Assembly (NCBI RefSeq): GCF_964204645.1
Contig: NC_134026.1
Span: 29,546,150 to 29,610,149 of the forward strand
Reading direction: 5' to 3'
Source of the DNA: Tubulanus polymorphus
Lineage: Eukaryota; Animalia; Nemertea
DNA: 64,000 nucleotides
Both the position numbers and the translations under genes were made by a program. Positions 1 through 64,000 of this stretch are shown here, one piece after another; positions within the stretch are counted from its first letter, which is position 1, and every line of letters starts with the position of its first letter. A model generated the notes under the pieces. That model saw only the letters and a list, made by a program, of their open reading frames with translations, had not been told where the DNA came from and did no database searches.

Positions 1-2939
1 GATGTTCGCTATACATCTGTGACACTATTTCAAAGATACATAAATATGGATGAAAACAAATTCTGACAGATGCAGAGAACGGAACCGATGATAAATCCTT
101 ACTGGACGGAGCGAGATTTTCACTGCCAACATCCAATTTCAAACGCTCTAACTGTTTTTCTTGTTCACGTAAAATTTCTTCGGCTTTTTCGCGTTTGAGT
201 TGTTCATACTGTGGTCTATATTCGCTAGACAAAGACAAGAAAACAAATATTGAACAATCGTGGTAAATCGCAATCAGGGTTCCTACCCATCGGCTATCCA
301 TGGATATAAGGAGTTTTCGGGGAAGTTTTACAGGAGAAAATTAAATATTTCTAGGAAGTGACTGCATCACTTTCATATTGAATTACTGTACTCCTTCTAA
401 ATCAATACTGCTTATTTTGATAAACCGTTAATTCGGTGGTTTTCTATAAAGAAATCTTTATCGTTTACACATCGAAACATGGTTTATAATTTGGTCACCG
501 CCTAATTGCATAAAGAATCGATTTAGTTGTAGTAGTTTACCATACAACTACAAACATTTCTAATTGCCTATTTCTCAAAAAAAGAGTTTTAAAGGAGTTT
601 TGGGTATTCTACTCTAAGTAAAGGAGTTAAGAGCTCAGAATAGAATGCATTTTCTGTTTGGCAGTAGTTTTTAAGGAATGAAGGAGTCGTAGGGAGCTTG
701 TCAATTCAAACAGAACGATTACGAAAAATACATACGTTTCATATTCGCGGGCGGCATCATCAATTGCTTGGAAAAATTCCGGCAAACCATCTCCCGTTAT
801 AGCTGAAACACCGACCGTCTAAAAGCATCACCACAAAACTTTCTTTATCATTTCTAGTCATTGATATGAACGTAATATATCATCCTGGGTCCTGTAGCTC
901 AAAAGTTGGTTAGAGTTTACCAGTGGATAGTTGATATAGTGACAATTGAAAGTTCATTGTTACGACGGTATTTGGTATTTATCCCCCGGTTAATATTGAA
1001 CCAACTTTTGAGCAACTGCCGCCCTGTGTTCGTGTATGAAATACTTACTCGGAGATTTTCATAGAATTCGTCAAGAACTAGACTCATCGAACGAGTTAAA
1101 TTTGATACGTATGACGTTTCATGTTGCAGCGCATCTTGAAACGCTTCGAAATCATTCATCCATTCAACAGCAAAACTATGATCAACGATATCAGTCTGTA
1201 AAATACAATAATCATCAAAATCTATAGGATTAAACTAGTAAATCTAAGAAGAGAATAGTCATGTCTCTAAAGCATGGCACACAAACTGGTAGGTCTCTTT
1301 CTCTTTTGTTTATCGCAAAATGATTAGCATTAAAAAATTGTTCTTTTCGATTATTACATTTGACACTGAAAAAAGTTCAATCTTACCTTATTTAAAACAA
1401 TAATAAAAGGCAATTTGGCTTTGTAAAGAATACTACAGGCGTATAACATATTCGACATGAAGGTGACTGGGTTAACACTTCGAGGCGTATCCATTACATA
1501 CACAATAACCGTCGGGAAGGTTGATGCCTGAACAAAAACACAGCAAAATCTAGTTAAATAACTATTACTAAACAAGACTTAATACACTCTTTATGGAAGC
1601 AAACGTTTGTTGATTTTCAACCTCACTTCTACATGAGTGAGAAGTGGCAATTCATTACCCGCCACATTCTTAAAACCAAGGATAACTGTGCACTTGATGA
1701 ATGGCTCCTAAATAGAACCAACGAATAATTCAATACTCACCAACGTTTCGGTGATAATGCTTCCAGAAGCTGACCACGTGAAAACTTCAATCTGTCCAGG
1801 GGTATCCAGTATAACATATCTGTATCACAATATGAAATCTGTTGTATCATCTATTGCATGGAATAGTACACTTAACAAAACAACTTACTTGCATTCGCGA
1901 GACCGCTTCTCCAGAAAACTCAAAACCTGATACCATATGAAACAAGAAAATCGTTAGAAAAAGAAAAACAAATTTTACAGTTAAAGTGAGTTTCACAGAT
2001 GCACGATTAAGAAAACCTGATCAAATCTTGTAGCGAATAAATTGAGAGATGTAACAATTCCTCCATTAGGTCCAAGTGAATATCTATTACAGGTTAAGAA
2101 ATGATAAAATGTATTGCTACATATTTGTAATATCTATTTCCAAAACAAGCAGCACATCCTGAAGGCTGCAATAGAAGCACAATCTTTAATGAGTTTTTGT
2201 TTGTTTTGATGAAAACTTAATATGCCAGGAGTACATAATTAAAAAAAACGTGGCTGTGATATTTTGACAATCATAGTTTTAATCCATCATTGACTGGTCT
2301 ATTTTGACAAGGATACTGTTTCATGACTTCTTTGTAATTAACAGTATCTCTTATATCTGAAAAAGAATAAAATTAATAAGAAAAAAGAGACAAATTTTGT
2401 CGCCAAACATACTAATATTAGGATCAAAAGTTATTGTATTCACCCAACATCAGGTAAACTGATGATTAAATACTGTGCATACCTACCAATATTAGCAGGA
2501 AATGGCACCTCGTGAACTGCTGGGTCTAAGTTGATGACATAAGGTGGAGTCTTCTTAGCATGAAGATGCGCAGTTAATCTCTGAATGTGAAAAAGTTTCA
2601 AAAAGCTGGTTTTCATAAAGATTCGGTGCTCCCTACTAGGAGTGCCGAATTAGCGAATGATGAAACCGACAGGATGTAGAGTAAGTACACTTCATTATCA
2701 TTATTGTCATGTACAGAAGGCCTACCACAAAATTCTTTAATTTTTACGGGATTAACTCTGTCTGGAGAGGAGACTGGAGTAGGCCTACTGACCTGAACGA
2801 AAGAAGTTTTCCCTGACCCAGCCATCCCCAAAACTATAAAACAGGTTGGCTTCGTTTTTGAAGAACTAGCAGTCGTTGAATCATCACTTTTTTCACAATC
2901 ATCTCCAGTCAGATTTTGGTTTTTCATGGAGGCCGCCAT
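1..2939 (-). CDS. GPN1: GPN-loop GTPase 1, multi-exon, 3' end outside the window
   Basis: ATG at 2939 (MAASMKNQ...). Exon 1 has the P-loop [17 protein letters not shown]. Later exons give [38 protein letters not shown] (GPN motif), [30 protein letters not shown] and DFEAFQDAL. Short GT-AG introns. Confidence 0.95.
885..1026. mobile_element. Small MITE in a GPN1 intron (PIF/Harbinger-like)
   Basis: Inverted ends ...GCTCAAAAGTTGGTT / AACCAACTTTTGAGC..., with CTG on both flanks. Related sequence near 15125-15230. Confidence 0.55.
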
Positions 2940-3206
2940 TATGAATACCAGTGGTCCGGATCCGGCGATTATTCCGGCGATTATTCCAGAGGAGCGATCC
3001 GCTTTTTTCTCCTTCCTGCGTTCGGGTGAGCATGTACGAAATCCCTGGTTGATATTCGAATTTTTGAAGTTTTCACAAGTTTTTCGGTTGTTCGGTGGTG
3101 TACCAGAACACCGTTTCAAGATGGCGGCTATGTAGAGGGCGCCATGGGACAATACAGTGAGAACAGGACCACCGCATACAACACGGGCCGAAAGCATCCG
3201 TAGCAA

Positions 3207-5205
3207 CACTGGTATCAGTAGTATCATCGGTCTCTGAGAGGATCGGACAGTATCACTGGTAACAGTGGTATCGGGGTAGCAGTAGTATCACCGGTCTCCA
3301 GAAGGATCGGGCAGTATCACTGGTAACAGTGGTATCGGGGTAGCAGTAGTATCACCGGTCTCCAGAAGGATCGGGCAGTATCACTGGTATCAGTGGTATC
3401 GGGGTAGCAGTAGTATCACCGGTCTCCAGAAGGATCGGACAGTATCACTGGTAACAGTGGTATCGGGGTATCAGTAGTATCACCGGTCTCCAGAAGGATC
3501 GGACAATATCACTGGTAACAGTGGTATCGGGGTATCAGTAGTATCACCGGTCTTGGAGAGGATCGGGCAGTATCACTGGTAACAGTGGTATCGGGGTATC
3601 AGTTGTATCACCGGTCTCTGGAAGGATCGGGCAGTATCACTGGTAACAGTGGTATTGGGGTATCAGTAGTATCACCGGTCTTGGAGAGGATCGGGCAGTA
3701 TCACTGGTAACAGTGGTATCGGGGTATCAGTAGTATCACCGGTCTCCGAGAGGATCGGGCAGTATCACTGGTATCAGTGGTATCGGGGTATCAGTAGTAT
3801 CACCGGTCTCGGAGAGGATCGGGCAGTATCACTGGTAACAGTGGTATCGGGGTAGCAGTAGTATCATCGGTCTCTGAGAGGATCGGACAGTATCACTGGT
3901 ATCAGTGGTATCGGGGTAGCAGTAGTATCACCGGTCTCCTGAAGGATCGGGCAGTATCACTGGTATCAGTGGTATCGGGGTAGCAGTAGTATCACCGGTC
4001 TCCGAGAGGATCGGACAGTATCACTGGTAACAGTGGTATCGGGGTAGCAGTAGTATCACCGGTCTCCGAGAGGATCGGGCAGTATCACTGGTAACAGTGG
4101 TATCGGGGTATCAGTAGTATCACCGGTCTCCGAGAGGATCGGGCAGTATCACTGGTATCAGTGGTATCGGGGTAGCAGTAGTATCACCGGTCTCCTGAAG
4201 GATCGGACAGTATCACTGGTAACAGTGGTATCGGGGTAGCAGTAGTATCACCGGTCTCCAGAAGGATCGGGCAGTATCACTGGTAACAGTGGTATCGGGG
4301 TAGCAGTAGTATCACCGGTCTCCAGAAGGATCGGACAGTATCACTGGTAACAGTGGTATCGGGGTATCAGTAGTATCACCGGTCTCGGAGAGGATCGGGC
4401 AGTATCACTGGTAACAGTGGTATCGGGGTATCAGTAGTATCACCGGTCTCCAGAAGGATCGGACAATATCACTGGTAACAGTGGTATCGGGGTATCAGTA
4501 GTATCACCGGTCTCGGAGAGGATCGGGCAGTATCACTGGTAACAGTGGTATCGGGGTAGCAGTAGTATCACCGGTCTCCTGAAGGATCGGACAGTATCAC
4601 TGGTAACAGTGGTATCGGGGTAGCAGTAGTATCACCGGTCTCGGAGAGGATCGGGCAGTATCACTGGTAACAGTGGTATCGGGGTAGCAGTAGTATCACC
4701 GGTCTCCTGAAGGATCGGACAGTATCACTGGTAACAGTGGTATCGGGGTAGCAGTAGTATCACCGGTCTCGGAGAGGATCGGGCAGTATCACTGGTAACA
4801 GTGGTATCGGGGTAGCAGTAGTATCACCGGTCTCCTGAAGGATCGGACAGTATCACTGGTAACAGTGGTATCGGGGTAGCAGTAGTATCACCGGTCTCTG
4901 AGAGGATCGGGCAGTATCACTGGTAACAGTGGTATCGGGGTAGCAGTAGTATCACCGGTCTCCAGAAGGATCGGGCAGTATCACTGGTAACAGTGGTATC
5001 GGGGTAGCAGTAGTATCATCGGTCTCTGAGAGGATCGGACAGTATCACTGGTATCAGTGGTATCGGGGTAGCAGTAGTATCACCGGTCTCCTGAAGGATC
5101 GGGCAGTATCACTGGTATCAGTGGTATTGGGGTAGCAGTAGTATCACCGGTCTGGGAGAGGATCGGGCAGTATCACTGGTAACAGTGGTATCGGGGTAGC
5201 AGTAG
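3207..5205 (+). repeat. Left arm array, about 31 copies of a 64-bp unit
   Basis: GATCGG recurs at 3241, 3305, 3369 and onward. Unit: CAGTATCACTGGTAACAGTGGTATCGGGGTAGCAGTAGTATCACCGGTCTCCAGAAGGATCGGG. Confidence 0.97.
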
Positions 5206-5435
5206 ACTTTTTTGCGCCGGACACGTTTGATTAAACCGATATTTCGTTATAAAAGATCTCGTTGTAGCGAGGTTTGACTAGTATTACAGTGGAATTTTTA
5301 TCGGTGGTACATGTATTTATTTTCCAGAGTTGCAAAATTTGGTTTCATTTTTTGGTGCGCCGTATCCACTGCCTGGTAATACTCTCTGTACTAAGTTTTT
5401 TTGACTTTGAATAGTACATAGCAGCTAAGGATCGG

Positions 5436-5574
5436 GGGCCAGTTGCACAGTTTGTGACTTAAGTCCAAAAGTGGTCTTAAATCTTAAGACTGGTCTCAAG
5501 TTGTTTGATTGGCTATAGAACTAAGTTGGTCTTAGACTGGTCTTAAGTTTAAGCCATAACTATGCAACTGGCCC
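5436..5574. mobile_element. Harbinger-like MITE nested in the foldback core
   Basis: TIRs GGGCCAGTTGCA / TGCAACTGGCCC. Flanks CGG / CTG resemble a CWG target duplication. Confidence 0.65.
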
Positions 5575-6437
5575 CTGGAAGATTTGTTGAAGGCGTATCA
5601 AATTATCTAACTTTATCGGGTAATCTCAAACTCAAGCGGGTACAGATCAGTCGTCAGGAAAGATATTCAAAAAAATATTCAACGCAGGCTTAAACTGCAA
5701 ATAACCCTCTTTAAACTCTGTAAAAATTGGAAATATAGCTTTAAGAGATACTTAGATATTTTGAAATTAATGAATGTTGCGATTTCTTTTACGCGCGGTT
5801 AAGATATGCGGTCCTTGGGGTCACATCGTCAGTGTTCTCAATTGTTGCGTTCAAAAATTCCAAGAAACGCCAGCAAATATCTGCATTTCGTTTCCTTAAA
5901 AATGGTGTATAAATTAATTTCGTCGAGCAAGGGACTGCAGAACTATATGATATTCAATCTAAACTTATGTTTTAAAAATGAGTGCAAATTATCGCAACAA
6001 TGGGGACCTCGAGGGACCGCCACAAAATGGCGCCTAGAAACTGGAAACTTCTTTATTTAAAAAAAATTAGTTAAGTCACAAGTCACTCACTAATTAGTGT
6101 TTCTCAATTTTAAACAGCCTAATTAAGTATATTGTAAACAAACATATGCATCAATAAACCAATATCAAGATTGCAGATTAAGACTATGGAGAATAAATCA
6201 TTGCTATTATGTACAATATATGATACAATAAAATGTAAAGTAAAATGTAAATGATACCTGAGAAATATAATCACCAATGAAGTCATACAACACAAAAATA
6301 TCAAAAGCATACAACGCAGTAATGTATCAGATCATCACAGTTTTTATAACATTGAATGAACTACCATTGACCACAACTCAGCCTTAGTAGCATTGGTATT
6401 GAAAATATTTCACCAATTGACTATCGGCTGTGTAAAT

Positions 6438-7182
6438 GAATGCGGGTCATAATACCTCCGCCCAAAATACCTCCACCCAAATATCCCACACCCAGAATCC
6501 CTCCACCCAGAATACCCTCATATGTGTCCAAAATACCTCCAGGCCCTAGATCTAATGGGTTTATGCCTGAAGGACAAAAATTTGAACCTATTAGAAATAT
6601 AATTTTTTAGAATGAATATTTTGTCCCCCCCCCCCCCAAGTTTTAATTTACAGGCAATACTCAAATAAACCAAAGTTCTATAGTTTAAAAGTAGTTAATT
6701 GAGCAAAACAAAGTATAATGTTAATTTCAGTGATCATAGTTGCACTTAAATGGAAATGAACTGAATTCAGTGTGTAAAGCGAAATGTAGTACATTGTTTT
6801 CTTAGATTATAGGACTAATAAATATTCTATAATCTAAATATTGAATAGTTCCCAGAGAAATCTAGCATAAGATTAAAGACATGAGATAAACTAATTAATA
6901 TTCCCAGCCAAAACTAATTGCAAGTGAACATTGTCATTAATTGTTATTCAATTATTATTCAGTAGGTTTATATATACCGTAATACATTATATATGATCCT
7001 ATACATGTATAATAGTCAATATTGGTGGTACTTTAAACATCTAAATAATATAATTATAGTATTTTTTTTAAATTCTGGGTGGAGGTATTTTGGACACATA
7101 TGAGGGTATTCTGGGTGGAGGGATTCTGGGTGTGGGATTTTGGACGGAGGCATTTTGGGCGGAGGTATTATGGGCGTATCCC
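6438..7182. mobile_element. 745-bp non-autonomous TIR element with repeat-built TIRs (MULE-like)
   Basis: About 100-bp inverted ends (CATAATACCTCCGCCCAAAA... / ...TTTTGGGCGGAGGTATTATG) made of ~15-bp subrepeats. 8-bp TSD GTGTAAAT at 6430-6437 and 7183-7190. Confidence 0.85.
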
Positions 7183-7489
7183 GTGTAAATAGAAGGTCCA
7201 TCAAAATACCTATTTGTAAAATTCAACAACTTAAGTGTCATACTAAGTTGACCAGCACTGAGTAAGGCGGACGCAACTGTACACATATGGATGAAGAGTA
7301 TAATTTGGTAACAGGTAAAAATCCCTCCTAGGTAAAAAAAACCCCAAAATCCCCCCAAATTTGATTTCACAGCAAAAGTCAATGAAATACTGTAATATTC
7401 TTTAGTTGAAAAACTTTAATAGTTTTGCAAAAATTTCCAATTTTCCCTGGTGTTTTTCACAATCACCTCGGATAATCTGTGTCTTTTAC

Positions 7490-8180
7490 CGTGCAGTAAA
7501 AATCCCCTTGGTAAAAATCCCCAATTCTTCAAAGTAGGTAAAAATCCCCCTCCTTCTGAATGTAGTTTAAGTAGATACAATCTTAAGGTCAATTAATTCA
7601 TATTTACCGGTATTTCATATTTATGATACACATATCCTATTTATTATTGTGGAACATCATAAGGATATCATGAGTATACAAACTATTGCATATACTACTT
7701 GAATTCAAACATGCTACAAATCAAAAATTCATTAATACTAAATTAGTACTCAAAAGTTATCACACAGCTTAATGAAAGGGTTCTTAGCACTTGTCAAATA
7801 TATTACACTAGTTTGAAACTAAAATATCTAGAATTAAAAGTTCGTTATTGCTCATAATTCATTGCATCGCGCAGCTCAAATATACCACAAGTTAACAAGA
7901 GTTCACAGGTCAAAGATATTCCGGTTCGAATTTAAAGGTATTACAAATAAAAGTGTATTATTCTTATTAATTCTAACAATTTATTGAAATCTAAGAGTTT
8001 ACTTAAGAATTTATCACAACGAAAGATTTCATTGCACAGTCCAAACATATTTCAGTCTCATCGCAAATTAATAAAATTGGAGTATCATTTTGCTTTGAAA
8101 TGGTCTTGAAAATCACCAAGTGGGGATTTTTACCTACTTTGAATATTTGGGGATTTCTACCTAGAAGTTTTTTACCATAG
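7490..8180. mobile_element. TIR element built of GGTAAAAATCCCC subrepeats; a partial second copy lies at ~9660-9972
   Basis: CAAAGTAGGTAAAAATCCCC near 7530 is inverted near 8122-8141 (GGGGATTTTTACCTACTTTG). 7530-7866 recurs, diverged, at 9716-9972. Ends and TSD not resolved. Confidence 0.6.
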
Positions 8181-8274
8181 TGTACACATGATTGTATGCT
8201 GTTCTACTGGACTTGGAGTACTCGCGGCTATACTTATTATTATTCCAAGACTGGACGCAAGTCGTGCTTTCGAC

Positions 8275-8932
8275 GGGTCCATACCTATGTTCCTCGGGTC
8301 CTATGTTCCCCCAAGGGAGATTAAACATAAAAGGGGTTCTATATTCCCCGGATCCGATATTCCTGGAAGATTATGGAAAATGTATAAAAAGGTCCTTTGT
8401 TCCCATGGCCACATACACTCAATTTCGGCGCCGGGAATTCAGAGCATGATAACGCGTCAGGCTGCCAATTAGTTGATGTTGAAAATCGGCACTACATGTA
8501 TCTTTATCTTTATCTTTATTCTATTAAATGAAAATTAACGACATGAATCACAATTAAAAATCTCCCGGGCAAGTTTCAAAGCCTTTTTACAGTGTGACGT
8601 AACTACTGAATAAATTACCTGATCGATCGATTAATTGTCATCTCGAATTTCTCTCGTTAAGTTCTGGCGTTTGCAAAAAATAAAAGCACCTTGTCTGTAT
8701 CAAATTTATAGTATCTAGCAAATACATGACATGATTGATGGACTATTATTAAAAAGCATAGGTATGGACACCGGTCAACGTTTTTATTATTTGGAGAATA
8801 TATGGAACCCTCGTTGTATTATTTCCTTTGGGAGAATATAGAACCCGGGGAATATAGGACCCGGGGAACATGGAACCCGGGGAATATAGGGCCCGGGGAA
8901 CATAGAACCTGGGGAATCTAGGGATGACCCCC
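8275..8932. mobile_element. 658-bp non-autonomous TIR element with 17-bp subrepeats (MULE-like)
   Basis: Left end GGGTCCATACCTATGTTCCTCGGGTCC; right end (GGGGAATATAGGACCC-like)n...GGATGACCCCC. 8-bp TSD CTTTCGAC at 8267-8274 and 8933-8940. Confidence 0.85.
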
Positions 8933-9357
8933 CTTTCGACCGTATTCATTACTCATTACTTTTCAAATCATTACTGAAACGAAGAAAATTTTAATTGATT
9001 TTTATTTCATATGGAAATATGCCGGTTACATGAAACCGGAATTTTTCATTGGATTAAAACAAGGGCCGGGGCTTATTTCTTCTTTGTTTTTCACCGCTTG
9101 CATCGATAGCTTACATAGTTTTGGTAGTCACATAGCCAGATCTTGGAGCGTTAAAATATGCAGGTGGTTTAATTTTACTTGAGCCCATTACAGGATCGAT
9201 AATTCAAATGTAGAACATTTGCGAACAATTTGCGGAAGCGTGTAATATTTCATTTTAAAGAAGTAAATCACATTTTGCATTTTCCTGGATACGTCCTCGT
9301 CAAGTTTTATTACTATTATATTTTCATCACTTGAATTAATTATTTTGTTTTGTAATA

Positions 9358-9448
9358 CAGTCAACCCCCGATATACCATCCACATCGGTGAAGAAAATTT
9401 TGACGGTATAGAGAGTATGACGGTATATATCGTGGGTATTTTACTATG
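9358..9448. mobile_element. Tc1/pogo-like MITE
   Basis: TA|CAGTCAACCCCCGATATA ... TATATCGTGGGTATTTTACTATG|TA, with degenerate TIRs and TA flanks. Confidence 0.55.
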
Positions 9449-9971
9449 TATTTGTTAAGAGATGTACATTGCCCACAATTTAAATTTTTCATCAAATTTC
9501 GCAAATATCTGCTCAGGGTAAAGAAACGTTCTGTTAATTCTGCTGTTCGCGGTAATCTGGGACAGTTCCCTCTACTTATAATTTTCTTGCCACTTATGGT
9601 CAAATAGTGGCTGTGCATCTGTAAAATAGACAGTTCGACGATGGTATATAAAGCGGCTAGTGGTAAAAATCCTCAGGGTTAAATTCCCCTAAAATCCAAA
9701 AATTCCTAAATTCCTCAAAGTAGGTAAAAATCGCCCTCCTTCTGAATTTAGTGTAAGTAGATACAATCTTAAGGTCAATTAATTCATATTTATGATACAT
9801 ATATCTAATTTATTATTGTGGAACATCTTAAGGATATCATGATCATACAAACTTTGAATTAAAACATTACTACAAATTAACACAGTTCATCGCACATTTC
9901 AAATATACTACACTAGCTTGAATCTTAAATATCTAGAATTAAAAGTTCACTATTGCTTATAACTTCATGGC

Positions 9972-12592
9972 ATACTGCCCGATCCTCTCCCAGACCGGTG
10001 ATCCTACTGCTACCCCAATACCACTGATACCAGTGATACTGTCCGATCCGTCAGGAGACCGGTGATACTACTGCTACCCCGATACCACTGTTACCAGTGA
10101 TACTGTCCGATCCTTCTGGAGACCGGTGATACTACTGATACCCCGATACCACTGATACCAGTGATACTGCCCGATCCTTCTGGAGACCGGTGATACTACT
10201 GCTACCCCGATACCACTGTTACCAGTGATACTGCCCGATCCTTCTGGAGACCGGTGATACTACTGCTACCCCGATACCACTGTTACCAGTGATACTGTCC
10301 GATCCTCTCCGAGACCGGTGATACTACTGCTACCCCGATACCACTGATACCAGTGATACTGCCCGATCCTTCAGGAGACCGGTGATACTACTGCTACCCC
10401 GATACCACTGTTACCAGTGATACTGTCCGATCCTTCTGGAGACCGGTGATACTACTGCTATCCCGAAACCACTGTTACTAGTGATACTGTCCGATCCTTC
10501 AGGAGACCGGTGATACTACTGCTACCCCGATACCACTGATACCAGTGATACTGCCTGATCCTCTCCGAGACCGGTGATACTACTGCTACCCCGATACCAC
10601 TGTTACCAGTGATACTGTCCGATCCTTCAGGAGACCGGTGTTACTACTGCTACCCCGATACCACTGATACCAGTGATACTGCCCGATCCTCTCCGAGACC
10701 GGTGATACTACTGCTACCCCGATACCACTGTTACCAGTGATACTGTCCGATCCTTCAGGAGACCGGTGATACTACTGCTACCCCGATACCACTGTTACCA
10801 GTGATACTGCCCGATCCTTCTGGAGACCGGTGATACTACTGCTACCCCAATACCACTGATACCAGTGATACTGCCCGATCCTTCAGGAGACCGGTGATAC
10901 TACTGCTACCCCGATACCACTGTTACCAGTGATACTGTCCGATCCTTCTGGAGACCGGTGATACTACTGCTACCCCAATACCACTGATACCAGTGATACT
11001 GCCCGATCCTTCAGGAGACCGATGATACTACTGCTACCCCGATACCACTGTTACCAGTGATACTGTCCGATCCTCTCAGAGACCGATGATACTACTGCTA
11101 CCCCGATACCACTGTTACCAGTGATACTGTCCGATCCTCTCCGAGACCGGTGATACTACTGCTACCCCGATACCACTGATACCAGTGATACTGCCCGATC
11201 CTTCAGGAGACCGGTGATACTACTGCTACCCCAATACCACTGATACCAGTGATACTGCCCGATCCTTCAGGAGACCGATGATACTACTGCTACCCCGATA
11301 CCACTGTTACCAGTGATACTGTCCGATTCTCTCAGAGACCGATGATACTACTGCTACCCCGATACCACTGTTACCAGTGATACTGTCCGATCCTCTCCGA
11401 GACCGGTGATACTACTGCTACCCCGATACCACTGATACCAGTGATACTGCCCGATCCTTCTGGAGACCGGTGATACTACTGCTACCCCGATACCACTGAT
11501 ACCAGTGATACTGCCCGATCCTTCTGGAGACCGGTGATACTACTGCTACCCCGATACCACTGTTACCAGTGATACTGCCCGATCCTTCTGGAGACCGGTG
11601 ATACTACTGCTACCCCTATACCACTGTTACCAGTGATACTGTCCGATCCTCTCCGAGACCGGTGATACTACTGCTACCCCGATACCACTGATACCAGTGA
11701 TACTGCCCGATCCTTCAGGAGACCGGTGATACTACTGCTACCCCGATACCACTGTTACCAGTGATACTGTCCGATCCTTCTGGAGACCGGTGATACTACT
11801 GCTACCCCGATACCACTGTTACCAGTGATACTGTCCGATCCTTCTGGAGACCGGTGATACTACTGCTACCCCGATACCACTGATACCAGTGATACTGCCC
11901 GATCCTTCAGGAGACCGATGATACTACTGCTACCCCGATACCACTGTTACCAGTGATACTGTCCGATCCTCTCCGAGACCGGTGATACTACTGCTACCCC
12001 GATACCACTGATACCAGTGATACTGTCCGATCCTTCTGGAGACCGGTGATATACTGCTACCCCGATAGCACTGATACCAGTGATACTGCCCGATCCTTCT
12101 GGAGACCGGTGATATACTGCTACCCCGATAGCACTGATACCAGTGATACTGCCCGATCCTTCTGGAGACCGGTGATACTACTGCTACCCCGATACCACTG
12201 TTACCAGTGTTACTGCTCGATCCTTCTGGAGACCGGTGATACTACTGATACCCCGATACCACTGTTACCAGTGATACTGTCCGATCCTCTCGGAGACCGG
12301 TGATACTACTGCTACCCCGATACCACTGATACCAGTGATACTGTCCGATCCTTCAGGAGACCGGTGATACTACTGCTACCCCGATACCACTGTTACCAGT
12401 GATACTGCCCGATCCTCTCCGAGACCGGTGATACTACTGCTACCCCGATACCACTGTTACCAGTGATACTGTCCGATCCTCTCCGAGACCGGTGATACTA
12501 GTGATTCCACGATACCACTGATACCAGCGATACTGTCTGATCCTCTCCGAGACCGGTGATACTACTGATACCCCGATACCACTGATACCAGT
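9972..12592 (-). repeat. Right arm array, about 41 copies of the same 64-bp unit, inverted
   Basis: Reverse complement of the left-arm unit (…GATACTGCCCGATCCTTCTGGAGACCGGTGATACTACTGCTACCCCGATACCACTGTTACCAGT…), period 64. Confidence 0.97.
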
Positions 12593-13319
12593 ATTGCTAC
12601 GGATGCTTTCGGCCCGTGTTGTATGCGGTGGTAATGTCCTGTTCTCACTGTATTGTCCCATGGCGCCCTCTACATAGCCGCCATCTTGAAACGGTGTTCT
12701 GGTACACCACTGACTAACCAGTTTTTCTGGGTTTTTTTTTTAGGCCATATAGGTACGTAGGCATTTTTATGTACGTATGCTTTTTGTAAGTTCTAATTGT
12801 ACAGTTGTGTAAAATGTTTGATAAGTTGCCAAATTATATGTAATCATACACTTTAGATTATTTATCTCCGGACGGGCGCTTACACATCTCATCAATTCCT
12901 TAAAGATAGACTGTGGACCCGTCTTATTACTAGGCCTACTACTTCACTATATTGTCTATTTCAACTTTGGGGTAACTTAGTTCAACCCCATTTAATGAAG
13001 ATTTTTTGTAACCCTTCGATACAGTGTAAAATTGGATTGCCAGTTCAAGTTCTGCCAGTTTGATTCTGGTTGTCCTGACCCAATCACCTGAATGAATCGT
13101 TCAGGGGGCTGGTATCTGTAGCACTCCCCTAGACTCTTGAAACCTTGTTAAGTTTTAACAAAAATAAGTAAAAGATTAAGAATCAAACCATTTGCATTGT
13201 TTCATTGTCTGTCATAGAATTTCGGTATTTTCAAGGTGGTGACACTGGCAACAGCATCGACTCGCTTCCTACTTCATCGAGGAGAAAATATTAACACAAA
13301 TTAGACTGACACCGATACA

Positions 13320-16300
13320 ATGGACAAATATCATGTGCTGGACCTTATTGGAGAAGGTTCTTTTGGACGTGTTTACAAAGGTCGAAAGAAATTAAGTGGA
13401 CAGGTAAATAAATAGATAAAGTCAACTCAGTTAAAGTCGTCATTGGATGTGTCGTCACAATCATCTCTATTTTTGAGTCCCAATTCAACAGTTGGAGAAT
13501 TAGTAGATTCAATAAAAGTAACTCGTAATATGGATGAGAAATAGAATTAATGGTCATCTCAACTACGATAAAGCTACAATAGTGAATTAGTAGCATACAC
13601 ACACCTCTGTACATCTATTTTAAATACATTATACCTGAGGCTCTATGGCGTTTAAGCCCACAGTGGAAATAAACAATTAATTAGAATATAAGAATTTACA
13701 CCGATGGGTATGACAGTATCGCATTTAGAATATATTGAGGGTGTATGCGGCACCATGTGAGTTTAGTTTAAGTTGGCGTGATTTTATGGTCCAAAAAAGA
13801 ATAATGATGGGTTGTAGTTAATTTACTGATGAATGATCATGAATTGTGGAAGATAAATTATGATGCTCCTCTAGCCAATGCTTAAATATCTTTTGGTTTT
13901 TCCAATAAAAGTTAAGTTTGTATCATGAAAACATGAGAATTTATAGACAATTACAATGACTTGCAAGTTTTTAGATGTATTATGTTTGAAAGTTGATATC
14001 TACAATGATCCGTTGTTTGTATTGTTTGTATTTCATACACAGGTTGTTGCTTTGAAATTCATTGCTAAAACCGGACGTTCGGAAAAAGATCTGAAAAACT
14101 TACGTCGCGAAATCGAGATAATGCAAGGTCTACATAATGATAATATCATTCAAATGTTGGATAGTTTCGAGACGGATAAAGAAGTGGTAGCTGTGACTGA
14201 TTACGCTGAGGGTGAATTGTTTCAAATACTTGAAGATGATGGCAGTTTACCCGAGGAACAGGTATCACATCATTCATTCTGCCGCCTGTACCCACCATAA
14301 CCTAAAATATTCACTATTTGACCGGTGAAGTCTAGAAGATCTGATTTTAATATTTCTTAACTTTGGGTGTCATCAGGTGGCCACCCTTTTTATTTGTACA
14401 TCTCCCCTCAGCCACTACCTGTTAAAATATCTGCTGCCCCTCTACACATTAAGTTGATGTCAATGAGCAATTTCTATTGATGAGTTCATCCCTGAGTAGG
14501 ATGGTGATGGCAGCAGATTCAGCATAATTATGTACTGTTTTCTTTTTTTAGAAAACCCCCAAACCACTAGCAAAGCTTGCATCCACAATGTTACTTGATA
14601 GTGAATGTGGCCCCTCTTAAAATTCTTAAAATATGGACAATTCAATTATATTATGATAGACAGAGGTGTATGGTCATCCCTATTACGTACGGTATTACGA
14701 GTTATTAGCGAATGTACTGTGTATTTATTGTATAGGTTCAAGCGATCGCGTGTCAACTCGTATCAGCGTTATATTATTTACACAGTCATCGAATTCTACA
14801 TCGAGATATGAAACCTCAGAATATATTACTTGGTAAAGGAGGAGTCGTAAAACTGTGTGATTTCGGTTTCGCGCGCTCTATGAGTATGAATACATTAGTT
14901 CTTACTTCTATCAAGGTAAATTACGATCGTTCTCATTCTTTCAATACAAATGAATTCGCATCAATTCTGATATTTATTTTGTTAATTACAATTCGTTTTA
15001 GGGAACGCCGTTGTATATGTCGCCTGAACTGGTTGAAGAACAACCGTATGATCATACAGCAGATCTCTGGTAGATATGTTAAAATTCTTTTAAAATATTC
15101 TTCATCAACTCAAGGGATCTGGATTGAGTTGCTCAAAAGTTGATTAAAGATAGCCATCACTTTAGATACCGCCGTAAAGAACTTTTAATTGTCAATGTCA
15201 ATTACCCACAGCTGCGACTAACTTTTAAGCATACGACATAAACTGACCCCAATTGTTGAAGAGTTGGTTCAAGTTAACCATCAAAAAGATACTATAGTGT
15301 CAATGCAATTATAGTTGTTACTATGTCAGTTATTTCCACAGGTTGCAATAACTGGCGGCCCTTAGTGTTTTGTAATGTTTTATGATTGTGATCCTTGATT
15401 CCTTTTCAATATTTACTACTTTTATTACATTGTATTAAGGAATGTGTTAAAACCCATTTATTTCTAGGGCTCTCGGTTGTATTCTGTACGAGTTGTTTAC
15501 CGGAACGCCACCATTTTACACGAATAGTATATTTCAATTGGTCAGTTTGATCATCAAAGATCCTGTTAAATGGCCCAAAAATATGTCTCCAGTTTTCAAA
15601 GATTTTCTGCAAGGATTGTTAACGAAAAACCCAAGAAATCGTTTACAGTGGCCCGACCTTTATCAACATCAGTTTGTAGCAGATGGAGTTAAAGGTATTT
15701 AGAATTTTGCGATAATCAAATTTCGTGTGAAAGCAAAAGGTTTTCTTAACTTTTTTGATTAAAGTTTCTGAGGAAGATAAGAATTTGTTGAGTCCATTTA
15801 CGACACCTCCGACAGCATCAGTTGTATTAGCTAAAGAAAAACAAACTAAAGAGAAAGCTCATCCTCCCGGAACATCGAAAATTCTTAGCAAAGCAAGACG
15901 TAAAGCCGCAGAGGAAGATGCTAAAAGGGTATGTAGTAACACGCCTTACTTCTGAGTTAGAATAAAGCTTGAAATTTTTTCAAATATTCGATGGTTTAAA
16001 AAATCTTTTTAAAGACAAAAACAAGAAAAGTTGAATCGGCTGGAAAAGAACGAAATGATGAGAAACAACATCCAGCAACAACAGCAGCAGCAGCGGCAGT
16101 AGCAGTAGTGCCCCCTCAGCCACAATCCGAGAAAGTGACGACTGATTGGACTAAAACTGGTGTCAGTCAGGTAGGATTTTATCATTCTAGAATTCAATCA
16201 GTAGATCTCGTGGTTGATAGGTGTAAATTGTATGTTTATATATTGCTATGTATTTGTATAGGCTGTAAACCCGACCCCGCGTCCTGATAGAATCAGTAAA

Positions 16301-19300
16301 GACTACGCACAGGAATGTCCGAGCATCGAAATAGAAAGTAGGAAAGTCATAAAAAAATCTTCAAAAGACCATCAGAAAACTATCGAGAATGTGAAGTTAG
16401 ACGGTGAGGTAGGTTTATTGGGTTTCTTTCAATTTCAGATGAAATTCTGTTTAGAACATGTAAACAAGGTCCCTACAACTCCTTGATTCCTCAATAACTC
16501 CTTCTAAACAGAAAATGCTTTTAGGTGCTTGAAACTCTAACTTTACGGTAATTTGAGCAGAATATCAGAAATTCCTTTAAAACTTCAATTTTGAGAAATA
16601 GGAATTGGAAATGTTTGGAGTTGCACAGTACTCTATGCCTAAGTCGGTATAGTTGGTACCAGGATTTTTTTTACCCAATAAGGCAGTATTAGAAACTGAG
16701 ATTAGGTAGTGTAAAGGATAAAAATTAATTTGCTTACAAAACCACTGAATTACCGCGTTACCAAGATAAACAGTACTGATTCAGGAGGAGTCTCTTATGA
16801 TTCGGATATGAAAGTGATGCAGACCCGAAATATGAAATTTTGTGCTTGAAAACTCAAGGTGGTTAAGTGTTTAGTTGTGTTTGTTGTTTGAAGGATGTTG
16901 ATTCAGATGATGAATGGCAGGGTTACGTAGATCTGACCGACGTAGCGAATGAACCTGATCCATCAATGGCTTTAATGGACGATCAGAAATTTGTTAATCG
17001 TCTCCAAACTCGTTTGAATAAAGTATCGGCGCAGGTTCTTGAAGGGATGCTAGATGGCGCTTCGAAACTGCGTCCAATGTCGAAAATCATCACTAATCTT
17101 ATAACGCTAAAATGGTGGGTATTCTAGTGCATTAAACTCTGCCTTATTTGGTTAGTGCAGAGACTAAATATTTCACTTGAGAGTTGAGAACTGTCGGAAT
17201 AGACGGTTCAGAGTGAAATTCAGTAGATTACAAATTAATTGGTCATACCGAATAAGGTGGAGTCAACTGTTGTAAATATAGTTTGCAATAAGCTTTTATA
17301 AGATATGTGTCATGAAACATCTGATAATGAAACTTAACTCAGATTACTGACTGTACCAAACACATGCTGGTAATAAATAATCTCTTTATAGCGATCTCAA
17401 TATTTTGACTAAGTTCATGAAGTGTATTGATATTCCTGGTCTACCATACCGTCTACTCAGCCAAATACTCGATAGCGCCAAGGTTAAACAGGTAAATGTT
17501 TAAATAAATCTGGTGATTTATTGAAACTAAGCAACTTTGATATACTGTTTTGATTTACAATCACTGATCATTATTTCACAGCAACCGTGGTGTCAACAGA
17601 TCCTACTCGACCAAGTCATAACTTTAAACGCTTATTTCGCCAGTGAAATAGTATGGAATGAAAGCGCTGATAAAGCGTGGTAAAAGAAATGGAAATATAT
17701 CTTCATATAAACACTGAGTGGTGCTTGGTTTGTATCATGATTGAATCTCTTATTATTTCAGTCTGCAGGCGTATTATGACATGGCTATAAAGTTTTTACA
17801 GCTATGTCCTAAACTGCTTGGCCAGAAATTAGATGAGGATTTGAAACTCCAGGAGCAAACGATACTCGTGAGTTTTCACACAACAATTACTAGAGCTACA
17901 GTTGTGTTCAATTTCATCGCATGAATTGTATGATATTTTGTCGTTTTAGTGTATAATATATCTATGTGAGACGCTAGAAAGAAGTCATTCTCGATCAGAT
18001 ACAGCGAATAAATTCTTCAGTTCAATCGCTTCAAAAGCAGGAAATGCGTTAGAAGCGATTTTGAATTGTACAATGGCTGACAGTTCAAAACTGAAAAAAC
18101 TGGAAGGTAAACATTATATTGTTGTACAGTACTCTGCCTTATTCAGCAGCATTGGGACTGCTATACCTAACAGAGTTGAGAATCGAGGAAATAGAAAATG
18201 AATTTGAGTAAAATTCACTGAATTTCCCGGGTAACTAAGTAAGGCAGAGTTGACTGTTTTATTCATTGCTATCGAGTGATGTTTTCCTGCTATTTATCAT
18301 AGAATTTCAATTACTGTTTGTTTGCAGAAATAGCGGGTAATTCAGAGCTGGCGAACAACAGATTGAATGACATGACATCTCTAGCAATCGCGGGCCTCGC
18401 ATCATTGTGTCACTTCCCGCATGAGGCTGATATTGGTTTACAAGGTAAACGCAAGGTGGCGCTCTATGTGGGTGAATTACTCAGCGAGAAACGCTTGTTG
18501 AAAATCACGGATTGCTATCTGAATCTGATCAGTAGAGAGGATACGTGTAGTTCGGTATTAAAGGTCGTCTATTCCGCTTGTCAGATGTCAAGTAAATTCT
18601 GTCAATTCATCTGCAATAAACGAGAAATCATGCAGAAGATCATTGATATTCTGCTCGGGAAGGTGAGTTATCGAATAGTGCGTTGATCAGTCAAAAATCA
18701 CAGATATTATTTGACTTATTGCTGTATTTGATATTCTTTCTAGTTGGAGATCGCTGATATGGAATTGAATACAATACTAGAGATGGTTCTTCATATACTC
18801 AGTACTGTAGTTGTACAATTACAACTGGTCCCTACAGTGTAAGGACTGAATTCATGAACACCCAGTGAAATAAACCAAAAATACCCAAAAATTACAGCTC
18901 AGTCAGTGTTTTTATTTGATTTTTTGTAGGCTCGCTGAAAATGCCGGATTGATAGTTTCAATATTCCTGGAATCGCAGATCGCTAGTCACACAGTAAGAT
19001 ACATGAATCTAAAATTTGAATCTGAAACAAACAGCAATCGGTTTGACTTAACTACTATTTGTTTTTATAGGCTGCGTCAGCTTTGTTATTTAGTCAACTG
19101 ATTTATTGCGGTTGCGCGGTTGAAGTTCAACCAGAGGAAATGTTGATGGCTGCATTATCAAGTTTTACTGATTTAACCCAGGTATGCGCTCATATAGTAC
19201 TTAAATACAACATGTTATCAGCGAATATTGAACTTTTTTACCGGTGATTTGTATTTTATAGATTCTTGTACGTTGTCCATTTGACTATGGAATATTTGAT

Positions 19301-22300
19301 GGTGTTTTGCTGCTTATGTGTCAACTGTTGATGCAGGTATTATGCTTAACTCAATCCCGTTGAATTCACCAGCTTAGTTTCCCTCACTAGGCCTTGTTTT
19401 TCAAACCGGGTTATACAGTTCATATATATCCAGTAAATGAAAACAATTTGTACTCAGTCCACGAAGTATTATTATGATAAGAGGCCGTTCAAAAAGTATG
19501 CACAATTTCATGCATTTTATAACAAAGGATGAAGTGGCCAACCTTGACATTTTCCAGGGAAGTAACCTTGCTACTGTGTTGTGATCTATTCCAGGCAGAA
19601 GGTCCGATAGCTCGTGCTATATTAGACTGCGGATTATGGACGATACTGTGGCATCGTCTTGTACAAATGTTACAAGTTCGAAATCCGGATACGAATAAAC
19701 CGATACACGATATAGAAGCAGACGAACAGATCGATGTAACGTGTATGCCTGACTGGGGTTTAATATCACCTCAGGGATTGTTAGCTTCTTTACAGTTAGC
19801 AGTTAGTGTTTTCACTAAGGTAAATGATTTATTCCGTTATCAGTTCTGCGTTACCGGTACCGGATGTGATATGTGTTTTTGTGACGCTGTGAATATTTTT
19901 GTAGGAATCGCATCATTGTGTACCAGCTATGGCTAAATCTGATTCTATAGTTACTCTTACTCTCATGTATCTCATGTCCAAGGAATTTCTGGATCTTTTA
20001 TGTAAAAGGTAAACCCGATGCTTATGCATTTATTGAATTCTGTCTCTATTGTCCCTAACTCTGAAATTCATATTTTCAGTCCTGTAACGGCGGATAATGG
20101 CAAACAGTTAGCTAATGATATACTACTAGAAGCTTGTCAACTGATTTGTTTCCCATTTGCTATTGACATCGAGGATGAGTTACTAATGGAAGTTTACAGG
20201 TATTCTCAATTCTCAGACATTGATTAATCATCGTTTATGAATAGATAATGATAATTTTCATACTCGATTCTTGTTTCAGTGCATTGTATAAGTGTAATTT
20301 TGTGCCGAAGTTACTTCAATCATGTCAGAACTATGTGAAAACTGAACAGTTAGAGATGCCGATAGGAATCATAGCTCGTTTGGTGCTCGGCGATATAGCG
20401 TTTGTTGATCAATTCGCCAGTTCAGTTCAAACGCTGAATGTAAGTTGAAATACATCCGCAACCGTTTAACACGGCCAGAATTCAGCCAGAGTTTAATAAA
20501 ATATTCACTTGACTCGTTTTTTAGGCGACGGAATACTTCTTAGATATAGTAGGTGGTAATTCAGTAATATCAGTTATCAGTGATTTGGTGTCGATCTTCA
20601 GCCATCTCTGTCGGTGTTCACCTCAACACGCTGATCTTGTTATAACCATCGTTCAAGGAAATAAAGGTATTTCCAATCAGTCACTTCTTACTAAAGAAAC
20701 TGCTGTTCGGGTCGCCTGATTTCCAACATGCTCTTGTTTTACAATTTTAGGTGATTTTTTCCCGTTGTTGATTTTAATGCAGCACAAATCAGCGGTGATT
20801 CGATCGAGGATGTTTAATATGATTGGAAACATAATGAAACATTCAGACAGTTTCTATACTGTACTACGTGACCGGTAGGTTCAACCGAAACCACCAATGT
20901 TTACGGCTGATTCAAGACATTTGATTCGAGACTCATGTTTTTGTATTACTTTCAGCGAAAGAATCAGATATTTTCTGTTGACGAGTCTCGATGACGAGGA
21001 TGTCACAATACGCAAGGTAAAATTAGAAATTTTTATTCCCCATCTGATGTCTTCACATGAGCGCTTAAACCTTTCCTATTCAAATTATTTTACAACCTGT
21101 AACAACTCAGCCAATGCGCCGGTGAATATTGGTCACGATGAAATAGGTTGCAGTTAGTTACTTATTGTTATAATAATTCGAATCGAAAAATTGTTTAAAT
21201 TTATTCATTCTCCATGTTTACTGTTAATGATTCTATTTCATTTACACAGAGTGGTGTATACGCCATGGGAAATGCTTGTTTTCACAATGATACGTTGTAC
21301 TCACATTTACAACCAATGATTCCTAAACTTGTTAAAATGCTTCACGATCACAACAGTAAAATCAGATGTCATTCAGCGAGTAAGTATTGGTACCTTCACT
21401 CTGAACTCAGTTTTAAATCGATTTATTTCTACGTTCATGCGATGCTGGGACGAATCCAGGCCGGAAGAAAGGGGGTTCACCTCATATGAAAAGTGTTCTT
21501 AATAGTCGTGGCAGGTGTGAAATGCTTGCAGGGGTCATCCCTAAGAAAAACTGAAAGTTTTTGGTGCATCTATATGCAATTTTAGTTCATGTTAAATCAG
21601 GATCAATACAGTAGATTATATGAAGTGGATTTTCAAAAGGGCACTCAGTCAGAAAATGGGCAGTGGGTTCAAACCCCCCTGAAAGATCCTGTGGATCCAC
21701 CGTGTAGAATCAACCCCCGCTAAACTGATGAAGGACCATACTCTCACCGCCGAAATCCTCAATCACTGATGTAGGCGATTTATCAGGGCCAAGATTTTAT
21801 GTTAACTCTTAAGCCTAATGGTATTTCTGACACGTTCTTGCATTTTCTTTATCTACCACAATACTAATGCTATTTATTTGTTTCAGGTGCCCTTGGTAAT
21901 CTGGGAATGCATTCAAATAAGTTATCCGAATCATTGATCAAACACAAGGTTCCCAATAGGTATATTTAATTTTCATACTCACAGTCCAGTCTCTCGTCTA
22001 ATCGATGTCATGTTCATTTATCTTGTTTCTGCTTTTGAAGTTTGCTCGAGAAATGTTGTCATGACAATAGTTCAGAGGTACAGGAATGCTGTCTCACCGC
22101 TTTACGCACTTTATCGGATATTCCTGAAATACGTCAGGTAAGAGCCCTCTATCCATTATTTAATGAACTACAATGGAACCCCAATACCCAATATACTGCC
22201 CACGTTTGTGATAAAGGATTTTGCCCGTATAGAGTAGTGGTATAGTATGCCGATATATCAGGGTTTATTTCAATTAGTTCAAAGACAAAACACTTATGTT

Positions 22301-22557
22301 TCATTCCCAGGAAAAACCTGGTAGTTATCAAGTTTGGTATATGAGGGGTTGACTGTATGTCTCTGGTATCTTCACGCCTTTTGTTGGTTTGCTTGTAGGC
22401 ATTAAACCGAATTGGAGCTCAGGATAAATTATCGCAACTTGTCCATACGTCAACTCCACGTCCATCCACTGGAGGGAGCCACCGTTCAGTTTCGGCATCT
22501 GCTATACCACAACACTGTGGACGTCTTATTCAACAACTGAAAGCCATTCGAACTTAA
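13320..22557 (+). CDS. STK36: Serine/threonine kinase 36 (Fused), multi-exon: N-terminal kinase plus C-terminal HEAT/ARM-like helical region
   Basis: [80 protein letters not shown]-terminal exons such as [16 protein letters not shown]. Stop TAA at 22555-22557. Confidence 0.95.
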
Positions 22558-23329
22558 ATTGATTATTATTCTGATTCATGGCCCTGTTCAGTAGTTAGTC
22601 CTTGGTAAAAACATTAAAATGGATTAATTTTAACTTATGAAGTCACATTTAACTGTAGAACTCGGTCCTGATGTATAAGAATATGTTGCATTTATCATCA
22701 GTTTTGTATTGTATTAATGTGTGACCTGCAGTGAATGATTTTATTATGTTATATGTAGTTCTCTGTAGTTAGTGTAGTTGCCCCTGTCATGGTTGGTCAG
22801 ATCTATGTTCAAACTGCTGCCTGGAATTGAACTGTGTTAAGATATGTTAACCTGCTGTGCGGTGTTTGTACTTAACTTTCCGTCCATGAAACACATTCCA
22901 TCGCTTAAAAACTTTCCAGTTATTCCCTTCCAGTTTTCAAGAATATCAAAACTTTGGGGAAATCTCTGCAAATATTTGAGCAGAATTATTTTCTGTGTTA
23001 TTTTGATTATTTGTATTGTAGTGCTGGTCACAAAATAAACATGTAGGTAAACTTTACCACCAATAATTCAATTTGTAGATTTATTTCTTCGATTTTTGGA
23101 GGTGTGGTGATTAACATGAGTTAGTACTGATGCATTATTTCTTCAAAAAACTGCAGCTAAGCTTCCAGGATAGGAAGGACTTAGGGCTTAACAATAATGA
23201 AAAGAATATCAATGTTGTCGAGCATTACATTTAGCATGACTTGGCATCCTCTGGGATTCGATCGGCTGGCATCAAGACTACCACATGTTGGTACCACCGT
23301 ACTGTCACGGGGAAATTCGCAAACCGATA

Positions 23330-23850
23330 GAAAACTACCGGATAATATGGGCTTAATTCCTTTTAGAAAGATATCCACAAGAAAACTACAACAACCGGAT
23401 AATATGGGCTTAATTCCTTTTTGAAAGATATCCACAAGAAAACTACAACAACCGGATAATATGGGCTTAATTCCTTTTAGATAGATATCCACAAGAAAAC
23501 TACAACAACCGGATAATATGGGCTTAATTCCTTTTTGAAAGATATCCACAAGAAAACTACAACAACCGGATAATATGGGCTTAATTCCTTTTAGATAGAT
23601 ATCCACAAGAAAACTACAACAACCGGATAATATGGGCTTAATTTCTTTTAGAAAGATATCCACAAGAAAACTACAACAACCGGATAATATGGGCTTAATT
23701 CCTTTTTGAAAGATATCCACAAGAAACTACAACAACCGGATAATATGGGCTTAATTCCTTTTAGAAAGATATCCACAAGAAAACTACAACAACCGGATAA
23801 TATGGGCTTAATTCCTTTTAGAAAGATATCCACAAGAAAACTACAACAAT
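23330..23850. repeat. Minisatellite, about 9 copies of a 57-bp unit
   Basis: GATAATATGG at 23341, 23398 and onward. Unit: AGAAAACTACAACAACCGGATAATATGGGCTTAATTCCTTTTAGAAAGATATCCACA. Confidence 0.95.
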
Positions 23851-24985
23851 TGTCAATAATACCATGCAAAATGATTTTATTGAATTTTCAAACAAGGCAT
23901 CGTCCAAATTTTACAACCACGCATTTTTCGTAAACTAGAAAAATTGAAGCTATCCATGGAAAGAAATTATGAATTTATGCGGAACCAATTTATTTAGCAG
24001 AATTGGAAATGAAGACGGAATGTTTATTCTAAAGATATGAACACACGAGGCATTTTAAAATGACATTGTCCTTGAATCGAGTCCAGACAGCCACTGTGAC
24101 CCCTAAAACAGTTTCATGTCCGAATGACACGGCGACAAAGATATAGAAGCAACAATTGCAAAGTTCTCAATACCAATTTTGATTACACGTATTTACAAAA
24201 ATTTGTCATAGAAAAAATAAAAAGTCGAATAAAGCACAAAACGCATCGTGAACAAACGGAAAACGGGCCGTTCCGGTTAATCTCGCACTCAGAAGATGGC
24301 GTTCTTTTGCATAAATACTTAAATCCAGCAGTTTTTAGTCGATAATTCTTCAAAGATTAGAAGCTTTCGTTGCCTAAGCTACGTACAATCGATCGGAGAT
24401 TCTAGTTGCTAAGTGATAGATGATCGAATACAACAATAGTAGAGCAAAGTATTTCTAATTCGATTTTATAAACCGGTTTGCATTTCATGCTGGCTACATT
24501 TTCGTCCGGAAGCTGTTGAAAATATTTATGGCTTTGAACGCTATAAATTATGTATAAATCATACAAAACCTTTACTTAAACACATCAATTACAATATTAT
24601 GTACAAATTGAATGTTTTGTACAGAGAGAGAGAGAGAAAGGATTCTCTTCATTACTATTATGTTTTTTCATTTGACATCTATTTTATAGTGATACAAGAC
24701 GACATTAATGCGGGAATGAGACAGGTATCCCCACCTGGTGGGAGGAAAATGAATCAATCGAGATTCAAGCTAACGACTATAATGAGACAAGGGCAGCGTC
24801 ACCAGCGCGACAACACGATGCGCACGCCATCTTGTGACAAGCACTAGAATAACTATATAAATTCAGCACAAAATATCCGATTATTAAACAAACTGTCTAT
24901 AAATTTTAAACAGCGCGATAACAATATTACAATCCGAGCTGGATCAATCTGCTCTTCATCCGTAGTAGCGACGAACGACGGATGT

Positions 24986-27900
24986 TTAACTACTAGCGGT
25001 AGCAGCTGAAACTTCCATGGCTTCGACATCGCCGCTGTGACGATTCTGACGTACTTCTTCCACATGACGATCCTAAAATCATCCGAGAAATATTACTTGA
25101 ATTTAATTTACACGATACTAATACATGTACGTTACATGCTGAAACTTGCTCGAGAGGCCCATAGCATGGGGATGAGGGGGGATGAGGGGGTGGATGATTC
25201 AAATGAACCCCCGCAATAAGTTCAATTCCACTCGTTTTTGATCAAAAGGAATTATCAAGTTGAAACGTATCGAACTAACAACTATTACATGTATATCAAA
25301 AATGATTATTTATGTAGACCTTCCTCACCAAATCTGAGCATAAAATTTTCAAAGTTTTTCCAGGGGAGTTCCAGTTACACAAGAAATGTCTCATGCTACA
25401 GGCAGGCACATCACTTATTTTTGAGTATCAATTTGGATGTGTAAGTTGTTAGAGGATAATAATAGGAGTTTCGCTGTATTCATTTATATCGTCAAATAAT
25501 CATGATAAATGCTCACATGTTCCTTCAGTTTCTCGACTAAAGCGTTTATTTGGTCCTCTTTCTTTTTCAACACACGTTCCATGCTTGCAACTATTGTTTT
25601 CTCCAACTCCTTATTTTTGTTCGCGCTTGAAGTGCGAACGTCTTCAATATGTTTTTCCTAAAAAAAAAAAAAATAACCATTAGAGATTTTAGGAAATAAG
25701 AGGAATATTAAGAGAAAGCTCTAACAGGAATCATAGTTAAAATGCCATTCAGTACAGTATTTATTACGGTACGATGTACTTACATGTTCACGTAGACGCT
25801 GCTGTAAAGATGTCAGGATCGCGTCTCTTTTCGCCTGTTTCTCAGTAATTTTCGTGTCGATTCTATTCTTCAATTCGGCAGCCCATTTTTCGTTACTCTG
25901 ACGAACTTCGAATACTTTCTTTTCCTTTAAAAAGAATCAATCAAATAGACGATAAACTCGAACAGCGCAGTAGGAGTTACAAGTTGATAAGACATACATG
26001 TTCTCTAATTTTCTCCTGAATCTGTTTAAGCATCGCTTCTCTCCTCTCAGCCGCTGCCGTTATGTCCGATTGCACTTTTTGTTTAATCTCTTCCGCTTTC
26101 TTTTCGATTTTCATTTCTCCGGACAGACGAACTTCTTTACGTTTTCGTTCCTATTCATGTTCGAATAACGATGAATTATTGATAATTGCGGAAACAACTC
26201 ACCAAATAAGGGCCATTCATGAAGTATGCATCGATGCGAGAGGGAAAAAAGTCAACTTCCTTCATGATGCTTACAAATCGGCAAAATCTTGTGTATGACC
26301 CCCCCCCCCCCCCTAACAAGAAGTATTTACCACAAAATCCCCTGGTTTCCTGCTAACCCACCTTCCCCTGTGTAGAGGCATGGCATTTTTTAACTATCCC
26401 TAATATCTAGTCTTTTTTAAATCAGGCAATTGAAAGGGGGGGGGGTCATTTTTACCTCTTCTTTAAGAGACTCTAGTTTCTGCTGCTCCTTTTTCTGAAT
26501 GAAAAATAAAATAATACATCGATGTATTTTTACGTAGACGAACGAATGAAATTCAGCTCCCCTTTTTACTGAATATCTCACGTACAATTCTTCGTTCCGT
26601 CGCTTCTTTCTGTTTACGTTCAATTTCTTCCGCTGATAACACAATCGGTTCTTTAGGCGGTGATGGTGGACGAGGACTGTCTGTAGTCGCTGGTTTTAAG
26701 ATGACGTCGTAAGCGACACCTCCGGTCTTCTGTTTGGTCGTTTCTACCGAGATACAATCGTTAATCGTTCAGTTTCATTTAAAAACTCGTTCAACGAAAA
26801 CTTAAAAACATTGAACAGCGTTCTTAAAGATCAGGGAATCCAATTCTCCGATAAAATTATAAGATATCCCGGAGAATCTTCTCAAATGGTTCTTTGTGCC
26901 ATTCATGACTAGCATTCATTTCCCTGATTTTCTAGGAAAAGAGTCAGAATTTCCCAATCTGTAAGATCTCTGATTTTACTGTAAGTGAAAATGTGTTTAT
27001 CAGGACTTAGGAGAAAATGTGAGCCCAAGTTTTGTGTACAATCAAACCGAGAAAATATAGGCCTAATTTAATGGGATGAGAGAAAAGGATTTTAAGTCGG
27101 TAAAAAGAAACTCAATCGATCGGATGCAAAATTGTTTTCCTCTAAAAAAGATCGATTTTCAAAAGATCTTTATTTCTTCAAAAAGTCAGTGTCAGGGCGG
27201 ATCCAGGAGCAACATATAAGGATATCACAAATGGAAAAGGGCATCCTGGCAGCAGCCTTTTCATCAGAAATTCCTACTAACAGTTTCCTGACATGATCGC
27301 ATCCTTTTTGAAAATACGCCTTTTCATAAAGTTGCAGTCAATATTTTGATGATCTCATATCGACCCTCGATCCGCCCCAGTTGTTTCCTATTGACTATTT
27401 CATAACTCATCGAAAAACATTTTCTACTTTTGTTCTGAAAGCAAATAAATAAGTGTCGAGTATAGAAGAGAAATTTCTACGGCTATCTACGAAAGAGTGA
27501 GTAAAAAAGAAGACTGAGAAATTTTCGGAGGAAAAAAATATAATCATGTGTTGACGACACGACATCGACGAAATAGAAAATAAACGACAACGAAAGCTGA
27601 AAAATAATCGTCACATTAACGGATTTAAAACAAATGACGACGTGCAGCGATATTCCACGCGTTGATGATCAATACCTCTCCATACAATAACAGCATCGTA
27701 AAGATGAGCCTCGGCTGGATGAAGTTTAGAACCACTTATACTCGATTTACCGCAACAAATCCGGAAACTCATAAACCATTCGCACACTGAAATACGACAT
27801 TTTCATTCAACAGTTTTTCGCATTAGTTTTTCGACAGTGATTCTAATCGCGTTGAACGGAAATCACCTAAATTGATCAGTTCAATGATTAATTCGCTTTT

Positions 27901-29331
27901 TAAAACTTTAGGAAAGTTTATTCCATAAGTCGATTGCTAAGAGAGAGTTACTTCAGTAAGTACCATTGTAAAAACAGTTACCACCGAGTATTACGAGGCA
28001 AAGTAAATCACTGATAACCTTTCATCATTGACAGCCACCATGCATTTTCCCTGCCCTTTAATTGTATCAGAATTTTTGAATTTTGCAAGAACAACTGCCA
28101 ACAGGTATCGAGTAGATATTTAAGTAAAAGAAAATGAGTGAAATGATTCTAGTTTCTACTTAACGTTACTTACATTGAAATGAGTATGACTTCTTTTGTA
28201 CCAAATTAAAACTGTAGCCAACTGTTTGTAAGCATGCAGCGCAACAGGAGAAAAAAATATCCATTTTTATAGAAAATAATTGAAAGTGGCAACAATCGGC
28301 AATCGGGGAAAATGCATGATTATCATCATCAAAAATACATCAACTATTCATAAACCATCTTAATCATCAAATTATTGACCTCATTATTGTTGCAAACCAG
28401 ACATTTTCTTCAGAAAACGGAAACAAAAAATATTGAAGAGATCTGACCAAATTTACTCGCAGTATTCGTACACATGCGCATTAGATCTAATGCAGTTACT
28501 GAAATTATGACATTAAGAAGTAAAATGTAATAAATAAACAGCACCACCGACTACAGATTCAACAATCATATAAAATCCAATAATATACAAGAAAAAAATC
28601 TGAAATGTTTCCATGAGCCAATATCTTATTCAACGTTTCCACTTTATTCTTATAGTCATCCTCAGGAAAACTAAACTTCAAATTGCAAGATATATGCAAT
28701 CCAGAATAAAGACACTAATTAAGAAGAATAATTTAGTTGTAAAAATCTTATTTCTGTATAGGGCCGGGCCTAGTCAAACATTAAATAAGATTCGCTCGAG
28801 GAAATGTTTTCCATGGTATTATGTGATTTTATATTATCATTATAACACGGACCGTATTTCAACTCGCTTCATACAGCTCAATCAATATATAACGAACTTG
28901 ATATAGAAAAAATGTATCTATAGACAAAAACCATTAACAAATCAACATTGATTTATCCTACAGACATAGGCTATACAGAGTAGAACATGAACATCTGCTG
29001 TTTTATTCAAACCTTCTTAAAAATTAACATTTATACGTATTATGCAATGTATTGTTATATACTAGTAGTAGATCGCGCTGATGAATGTATTAGTCATGAA
29101 CTATAATATATTTTTCCCCTACAAAACCATGGACTAGTTAAAACTTGTAAATACGTCCATGACGAAACAGTAGAGAAATGTTCAATGTTTCATCTTCTCT
29201 TTTAGTAATTACAGTGACTTTAACAAAAACTGTTTTTCTGATAACCTATGTTCTATGCCACAACAGAAAAAACCCTTTTTCCTCTGTTTTACTTCATTCG
29301 GAATATAATAGCGATTCTTACCTGAAGCCAT
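24986..29331 (-). CDS. Stathmin-family tubulin-binding protein with an extended repeat helix
   Basis: Exons 29331-29322 (MAS), 26743-26586 (KTGGVAYDVILKP...PPSPPK...SAEEIERKQKEATERR), 26494-26456, 26150-25998, 25924-25784, 25657-25517 and 25072-24986, all phase-compatible. REH/KEH-x-xx-VR stathmin motifs. The first exon is less certain. Confidence 0.85.
27194..27380. mobile_element. Harbinger-like MITE (GGGCGGATC ends)
   Basis: CAGGGCGGATCC ... GATCCGCCCCAG inverted termini. A similar relic lies at ~21446-21701. Confidence 0.5.
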
Positions 29332-29483
29332 TCCGCGTCCGTTCCTTTAAACACTCAAGCTCAACAAAAACCTACAAAGTACAAAGACCTCCGAAGATTA
29401 GCACAGTTTTTCTTCTAGGCCCCGAAACAAAGAAAGAAAATGTGTTTGTACGATGAAATGCAGTTCAACTCGTAGATACAGTA

Positions 29484-29634
29484 CAGTAGACCCCTCCTAA
29501 TTCAAATCAGTTGGAACCAGTTGATTTTTGTTTTGAGTTGGACAATGGAATATAAATCACATTCTGTTGCGATGACCCTAAGATTTTTGTTCGAGTTTAA
29601 CCTGAAAAACATTCGAGTTAAGAAGAGTCTACTG
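29484..29634. mobile_element. Tc1/pogo-like MITE (representative of a family with several relics in the window)
   Basis: TA|CAGTAGACCCCTCCTAATTCAAA ... TTCGAGTTAAGAAGAGTCTACTG|TA. Similar CAGT...ACTG relics near 18127, 22170, 35855, 51239 and 54358. Confidence 0.7.
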
Positions 29635-31622
29635 TATTATGCTAATCGCCTCTACCCTGTGTTCTCCACACCTATGCAAGAAAGATTCAGATTCTATAAA
29701 TCCTGTTTTTACACAATACAAGTTCCTCCGATACTCCTCTATACACAGGCAGCTGTGCTGACTATATGCACCACTGTGTTATAGTCTACGCCAGGTTCTG
29801 GGGCTCTCGAACATGTTTTACAATTGTAGGTCAAGTGATACCTGATGGAAAAATTCCAGACCATGTTTATTGAATTAATGCCTGGTTCAATGGATAGGGT
29901 TTACGTTATCACACAACAAACCACTGAGTTTATTCATGTAGGCCACAATCGCATGACAGAAGACAAATTTAATTTTCAGATCTGAAAAAATCAACTTCAA
30001 ATAAAGGCATTTTGCCAGTCCTCGGCCTCTCCTCATAGCCCTACATCACGTCGTTATATGCCTTTTAAAGATTACTCAGCGTCGAGATCGAGATCACAGA
30101 TTCCATAAAAACTCATGTGTGTACATGAATCCCAAATATAGTGGAACCTTGTTTATATTGCAATTGGATTAGAAACAAACAATGTATCATCAATCAGAAA
30201 TTAGATACACAGGCAGGGAATGAAAGGCTACCAACTAATTGCTATAGAGAGTAAGATTTTTTTGATAAAAACTATTATATGCACATATATCACCATTTCA
30301 TAGAGACTAACAACAAGCTACAACAGTCATTGACGGTGTACTATTAAACCATCACCAGTTTAGGCAGTTACACTGAAAATGCTGCGGTCCTTCTCAAAGT
30401 CTCAAGTCCTTGGTCGCCACCACATGGTCGAACCTCCCGCTCTCAACTTACTGTCAAATATTCATCACGATGGAACGATAAACTTCTTTATAATCGGAAA
30501 AATTTGGAAAATTGCTGCACATTGATTTAATATTGAAGTGGGAAGGTAATTTACTGTGTTTAATTAGCTCACTTTACTTTATCTGTTTATATACTGGGAT
30601 ACTGGTGTAATCCATCTACTAGGTCTATCAAATTGTGACAAGCTGGTCACCCACTAAAAATACCCAAAATTTCCGCCCTTCAATTACTTATAACTTTTGA
30701 ACCGCTTGGCCGATTTTGATTCTGTATGTTTATATTACCCCCTTCTTTCATTTAAGCTATTAAAAATACACATAGGACACATATAAATTTTCAACCTGAA
30801 ATCCCTACCACTAGCTAGCTGGCGTAATAAATCACATTTGGAATTTGGAAGTGCGCTCAATTTTTTCACTTGACTTGTCTTTTGTATGTATCATACATTT
30901 TCGATTCTATCCATATGTGAACCTATTTTAATTCATTAAAAAGTATTCTATATGAGCTATGAGTTAAAACTCATTCAAATCAGATAAAACAAGCTTCACA
31001 GACCTTTTTAAATGAAAACCACTTTTACACAGCGACCCGACCACTGACTGCCTGGACCAGTTAACTTCAGCGCCACCAGGTCACGTGCTACGAGCAGTTT
31101 AAATGGTTGCCGGCAAAATTCGCTCAAGTGTGAAATAACGGTGACTTACGACCGGGTTCGAATCCCGATTAATTAAACCCTACACTGGCACGCGAGTATT
31201 TAGAAACGGTTGTTCCGCTGTCGCTGTAATCATTTCATTTCCGGGTTATGGCGCTTCCGGGTTCCAAATTCAAACATATTTTCTGCGATCTACACGTCGT
31301 ACTTCGACTCGAGTAGAGTCAGGTGTGGTCAGTATGATATTGAAAATCTAAACCTAATCTAATGAGCTTCATTTTAAAGCGCAATCGGTATAAATGGGCA
31401 TTTCTCTTTCCTCTAGAACTAGAACAGAAGACAGAGGAGTGAGTCTGACTCCTCACTGCTGGAGTGCTGTGACAGACAGTAATAGTGAGTAGCCGGCGTT
31501 GTTGTTCGCGGAGGTTTAAACCCAATAATTCGGCTAAAAGTTTAGTTGGAATTAGACTCAATTCAGTCACACCGCTCTTAGTCAGGGCTTTCTATCTACA
31601 AACAACAGGAACATAAGACGAG

Positions 31623-34600
31623 ATGCCAAACGTAAACGTTCTTGGTGTGAATATAGAATTTCCATTTGATCCCTATCCATGTCAGGTGGACTATATGACG
31701 AAAGTTATACAGTGTTTACAGAAGGTGAGAATGAATTAAAAAATGTTGCTCTTTCCATCCTCGAGTTCGGGTAATATATTCATTTTGCATTGATATTTCA
31801 GGGTGACAATGGCATTCTTGAAAGTCCGACGGGAACTGGTAAAACGCTGTGTCTATTGTGCGCGTCTTTAGCTTGGCTGTCGAGTAAAAAAGCCGAAATT
31901 GTTGCCAGAAAAGGTATTTCATGGACGGATTATGATGATCCTGAACAGATAACTGGTGGCGCTGCTTTGTTGAAAGGACTTTCTGAAGCAACTGGAGGCT
32001 GGGATGGAAAAGGTAATTCATTCATTCAGCTAATAATCAAAATTTAGATTTGTTTGAAACATTTTATTTTTCCTAAATTCATTCATTGTAATATATATAT
32101 ATATAATCTCTGAAGAAGTATTTTATCCAAAAGGCATCAGTTAAACAGATTTTTCACAGTTCATCGTCAATAGTGCAGGTTTTTTATTCACTGCCTATTA
32201 AAAATTGCAATCATTTACTCATAGGATTTCTGTTAATCTTAAAAGATCTTATGATTTTTAGCACAACCGAAAATAATCTATGCCTCACGTACCCATACGC
32301 AACTGAGTCAAGCGATGCAGGAATTAAAGCGTACTGCTTATAACACGTAAATATCAATGTTCTCGACAACAGTCTCAGTGAAATTTCGTTCTGATTCCGT
32401 GTTTTGTAGTAAAGGATTTCGATTTCAGGTTTAAAGCTTGCGTTATCGGATCAAGAGAACAATTATGCATTAATCCTACGGTTCGCCAGGAGCAAAGTAA
32501 CACCGCTAAGGTAATAATCAATATCATTGACAGAGGGGGACATAGGGGGGTCTAATGAGACTTTCGTAACACCTTCAAATATTGAGTGCCCCTTTCATCT
32601 ACAGGTATTTTACAGTTAACCCCTGAAATATGGATGTTCCATCTCAAAAAAAAAACCTGATGTTAGGCGGGTTTGGTAGTATTTCAGGGTTTGTTATCAA
32701 TGAAAACCTGAAAAGGCCAGTTTCTGCAAAACAAAGGCATTTTGTCAAAAATTTGGGAAAAATGATATTTTTTCAGTCAAAATGGCACTGTCATTTGCTC
32801 TAAAAATTTGGTAGACCATCCAGATCTTGCCCCGGATGATTGACCCATCTGTAAGAATTTCTAAATCTCTCGTTTATGGAAGCTTGTAATATATGTATAG
32901 ATTGTGGCAGCATTTGATGTACATATAAGGCTTGCTTTTGGCGGAGTTCCATTAGATGCAGCGCTGCCTGCAGCTGCGGTAGGATGATGATAATGTGATG
33001 TGAATCATGAATCTGTTGAATGCTGAAACAGAATGAGTCATCGAGGAGACCTTGGATCGAGCAGTAATCTGTCCCTGCGAGCAGCGACGATCAGCTCTCC
33101 CAAATCACTCAATATTCAACCTGTTAACTGTGTTTATATGACAGCCCTGGGAATTCATTTAAATATGTATTTAAGGGCCATCAATCCTATTATAATCGCT
33201 ATCGTAGTTCAGTTGTCCAGGGAATGGTTGCTGATGACTGTTGAGGGTTAAATCCATTAAAAGATTACACACTTTAACCATTCAATATGTTAATCAAAAA
33301 AGTCTTGATATATTTTCATATTCAAAAATGTGTGGTGCATTTGTACATTTAAAGTAGCAAGATTTTCTTCATTTTGTCATAAAAGCAGATCTTGTATTTA
33401 CTCACACCCAACAGGTCAAGCGTGATTCACAAGGTTGAACATTGCATGGACTGTTGTAGAATACATTATCACTCAATCTTCAAATTAATTACTCAGAAAG
33501 TGTGGTCCAACAATGATCCCCTCTCTGAGTCATAGATTATAGATTGAAATGCATGAATATCAATAGTAGTCAGTCTTAAGTACTTGATAGTAAAACTATG
33601 ATTTTCTGAAACTGATCACTGAATGAAAATGAAATTTGAAGTCAATTCGGGTCCGAGTCATTTTGACCTTAAATTCAACTCTTTCGAGCCAATAATCGAG
33701 AAGTGTTACTCGGAGTTCAGAGCTCAGTATATCGGGTCGTGTCACGCAGACTTGACTCAGACATTCCGCTGAAACCTGTTGCCACGGTGATACATCATTA
33801 ACCCAATGTTTGATGATTTATATCTGAAGAAAAGGCGAAATCAATTCTTATCATAATCTTTAAATCAAACATTGTTGTTTTAATACTTTTGAATTTGTAG
33901 TGATTTATATAATTCTATAAAAACTATATTCACTAAATTCTGCGACAATCAAACATTATATTGAAATACCCTGAAAAGGTTTTTTCATTGAGAATTTCAA
34001 AATATTGCATTGAATAGGCTGTCATTTGGTTTAAGAATTATTTTTGGAGATGTGTTATATCAGAGAGTGAATAGCATGAGGATTTGATAGTGATGTATGG
34101 AGTGCACTTAACAGGGGAACCATCAGTTTCTTATTACATCGGTCACTAGAGACCACTACATGCAGTGACTCTACGTCTGACTCATATGTATCTGATAGAG
34201 ATTTGACTGTTCTGAAAGTGAGAAATACCACGTGATATTCTCTCAGGAGCTGCTTGTAGTTATCACTCTCTCAAAAATGTGTTCGCCCGTTTTTACATGA
34301 CGCGCAAGATCCCTGTTTCATCGTAACCATGGTGACCGGAATAAGAATGATCACCGGAGCAACAGTTTGTGTTCATTGGATGATGACGGGCGGATGATTG
34401 TGTGTCTGGAGCAATCCCTCACTGACTAACTGACTACTAATACTGATTAACCGTTGTTTTAATCCAATAGCTCATTCATTCATTCACTGATAAATGTCAT
34501 CATTAAAAGCTATCGCATCACTGTATTTTACTAGCAGGACTTGTGACTTGTATAGACTGGACCATTCATTTTACTTTGCACGTCGTCCTATAAATGTGAT

Positions 34601-37600
34601 GAGGGCAGGATATGAATTGTTTTCCAGTTTTATCAATTTGACAAGATATTTTTATATGATATTTATCACAGTATCAACATTCTGGCCTCCATTGTGCAGC
34701 AATCACAACGACTCAACCAAAAATGTTTTTAATCATTCTAGCCCTTTTATCTTAAAATAAGGAATTACCCTTATAAAACACAAACACACCACTCAGGCTG
34801 GGTACGAAACAGGGTTTTTTTTCGATTAGAACCAAAATTCATGTTACACATATATATCAAATTTGATTTGATTTTTACTGTCATGAAAATATTCTACTGA
34901 ATTCGAATTGAATAAAAATGTGTTCCTCATCTGGATACACCCTTGTTTGTTTGTTAAGCGCAGTCTAATTCATGGTTACTTCATAACAATAAACCGTCAT
35001 TTTATTGTCAGAGACATGGTCATAAAATTCGGTAATTGTTCCGACTGATGCTAATTGTTGTTAACCGATGCAGACTAACTACACCCCACCCCCAGACAGA
35101 CTGATACAATCGACTTCTTTGCGCCATTATCGACGATATCTAATCCCCATCCGTTCCTTTCAAATGCACTACTATAATTTTTGCTTAAGCCAAAACTACC
35201 GTTAAGATGAGTAGATTTTAGAATCTGATTTACCGGTAAACAAAAGAAAGCAAAGAATTTGATTTCAATACATTATCTAAGCCGCCCATCCCATCAACCC
35301 ATCTGTTACCTGAAATCAAAATACAGCTTTGTTTTTTTTCGTGCAATAAAAAAACGATTGAAAATTAGCAACACAAAACTGTATGATTTATATACAAATC
35401 TATTTACCTGTCAATGTCTTATATTCATTCCGTGTTAAAATCCTACAAGCACAGAGTGAACACGCCTCTCTCCTCTCTCTCTGAATGTCTAGACAGTAAA
35501 AGAGTGTGTGCACTGGCTGTATCAGAACTCTACTGGCTCTCTCACACTCGCTCTCTGACTAATCCATTATTCCTTCATACATAATTAGTTATTCGATTCC
35601 CGATCATATCTGCCTCTTTCGCCTGAATTTCTGGTCAAATTTCTTTCAAAATTCATCCCTTATTTTTATGCATATTCATATATAGATATTGAATGCGATA
35701 TATTTGTCATTATTCACGGATAAAAGATGTTTATGTATTTTTTTAAGGTGCACATGTGTAGAGCGAAGGTAGCAGCTCGAACGTGTTTCTTCTATAACAC
35801 AGTCGAAAGTAAGCATTCGTTTATTTTCTTTGGAAATTTGACGGAATCATAGTACAGTAGAACCCGCTTAATTCTGATCATTTGGGACAAACAAAATTCG
35901 TCAGGTTTAGGGGAAAACCGGATTAAAATTCATTTTGTTGTAGGCCTATATCGATGAACAAATGGACTGCAAATAATTTCCGGATAAGACCAAAATCGGG
36001 ATGAAGTCGGTCCGAATTAAGTGGGTTTGTTTGTATGAAGATAAATGGTTATACGTTATTTTTAAATGAATTCAATATAATGTATAATGCTTCTATAGAA
36101 TGGGTGACTATGATCATTCATTCGCAGATATTCATTCGTAAAAAAAATGTGTACTCAATAACTGCTGACTCAACCATTGATTGATGAGAAATCAATGATT
36201 TTATGATGTCATTCGCTATTGAATTTGAGCACGAACTTTAATGAAGAATATGTTCACCCAGACCATCGGTATACTGTGAATGAGGTGCATCAATTTGTCT
36301 ATTTTGCCATCGACAAATTTGCCAATAAATGATGCTTATAAACTGCTGTTTAAGATATACAGTCTGCTTCAGATGCAGTCAATGTCTGTAATATTTTATG
36401 TCTCAATAATAACATATGTTTATAGCCGTCATCTCTCGTGGGACAAATCTTCCTTTTCAGAAGCTAAAGATAATTTCACCGATAAAGTAATGGATATTGA
36501 GGATTTGGTGAAGGCCGGTGAAAGACACAAGTATGAAAAGAATTTCAATTCACTGATGATGTTTTTTCCGCAGAAATTTTCCGCTTCTTTTATACAATGA
36601 AATCTGATTTACGAATTGCAGGACCTGTCCGTATTACATGACTCGCGAATTGAAAGCCGATGCTGAAATACTGTTCATGCCGTACAATTATCTACTCGAT
36701 CCTAAAGCTAGAAGAGCTCATAATATAGAACTACAAGATAACATCATCATATTTGACGAGGCTCATAATTTGGTGAGTTTTAACTGAAGATGCGTACCGA
36801 GATACCGCTGTATTCTTAGTGATGTCATTAATGAAAGATAGTCAATGATATATCGTTACATTGTATTGGGTGATAATTCATATAAATGTCCTAAGTCTTG
36901 ACACTTTATGGATTGCGTTTAAATGATCTTTCTTACTGTGCTGTCTGATTATAGGAAAAGATTTGCGAGGACAGCGTATCATTCGATATGAAGTCATACG
37001 ATCTCGCTAGCGCTATAGAAGAGATTGGAGAACTTTGTAATAAGCTTTATGATGAAAAAGAATCGGGAACAACTGTAGAATACAGTTCAGATGATGCAGT
37101 CAGTAAGTGTCAGTGCCAGTCATTTATCCAGATGTCTCCACTACCTAGTCACCTTTTATATTGACAGCTTGATCTTTTAATTCAGTGCCTGATCTAGAAC
37201 TTGAGGAATGTCTCCGTTTAAAAAGTAAGTTGAAAATGAATATTTGTGGTTAGTATCAAATGAAATGAAACACGTATAACTGCTGTCGTCATGTATTTCA
37301 GGTATTTTCATGGATCTGGAGAAGGTCTTGGATGCGGTTAATGTTCCTGCTAGAACTGGTTTAACTAAACCTGGAAAGTAGGTTTGATAACAATTATATT
37401 CGGATCTTATTTACAAAAATGCATGTAATTCATCAAATACCTTTCTATATTTGCAGTTATATTTTTGAATTATTTGCTCAAGTTGGAATCACGTACTCAA
37501 CGAAAAACTCAACTATTGAACTTCTTGATAAAATATTAACTTACATGACTAGTGAAAGTATGTCTAATCAAATCTTCAATGTTTGTATGTTGATCTTCAT

Positions 37601-40600
37601 CAGGAATATAATGTTGATATTTTACTTATAGCAAATCATGGATTTCACAGGAAAGGTGTTGGATTATCGAAAATATGTGAAGTATTGAGAATAGTTTTTG
37701 TTCGTGAACCGGGAGAGAGCATATCTGTTGATAGGCATCAGCTCGAAGTATCGCGACCATACAGGGTATGTTTCATTTGGAGAATAACCAGAAAATGAGG
37801 CTTATAAATATCCGATATCTTAACAATTCTGGTGTTAAATTCTGGTAGGTACATATAGCTTTAGAGGAAAAGAATTATAAAAAGAAGAAAGATATAGTTG
37901 ATATATGGGCTTCATCTTCTAACAAACCTACTGATAAACAAGGTAAATATATCTTAGTTTCTGTGATTAGATATCAGACATCATACATGATCAACTGAGA
38001 ATAATTCTTGATTTTTTTTTCAGGACGGACATTGAGTTATTGGTGCTTTAGCCCTGGTCACAGTATGGATGATTTAAAATCACATGGTGTTAAATGTATT
38101 ATTTTGACAAGTGGCACTTTATCGCCAATGGACTCATTCAGTAAAGAGATGGGAATGTACGCAGTGTATTCACCATCTAATTTTATAGTTTTTCTGTTTT
38201 TCAGAGATTTATGAAAAATCTCCATAATTTACCGAATTTTTCAGACCATTTCCAATACAATTAGAGAACCCACATGTAATAGAATCGCATCAGACCTCGA
38301 TATCAGTGATCAGTAAAGGTCCAGATGGTACGAAACTCAATTCATCTTATGATAATAGAAGTAATGAAAAATATCAACAATCTTTAGGAAATGCGTTGGG
38401 TAAGTGCGATATATCTCTGAGTTTTCCATCAAAGATCTCCGCTGTGATTTGTTGAGATTTAGAATTTTTAATTTTTAGTGAATTTCGCTCGACTAGTACC
38501 CAATGGTTTGCTGGTTTTCTTTCCATCCTACATCGTTATGGCCACAAATATTGAGAACTGGCAGGTAAAGTAAACTCGTAGACAGATAATCTTATAGAAG
38601 CAAACTAGTTCTTATTTCTAACGATGGTCTTAACGTCTTATATCAGAAATCCAATATATGGAATCGGATCGTTCAATATAAGCCGGTATTTGTTGAACCA
38701 AAGGGGAAAAGTGACTTCCAACAGGTATGTATACTATGAGTCATTCAATAAAAATTCAGTAAAATATGATAAAATACTGATTTAAGATTTAAGTAGTGGA
38801 AAATTATTTCATAGGCAATGGAATCATTCTATGAGAAAATCAATGACCAATCTTTAAATGGTGCTATATTCATGGCTGTATGTCGAGGCAAGGTAATGTA
38901 TCATCATCTTCTAAACAATGGATACTGGTATTTCATAATCACAATCATGAAAGGAGTTTGTCTGTAGGTGAGCGAAGGTTTAGATTTTGCGGATATAAAC
39001 GGCCGCGCTGTAGTTATCACTGGGCTTCCCTTTCCACCGCGTATGGACCCAAAAGTTGTGCTGAAAATGAAATTTTTGGATGAAAATAAACAACAAACTA
39101 GGGTAGACAAAATACAGGTCAGTAAAAGTAATATTCAACTCGAATCGAATTAAGTTTCCTGATGTAATATTTTGTTGGTTGTTTATTTTTAGCGTTTAAG
39201 CGGTCAGGAGTGGTACAGACAACAGGCAACGCGTGCTGTTAACCAGGCAATCGGTCGAGTTATTAGACATAAACAAGATTATGGAGCTATTTTACTCTGC
39301 GACGAAAGGTTTGAGATGATTGTAATTCTGAATCCAATTCCATTGTACTTCTTGGTTAGAATTTGATGGAAAATTGGCAATGAACTTAAAAGAAAGCTAT
39401 GGAACTGGCTTCTGAGTATACAATTCAGTATGAGGTAAATATGAATGTCCGGATAACTATATTTATTCTAGGTTCGGAGGTAATCAATCACGTTCTCAGT
39501 TACCTGCCTGGATACGACCCTCTCTCAAAGTTTATGATTCATTTGGAAGTATATTACGCGACGTTGCCACATTTTTCAAAAATGCGGAGCAAACGGTTAG
39601 TGAAAAAAAAGTGATCAATTTTGCCTGGGATGCGTGAGTCGCTTTTGTTCTTAATTGTCTTTCATGATTAGCTTCCAGCACCAAACCCAAAGAAGAAAAA
39701 ACCAACAGGTTCACAGTCTGGGTTCTTCATGGTTAGTGAGACGTACAATAAACCGCGGACATGCAGCTCTTCAATAACTGCTAGTTCTGTTGAGGATCAT
39801 GTATCCAGCCTCAGACAGGTACACACTAAAGGTAGGAATTATTTTCATCCAATGATCGCTATAAACGTTTTCACTGAAATATGATAAGAAGAGCTTTAGA
39901 GGAGCTGTGTCAAATCAGTAAACTTAAAAACTGGTAGTATTTTTTAGGTTAACTGAGAATTAGCCATGCATTAGTAGTGAATGTTCGTATTGAAAAAAAA
40001 ATCACGTTAGCCTACAAAGTACACTACCAATCTTCGTCCTGACGATGATCTCTAGTGTGAGATCGAAACATCGTGTTCTTATATTTTAGATTGTTTCAAT
40101 AAATAAATTCTCGATTTTAGATTTCTTTTAATTTTCAAATAGTGGGTTTTTATCTTACCGATGCTACCAATCTTCGTGTTTACGAAATCATGATATGAAA
40201 CGTACAATTTACAGAAAATATTCCATATCATTTGGCTGAAGAAGATCGTATGGCAAGATTAGCTATCGAGTATGAAAGAACGACCCAATCTAAAAATGAA
40301 CCTATTGGAAAAGGTTTATTAAATGCCCTCGAAGCCCACAATGTAAATATGAATGATGATCTTTATACAGAAATATCTGACAATTCGCGCCAATTATACA
40401 CGCTGTAGATTCCTACATTTTCTTGTTTCATTTAGTCACCACCGATATGTAACCCTGATGAACCTTGCTGCAGTACTAGTTCTGTAGCTGTAAGTACTGT
40501 TTTATATTCTAAACGATAGATACCCAGTCGTCAAACAGGAATGAAATCGTTCTGATCACTTGAATTGTAGATGTCATCAGATCAAGCTGCCCTTGAAAAA

Positions 40601-42295
40601 CGAATGGAGGATAGGAAGAGAAACAAGAAAATAAAAATCATCAAGGTAGAATAGATCGCAGGGGCATCACTAGGATTGATACAAGAGGAACTATTGCCTT
40701 CAGCACTCAGCGGATACAATGTAAAGTATGGCATATTATATGCCATCCTTTGCGCCGTATCTGCTGAAATGAGCATTCAATCCTTGAAATTGCTTGCATG
40801 TTCTTAATTTTTGAAATTCGAAGCTTGAGATGGACGTTTTCCAAGGCAAAATTTTTACGAAATATCCAGAATGTGAAAAAACAAAATTTGGATCAAACAT
40901 GGATTTAAAAAGGGGGTTGCCTAGTTGCCTTGTCTATCTGTTGCCTAGTTTTATCGGTTGCCTAATTTTATCTGGTTTTTGTTACAAATGTGATTATGGC
41001 TTGTATGTTTCAGAAAGGAGCGTTTGATGCAGTAGAGTCTTTACCTGCGGAGTCTGAGAAACAAAATCTTCCAAACCAAACAGATTCACAGCCTGTTGAA
41101 CCATCGAGTTCACTTCATCAAACAATAGCCTCTTATTCTACTCAGGTTTGTTTCTCGTTGTTGGAAACAATTTCAAAATTCTTTCTCTGAATTGATCCTT
41201 TTAATTTCCCAATTTTTCAGGTTAAACAAACGCTGAATCCTGAAGCTCACAAAATATTCATAAAGGCCACGAGGGATTATACAAAAACCAGTCAACTTTC
41301 TCCATTGATTATTGTACTGAGGAAAGTGTTCGTGGATGCAAACCAACCTCAGCTATTTAAAGGTACCGGTTTACATTGAGTTGAAAAACTAATCTTAAAG
41401 AATACAAGTTAATTGTGATTAATTTACTTTTTCTAGCATTCTATTGTTTTGTGAAGACAAAAGATCGCCAAGAATTCGCGAGATATTGTTTCAAGTTGAC
41501 AGGTCTGGACTGCGGTTATAAACCAGAGCATAGTTTATCAAAAAGAAAATTACAGTCCCTGTCAGAGAGTATGTACAATGTGTAGCTGTTTCTTAAGTTT
41601 TTACTTTTCTCATTTCAACCTGACCCCGCTACATTTTCTATGAATTGCAGCTAAAGAGGAAAAACGACAAAAGTTAGATCCCATAAACCAAATGAATTCC
41701 GGTACTAAGTCTACAATTTCTAGTCAACTCGACAATCAAACCCATTTAAACAAAGGAATTTCAACATCAGTGACGAGTGATAAACAAGTTGCTGACGATC
41801 AACAACAAACCGGTAAGAATTAGTCCAACTACACTTCTTGTGCTGAAATCTGATTAATGATTACATCTATGTGTACGTTACTTTCAGGGTATGTGTGTTG
41901 TAAATGTCAATCAGTTACTGACATTCCATTGAAAGCAACTTGTGATCACATCTGCTGTTTGCCGTGTTGGAAAATTATTTGTAAGGTAATGCCCACTTCA
42001 AATCTTTAAATCCATAATGCTTAAAATTGTGTAAAATCAGCTGAATTTCACACTCTCAATCCACAGATATCTCAAACAAAATACAAGATTTGATTATTAA
42101 TGAAGTTGTATTGCTTTGTAGAATGATAGACAGTGTCCGACCTGTGGATTTAAAGTGACCAGAAAAAAGTTGCAACGTCTGTTATTCAGTAAGGATTCAC
42201 AGAATTCAGTAGAAATGAAATCATCCGGATCACAGTCATCGGACAATATTCAAACATCTCAATCTTCAGACATTTCTTCAACCGGTGCAGAATAA
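31623..42295 (+). CDS. RTEL1: Regulator of telomere elongation helicase 1 (Fe-S DEAH helicase with a harmonin-N-like domain and a C-terminal RING)
   Basis: [100 protein letters not shown]-like exons at 41120-41550, RING exons at 41888-42160, stop at 42293-42295. Confidence 0.95.
40024..40177 (+). mobile_element. Penelope-like pLTR or retrozyme-like relic with a hammerhead-like core
   Basis: CTGACGA-T-GATCTC(tagtgt)GAGATC-GAAAC at 40039-40069, then AATAAA. CTACCAATCTTCGT is repeated at 40024 and 40164. Confidence 0.5.
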
Positions 42296-43150
42296 TCCTC
42301 TATCCTTTATGCGCGTTTTGTGTTTAACTTTTTCATAATAAATTCTTTATATGGAACTATTAACCGGTTTAATGTGTATCAGAATGATCAGCAATCCATC
42401 TTCACGACACATATAAGATCCAGTGCTCCGTTTTATTAATTTTAACTCATTAATTTTCAATCGAGTCAGGGGCCGTTTCTTATCAAGAGCTTCCTTGTGC
42501 CACAACAAGACATGAAAAATTCAATAATTCACTGATTATCCCTACAGGGAAAAAATAAATCCAGGATTCCCTGATCCGTAAGAACCTGAGGACCTCAATA
42601 GCTCAGACAACAACCGTAACAAAGAGATGATGTACTTTAATCACATAGCCAACATGTATTTCACTTGAAGATGACAATTCTTAAAAAAACACCACCAGTT
42701 TACAATGTATATCAATGTTTCGGTAATAATTCCTTTCTCGGAGGTTGCGTTTTTAGAAAATCTGTGAGCAGATGAAAGGTAAGGTAGAATTTGTAATGCA
42801 ACCTCAGTGACAGGAACATAGTGTTTTCAATTGTCTCGAAAACCCACTGAACTACAGTCTGACATACGTTCTATTATATAATCAATGTATCGTTTGACAA
42901 AACTAAATTATTATCAGTTTTTAGTGATGAAGAGCGAAGAGTAAATCAAAACTAAATTCGCTCTTCATCATATTAATTAAGAAAGTAAGGCATCATATTC
43001 AAATGCCTGCAATTTGTGGGTAAAGCAAAATCAAGTTTTTAAGCACACTTACAGAGTAGTTTGAAATACACAAAATACAAATGTCTAAATAATCTTGTTC
43101 AACATTTTCGATGGATATTCTAGTGTAAAGTTAAACTAATCTGTTATCGA

Positions 43151-43285
43151 CAGGGCCCAGTTTCACAAAAAAGTTAAACTGGAATTTGTGTTGTAATCGC
43201 TATTAGTTACTTCACATTTTCAATGAGGACAACAATTCAAACTTAACCGTTTTAGGCTTAAACTTGTTCGTGAAACTGGGCCCTG
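43151..43285. mobile_element. Harbinger-like MITE in the probable UBE2L3 3' UTR
   Basis: Perfect 16-bp inverted ends CAGGGCCCAGTTTCAC / GTGAAACTGGGCCCTG. Confidence 0.75.
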
Positions 43286-44049
43286 GTCACAAAATAAGAT
43301 TTAAATCATACACTACACAGAAGTTTTATACACATCTATCTGAATTCAGTCTCTATACAACCTCACTTGCCAAGGCTGCTGATGAAAATGTAATTCAAGA
43401 CTACAGTTAACTATGCCCAAGTCAGATGTTTTGGGACCAGGTGAAAATATCAGACTAGCTTCGGAAAATTGGATTTTTCAATTGAATCAAAATCTACAAC
43501 TTGAACAATTGGAAACACGTATTCCATACAATGAAGCATAATAAATCAATAAAAGCAGCACGTCGATCGACAGCGTTTGTGCACGCCGACTGCAGCAAGG
43601 GAAGGAAAACTATTGATTGTACATAACCAAAAATTATCTACTTGAAAACATCTCTGGGTTAGCATTGGAAAACCCAAGATCTGAACCATGTAAGGCTAGA
43701 TAAATAAAACAAAGCCCGACTTGAGCGTCTACCCGACTAACGAGTCCTACTTAGGCATAGTTTACAGTACCTCGTAAATCATACAAAAAATGTTAACTGA
43801 ATATACAGTAATTGATGAAATCAATGGTGAATTTTCCTAGAGAAGACAGGCATATTAATTTAATATACCCCGATAAATGATTCAAGATAGTATTATTATT
43901 ATTATTATCAGTAGATCTCTGGCTACTTTAACGAGGAATGTGAATGACTCAAAATCCTTGGCAAGCAGCGATATCGGTAAACAATTAGAAATACACATCA
44001 TCAGTTTGAAGCTTCTTATAAACAAAGATCACATAGTTTGTATAAGGAA

Positions 44050-45360
44050 TTATGGTCGTCTTTCTCCGTATTTTTTTGTGTACTCTTCGGCATTTTTCAT
44101 AAACTTTTTCCGATCTTTAGTGTATTCATCAGCTATATCACCGCGCAGCGGATGTTCCGGCTCTGGGTCGTTTACTAACGCGACCAATGCTTGAATAACT
44201 GAAATAAACGATAATACTAATAAAATAAGATCCCACGATGATAATGAAAACTAGAATATGAAATGTTTCCTCGAGCAAATAGCTTAATTTCGATGTTATG
44301 ACTATATGCTAATACAGGGTCCCTACAGATCAGTCATTCCTAGATATAAGGAGTTTTCAAGGAGAAAATTTCATACTTGAAGCGTTTGCATCACCTTTAT
44401 ATCACAATTACAGTAGAACAGACATTCCCCCCCCCCCCCACTTAATGAGACAACTGGCTGCAGCATAAGATTTAGCTTAATATTCTCTTAAATGTCCTTA
44501 AAGTGCCTGAAAACTATATGAAAATGCGCTGAAATTTCAAAATTTTCCAGACCCTTGTTTAGGCTTCATGGATACTTTTTACTTGCGCATTTTCAGTACA
44601 TAGGTCCTACACCCTTTTTATTTCTTTGTGCTTCTGTCAAAGTCTGCCCCTGGCTTCACCCATGTCAAGTATATCAACCAGGCATCCATCACAAAACAAC
44701 CCATTAATTAATAATTCATCTTTTTACCTTGATCAGTTTTTGTGGCAGGTTTCCAATTTTCAGGACTAATTATCGGTAAACAAACTTGTCCTTTTTCGTC
44801 GATATTTGGATGATAAATCTTTGTTTTGAATGTTATTTTTGGAGGCTTAAATGGATATTCCGCAGGAAATACAATCTCGATTTTGAACGATCCCTTGTTG
44901 TAAGGTGGATGATCCTATAAGATGAATTATCTCACAATTAATCAGAACAGAAATGTAAAATAGTGAAAATGACCTGCCCTAGGGCTAGGCCTCTAGCCAA
45001 AAAAGATACTCACTGGAACAATAAGGCCTTGCCAGTTTAGCACATTAGATTCATCCACTATGATATCCCTAAAAACCTGATTTGCCGTCTTCCTGAGTTC
45101 TTCTAGTTCCTGAAAAATAACGGTTTATTCTTTTTCTTTATTAGAGGCGTATCTGTCGAGCGGATTATTAACAGACTACTAGCCCGAGTGACTGACTAAT
45201 TTTGATAGTTTGAGTCAAAGTCGCTGCTGCACTGCTTTCTTTCAAAGTTATCAACCCATTGCGGAGTTTATCATCAATTTCAAAAATTATTCTATCAGCA
45301 ATATTTACTCTTTACTATAGTAAAGCGGCCTACCTTATTCAAGCGCCTCGTAGCTGCCAT
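44050..45360 (-). CDS. UBE2L3: Ubiquitin-conjugating enzyme E2 L3 (4 exons)
   Basis: [11 protein letters not shown]...WQGLIVP...[66 protein letters not shown]...YGERRP*. Confidence 0.95.
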
Positions 45361-45600
45361 TTCGACGGTATTTCGACACGGCGCTGCACTTTGACAGCGC
45401 CACCTACGGTTCACTCCAGACGGTGGGCTCTAAAATGTGGATTTGGTCTTCACGGATGACAATTCAATTCAAAAATTTATTTCATCCGTATAACGACAAA
45501 ATTACATAGGACAGACACGGCAATAAAATATTAATACAAAGAGACACTGACAAATGATAACATAACATAAAAGGAGAGAAAGAAAAAAAAAAAAAAATTT

Positions 45601-45786
45601 CCTCTGTGAAGCTGGCTCCCGGTTCCCGGTTCCTTATTCGGCTCCCGATTCAAAATGCTTTTGAACCGGGAGCCGAATCGGGAACCGGGAACCGGGAGCC
45701 GGCTACTGGTTCAGCTCCCGATTCAAAAACATTTTGAATCGGGAGTCGAATCGGGAACCGGGAACCGGGAGCCAGCTTCACAGGGG
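45601..45786. mobile_element. Palindromic mini-element upstream of UBE2L3
   Basis: TIR CCTCTGTGAAGCTGGCTCCCGGTTCCCGGTTCC / GGAACCGGGAACCGGGAGCCAGCTTCACAGGGG with 7-bp subrepeats. Flanks AAAAAAATTT / TAAAAAATTT suggest a 9-10-bp TSD. Confidence 0.75.
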
Positions 45787-46393
45787 TAAAAAATTTACGA
45801 GCTATTTACAAAGAACCCCACTCCCCGCCGGTCGCTTTTTAAACTTGAAAATACAATCTACAGTGCATAGGTCAAACTGTTATTTCAAACGACGATGCCT
45901 ACCTCAACCCAGACTCAGGAGGATATCGAGTGGCAGCCAAAACCGATCGGGCAAGGCCACCCGATATACACCCAAGTCACAGTGAAGCAGATGACAGTCA
46001 CCCTAGGGAAAATGTGATTGTCTATCGAATCGAGCAGTTAGGCTTGGGCCGCCCTTGGTTCAACCATGGATTGTGAAACGAACTCCATGGTTCAATATTC
46101 AACGTGTAATTGTGATTGTCTGTAGCCGGTAGTTTTTTTTTCAATTTTGCTCCGAGTCACGGCAGTATTCAATAAAGTGTTCGAATCGAAGAGCGAGCGC
46201 TTGATTTTATCACAAAACAAAAAAAAAATATTTAAATGGCGTTTAACCATGGTCGATCGCAACGAACCGAAAAAAAGCAACAAAGAATAAAACAAAAACA
46301 CTTAGTTTCATTTATTTCATAGTTTCATATTTTTTCTATAAAAGGTTATAAAATTCTAACTAGATGCAGGTTTTTCTTGCACATCCGGCCGGT

Positions 46394-47217
<824 letters not shown>

Positions 47218-48334
47218 TTAAGTTATTCCATACACACCAACTACGCAGTACAACAAGGCACGGATTTACTTAAAGATTCGCTGTATATTTATATACATAT
47301 ATGTATATATCATACTAATCTTAATCGCTATTGTTCTAAATTGTCAACCGTGATACCCACCGATGGGAAATCAAGCATTCGCCCGTTCTTGTAATGTTAT
47401 GATTAGACTCATAAAGTTCACTAGAAATACTTTTTCCACGAGCGCCGTTACGAAAATAAACACTGATATGTTTGAATTGGATATATGGATTTTTGAATGA
47501 TATCTCAGGGAGTTTTGTGTATAGCATGGACCGGTTTGTTATGCGTATCCAGGGACTTTGTCGCAGTTTTTATTAGTCAGTTTTCGCATTGAACCGGTGG
47601 TTAACGCATTTGAAACATGCCGCTATCGGACCGAGCCTCGATCTATCCGAAAGAATTAAGTTTTGGAAACTAATTCATCTTAGTGTTCGAATTTCAAAAT
47701 ATTTTTCATTTTTTTCCGTCCGTTATATGTATTTGTAGGTATTGCTTCGATTTTCGAGAACAAGCACGCCATCCATACTTCAAAAACTTCAGAACTATTT
47801 CGATAAAGCAAAACAGAATAAGAACGAGTACTTTATATTAATTTATTTGTTTTTCAACATGATATATATCACACACTACAACATGTTTATAAATTGAATG
47901 CATGTCCGGTTATAAATCCTTTAGATTTGAGTATTTTAGTTTATGATACCAAATTTATAGACACTACCGGTATTCAGAAAAAAACTGATTGTTATTCACA
48001 GCAAAGTAACTGATGAAAACACAAAGCGATGAGTGCAATGGAGTTATTGCTTGGACGCAAGGTCATCATTTTCAACACCTACAAATAAGATAAAATAAGG
48101 AATGTTTATATAAAATACCACAATAGGAATGAAAAATTTCAACGTTTCATAAATATCCTAATATTCTTCTTCGGGAACTTCTTCGGGAATACTGGTTTCG
48201 AAATAATAAGGTTATAATATTGAAATCGTTGATTACACTAATACAAGGGAAATTTACATTATTTCTTTTTGAATGAGCATTTAACAATTACTGATAATCA
48301 TAATAACTTAATTTTCGCTCCATTTACTTACTTG

Positions 48335-49083
48335 TCATTGCAAGAGTACCTTTTCTTCGTTGTGACTAAGAGACGATTCACGATAAAAGGCAACAAGTTT
48401 ATTGAGCGAATTGAAGCTCATGACTCCAAAAATATAATTTCCATAACTGTCTCTCGTTATATCAAATTGCAGTACGCCATTGCTGCGTCTGAAACAAGGT
48501 TTATGACGTGTCAACCATGTCGCGGAAAGGGAAACGGTCGTAAATAAGATGCTTACGTGTAAACTGAAAGTGAGAAACCACCGGGTATCGAATCACTATC
48601 TCGAATGAAAAAATTCCTCTCCTCTCTTTGTTGTGCCATTAAGTCGGCTTCTTCGTACGTCATTTTGCCAAAGAACCACCTAAAAATGTTATTACATCAC
48701 TGTCTGTCCGTCATTGCATCAAATAAGAATGTGCACTGGTTTTGTTTGGATTCAATACTTATCATTTTATAAAAGTTGGGAGGTTGGATTAATTCTTACC
48801 CAATATCATCTATTTCTATGTGGTTCAGTGGAATGACCCCTTCTCTTCCATCTAATTCAGCCCTTATCCATTTTCTATTTTCGCACGGACGTTCTAAAAC
48901 CTAGAAAAGAACGGGTTGTTTTTTTTTAAGGAAAACAATACGGATGAGGAAACCGAATATTTGACGCATCCTACGATTTAGACCGTAGCCTGCCACGTTT
49001 ACTACCTTTACACATGTACCCTTGTTAACACTGAGTTCATCATTAGATCGCGCTTCGAAGTCTTGCGTCACCGTGGCTTCCAT
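48335..49083 (-). CDS. GRB2/Drk-like adaptor, SH3-SH2 only (divergent copy)
   Basis: Same four-exon layout: MEATVTQDFEARSNDELSVNKG / WIRAELDGREGVIPLNHI / WFFGK...FFIRDSDSIPGGFSLSV / ...FNSLNKLVAFYRESSLSHNEEKVLLQ*. The reading frame is intact. Confidence 0.85.
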
Positions 49084-50183
49084 TGTAAATGCTATATTGG
49101 TCAGAACCCCGATCCTGCCGCTTATGGGCCTACCGCGTTGTGTTTACACAGTGAATCGTTATGCGGCGTGCACGGGCCACATCGGCGATTTATGAATAGT
49201 AATAGGCTACGCTTTATAAGCGCAAAGGAATTAGCTTTACCATCGATGTTGTTTAAACTAAGAAAATGTTGTGAATCTTGTCTTATTTGGTGATTAGACT
49301 TAAAGCATTAACTAGATTGTCGACGATAGAGCGACCGGCCAGGGACCGGGGGGGCCTTGGCGACAATGAGATCTTGTTCTGCATTTGAAATGGCCGCCGA
49401 TTTTTTGGGTTGTGCGATGTGACGGCTACTAAAACTATTGCTAAACGAATTCCGTTTCTATATTTAATTGTCATATGCGCGTTGCGTTGCAGGGGACTGT
49501 TTGAACGATCCCGCTTGACGAAACTGGTTCGGTCCGTGCAGTAGTCCGGTTGCCAAATCCGAGGTGTGAGAGAAGAGAAGTTGTCCTAGATGTTTATTAG
49601 CCTTAAAAAGCAGATCCAACCTCAAATATCGGATGATTCAATTCTCACCAACGACATTATTCATAGCGGGTAAATGTCCGACGGAAATTGATGGTAAACT
49701 TATGTGGTGTCATAGAATAGGCTGGGTGCAAACTTTTAAAAACGAATGACACTATCAATAATATCACTAAGTAAATTCACAAAGCAGTTTCACTTCCGGG
49801 TTGATTCATTCACTCGGACCTGAATCATGAATGATTTAAAAGTCCTTTCTTTTTTCAAATGATAGAGCGTTTATTTCTGAGAGTCAAATATCGTGGGTGT
49901 TGTATAAAACTTAACATAGTTATTTACTCATAACCTTTAATATGATTGTAAGTCATTGTTGTACTTATTGTTGAAGAATCAAGTTGTATGATATTTTCTG
50001 TTCACGACACAACTTACTAGCAGTTACTCATTTCAAGTTAACGATTAGGTCATTCACTACTTATGACCATGACTGAACTGTTGTAATTAAATTTTCAGGT
50101 ATGATCAATTCATACAGTCTTACATGAAGAACCATGCGACAGATCACTTATGATAAGTTCAAGATAATCAGCAAAACTTGAAT

Positions 50184-53100
50184 ATGCTTAGAAATAGAAA
50201 CGAGAATATCACTTTCAATAATTGTGAAGAGTTTTCCGAGCAGTACCTGCAACAGATAGATGAATTGTACAGGCGATTTAAAAATGATCCGGAGTCACTG
50301 CATGCATTCCTGCAGCAGCAACATAGTTCGGGAAAGGTTTCTAAAAAGCGCAAAAAAACATGGATCAAGTTATTTTCACGTAAATTTAGTTCGATGAATC
50401 TTGACAAAAAGGGTTCTGCAGCTGTTGCAATGTCGTCACAAAAAGTGAAGCAAACCAAAGATGTTCAGAAACGGCCGAAAAATAGGTGTTTAGTTGCTGA
50501 CGCGGTATCCGACGGACTAGTGAAAAGTAAGATTGTTGTTGAAGCAAAGAAAACAAAAACGTTGAAGGTGAATGATGACAAGAATGATATTGATACCTTA
50601 GAGACTGCCTTGAAGAGGAATAGTGAATATAAAGAAATGCTGTATAAGTTGTTAGATGACACGGATAAGCAATGTTACAAATTAAGTGAAATTCTCTCTT
50701 CGGGACAAATGCAAAATCTACAGTCATTCCTCTTTTCTACCGAAGAGCATCAAGATTGTGAATATCATCTAAAAAAAGAGCACCTGATTATGGTTATGGG
50801 ACAAGTGAATTCGGGAAAAACAAGTTTGATAAATGAGATTCTCGGAAAAGGATATTTGCCGACATCTGAATTGCCGTGTACAGCACGAATAGTACGTATA
50901 AAGTACAATAAAGAGCCGTATGTACGTTTATTAGATAACGGAAAGTTGTTGGAAGAACAAAAACTTAATAAAAAGGTTCTACATAAGTTCATCGATTTGG
51001 AAGATGTGGAACGTAATGATTTGAGTGAAGTTAGTCATGTCGTCGAAGTTGGTTTAGATTGTGAACTACTGAGACGTGGATTACAAATAATGGATTCTCC
51101 CGGATTGAGTGAAAATGACGTATTAAATGAAAGAATTGAGATGTTGAGCAAAGAAGATTTACAACTAATGATTTATGTTATAGATGGAAACAGATCGCTC
51201 AATGAAAAAGTAAGTTATCAACAAATAGGTAAAAAATTCAGTGGAATCGCATTACAACGAACTTCAGGTGACCAGAAAATATGTTCGATATAACGAATTA
51301 TCGGTTATGACGAACTCAGAATATTGTCCCAAATAGAGCAGTTGTGATACTTTCATACTGGATAAAACACTTATTATACCTTCGTTTCTCCTTAACGGCT
51401 GGGTCATTTTGTAAACTGCGATAACTTTTTATAACTGCAAGGTCTGTTATGGTAAGCTTGATTATGATTTTAGAAAAAGTATTGTACAGAATAGATAGAT
51501 AGGTGGCCTCAACTTAAAAGTTCAGCAGAAATGAGAAACAAGGTTGCAGTTTTTTAGTCTAATAACGGATAGTTTGATATCCAATATGAAAGTATTACTA
51601 CAGTCCTATTTGGGACAAAATTCTGGGTTTGTAAAAACCGATACATCGTTATGTTTCAGTTCATTATCACAAGGTTCATTTACTACCGTATATTAAAATG
51701 ACAATTCTTCTGTATTTCAGGATCGAGTCTTTTTATTTAATGTAAAAGCCAAATCTCCGAAAATGAGAATCTTGTACGTTTGTAACAAATCCGAAGAGAA
51801 TGAATACGCGTCGTCGATGGATTGCGCTACGGATGACGAAGAAGAAAATCAAGTCAAGACCAAAAACTTTATCGATAAAGGAACATGGACGTTCGGAAAT
51901 CTGCAAAAGTTCGGACTCATCGATAAAGATCTTACGCGAGAGCAGTGCTCGGATTATTTTGCAGTTTCGTGTCACAATGTTAGGAGGGCTCGTCGAAAAA
52001 ATCAGAAAACTAAAGATACCGATAACTTCAACAAGTTCGTCAATTGCGTTGCTAAAAACTACATAAAAACAGGAAATCGACTACTAGAACACGCTGTCTG
52101 TAGATTAAATCTCATTCAAAAACGTGCATTCGATTTCTGTATCTCAGACAGATTTCTTAATTTGTCTCGGCCTCAAAGGCTGAAGGAAAATATCCAATCA
52201 GTTAAAACGCTCGGACTTAATCTGATGAGAGAATCAGTCGACGGTATGAACATGCGAGCTCGTGATCTAGCTCTGTCTATGAAACAAATGATCGAAAGCA
52301 AAGGAGGCGACCTTACCGAGAAAATCATTCACATGACATTCAGTCCAGTTTTCATCAAGAAAGAAGTTGAAAAGAATTTCTTGCTCGAAAATTGCCGGCA
52401 ACAAGTCCAAGATTTTATACTGGTTCAATTGAATTCAGACGTCGAGCAACTGTTATTTGATGAGTGGAAGAGATTTGTGGATTCAATTCTTTGTTGCATC
52501 GAGCACTTAGTTGAAACATTTCATCCGTACGAAGAATACGTACAAGATCATCTGAAGTTTTCATTTAACTCTTTACTGCAGTTTGAATTCGAAGCGATCA
52601 ACTTGGGTGAAGTTATGAATTTCGCGTACCTAGAATTCGCCGTAAAAACTTCTCGAAATTTGGAAAACGTGCGCGCGGCGTTGGTCGGCTGGCAGCTGAC
52701 TGACAAATGGAAATTACAAACCGCGAAGAATATTTTGAACGCGATCGACGTGGATAAACTCATTCAGAGATCGCACGAGAAAATGAAGAAGAGTTTGAAG
52801 GCTTGCGATAAAGAATTTCAGAACTGTTTGAACGCGCTTGAACAACTATCCAACACACGGTGTTTAGCTTTACCGAAAATGCAAGATGATTTATTGAAAC
52901 TGATGCCTATTTTCGGATTGACTATCTGTAAAACCGATGCTCTATCGCGTATTATAAAACAAGATCATCTCGAAGAAATGGGTGATTTCATCGCACAAGG
53001 TTCACGCAGTACAATTTATTCGTGTCGCAACAACGAAAATGTCATCATCAAGAAAACGAAAAATCCACAGGATTTTGCCAATGTGTACAACTTCATGAGG

Positions 53101-54291
53101 TATGTTCGATATATGAGTATAACATCAGGGTTCCAAATGTTGTTTTGTTTAAAGTCGTTTTTCAAGTGCCCTGACACTCTCTAAAACGATCCAGCCTTTC
53201 AGTCTAAACGATTACCGGTACTTTGCTTTAAGTCATAGAACCTTAAGTCTCATTTGGTGGATGTGCATTTGGGACATTAGTTTGTAGCAAACGTGTGGAA
53301 TTCCCTTCCCCACCTGCTACATACATGATATTGACTCCCAGCATTCAACGGTCATCAGCTCAACACATTGCTATTCAAGTCATCACCTGCGTCTAGAGTG
53401 CGCCTTGGTTTTTAACTATTCACGTGTTGTTTCTTATTCTCTTGTAATTATCAATTTTTCAGATTCGTAAATCACGAAGATCTGTTGAAGCCGATCGAGA
53501 CATCATTCGATTCCGAATTCGGATTGGTGCTGCTGTTACCTAGGTTACGATATACACCCGACTCGTTGGAAGCGTACAGTTTGTTCGATCTTCTGAAGGC
53601 TGGAATTCGTGAGTTTACGCTCAACGATAAAGTTGAAATATTCTATCAGCTCGTCTCCATCGTTTACGCTATGTCGGAGAAGAAATTCCGTCTCACAGAT
53701 CTCCGTCCTAATAATATTTTCATTATTAAACATGAGGTAAGTGAAATGTCTATTGCATAAAATGAGTCCGTGCTAAACCAATGATGTCATTTACGTTTAT
53801 ATCACCAGATGGCATGACAAGCACTCAGTCTTACTTTGTCAAAATTAGTTATACCTGTTATTCTCTTTTAGGAAGGAAAATTCAAAGTGAAAGTGAATAT
53901 ACTGAAAGTTATTTCTCTGGAAATTCCATATCCAGATGGCACGTTACCGTTTCACTTCGCTCCAGAGCGGTATGATTCTAGTATGTCCAGGGCTATCAAT
54001 CCGTATCACGAGGTTTACAGTCTCGGCGTGCTGCTATGGATGATGCTAAAGGGTACATTCTATCAGCCGCCGTGTTTACGTGACGCTAACCTCGCTCAAA
54101 TCAGATCGAAAGTCACGCAGTTAGCCGTAAGAGATGATATTGTTGCTAGTTTGGACGATATTTCGGGCACAAGTCGCGACATCACACAATTAAAGACTAT
54201 CGTAGTTAGCTCCGTGAACGAACCTGAAACACGAATTAGACTCGATGATTTATACTCAACGGTTGAGGAATACAGAGCACATTTAAACTAG
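50184..54291 (+). CDS. Dynamin-like GTPase, helical region and degenerate protein kinase fusion (DSTYK-like), about 1032 aa
   Basis: Exons 50184-51209, 51721-53099, 53463-53736 and 53872-54291 splice in frame (3099 nt). GTPase motifs GQVNSGKT, PCTA, DSPG, NKSE. Kinase-like motifs IAQGSRSTIY, VIIKK, LTDLRPNNI, FHFAPE, EVYSLGVLLW. Confidence 0.85.
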
Positions 54292-54357
54292 AGCTTATCA
54301 TCTGCCTTTTGATTGAAATAATTCATAGATACCTTTTTGTTTGCTTTATTATGTTCA

Positions 54358-54623
54358 CAGTGGAAGCGCGTTAAGACCTCAGATAAAATAACGATTTTTC
54401 AGATATAACAAACCTATTATTGGGATAATAGGCTATCCTGTTACATTTTTCTTCGTCTAATCATACTTATTTATCGTTCAATAATGTAACATCGTAATGA
54501 AAATAAATTTCAATTTCAATTATTTCATCCTAAATGAGATTACATTAGTAATATCATACTGACTGGATGTAACGAACTATCGGTTATAACAAGACGTAAG
54601 TTGGTTGAAATGAGGTTCCACTG
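54358..54623. mobile_element. Tc1/pogo-like MITE
   Basis: CAGTGGAAGCGCGTT ... AATGAGGTTCCACTG|TA inverted ends. Confidence 0.55.
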
Positions 54624-55882
54624 TATAAGCTTATGAATGAAAATGTTTCCTTGAGTTTTTGTTGATTCTATGCCAATGAACTGCATTGTGCCATAATGTG
54701 AATTTGAATTTATTCTCTACTTACAGAAAGTGAAATCGTATTTGATGCATGTTACAGTTTATACATCTTATGTTTTATCTAGAGTTTAATGTTAATTTGC
54801 CGATATGTATATTCGTAATACATGTATATGGATAATTGTAACTGTATTTTGTATTTGGGTATATATTACGTTTTTGAACTATTACATAATTCAGCTATAT
54901 CTGGTATTTGAAATTTATGCTGAATTATGTAATAATTCACAATTCAAATATCTATTGTTATGGGGACTTGATTGAAAATTGTTGCTTCAAAATGAAATTT
55001 ACCTGTAAATGATGTCAGAATTCATAGTTCAATATTCATTACGTATCTCATTTCTCATAGGCCTATCTCATTGATCTATTATTCGCATGCATAGGGAAAT
55101 ACTTAGCTTCAAAAAATAATTTCAAACTGCTTCACGTTTATATCTGCAGAATAAATGAATAAATTAGAAGTTTTCTTTCTGTTGTCACTTGCTTGGAATT
55201 TCATCGTTAAAACGGAACGAACAAAGGAAGAGCTACACAATGTTTCGAGCTGCTGAGGATTCTACTTAGGTTTCTTTCCTTCTTTGCGTTATGCTTCAGC
55301 TTGGGTAAATCTAACAATATCAAGGATATCAAAGAACGAACGGGTATTTGGCTTGTTCGAGTGTTTATTTGATTTTCCTCTCAAATTAACGCATATAAGT
55401 CTTATTTTCGGAGATTGCTTCCAATCGACTGAGAACCAAATCGTTTGAACAGTCAGTTTTCATTCGGGCAGAAGAATTCGCTAAGGAGCGAAATGATGCA
55501 TATTGATGTTAGTATATATAAATGGCCCCGTTTATCAATTTCACTAATACTGCACAGTTTTTTGTCGAGAGAGAATATTTTCCCAGTGCGTCTAAGGTAG
55601 GTTTAAATCGCAAAGTTTATTTTCATATGACGGGAGAAGATAGATTAGTAGGAATATTAATAAAGAGCGTTTGATATTTCAAAAAGTACATCCGCTATGA
55701 TCGGTATTCATTTTTCAAATTAATTCGGTATATGACTAGCGGTAGAAACAAAACTATAATGGAAGTTAAAAATTCCTGTACTTTTTGAAAAAGAATGATA
55801 TAAGATTATAACATAATGATATCAAAGAGTCCGAGGATTTGGGCTATTCATAAATACGTAACTATTTCAGGATTTTCGGAAA

Positions 55883-56953
55883 ATGTCTACGACTAATTCC
55901 AGTGGTTTTGATTATTACAATTACATGGATTTGTGTTTCTTCGACTACTTTCCAATGGACTTCTTATTGCGATTGAGATGGTTTTATCGACACTCGAGAC
56001 TCTATTTCTGGCTACCACTCGGTGTCATCAGTAACATGTTAGCAGTAGCTGGAAGTTTCGAAAGGGCCAGGCGAAGTTCCGCTCATTTGTTCATGTTCGT
56101 TCTGGCTTGGGCCGATATTACAGTACTAATGAACAGAACCATATTTCACGATATCCTACAAGTAAGATTGCGGTACCAGTTCAGTCAGATCGGTTGTAAA
56201 ATAGAAGGATTTGTAGATAGGTTAGCATTTCCTCTATCGTCGTGGCTTTTGGTTCTGATGACGGTAGATCGTACAGTAGCTATTACTCGACCGCTCAGCG
56301 CTCATCGACTGTGTACGGCCAAACGCGCTTTCATACAAATTATTACTTTGGTTTCAGCGTTGCTTATATTTAACTTATCTTCAACTGTTTGGCTTTATAA
56401 AGCGACGAAGCATATATTTTGGATAAACTGCATACCAAAATCAGAATCGAAAGTACTAGTCGACGCCTACGAGGCAATTGTTAGAAGTCTCGAATCATAT
56501 TTACCATTTTTGTTGATAACGGTTTTGAATGGTATTATGGCCACTTCGGTTCGTAGGGCCATGAAAATTCAAGCCGAAATGACCGGCGCCAAAAAAACCA
56601 ATCAAGCCGGCAATAGAGTGACGGTTATGGTCGTTATAGTTTCCGTTTCTTTTCTGTTATTAATGGGTCCTTTTAGTTTATCATACATTCTATTTACTGT
56701 TGGCTTTGACAGTTCAAATGACGCGATTAATTACTATCTGAGCCATTGCGACGGACCGGGTCCCATATTCACCGTGTTGAAACATATCGCCGAATCGATG
56801 GTTGATTTGAATTATGTAATAAACGGATACATCTACGTGGCCACTAGTTCCCAGTTTCGCTCGGATATTGCTCGAGTTTTTTGTTCAGGAGGAATCGTCA
56901 AACTCAAAGAGTCAATTGGTGGATCATCTAAGAGTAATGATGGAAACCTGTAG
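55883..56953 (+). CDS. Intronless class A (rhodopsin-like) GPCR, peptide- or chemoreceptor-type orphan
   Basis: 356 aa with 7 hydrophobic segments, N-terminal NSS sequon, TM2 LAWAD, TM3 Cys and MTVDRTVAI, TM5 YLPF, TM7 LNYVINGYIY. Confidence 0.9.
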   Translation: MSTTNSSGFDYYNYMDLCFFDYFPMDFLLRLRWFYRHSRLYFWLPLGVISNMLAVAGSFERARRSSAHLFMFVLAWADITVLMNRTIFHDILQVRLRYQFSQIGCKIEGFVDRLAFPLSSWLLVLMTVDRTVAITRPLSAHRLCTAKRAFIQIITLVSALLIFNLSSTVWLYKATKHIFWINCIPKSESKVLVDAYEAIVRSLESYLPFLLITVLNGIMATSVRRAMKIQAEMTGAKKTNQAGNRVTVMVVIVSVSFLLLMGPFSLSYILFTVGFDSSNDAINYYLSHCDGPGPIFTVLKHIAESMVDLNYVINGYIYVATSSQFRSDIARVFCSGGIVKLKESIGGSSKSNDGNL

Positions 56954-57447
56954 CATGGGTTCCAGATCACTTAATACCCGAATCTGGAACTCGTTCTGGG
57001 GCTCGTTCTGGGACAACGGCCACGTTTTGCACTTTATTTCCTTACGACTTTCAAAGTGTCGCCGTATCAATAAAAAACATGTTAGAAGTTAAAGTTTACG
57101 TTTATTTGATATAATTTAATTCTATATGTTGTGGTAACATTGATGGATAATGTACTAACGCATGCTAAAAAATATATAAATGACATGTTTGATCAAGTTT
57201 CATGTTTGTAAGTTTCTCGCAGTGTTGTATTGGTTTTAACTGTTGCGCTGTAATTGGATGCTGGAGTGACCGGGATGCGGTAAGATTCTGCTGCAGGGAA
57301 TTCGCTACCTCCCTGTTGCACATCGCGTAGCGCGCAACAGGATAACAGATATCAACAGTTGACAATTTCAGTCGAGAAAAGCTTGCAACAATTTACAGAC
57401 GGAAGCTTTCATCTTTTCTAGAAAAATTATTTTGATAGTGATAGAAA

Positions 57448-60400
57448 ATGTCATCAAGTCCGATCGGTATTTTGTGGACGATTTTGTCAATTATGGTTGC
57501 GGGCATCTGTTCGTTTGCGTTTATGCAGCCGTATTGGATACTGGAACCTGATAAATTAAACTGTTTCGGGGTACTGAACTATTGCGTTAAAGATCCTCGT
57601 TCACAGGACAAAGTGAGACAATTTTGTGGTTTTTACGGAGGTGTTTTTAACTATTTTTCTATACCGAGCACGTCTTGGAAAGCTACATGCGCATTGTTTG
57701 GAGGGGGTATCGCGCTCATGGGTTTAAGTTGTTTATTCTGTTTCTTCATGAATGTTGCTCCGAAAGCGCACGTCCGAAGACTGTCACTTATCAGTGGAAA
57801 CATACAAGTTTTAGCAGGTAAGACTAAAAAAACAACTCATTTTACAATCAAACAATTGAAACATTTTTAATCATTCATCGCGATTTGAGATTTCAAAGTA
57901 AAGAAAGACTCGATCAAACTAATAAGCAGTATCGTCATGACGACACAACACGGCATAAACGAATTATCCTTCGCCGATTTATGTTTTGTAAACTGTTTTT
58001 TATTTTGAAAATCTTCCCGCCGCGACAAATCAACGTTATCCGTGCTGGGTGAATACATCCTCATCACAGCGTCTACGTATGATGATATTGGATTTGCGTG
58101 ATTTAAAACACAAAAACAATTTGCTGATCGACATAGAATTCCGAGTGGACACAAAAACTGCACAAAAAGTTCACCCGACTGCCATAAATCAAAGGCTGAA
58201 AATAAGATTACAGTTGTTTATAACAGCTCCTCCTTCTCACACTTGGATTGATAATGGGCAGTGATAAATGCGAAATGGGAGAATCTATCTAATTAAAAAT
58301 ACAACATGCGACAAAGTGACGTCATGACCCTTATGTTACTCAATACACTGATCGAATGTAGATGTTAATGACTGGGTTATCAGTACAGAGGATTAGCCGC
58401 TAATCTGATGTCTGCAACTATCAACTTTTCAAGCTGCTGATGGCCCTGCACGCCTTCTGAGTCTAAATATGAAACGTACGACCAGTTCGAAATGAATTTT
58501 CTTTTTTTTCCCAGTTGGTATTTCTTCATTAATCGATCTTCCCGACTATTTTCATGCGCTTTTTTCAATATTTAACTAAAACAGTTTTTGTCCCCTTTTG
58601 AAATGGATAAACTGATGATTTACAGCGATAGACTCGCGTTTCAGACTCATTCAACCATTGGCGCCATGCTTGGCTGATTTAATCGTCCTATGCGACAGAT
58701 AAATGCTCAGTGATTACACAGATTTTGACAGATTACTCAGTCTTATCTGTGCCGGAATTTACCAGTCTTGGACAAGATTAATCGAAGAGATCTCAGCCCC
58801 TTGCCTGTCAGGGGTGGTGCCATTATACGTGCTTAGATTAATACCATTGACCAACGACCGTATTTCTCATTATGCATCCAACAATAAAATATATTTATAG
58901 AATTTATACACATATTGTCACAAATAACACACTTAGAATGTATGTTAATTACTAATGCATTAGTTGGTATTCTACACGTGTTTTTGTGGTGGTAGTTTTT
59001 ATTTGTAGGTGGTAGAGTTCTAATCAGCCGCGATTACCGGATGTTACGAAAGGTTTCGCGTCAAATTAGCTTTTACTACATCGCCATACCATTATACGTC
59101 CCTACGTCCCTAAGCCCGAGTAAAAAATCTGATCAACCATTCAGTACGTGCAATAGCCAATCTCTGCTAATACCTGTCATAAAAATCACAGCAAATAACA
59201 ACGGGAGATAATGACTGTTAAGAAAAAAGTAAACGAACGGGATGTGTTATTAGTTTTTCGAATTTTCTTTCCGATGACGACGTCGTCACTCTGATTTTTG
59301 AGTTATTCTTACAATCTGAACTTAGCGACTTCTACTGAAGATGTAGGATTCCGTATTAATCATCAGTCAGAGCTCAACATGTGAGGAGGGAAGAGAGATC
59401 TGATGAGATCGATGTGTCTCGCTATCCTCTCTTTCTACTCACTTCTCCTCTGGGATCAGTTCCTTTTGATGCCACCTGATGATTATATTGATTGATAATG
59501 TCGATATATTTTACCTAATTTAACATGTGACTCATGCGCTCTTGAATATCTGAGTCCATCCAACGCGACGTATTGAAATTCTGATGTCACTTTAAGGATT
59601 TACTGAAACATTTTTAATTAATGATATAGTCCTGGGAATAGAAAATTAATCCTGCGAGAAATTACATGTCATCGTTGTATGTATGACTTTTTAGACTAAC
59701 ATCTCATCGGATCGATAGAATTTCAAGACATTTTTGCTAGTAAAAGGTTGTGATAATCCATCCCACCTATGATTCAACAATGGGCGGGATCTGGGCCTGT
59801 CCGAAATACGACAACCAAGAACAATACATTAATTCTTTTTACATTCAGGATGTTCAAATCACCAAAACTAGATTTTATGAGAGGATTTTATATTTTTGCC
59901 TCTGCGACTTGAAGAATATACGTAAATGATTACGAAAATATCAGATAGATTTTATGAACTGTTGGTAACTAATCAACTACAGGAAAGACTGTTCATTCTC
60001 TCGACTTTATTGATAACATATGTGACCGATTCAGAAGCGCGAAGTAAGTGATATATCCAAGTGTTAATGAGATGTTAGGGTGGAACCTATCACGACGAGA
60101 TGCGTCGACTGTGGTCAGTTTGCGATGACTTTATTGACGATCGACTGTAACTTACTGATGACTCACATTTCTCGTCTGTTTGTCTGATTAACTGTTATTA
60201 ATATCATAAATCATTGTGTGAGTGTCAAACCACGTCGTATCCTCAGAGATTTCTCCGTCGTCCGTTTATTTGACTAAAAGATCCATTTGATGCCAAACAC
60301 CAAAAGAGTGGCAGGTATTCATCACGCCATAAACCATCATGAAAAACTTTGTTTGACCTTATCGTTCTTGAAAATAATTTTCTTTATGAATATTAGTAAA

Positions 60401-63180
60401 TTCTCGTTGGCAAAGACGTATTTTTCGAATATAATTATTGGAACAATTAAAACTTAGAATAAGCAAAATGTTGGAGGACAAGAATTTAGTCGAGTTCGTA
60501 TAAAAACCTCGATAAATTAGCATCGTACGATCATGAGGTGATCGTGAGGTGATCGTACTATCTCACTCGATTTGAAATGCAAAAATTGACATGCGAATGT
60601 TGTCGCTGAGATGGGAGTTTGTGTAATTAACTTGTGTCCGCTATAAATCAACTGATCCGTGTAAAAGACTGATCAACTGTATAATCTAGACAGTTTCAAA
60701 CTGAGTCATTTCAAATGGTTTAATGTCCTCGCGACCCCTCCAACAGCAACTTTGCGCTGAAACGTTTCTACCACGTCATTTTACCATTAGGAATCCCTGG
60801 CGCACCATTTTTGGACGGAGTAACGGAATTTGGAGAGCCATTCATATGTAAATGTGGTTAGATTAACCGACCAATGAGCGGAAATTCAACACATGTTGCG
60901 TGAATCGTTACCCGCGCAACGATGATTCAGCACAAAGTCACCAAGTCATAAACTAATGATAAATTACTTTAAAAACCGTGAAGCCAACAGCTTGCAGGGC
61001 ACGTAATTTGTGCTTTTAAAAACCTGTCTTTGACAAGTTCTGATCACACGGCGCTATGAAATATATCTGCGTCACAAAACGCCGCGGTATGACGCGTCTC
61101 TATCGAGAGCAACAGCATCTGATGAAATTGAGTGAAAAATCGAGAAATGCCACATGAAAACATGCAAACGTTTTTTGCCGGTTTCAGCTGAAATAACGAA
61201 GCTTAATCGCGAAAATAAAGAGCGATGCTTGTTGCGCATAAGCGAGAATTCGTTTGAAGTTAGAATTAGTTTTTCGATGTTAAACCAACTAAATAATACG
61301 TATCGACCAATGAAGCACTTGCAACTACAGTAGCTGAACCAGAAACTAAATGCAATAACCATATTTATCACGCATCCCTTCCGCTTGCTCTAACTGCGCG
61401 ACTCTATTTTTTTCGATAGAACATGTTATTCAGTGTTCCCTGTACAAGAAGTACGTAATATAAACCCGAGATTGGACCTCATTTACAACACCTAGGATTA
61501 TCATCTATCAACACTTTATTATCATTATCACCATTTTTATCATCTTTTACTAGTTTATTTCCCCATGATTTTTATACCGAATAGTTTTTTTCGCTCGTTT
61601 TCAGTCTGTAGCGGAACAGCATCATTTGGGCTTTGCTGGACTCGGCTATTTTGTACATGTTCATATCAATGCCAATAAAGACTATTGTATTGTATTGAAT
61701 CGTTACATAAAACTCGACCACGAAGCGTCAAAATGTATTGTATATTTTTCATTCATGACATAGAGTTTTATTCATATGCTTTTCAAGTATAAATGCGGAT
61801 ATGCATTAATTGTATTAGAATGTATTCCGGATGCTTAGTCATTATCAGTGTTTGAGTAGTTTTTTCAACTCCATTATTTCATGAGTCATAATTTGACTAC
61901 GATCCTTGAAACAATAGAATTCTGTAATAAGCATTGTGTTACTTTTATCATATCGGTCGCATCGCGCTCGTAAAACAGTTGTGGATAACGGTTCGAAAAT
62001 ACGCTGTAGAAAGTACAGAGATATCGACACTTGTTCAACCGTACCATTTTCAGGGTTCTTCACTATCGGTGTTCGATTCTGGTTATATACAATACGACAA
62101 TATTCATCATTACTAGTTACCCGACCCCGATACTGAGTGGCAAAGAGCAATATCTCTGCGAGCATTACAGAACGCTAAACATGCCACAAATTGACTTATC
62201 GTGTTCGGCAAATACCAAACAATCTCCATCTGGCAACTAATTTCCTCGCAGTTTTTCGGTTTTATAACAGCTACACCGAAACTGACACTTTCACGTTTTA
62301 TCCACATTTTCTATCAATTGAATACTATATTGGATTAACACATAGCGCCATTGACTAATGGAATCATTCTTTATTAATTTGAAGAAATATGAACCAACAC
62401 TGGCGTACGTTCAATTTTCTTAGTTATAGTTATGTATACATTAAACTCAAACGGGTAAGATTTTGCTTCTCTTTGGCGCTAAACACCAAAACCAACAATA
62501 CAAAGGTTGCAACAAATATACGTTTACCATGATCAGACTCATGTAATGTTTATATGTAGATTGGTTCGTAATCAAAATCAAATCGGCGTAAAATTAAGTT
62601 ATCATTTGATTAACTAATCTTTCTAGTGTGCGGGTTTTTTTTTCACCTCGGGGAAATTATCATTTATCGATGACCGCAAATCTGAGGGTCAACATCTCTT
62701 TCCACAGACGGTTGGTGTACTGTTACTTCCGTTTTAATTACCGTCTGCGAGGGTAAAGTTTGGTCACGTGTCACGCGGGCCAATCGATTGATTGACAGGG
62801 GCTGAATATACATTGAATCATTACGTTTTGCCATTTGTACAACAGTTCTGACCGATTCGTGAATTTCTTCTTCATATGTACACTACAAATGAGTAAAATT
62901 TGATTAAAGAATTTATGATGCTTTCGATTCTTGTTTTGCAGTAGCGTCACTGATTACTGGATTGGTAGTATACCCACTAGGTATGAAATCGCCGTTGATA
63001 CGTCACTATTGCTACGGAGCTGACTCGTTTGATCCCGGAACCTGCCAGGTCGGATGGGGCTATATGCTCGGTATAATGGGCACTGGACTATCGATATTTT
63101 GTCCAATCATGGCCCATTATGTCGATGTGAAAGTCCACGATGAAAACCCAGTGATTGTGACTCCTGTTACTTTTGTTTAA
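57448..63180 (+). CDS. LHFPL-family tetraspan protein (2 coding exons, about 202 aa)
   Basis: Exon 57448-57817 (ILWTILS...FMQPYW...FGVLNYC...IPSTSWKAT) joins exon 62942-63180 (YPLG...YC...CQVGWGY) in phase 1. Confidence 0.85.
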
Positions 63181-63719
63181 TCCCTTCAAATATTTTCCAA
63201 CTAAAAAGAATCCGGTGTTTGTGGGTTGTATATTGAAGATTTTACCCGCAAAACCAACAAGAATTATATCGGAGAATGAATGAAGATTATTTTGGCAGAA
63301 TAATCACGGATGGCTAGGTGCAGGTATAACCCTAGGGCTAGACCAGTCATTACACATTGAATCGTCTAGTCGCAGCACTGATGTCACCACGGTACCGGTA
63401 CGTACTATTGATGCAGAATTGATCAGAGAAATTACTGATGAAAGGAACAGTATATCCCGCGGGAATGTTTTTCCTATGATCTTATTGACCGCTGTTTATT
63501 ACTGACCACATAAAACAACTATTAACATTGAACGCGTACCACGAGATTTGCCATTGAGAGCAATGGAGGACTACTCCCTAAAGGGGCATAATGGATTTCT
63601 TGATTGAAGGAACCGTGAGTCCTTATACAATTATTTATAAATGAATCACATATTCATCAAAATATCACAAATTTTCATTTTTATGATTATTTCAGTTACA
63701 ATGACCCAACCGTTTACTT

Positions 63720-63885
63720 CTATGTATATATAAATATACATATATTTATATATACACACATATATTTATATCCATCCTCCCTCTGCAGGGACTCGAACCT
63801 GATGGCATCGCTACACTCAGCCACGGCACGAACCCCTGCCATAGACGACCATGTGCGCAGTTACATGCGCACTATCCGAACGAAA
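63720..63885 (-). mobile_element. tRNA-derived SINE-like fragment with an AT-rich microsatellite tail
   Basis: B-box-like GGTTCGAGTCCC on the minus strand (63788-63799), followed by a (TA/TG)n tract. No cloverleaf. Confidence 0.4.
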
Positions 63886-64000
63886 ACTGGCGGCACCAAT
63901 CAGATTGCTCGTTGTATAATCGGTGAGGCAAATTTCGAGGAGGAACTATAAATGGGAAAACCCGGGCTAAAATAAAACGGGATTTCTGATTGGCTAAAAA

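What the first reader, a model, noticed from the sequence alone, without database searches (positions are those of the whole stretch)
3086..12719. Intact 9.6-kb foldback element with multi-kb mirror-image satellite arms and an 8-bp TSD
Seen: unique outer TIRs, inverted 64-bp arrays of unequal copy number (~31 vs ~41), G...C termini, a perfect AGTTTTTC duplication and no transposase ORF inside. Known: Drosophila FB, sea urchin TU and Mutator-superfamily Phantom elements have modular, repeat-built TIRs and long TSDs. Inference: a fairly recent non-autonomous insertion of a possibly undescribed family that mobilises a satellite-like unit and can form a stem of about 2 kb.
Basis: partly seen in the sequence, partly recalled or inferred. 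Interest (0 to 1): 0.78.

Follow-up and report, generated by a model that had tools for sequence, protein, structure and literature searches.

The report
Cargo-carrying foldback transposon between two genes
A 9.6-kb gene-less piece of DNA with long inverted repeat arms sits between two back-to-back genes of a ribbon worm; it is likely one of about a dozen recently spread copies of a jumping element and likely present on only one of the two chromosome copies, a tidy new example of a known kind.

Summary
The structure is confirmed: ~121-nt outer inverted repeats, inverted 64-bp arrays of 31 and 41 units, GG...CC ends, an exact 8-bp duplication, and no transposase found. One correction: the arms share a pool of unit variants but are not mirror images unit by unit. 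Public contigs add three things. The ends join other flanks elsewhere in the genome. The whole 4.8-kb interior, a patchwork of other transposons, lies at about 6 times single-copy depth with 0-1 substitutions per contig, so roughly 11-13 near-identical copies likely spread recently as one unit. The flank contig breaks exactly at the duplication and the junction has 46% of flank depth, so the insertion is likely heterozygous; the empty allele's letters were not shown. The element sits in a 738-nt head-to-head gap between GPN1 and STK36, possibly inside a 76-nt STK36 leader intron (untested). Best reading: a non-autonomous foldback transposon moved in trans, likely by a Mutator-type transposase; Merlin is the main rival; no partner enzyme was found. 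The build is known (Tetris, Rehavkus, Tm1, Muta1 derivatives, Ssk-FB4), and this scan has noted such elements in at least 4 other genomes. New member of a known kind.

The parts
3078..3085 (.). left copy of 8-bp target-site duplication
   Evidence: flank contig of run X1 ends exactly at 3085
3086..3210 (+). left unique outer inverted repeat, starts GGTT
   Evidence: high depth and other flanks joining at 3085/3086
3211..5205 (+). left array, 31 units of 64 bp
5206..9971 (.). 4,766-nt non-coding interior, a patchwork of other repeats, multi-copy as a unit
   Evidence: all 30 of 30 bins at depth 202 or more in run X1 vs 35.5 for the flank; no transposase, no Rfam match
5435..5576 (.). passenger: palindromic MITE, very high copy (Harbinger-like ends, label from recall)
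   Evidence: summed depth 6e4 to 1e5; ends
5620..6057 (.). passenger: left-truncated high-copy repeat whose natural end is at 6057
   Evidence: 25 contigs with diverse loose ends behind 6057 and 4 continuing before 5620
6438..7182 (.). passenger A: 745-nt element with 8-bp duplication GTGTAAAT, asymmetric first 11 nt, 15-bp subterminal repeats (Phantom/Muta-like build)
7496..8175 (.). passenger B: inverted-repeat element; a 69%-identical second copy at about 9660-9971 is cut off by the right arm
8275..8931 (.). passenger C: element with 9-bp duplication (one mismatch) and 16-bp subterminal repeats
9972..12592 (-). right array, 41 units of 64 bp, inverted
   Evidence: inner junction bridged by a contig of run X3 covering 9761-10011
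12594..12719 (-). right unique outer inverted repeat, with 5-nt insert and different first 9 nt
   Evidence: both features recur on other copies
12720..12727 (.). right copy of 8-bp target-site duplication
2793..2939 (-). first coding exon of GPN1, start codon 146 nt from the left end
   Evidence: best PDB match GPN-loop GTPase 1, E 2.6e-4; ATP_bind_1 on a later exon; spliced contig in run X5
13320..13406 (+). first coding exon of STK36/fused, start codon 593 nt after the right duplication
   Evidence: P0001 (STK36-like) residues 1-29 match at 100%
3026..12743 (+). candidate STK36 leader intron (donor at 3026, acceptor ending 12743; 76 nt without the element); untested
   Evidence: motif scan only; STK36 has introns of about 70-91 nt

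Best explanation
This is a gene-less foldback element with an exact 8-bp insertion scar, likely one of about a dozen near-identical copies that were recently cut and pasted as a 9.6-kb unit by a transposase supplied from elsewhere in the genome, likely of the Mutator (MULE) type. Shown: the anatomy, the scar, other flanks on the same ends, the multi-copy and nearly invariant interior. Inferred steps: (1) the transposase binds the outer ~120 nt and probably motifs in the 64-bp units, as Muta1 does with its subterminal repeats; (2) it excises the whole unit and inserts it with an 8-nt staggered cut; (3) the arms change length and unit order by slippage and unequal exchange between arms and copies, which keeps one shared variant pool while the innermost units are spared; (4) the original middle was replaced or overwritten by repeat-rich DNA (template switching and/or nested insertion plus deletion) before the recent burst, so the passenger transposons now ride along; (5) this copy landed in the 738-nt gap between GPN1 and STK36 on one homologue and is still polymorphic.
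For: Scar and ends. Family: summed depth over the first 60 nt of the end is 2,100-3,000 vs 35.5 for the flank; loose ends with other flanks at 3085, 3086, 3091, 3095, 3096; three terminal variants all starting GGTT; a contig identical to 83 nt of the left end at depth 349. Interior: the 8 X1 contigs listed (2,563 nt in all) carry 0-1 substitutions each at depth 201-240, i.e. 5.7-6.8 times the flank or 11-13.5 haploid copies; they run across passenger borders (8128-8772 crosses 8275; 8743-8986 crosses 8931); the interior is also in a second sample (runs X2-X4). A joint 7564-9167 with a 6-nt microhomology occurs in 3 of 3 runs of that sample and 0 of 1 of the other, as for an internal deletion derivative. 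Heterozygosity: flank contig ends exactly at 3085, junction contig 3056-3111 has depth 16.3 (0.46 of flank), and about 21 further depth units starting near 3056 are unaccounted for. Arms: mean differences per unit 4.20 within left, 4.59 within right, 4.54 between (p 0.058); one variant occurs only in the innermost unit of each arm. For MULE: 8-11-bp duplications and long TIRs (PMC6446971); all 14 Aedes MULE families have 8-9-bp duplications, 10 with subterminal repeats, and derivatives carry mixed interiors (PMC5225508); asymmetric termini outside the inverted repeat are a Mutator trait (Tm1, PMC3169594); repeats raise binding and excision (PMC5499845); passengers A and C show that MULE-like builds with 8-9-bp scars exist in this genome.
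Against: No transposase linked to these ends was found, and no genome was available to look. Only one scar was read. Depth of contigs is a rough copy measure, contigs drop rare variants, and short-read contigs cannot link other copies' interiors to their ends across the arrays. The junction contig has 30 and 26 letters on its two sides, under the tool's 31-letter bridging rule; the empty allele's loose end was not among the rows shown (20 cut); the left inner and right outer junctions were not seen bridged. Run X1 holds 99% of the flank words and may be the assembly's own sample. The ends lack Muta1's palindromic terminal motif, and GG ends with an 8-bp scar also define Merlin. A single-scar allele could be a precise excision rather than a pre-insertion site (about 90% precise for Muta1). 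No donor locus for the interior was seen, so capture is not shown.
Confidence: 0.62

Rival explanations
1. Same element and history, but mobilised by a Merlin (IS1016-related) transposase.
For: Merlin is defined by terminal 5'-GG and 8- or 9-bp duplications, both met here; Merlin families with internal tandem repeats and highly imperfect TIRs are described (PMC8101967 passages). All terminal variants seen start with GG.
Against: Described Merlin TIRs are 24-462 bp, not 2.1-2.7 kb; most foldbacks are said to belong to Mutator (PMC4079207). No Merlin note turned up for this genome among 23 noted windows, a weak negative.
Confidence: 0.2
2. Same element, but mobilised by another superfamily with long scars (hAT, or P/Galileo-type).
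For: The foldback build arose in several superfamilies; Galileo is P-type. hAT makes 8-bp scars (recalled).
Against: Galileo copies are bounded by 7-bp scars; hAT and P ends typically start CA or TA and hAT TIRs are short (recalled), whereas these start GG.
Confidence: 0.08
3. The ends are a real transposon, but the multi-copy interior reflects a tandem or segmental duplication, and this locus is a composite of two nearby ends rather than a unit that has jumped repeatedly.
For: Contigs cannot link interiors to ends across the arrays; the exact left-type end is deeper (349) than the interior (201-240), so ends and interior are not one-to-one.
Against: The exact scar around the whole 9.6 kb, the single-copy flank and the half-depth junction indicate that the whole unit arrived here in one step; the right array-interior junction is also in a second sample at interior-like depth.
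Confidence: 0.08
4. The inverted arrangement is an assembly artefact.
For: No long read or contig spans the element; two of four junctions were not seen bridged.
Against: Exact scar, non-identical arms with different unit order, no N, junction words at the left outer border and a bridging contig at the right inner border.
Confidence: 0.02

Closest known systems
Tetris of Drosophila virilis (PMC4079207; parts 1-2 of 6 of the text and passages read)
   Same: Unique outer domain, tandem-repeat domain of variable copy number, non-coding middle, 8-9-bp scars in complete copies, no transposase found, assigned to Mutator by scar length.
   Different: Tetris TIRs are at most 1,735 bp with ~220-bp AT-rich units and an inner TIR domain, and only three complete copies with variable middles; here arms are 2.1 and 2.7 kb of 64-bp, 52% GC units, no inner TIR domain, and one middle is shared by about a dozen near-identical copies.
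Rehavkus elements of Tribolium (PMC12581902 passages; PMC6446971 passages)
   Same: Inverted termini made of a TIR plus many subterminal tandem repeats; up to 50 repeats in Rehavkus-3_TC and arms over 11 kb for TfSat06, so the arm length here is no record.
   Different: Rehavkus is listed with 9-bp scars and from arthropods and annelids; this copy has 8 bp and is from a ribbon worm; no sequence comparison was possible.
Muta1 and its non-autonomous derivatives, Aedes aegypti (PMC5225508, PMC5499845; passages)
   Same: GG start, 8-9-bp scars, unequal repeat numbers at the two ends, mixed captured interiors, some multi-copy, insertion near genes; gives the tested mechanism for the repeats.
   Different: Muta1 TIRs are 145 bp with 12-bp repeats and a palindromic terminal decamer, which is absent here.
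Tm1 / Phantom-type Mutator foldbacks (PMC3169594 passages; Marquez and Pritham 2010 not held, seen only as cited)
   Same: Composite TIRs with asymmetric terminal motifs outside the perfect inverted repeat; 8-10-bp scars.
   Different: Tm1 elements are about 1 kb with ~14-bp motifs and mostly 9-bp scars, and are thought inactive.
Ssk-FB4 multicopy Pack-TIR of Drosophila melanogaster (PMC8277862; section 9 and passages)
   Same: A foldback with repetitive arms took up foreign DNA and then spread as a polymorphic multicopy unit.
   Different: Ssk-FB4 carries a host gene with a known parent; here the load is other transposons, no gene and no parent locus were found.
Merlin superfamily (PMC8101967 passages)
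   Same: Terminal GG, 8-bp scar, tandem repeats and imperfect TIRs occur.
   Different: Described TIRs are 24-462 bp; no Merlin transposase is linked to these ends.

Membership tests
Foldback elements (structural class) | Long inverted arms containing tandem repeats of variable number | tested here: met
Foldback elements (structural class) | Target-site duplication and dispersed copies with other flanks | tested here: met
   (scars of other copies not read)
Foldback elements (structural class) | Inner TIR domain beyond the tandem repeats (optional in Tetris scheme) | tested here: not met
   no inverted match between the two ends of the interior
Mutator/MULE | 8-11-bp target-site duplication | tested here: met
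   8 bp, one copy; range
Mutator/MULE | Long TIRs, often with asymmetric extreme ends (sub-TIR) | tested here: met
   3 mismatches in first 9 nt; terminal variants recur on other copies
Mutator/MULE | Partner element with the same ends encoding a MULE DDE transposase | not testable with these tools
   no genome held; none inside
Muta1 family | 10-bp palindromic terminal motif and 12-bp subterminal repeats | tested here: not met
   neither terminal decamer is palindromic; period is 64 with a 9-bp sub-period
Rehavkus | 9-bp target-site duplication | tested here: not met
   8 bp in this copy
Rehavkus | Transposase with PHD finger | not testable with these tools
   no autonomous copy available
Merlin | Terminal 5'-GG and 8-9-bp duplication | tested here: met
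Merlin | TIR length 24-462 bp | tested here: inconclusive
   outer unique part ~121 nt fits; whole arms of 2.1-2.7 kb do not
Merlin | DDE_Tnp_IS1595 transposase in a partner with the same ends | not testable with these tools
   no genome held
Galileo (P superfamily) | 7-bp target-site duplication | tested here: not met
   7-bp test false, 8-bp true
Multicopy Pack-TIR | Same interior in several copies | tested here: met
   depth 5.7-6.8 times flank with 0-1 substitutions per listed contig; by depth only
Multicopy Pack-TIR | Identifiable non-transposon parent locus for the interior | tested here: inconclusive
   no continuation of unique interior into a donor locus among the rows shown; 317 loose-end rows were cut

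The most novel reading that the evidence does not exclude
A currently active 9.6-kb foldback is spreading a fixed load of at least six other transposon pieces as passengers, and this heterozygous copy sits inside a 76-nt leader intron of STK36, 16 nt from the splice acceptor and 146 nt from the GPN1 start codon, so every transcript of that allele would fold into a 2-kb RNA duplex: a ready-made, within-animal test of how foldback arms silence, edit or mis-splice a host gene at a shared promoter.
Probability: 0.25. Interest if true: 0.5.

Novelty: new member of a known kind. Interest (0 to 1): 0.3.

Why it matters
Modestly. It extends the satellite-armed foldback build to ribbon worms and shows a likely young burst, which makes the missing transposase findable: such a partner has not been found for Tetris. 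Near-identical interiors with reshuffled arms would let one measure how fast tandem arms turn over. A likely heterozygous 9.6-kb insertion at the shared start of GPN1 and STK36 allows an allele-specific test of gene disturbance within one animal. None of this changes what is known about how such elements are built or move.

Tried and rejected
No whole genome is held, so copies and scars could not be collected. Exact-pattern scans for the end and for the unit found 0 matches in metagenome contigs and 0 in viral contigs. Earlier-findings look-ups by sequence, near this place and one by words were blank. No RNA holder was listed by the run search; run X5 proved to hold a spliced GPN1 contig but it stops at 2926 and says nothing about the leader. 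Run X6 (another organism) matched only short low-identity pieces. Rfam: 0 matches in 2900-13400. Pfam on 28 of 70 interior frames: no transposase. Unit-by-unit mirror symmetry: rejected. Origin of the unit from the outer repeat: weak, 67 of 1000 shuffles score as well. Internal copies of the terminal motif in the arms: none at 13 of 18 matches. Folding: two units fold better than shuffles on one strand (z -2.75) but not the other (z -1.25), outer repeat z -1.21; not taken as evidence. Dating by left-right divergence of the outer repeats: rejected, since the differences recur on other copies. A recalled Merlin end motif could not be found in the library and was not used. Uneven depth in runs X2-X4 was not used for copy number. 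A homologue search for the 495-aa frame at 51697 found nothing. Not in print: 'Tubulanus' with 'transposon' gave 0 papers; 'GPN1' with 'STK36' one unrelated paper; two searches listed no ribbon-worm foldback by title or abstract start; Repbase and Dfam could not be searched and no supplements were read, so the family may be catalogued there.
Full report
Observation. The element runs from 3086 to 12719 (9,634 nt). AGTTTTTC flanks it exactly on both sides and no other length from 4 to 13 gives a direct repeat. The outer inverted repeat is 93.7% identical over 126 columns, with 3 mismatches in the first 9 nt, a 5-nt indel and one more substitution. Inward lie 64-bp arrays of 31.2 and 41.0 copies in opposite orientation, which pair at up to 94.7% over 1,995 nt. 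Neither the unit nor the end recurs elsewhere in the window or in the interior (best E 0.81). Of 70 interior frames of 35 aa or more I scanned 28, mostly the longer ones, with Pfam: three weak hits below cut-off, no transposase. Rfam gave nothing.

The arms. They are not mirror images unit by unit. Both draw on one pool of variants (mean differences per unit 4.20 within left, 4.59 within right, 4.54 between; permutation p 0.058; 7 unit types shared, of 19 and 24), but a unit-level alignment costs 109 against 114.1 +/- 3.9 for shuffled order. The exception is the inner edge: one variant occurs in only 2 of 72 units, the innermost of each arm. I infer that the arms descend from one TIR, turn over by slippage and unequal exchange, and end near their ancestral inner border, the right one 32 nt shorter in phase.

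Host and site. A protein record labelled STK36-like of the ribbon worm Tubulanus polymorphus is 100% identical to the 73-aa exon queried and maps from its first residue at 13320 to its last at 22554. On the other strand the first coding exon of GPN1 starts at 2939 and a spliced contig confirms two of its introns. Without the element the two start codons are 738 nt apart; with it, 10,380. On the plus strand the only donor-like site in 2900-3085 is at 3026 and a strong acceptor ends at 12743; without the element these would bound a 76-nt intron, and STK36 has several introns of about 70-91 nt. That the element lies in an STK36 leader intron is a motif-based guess; no RNA crosses the site.

Family and zygosity. 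Six runs hold part of 1-3210, five of the same organism; all are contigs, and X1 may be the assembly's own sample. Laid on 2311-3210 (4 of the 6 runs), X1 shows the flank as one contig at depth 35.5 that ends exactly at 3085, the last letter shared by a filled and an empty site. The junction contig (3056-3111) has depth 16.3, 46% of the flank, and about 21 more depth units from near 3056 are unexplained. No substitution is listed at 3086. The simplest reading is a second allele without the element. Limits: that allele's loose end was not among the rows shown (20 cut), the junction contig falls short of the tool's 31-letter bridging rule, and a single-scar allele can also come from precise excision. 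Over the end, summed depth reaches 2,100-3,000, other flanks join at or near 3086, the right-type terminus and the 5-nt indel recur on other copies, a third terminus type exists, and a sister family shares only the first ~46 nt. So the left-right asymmetry is a family trait, not a clock.

The interior. Laid on 5166-10011 (X1-X4), no bin of 30 falls below depth 202 in X1. The eight X1 contigs listed, 2,563 nt in all, have 0-1 substitutions each (two have a gap, of 2 and 10 nt) at depth 201-240, that is 11-13.5 haploid copies if the flank is 2. They cross the borders of passenger elements, so the patchwork is what was multiplied. The tool warns that depth is no strict copy number and that contigs drop rare variants. 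A second sample holds the interior too; one of its contigs bridges the right array-interior junction, and all 3 of its runs show a joint 7564-9167 with a 6-nt microhomology, absent from X1, likely a deletion derivative. The patchwork includes a very high-copy palindromic MITE, a truncated high-copy repeat ending at 6057, element A with an 8-bp scar and asymmetric first 11 nt, element B and a truncated second copy, element C with a 9-bp scar, and pieces resembling Tc1/mariner MITE ends (label recalled). The right inner border cuts through element B's second copy and neither border shows microhomology to the next array letters. Capture by template switching and nested insertion followed by deletion both fit; no donor locus was seen.

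Mechanism. Most likely a transposase made elsewhere binds the ends, probably helped by the repeats, and moves the whole unit. For Muta1 this is shown: more subterminal repeats give more binding and excision (PMC5499845 passages), scars are 8 or 9 bp, and derivatives carry mixed interiors (PMC5225508 passages). Asymmetric extreme ends are a Mutator trait (PMC3169594 passages). But terminal GG with an 8-bp scar also defines Merlin, where tandem repeats and imperfect TIRs are known (PMC8101967 passages). Without the partner I give Mutator about 0.62, Merlin 0.2, other superfamilies 0.08; that it is a transposed unit at all, about 0.9. An unreviewed note of this scan reports a complete Mutator element elsewhere in this genome; whether its ends match is unknown.

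Comparison and novelty. Tetris (PMC4079207, parts 1-2 of 6 and passages) has the same plan. Rehavkus elements reach 50 repeats per arm and related arms exceed 11 kb (PMC12581902 passages). Ssk-FB4 is a foldback that took up foreign DNA and spread as a polymorphic unit (PMC8277862 section 9). Galileo differs in its 7-bp scar (PMC3573991 passages). A review notes that natural Pack-MULEs are mostly 1-2 kb and that transposition drops above about 6 kb of cargo (PMC6431247 passages), so a 9.6-kb unit spreading is large but not unprecedented. This scan has noted seven findings of the same build in at least four other genomes. The sequence family seems undescribed in the searchable literature, but Repbase, Dfam and supplements were not seen. 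Verdict: real, a new member of a known kind, interest 0.3.

Noticed in passing
window 50157-54291 (+): Gene with two very large exons (378 and 495 aa frames) carrying a Dynamin_N GTPase domain (E 5e-21) followed by kinase-like exons; resembles DSTYK (recalled). The 495-aa frame found no homologue at E 0.001 among proteins of 272-867 aa and no Pfam family, so it may be a very divergent member.
   Followed up: partly
window 45598-45789: 192-nt palindromic element with internal 73-bp repeats, a small foldback-like MITE.
   Followed up: no
window 23333-23849: 57-bp tandem repeat, 9.1 copies at 96% match, open on the minus strand for 181 codons; just downstream of STK36.
   Followed up: no
window 324-701 and 16464-16854: Two inverted copies (69%) of a ~390-nt repeat, one in a GPN1 intron and one in an STK36 intron.
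   Followed up: no
window 3086-3131: A more abundant sister family shares only the first ~46 nt of the end and then diverges (loose ends behind 3131 in runs X1 and X2); a good place to look for the autonomous partner.
   Followed up: no
window 3085/3086: Most flanks seen on other copies end in C or T just before the terminal GG, a hint of target preference from very few sites.
   Followed up: no
window 3117-3128: The outer repeat holds a YY1-like motif (label recalled; position), placed next to the GPN1/STK36 promoter at the left end.
   Followed up: no
window 55862-56953 (+) and 57445-57870 (+): Single-exon rhodopsin-family GPCR and an LHFPL-family exon.
   Followed up: partly

What the first reader, a model, noticed from the sequence alone, without database searches (positions are those of the whole stretch)
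50184..54291. Dynamin-like GTPase fused to a pseudokinase: an apparent inverse of DSTYK
Seen: complete G1-G4 motifs of the mitofusin/bacterial dynamin-like type (GQVNSGKT, T in PCTA, DSPG, NKSE), then a long helical region, then a kinase fold. The kinase has a degraded Gly loop, HRD changed to LTD and no DFG, but keeps the beta-3 Lys and a FHFAPE like DSTYK's IHMAPE. There is a basic KKRKK patch near the N-terminus. Known: vertebrate DSTYK has an active kinase and, as I recall, a degenerate N-terminal GTPase-like region. Inference: a little-studied family with an active GTPase and a scaffold pseudokinase, possibly acting in membrane remodelling or immunity.
Basis: partly seen in the sequence, partly recalled or inferred. 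Interest (0 to 1): 0.75.

Follow-up and report, generated by a model that had tools for sequence, protein, structure and literature searches.

The report
Bacterial-dynamin-like GTPase with dead kinase
This ribbon-worm gene makes one spliced message for a protein that joins a bacterial-dynamin-like GTPase with its four motifs in place to a kinase domain missing key catalytic parts, and it belongs to an old invertebrate sister family of the vertebrate kinase DSTYK that likely remodels or tethers membranes.

Summary
Four exons (50184-54291) give a 1032-aa protein identical to Tubulanus polymorphus LOC141900306; one RNA-type contig joins all four; 6 of 6 coding variants are silent. The predicted fold is Nostoc BDLP/mitofusin-like (residues 131-761) plus a kinase domain lacking DFG, the alphaC Glu and His-Arg of HRD, but keeping the catalytic Asp. 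It is not the DSTYK orthologue: Tubulanus has a separate true DSTYK. In 57 full-length relatives there are three states: DSTYK (GTPase motifs lost, kinase intact), both intact, and GTPase intact with pseudokinase (this gene; its subfamily spans corals to amphioxus). So the 'inverse of DSTYK' is reciprocal loss from a doubly intact ancestor that still has living descendants. Kinase-intact and pseudokinase paralogues share a scaffold in brachiopod, hemichordate and amphioxus. Likely mechanism: GTP-driven dimerisation on membranes, with the pseudokinase as regulator, probably with a kinase-intact paralogue; this is untested. I found no paper on the family in 9 searches; the scan noted it before in oyster, Trichoplax and a protist.

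The parts
50098..50183 (+). Transcribed 5' leader before the start codon, behind an AG acceptor; holds four upstream ATGs with short frames (50101, 50124, 50134, 50150)
   Evidence: RNA-type contigs of X2 and X5 begin at 50098; upstream ATGs
50184..51209 (+). Coding exon 1 (residues 1-342): N-terminal extension, first neck helix, most of the GTPase domain (G1-G3)
50343..50357 (+). Basic KKRKK patch (residues 54-58) at the start of a predicted helix, in an extension not shared by relatives
50799..50822 (+). G1 / P-loop GQVNSGKT (206-213)
50874..50885 (+). G2 / switch I PCTA (231-234), as in Nostoc BDLP
51093..51104 (+). G3 DSPG (304-307)
51210..51720 (+). Intron 1, 511 nt, GT..AG; holds repeated DNA
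   Evidence: joint in X2 and high depth
51721..53099 (+). Coding exon 2: G4, BDLP-like helical neck, trunk and tip, kinase N-lobe up to alphaC
51784..51795 (+). G4 NKSE (364-367), Glu in place of the usual Asp
51997..52960 (+). Helical stalk (about residues 435-756); no transmembrane segment; tip (about 610-665) only weakly amphipathic and of lower model confidence
52978..54288 (+). Pseudokinase domain (about residues 762-1032), across introns 2 and 3
53100..53462 (+). Intron 2, 363 nt, GT..AG
   Evidence: joints in X2 and X5
53463..53736 (+). Coding exon 3, with catalytic loop LTDLRPNN (53692-53715; D881 and N886 kept, His and Arg lost)
53737..53871 (+). Intron 3, 135 nt, GT..AG
   Evidence: joints in X2 and X5
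53872..54291 (+). Coding exon 4: DFG site replaced by KVNILK (53890-53907), subfamily signature YP....PFH and APE (to 53967), stop at 54289-54291; transcript runs on to at least 54406

Best explanation
The gene encodes a spliced, conserved paralogue of DSTYK made of a bacterial-dynamin/mitofusin-like GTPase and stalk plus a kinase domain without DFG, which likely acts as a membrane-remodelling GTPase whose pseudokinase regulates rather than phosphorylates. Shown: gene structure, single transcript, motif states, paralogy to DSTYK, an old subfamily (C1) in cnidarians, nemerteans, brachiopods, hemichordates and amphioxus. Predicted: the BDLP-like fold with the kinase domain following the last stalk helix. 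Inferred by analogy with BDLP, Cj-DLP1/2 and mitofusins: GTP binding dimerises the G domains and opens the stalk; the protein binds membrane peripherally (no transmembrane anchor; possibly through the stalk tip or the basic N-terminal helix); assembly tethers or bends endomembranes. Inferred, weaker: it assembles with a kinase-intact paralogue (class B, present in this species as P0027), so that G-domain pairing brings pseudokinase and kinase together and couples membrane assembly to phosphorylation. DSTYK would be the branch that kept the kinase and the stalk and lost GTP hydrolysis.
For: One contig joins all exons. 6 of 6 coding differences in other runs of the species are silent, three in the pseudokinase. 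Best solved relatives by sequence: BDLP 2j68 E 1.9e-9, Cj-DLP 5owv, Fzo1, MFN2. Fold: Foldseek best BDLP 2j69 E 1.5e-17; VIA-align BDLP Z 21.1, rmsd 6.4, 586 aligned over residues 131-761; MFN2 Z 23.5, rmsd 14.2, 388 aligned; kinases Z about 18-19, rmsd 3. G1 kept in 9 of 10 C1, 21 of 21 C2, 10 of 10 B rows; HRD and DFG-type motifs in 0 of 31 C rows and 26 of 26 A+B rows. The GTPase is the best-kept domain of C1 (45% against 31% stalk and 31% kinase, Tubulanus versus Lineus). C1 is one branch with SH-aLRT 100 (full length), 99 (kinase columns left out) and 95 (kinase only). C1, C2 and B genes share a scaffold, by equal contig length and partly consecutive accessions, in Lingula, Saccoglossus and Branchiostoma belcheri. 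Cj-DLP1/2 hydrolyse GTP only as a heterotypic pair (PMC6104087, passages). Zebrafish Dstyk is needed for fusion of carriers with the notochord vacuole (PMC7012607, passages) and DSTYK sits on late endosomes/lysosomes (PMC6981171, passages).
Against: No biochemical, localisation or expression-pattern data exist here. The protein has no transmembrane segment (highest 19-residue hydropathy 1.17) and its stalk-tip helix is weakly amphipathic (moment 0.36, below its own stalk helices at 0.6-0.66 and below most B and A rows), so the membrane contact is uncertain. G4 ends in Glu, which could alter nucleotide preference. In Tubulanus the gene is not clustered with paralogues: tblastn with six family proteins found only this locus and an unrelated kinase in 64 kb, and P0027 lies on another contig. 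Clustering elsewhere may only reflect tandem origin. Fast divergence of C and B against DSTYK (stalk 27-31% against 78%) fits an immune role as well. Zebrafish Dstyk's vacuole role needs its kinase activity, which this protein probably lacks.
Confidence: 0.5

Rival explanations
1. It is a cell-autonomous immune effector, working like Mx, GBP or IRG GTPases: it assembles on pathogen or pathogen-vacuole membranes, and the pseudokinase is a sensor or a decoy for pathogen effectors.
For: Much faster divergence than DSTYK over the same species pair; several paralogues per genome (seven genes found in Tubulanus; many in hemichordates); none of the named B or C rows among the 37 of 57 rows with an organism name is from a vertebrate or arthropod; four upstream ATGs could allow translational control. 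Likeness to Mx/GBP/IRG biology is recalled, not tested.
Against: The subfamilies C1, C2 and B are old and recur across phyla rather than arising anew in each lineage. The six coding variants seen are all silent. No infection data were found.
Confidence: 0.23
2. It is a GTP-gated signalling switch, working like Roco/LRRK proteins: nucleotide-dependent dimerisation lets the pseudokinase switch a partner kinase on or off, with no mechanical work on membranes.
For: GTPase-then-kinase architecture; no membrane anchor and weak tip helix; an invariant surface of the pseudokinase (Y913, P914, P919, F920, H921, D881) suggests a kept binding site.
Against: The whole BDLP neck, trunk and tip are kept (586 aligned residues), which a pure switch would not need; class A and B rows mostly carry a basic amphipathic tip helix and one basal row (P0067) a hydrophobic one.
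Confidence: 0.17
3. The kinase domain is an atypical but active kinase that works without the DFG aspartate, as CASK does (recalled), so the protein is a doubly active enzyme.
For: D881 is invariant (10 of 10) and N886 and R883 nearly so in C1; K786 and APE are present in this protein.
Against: DFG site is three residues shorter and lacks the motif in 31 of 31 C rows; alphaC Glu is Val; two of three Gly-loop glycines are gone; beta-3 Lys is Arg in about half of C1; the kinase domain drifts as fast as the stalk, unlike in classes A and B (31% against 84% and 54%).
Confidence: 0.07
4. It is the ordinary DSTYK orthologue, a mis-joined pair of genes, or a decaying duplicate.
For: Databases label relatives 'DSTYK-like'; the row has a long branch (1.14 changes per column).
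Against: A separate true DSTYK exists in Tubulanus (P0209/P0213/P0217; 48% to fish DSTYK, 22% to this protein); grouping this protein with DSTYK orthologues is rejected (p-AU 0.00035); single spliced contig; silent variants only.
Confidence: 0.03

Closest known systems
DSTYK / dusty protein kinase (RIPK5, SgK496); seen here as fish P0065, scallop P0062, Tubulanus P0213
   Same: Homologous end to end: profile-profile probability 100, E 4e-72, 856 columns through GTPase, stalk and kinase; same order of helices and strands in the two models.
   Different: DSTYK orthologues lack G1 and G3 (0 of 16 each; G1 0 of 68 in a second set) and keep HRD and DLG; this protein has the reverse state, is 22% identical to its own species' DSTYK, and evolves much faster.
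Nostoc punctiforme BDLP (PDB 2j68/2j69) and Campylobacter Cj-DLP1/Cj-DLP2 (5owv)
   Same: Best sequence and fold matches; G1-G3 align directly (LPS..PCTA, DSPG); neck, trunk and tip are all matched.
   Different: A eukaryotic kinase-fold domain follows the last stalk helix; no clear hydrophobic paddle; spliced animal gene.
Mitofusins (MFN1/MFN2, Fzo1)
   Same: Same GTPase subfamily and helical bundle (MFN2 Z 23.5, Fzo1 Z 22.6).
   Different: No transmembrane hairpin at the tip; carries a pseudokinase; sequence match is weaker than to BDLP.
Doubly intact DSTYK-like paralogues (class B: Tubulanus P0027, Lineus P0009, Lingula, Saccoglossus, amphioxus)
   Same: Same architecture, G1, G3 and G4 intact in 10 of 10.
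   Different: They keep HRD and DFG-type motifs (10 of 10). They carry only automatic database names; I found no study of them.
Roco/LRRK GTPase-kinases and kinase-pseudokinase pairs such as KSR-RAF or STRAD-LKB1 (recalled)
   Same: GTPase and kinase fold in one chain; a pseudokinase beside an active sister kinase.
   Different: The GTPase here is of the dynamin/BDLP type, not Roc-COR; any pairing with a kinase is untested.

Membership tests
DSTYK orthologue group | Falls within the DSTYK branch; reciprocal closeness to vertebrate DSTYK | tested here: not met
   Outside the 16-row DSTYK branch; p-AU 0.00035 for joining them; a true orthologue exists in the species
DSTYK orthologue group | Intact kinase motifs (HRD, DLG, alphaC Glu) | tested here: not met
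   LTD, KVNILK and Val797
DSTYK superfamily (GTPase-stalk-kinase paralogues) | End-to-end homology with DSTYK over all three domains | tested here: met
   hhalign probability 100, 856 columns; kinase domain groups with DSTYK against 10 other kinases, SH-aLRT 93 and 96
BDLP/mitofusin-type dynamin-like proteins | Dynamin-type G domain with G1-G4 | tested here: met
   Dynamin_N 80.1 bits; alignment to BDLP; G4 has Glu for Asp
BDLP/mitofusin-type dynamin-like proteins | Neck and trunk helical bundles | tested here: met
   Predicted model matches BDLP, Z 21.1, rmsd 6.4, 586 aligned
BDLP/mitofusin-type dynamin-like proteins | Lipid-binding paddle or anchor at the trunk tip | tested here: inconclusive
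   Tip helices present but weakly amphipathic and of pLDDT 62-71
BDLP/mitofusin-type dynamin-like proteins | Assembly-stimulated GTP hydrolysis and membrane binding | not testable with these tools
   Needs purified protein
Mitofusin | Transmembrane hairpin at the stalk tip | tested here: not met
   Highest 19-residue Kyte-Doolittle mean 1.17
Pseudokinase | Kinase fold lacking at least one of beta-3 Lys, HRD Asp, DFG Asp | tested here: met
   Kinase fold Z about 18-19; DFG absent, Lys and HRD Asp present
Pseudokinase | No phosphotransfer activity | not testable with these tools
   Needs assay
Heterotypic DLP pair (Cj-DLP1/2 type) | Paired genes | tested here: inconclusive
   Shared scaffold in Lingula, Saccoglossus, B. 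belcheri; no paralogue within this 64-kb window
Heterotypic DLP pair (Cj-DLP1/2 type) | Physical hetero-oligomer needed for GTP turnover | not testable with these tools
   Needs co-expression and assay

The most novel reading that the evidence does not exclude
Animals ancestrally had a second bacterial-dynamin-type membrane machine besides mitofusin: linked GTPase-kinase and GTPase-pseudokinase subunits that co-assemble, with G-domain pairing switching the kinase. This gene is the pseudokinase subunit, and vertebrate DSTYK is the surviving remnant, a pseudo-GTPase with a kept dynamin-like stalk, which would explain its unexplained role in vacuole and lysosome fusion.
Probability: 0.35. Interest if true: 0.85.

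Novelty: new variant of a known kind. Interest (0 to 1): 0.62.

Why it matters
It gives a structural reading of the N-terminal two thirds of DSTYK, which a zebrafish paper I read in passages calls 'non-catalytic regions' (PMC6981171): they are a decayed BDLP-type GTPase and a strongly kept stalk. DSTYK controls vacuole fusion by an effector not yet identified (PMC7012607). The invertebrate paralogues with intact GTPase motifs make the question testable: does the family itself tether or fuse membranes, and is the kinase switched by G-domain pairing? The family is also a natural set of reciprocal pseudoenzymes from one ancestor.

Tried and rejected
No whole genome is held, so the Tubulanus paralogue count (seven genes) is a lower bound from protein searches. 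Run search: no RNA holder listed on record; the spliced contigs are the only expression evidence and give no level or tissue. Complex prediction of the pseudokinase domain with the kinase domain of P0027: no verdict (score 0.00, alignments not used); it counts neither way. Fold searches with the fish DSTYK model were filled by kinases and did not test its N-terminal part; sequence profiles were used instead. Atlas search of DSTYK 1-650 without kinase clusters gave Dynamin_N clusters at 0.77-0.80, a lead only. PDB search with the whole-family profile showed only kinases in its top 60. The careful tree did not finish, so supports are SH-aLRT from quick searches; the AU test of C1 plus DSTYK did not finish. 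The last regex (catalytic Asp) was badly formed and is not used; the Asp count is. The alignment search added only two family members. Earlier-findings look-up by sequence returned nothing. Literature searches listed no paper on this family or on a dynamin-like domain in DSTYK; the library lacks most subscription papers, I saw most hits as listings only, read no supplements, and did not see the original description of dusty kinases. Rejected: mis-joined genes, pseudogene, DSTYK orthologue, mitofusin, and a conserved role for the KKRKK patch.
Full report
Observation. The region holds four coding exons on the + strand (50184-51209, 51721-53099, 53463-53736, 53872-54291) with GT..AG introns of 511, 363 and 135 nt. 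Joined, they translate to exactly the 1032-aa database protein P0001, LOC141900306 of the nemertean Tubulanus polymorphus. A 3300-nt contig of run X2 crosses all three junctions, and run X5 of a second study crosses junctions 2 and 3; run X1 covers the locus unspliced. The runs' type is not on record, so RNA is inferred from the splicing. Six single-base differences fall in coding sequence in these runs, and all six are silent, three of them in the kinase domain. Pfam gives Dynamin_N 80.1 bits (cut-off 27) and Pkinase 31.0 bits, just under its cut-off of 31.7.

Anatomy. An AlphaFold2 model from a 75-row alignment has mean pLDDT 84.1 and pTM 0.82. Residues 1-75 form three short helices, 72-130 are disordered, 136-172 is a long neck helix, 200-435 the G domain, 440-756 long helices, and 762-1032 a kinase fold. 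Foldseek ranks Nostoc BDLP first (E 1.5e-17), then IniA, Cj-DLP1/2 and mitofusins. VIA-align gives MFN2 Z 23.5 (rmsd 14.2, 388 aligned), Fzo1 22.6 (10.8, 336), BDLP 21.1 (6.4, 586, residues 131-761) and kinases up to 18.9 (rmsd 3.0, 254). By sequence alone the G domain is also closest to BDLP (E 1.9e-9). There is no transmembrane segment and the tip helix is weakly amphipathic. G4 is NKSE; Glu stands there in 5 of 10 members of the closest subfamily. In the kinase domain one of three Gly-loop glycines, K786, D881, N886 and APE remain; the alphaC Glu is Val797, His and Arg of HRD are lost, and the DFG site reads KVNILK, three residues shorter than DSTYK's KITDLGFCK. There are 205 residues before G1, against 35-96 in the nine closest relatives, so the KKRKK patch is particular to this lineage.

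Family. Searches gave 168 proteins. I kept the 57 that have both the family's N-terminal region and a kinase domain at full length, and left out fragments, bacterial GTPases and unrelated multi-kinase proteins; 37 of the 57 have an organism name. They fall into three states. Class A, DSTYK orthologues (16 rows): G1 0 of 16, G3 0 of 16, HRD 16 of 16, DFG-type 16 of 16. Class B (10 rows): all four 10 of 10. Class C (31 rows): G1 30 of 31, G3 26 of 31, HRD 0, DFG-type 0. I drew the classes from these motifs, so the kinase counts are partly circular; the trees are the independent check. The full-length tree (875 columns, LG+G4, quick search) separates A (SH-aLRT 100) and C (95), with 9 of 10 B rows together (99). 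This protein lies in a 10-row subfamily C1 (100) with Lineus, Lingula, Acropora, Nematostella, Glandiceps, Saccoglossus and Branchiostoma. C1 holds at 99 without the kinase columns and at 95 on the kinase alone. Pfam agrees: Dynamin_N passes its cut-off in 10 of 10 C1, 10 of 10 B and 0 of 16 A rows (C2 rows were not scanned). The Atlas's nearest clusters are mollusc and cnidarian Dynamin_N-plus-kinase proteins (0.96), then chordate DSTYK without Dynamin_N (0.92).

Relation to DSTYK. C1 and DSTYK profiles align over 856 columns with probability 100. A profile of the N-terminal part of 47 DSTYK rows scores this protein's G domain at 69.7 bits and three bacterial dynamin-like proteins at 14.7-21.8 bits, while 13 kinase-only controls score at or below zero; hhalign of DSTYK against those three gives probability 95 over 170 columns. 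So DSTYK's N-terminus is a decayed GTPase of this type. Fish DSTYK stands in for vertebrates; human DSTYK was not retrieved. Tubulanus has a true DSTYK on another contig, 48% identical to fish DSTYK and 22% to this protein, and holding this protein with the DSTYK rows is rejected (p-AU 0.00035). In a kinase tree of 49 rows rooted on 10 unrelated kinases, a doubly intact unnamed row (P0067, long branch, hydrophobic stalk tip) branches first (96), then A plus B (92) and C1 plus C2 (85). The simplest history is a doubly intact ancestor, one loss of kinase motifs before the cnidarian-bilaterian split, and loss of GTPase motifs in DSTYK. The support of 85 is weak and long branches are involved; the shared shortened DFG site favours one loss.

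Genomic context. By equal contig length, C1, C2 and B genes share an 880-kb scaffold in Lingula (B and C2 with consecutive accessions), a 297-kb scaffold in Saccoglossus (accessions ending 236, 237, 239 for C1, B, C2) and a 9-Mb scaffold in Branchiostoma belcheri. I could not view these scaffolds. In this window the gene stands alone, between two GRB2-like genes and a GPCR; its kinase-less closest paralogue P0013 is on a contig of the same length, and the class B gene P0027 on another. Between Tubulanus and Lineus, identities for G domain, stalk and kinase are 45/31/31 for C1, 43/27/31 for C2, 51/31/54 for B and 58/78/84 for DSTYK; one-to-one orthology of the C and B pairs is assumed from the trees.

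How it likely works. BDLP-type proteins couple G-domain dimerisation to membrane binding at the trunk tip, and the Campylobacter pair turns over GTP only as a heterotypic complex (PMC6104087, passages read). I infer the same cycle here, with peripheral membrane binding, and a pseudokinase that regulates through a kept surface (invariant Y913, P914, P919, F920, H921, D881), probably on a kinase-intact paralogue. The endomembrane setting is borrowed from DSTYK: needed for fusion of carriers with the notochord vacuole, kinase activity required, effector unknown, no mention of dynamin or mitofusin in the text (PMC7012607, passages); on late endosomes and lysosomes, N-terminus drawn as non-catalytic regions (PMC6981171, passages). 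DSTYK is distinct from RIPK1-7 (PMC9573974, passages). Against this reading stand the weak tip, the lack of a neighbouring partner gene in this species and the absence of any assay. An immune role and a pure signalling switch remain open.

Novelty. The parts are known kinds and databases already tag relatives with Dynamin_N and kinase families, under the name 'DSTYK-like'. Nine literature searches listed no paper describing the family, its three states or the GTPase ancestry of DSTYK's N-terminus; the library is incomplete and curated databases may already note the fold. The scan noted the family before on other DNA. What this case adds is proof of one transcript, a true DSTYK and a doubly intact paralogue in the same species, a defined old subfamily and shared scaffolds in three phyla. 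Verdict: real, a new variant of a known kind, interest 0.62.

Noticed in passing
window 48340-49083 (-) and about 46394-47184 (-): Two GRB2-like SH3-SH2 genes in tandem, head to head with the finding; the nearer copy is divergent (40-52% identity over three exon pieces) and got no Pfam hit in two pieces tested.
   Followed up: partly
window 50098-50183 (+): Four upstream ATGs with frames of 5-15 codons in 86 nt of leader; transcripts begin right behind an AG acceptor, so a further non-coding exon may lie upstream.
   Followed up: no
window about 51200-51650 and 54430-54630: Contig depth 20- to 60-fold above the rest, with loose ends: dispersed repeats in intron 1 and behind the gene.
   Followed up: no
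window 54416-54518 and 53764-53774: A 103-nt deletion allele behind the gene in runs X1 and X2, and a cluster of seven differences in intron 3 in X1.
   Followed up: no
window 55862-56953 (+) and 57445-57870 (+): An intronless rhodopsin-family GPCR and an LHFPL-family gene follow the finding.
   Followed up: no
window about 14598-15103 (+): Exons of an ordinary kinase with HRD and DFG, recalled as STK36/Fused-like.
   Followed up: no
window 23181-23726 (-): A tandem repeat of about 63 nt giving a spurious 181-codon frame.
   Followed up: no
protein P0013 (Tubulanus, LOC141900522): Closest paralogue in the species (29% over 661 residues) ends just after the start of the kinase domain: a kinase-less member or an incomplete model.
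   Followed up: partly
proteins P0037 and P0052 (hemichordates): C1 members whose GTPase motifs are also damaged (G3 lost; G1 ends GKK in P0052): double pseudoenzymes.
   Followed up: partly
protein P0067 (unnamed Logan record): Doubly intact, earliest-branching row with a transmembrane-like segment at the stalk tip (hydropathy 2.61), a possible model of the ancestor.
   Followed up: partly
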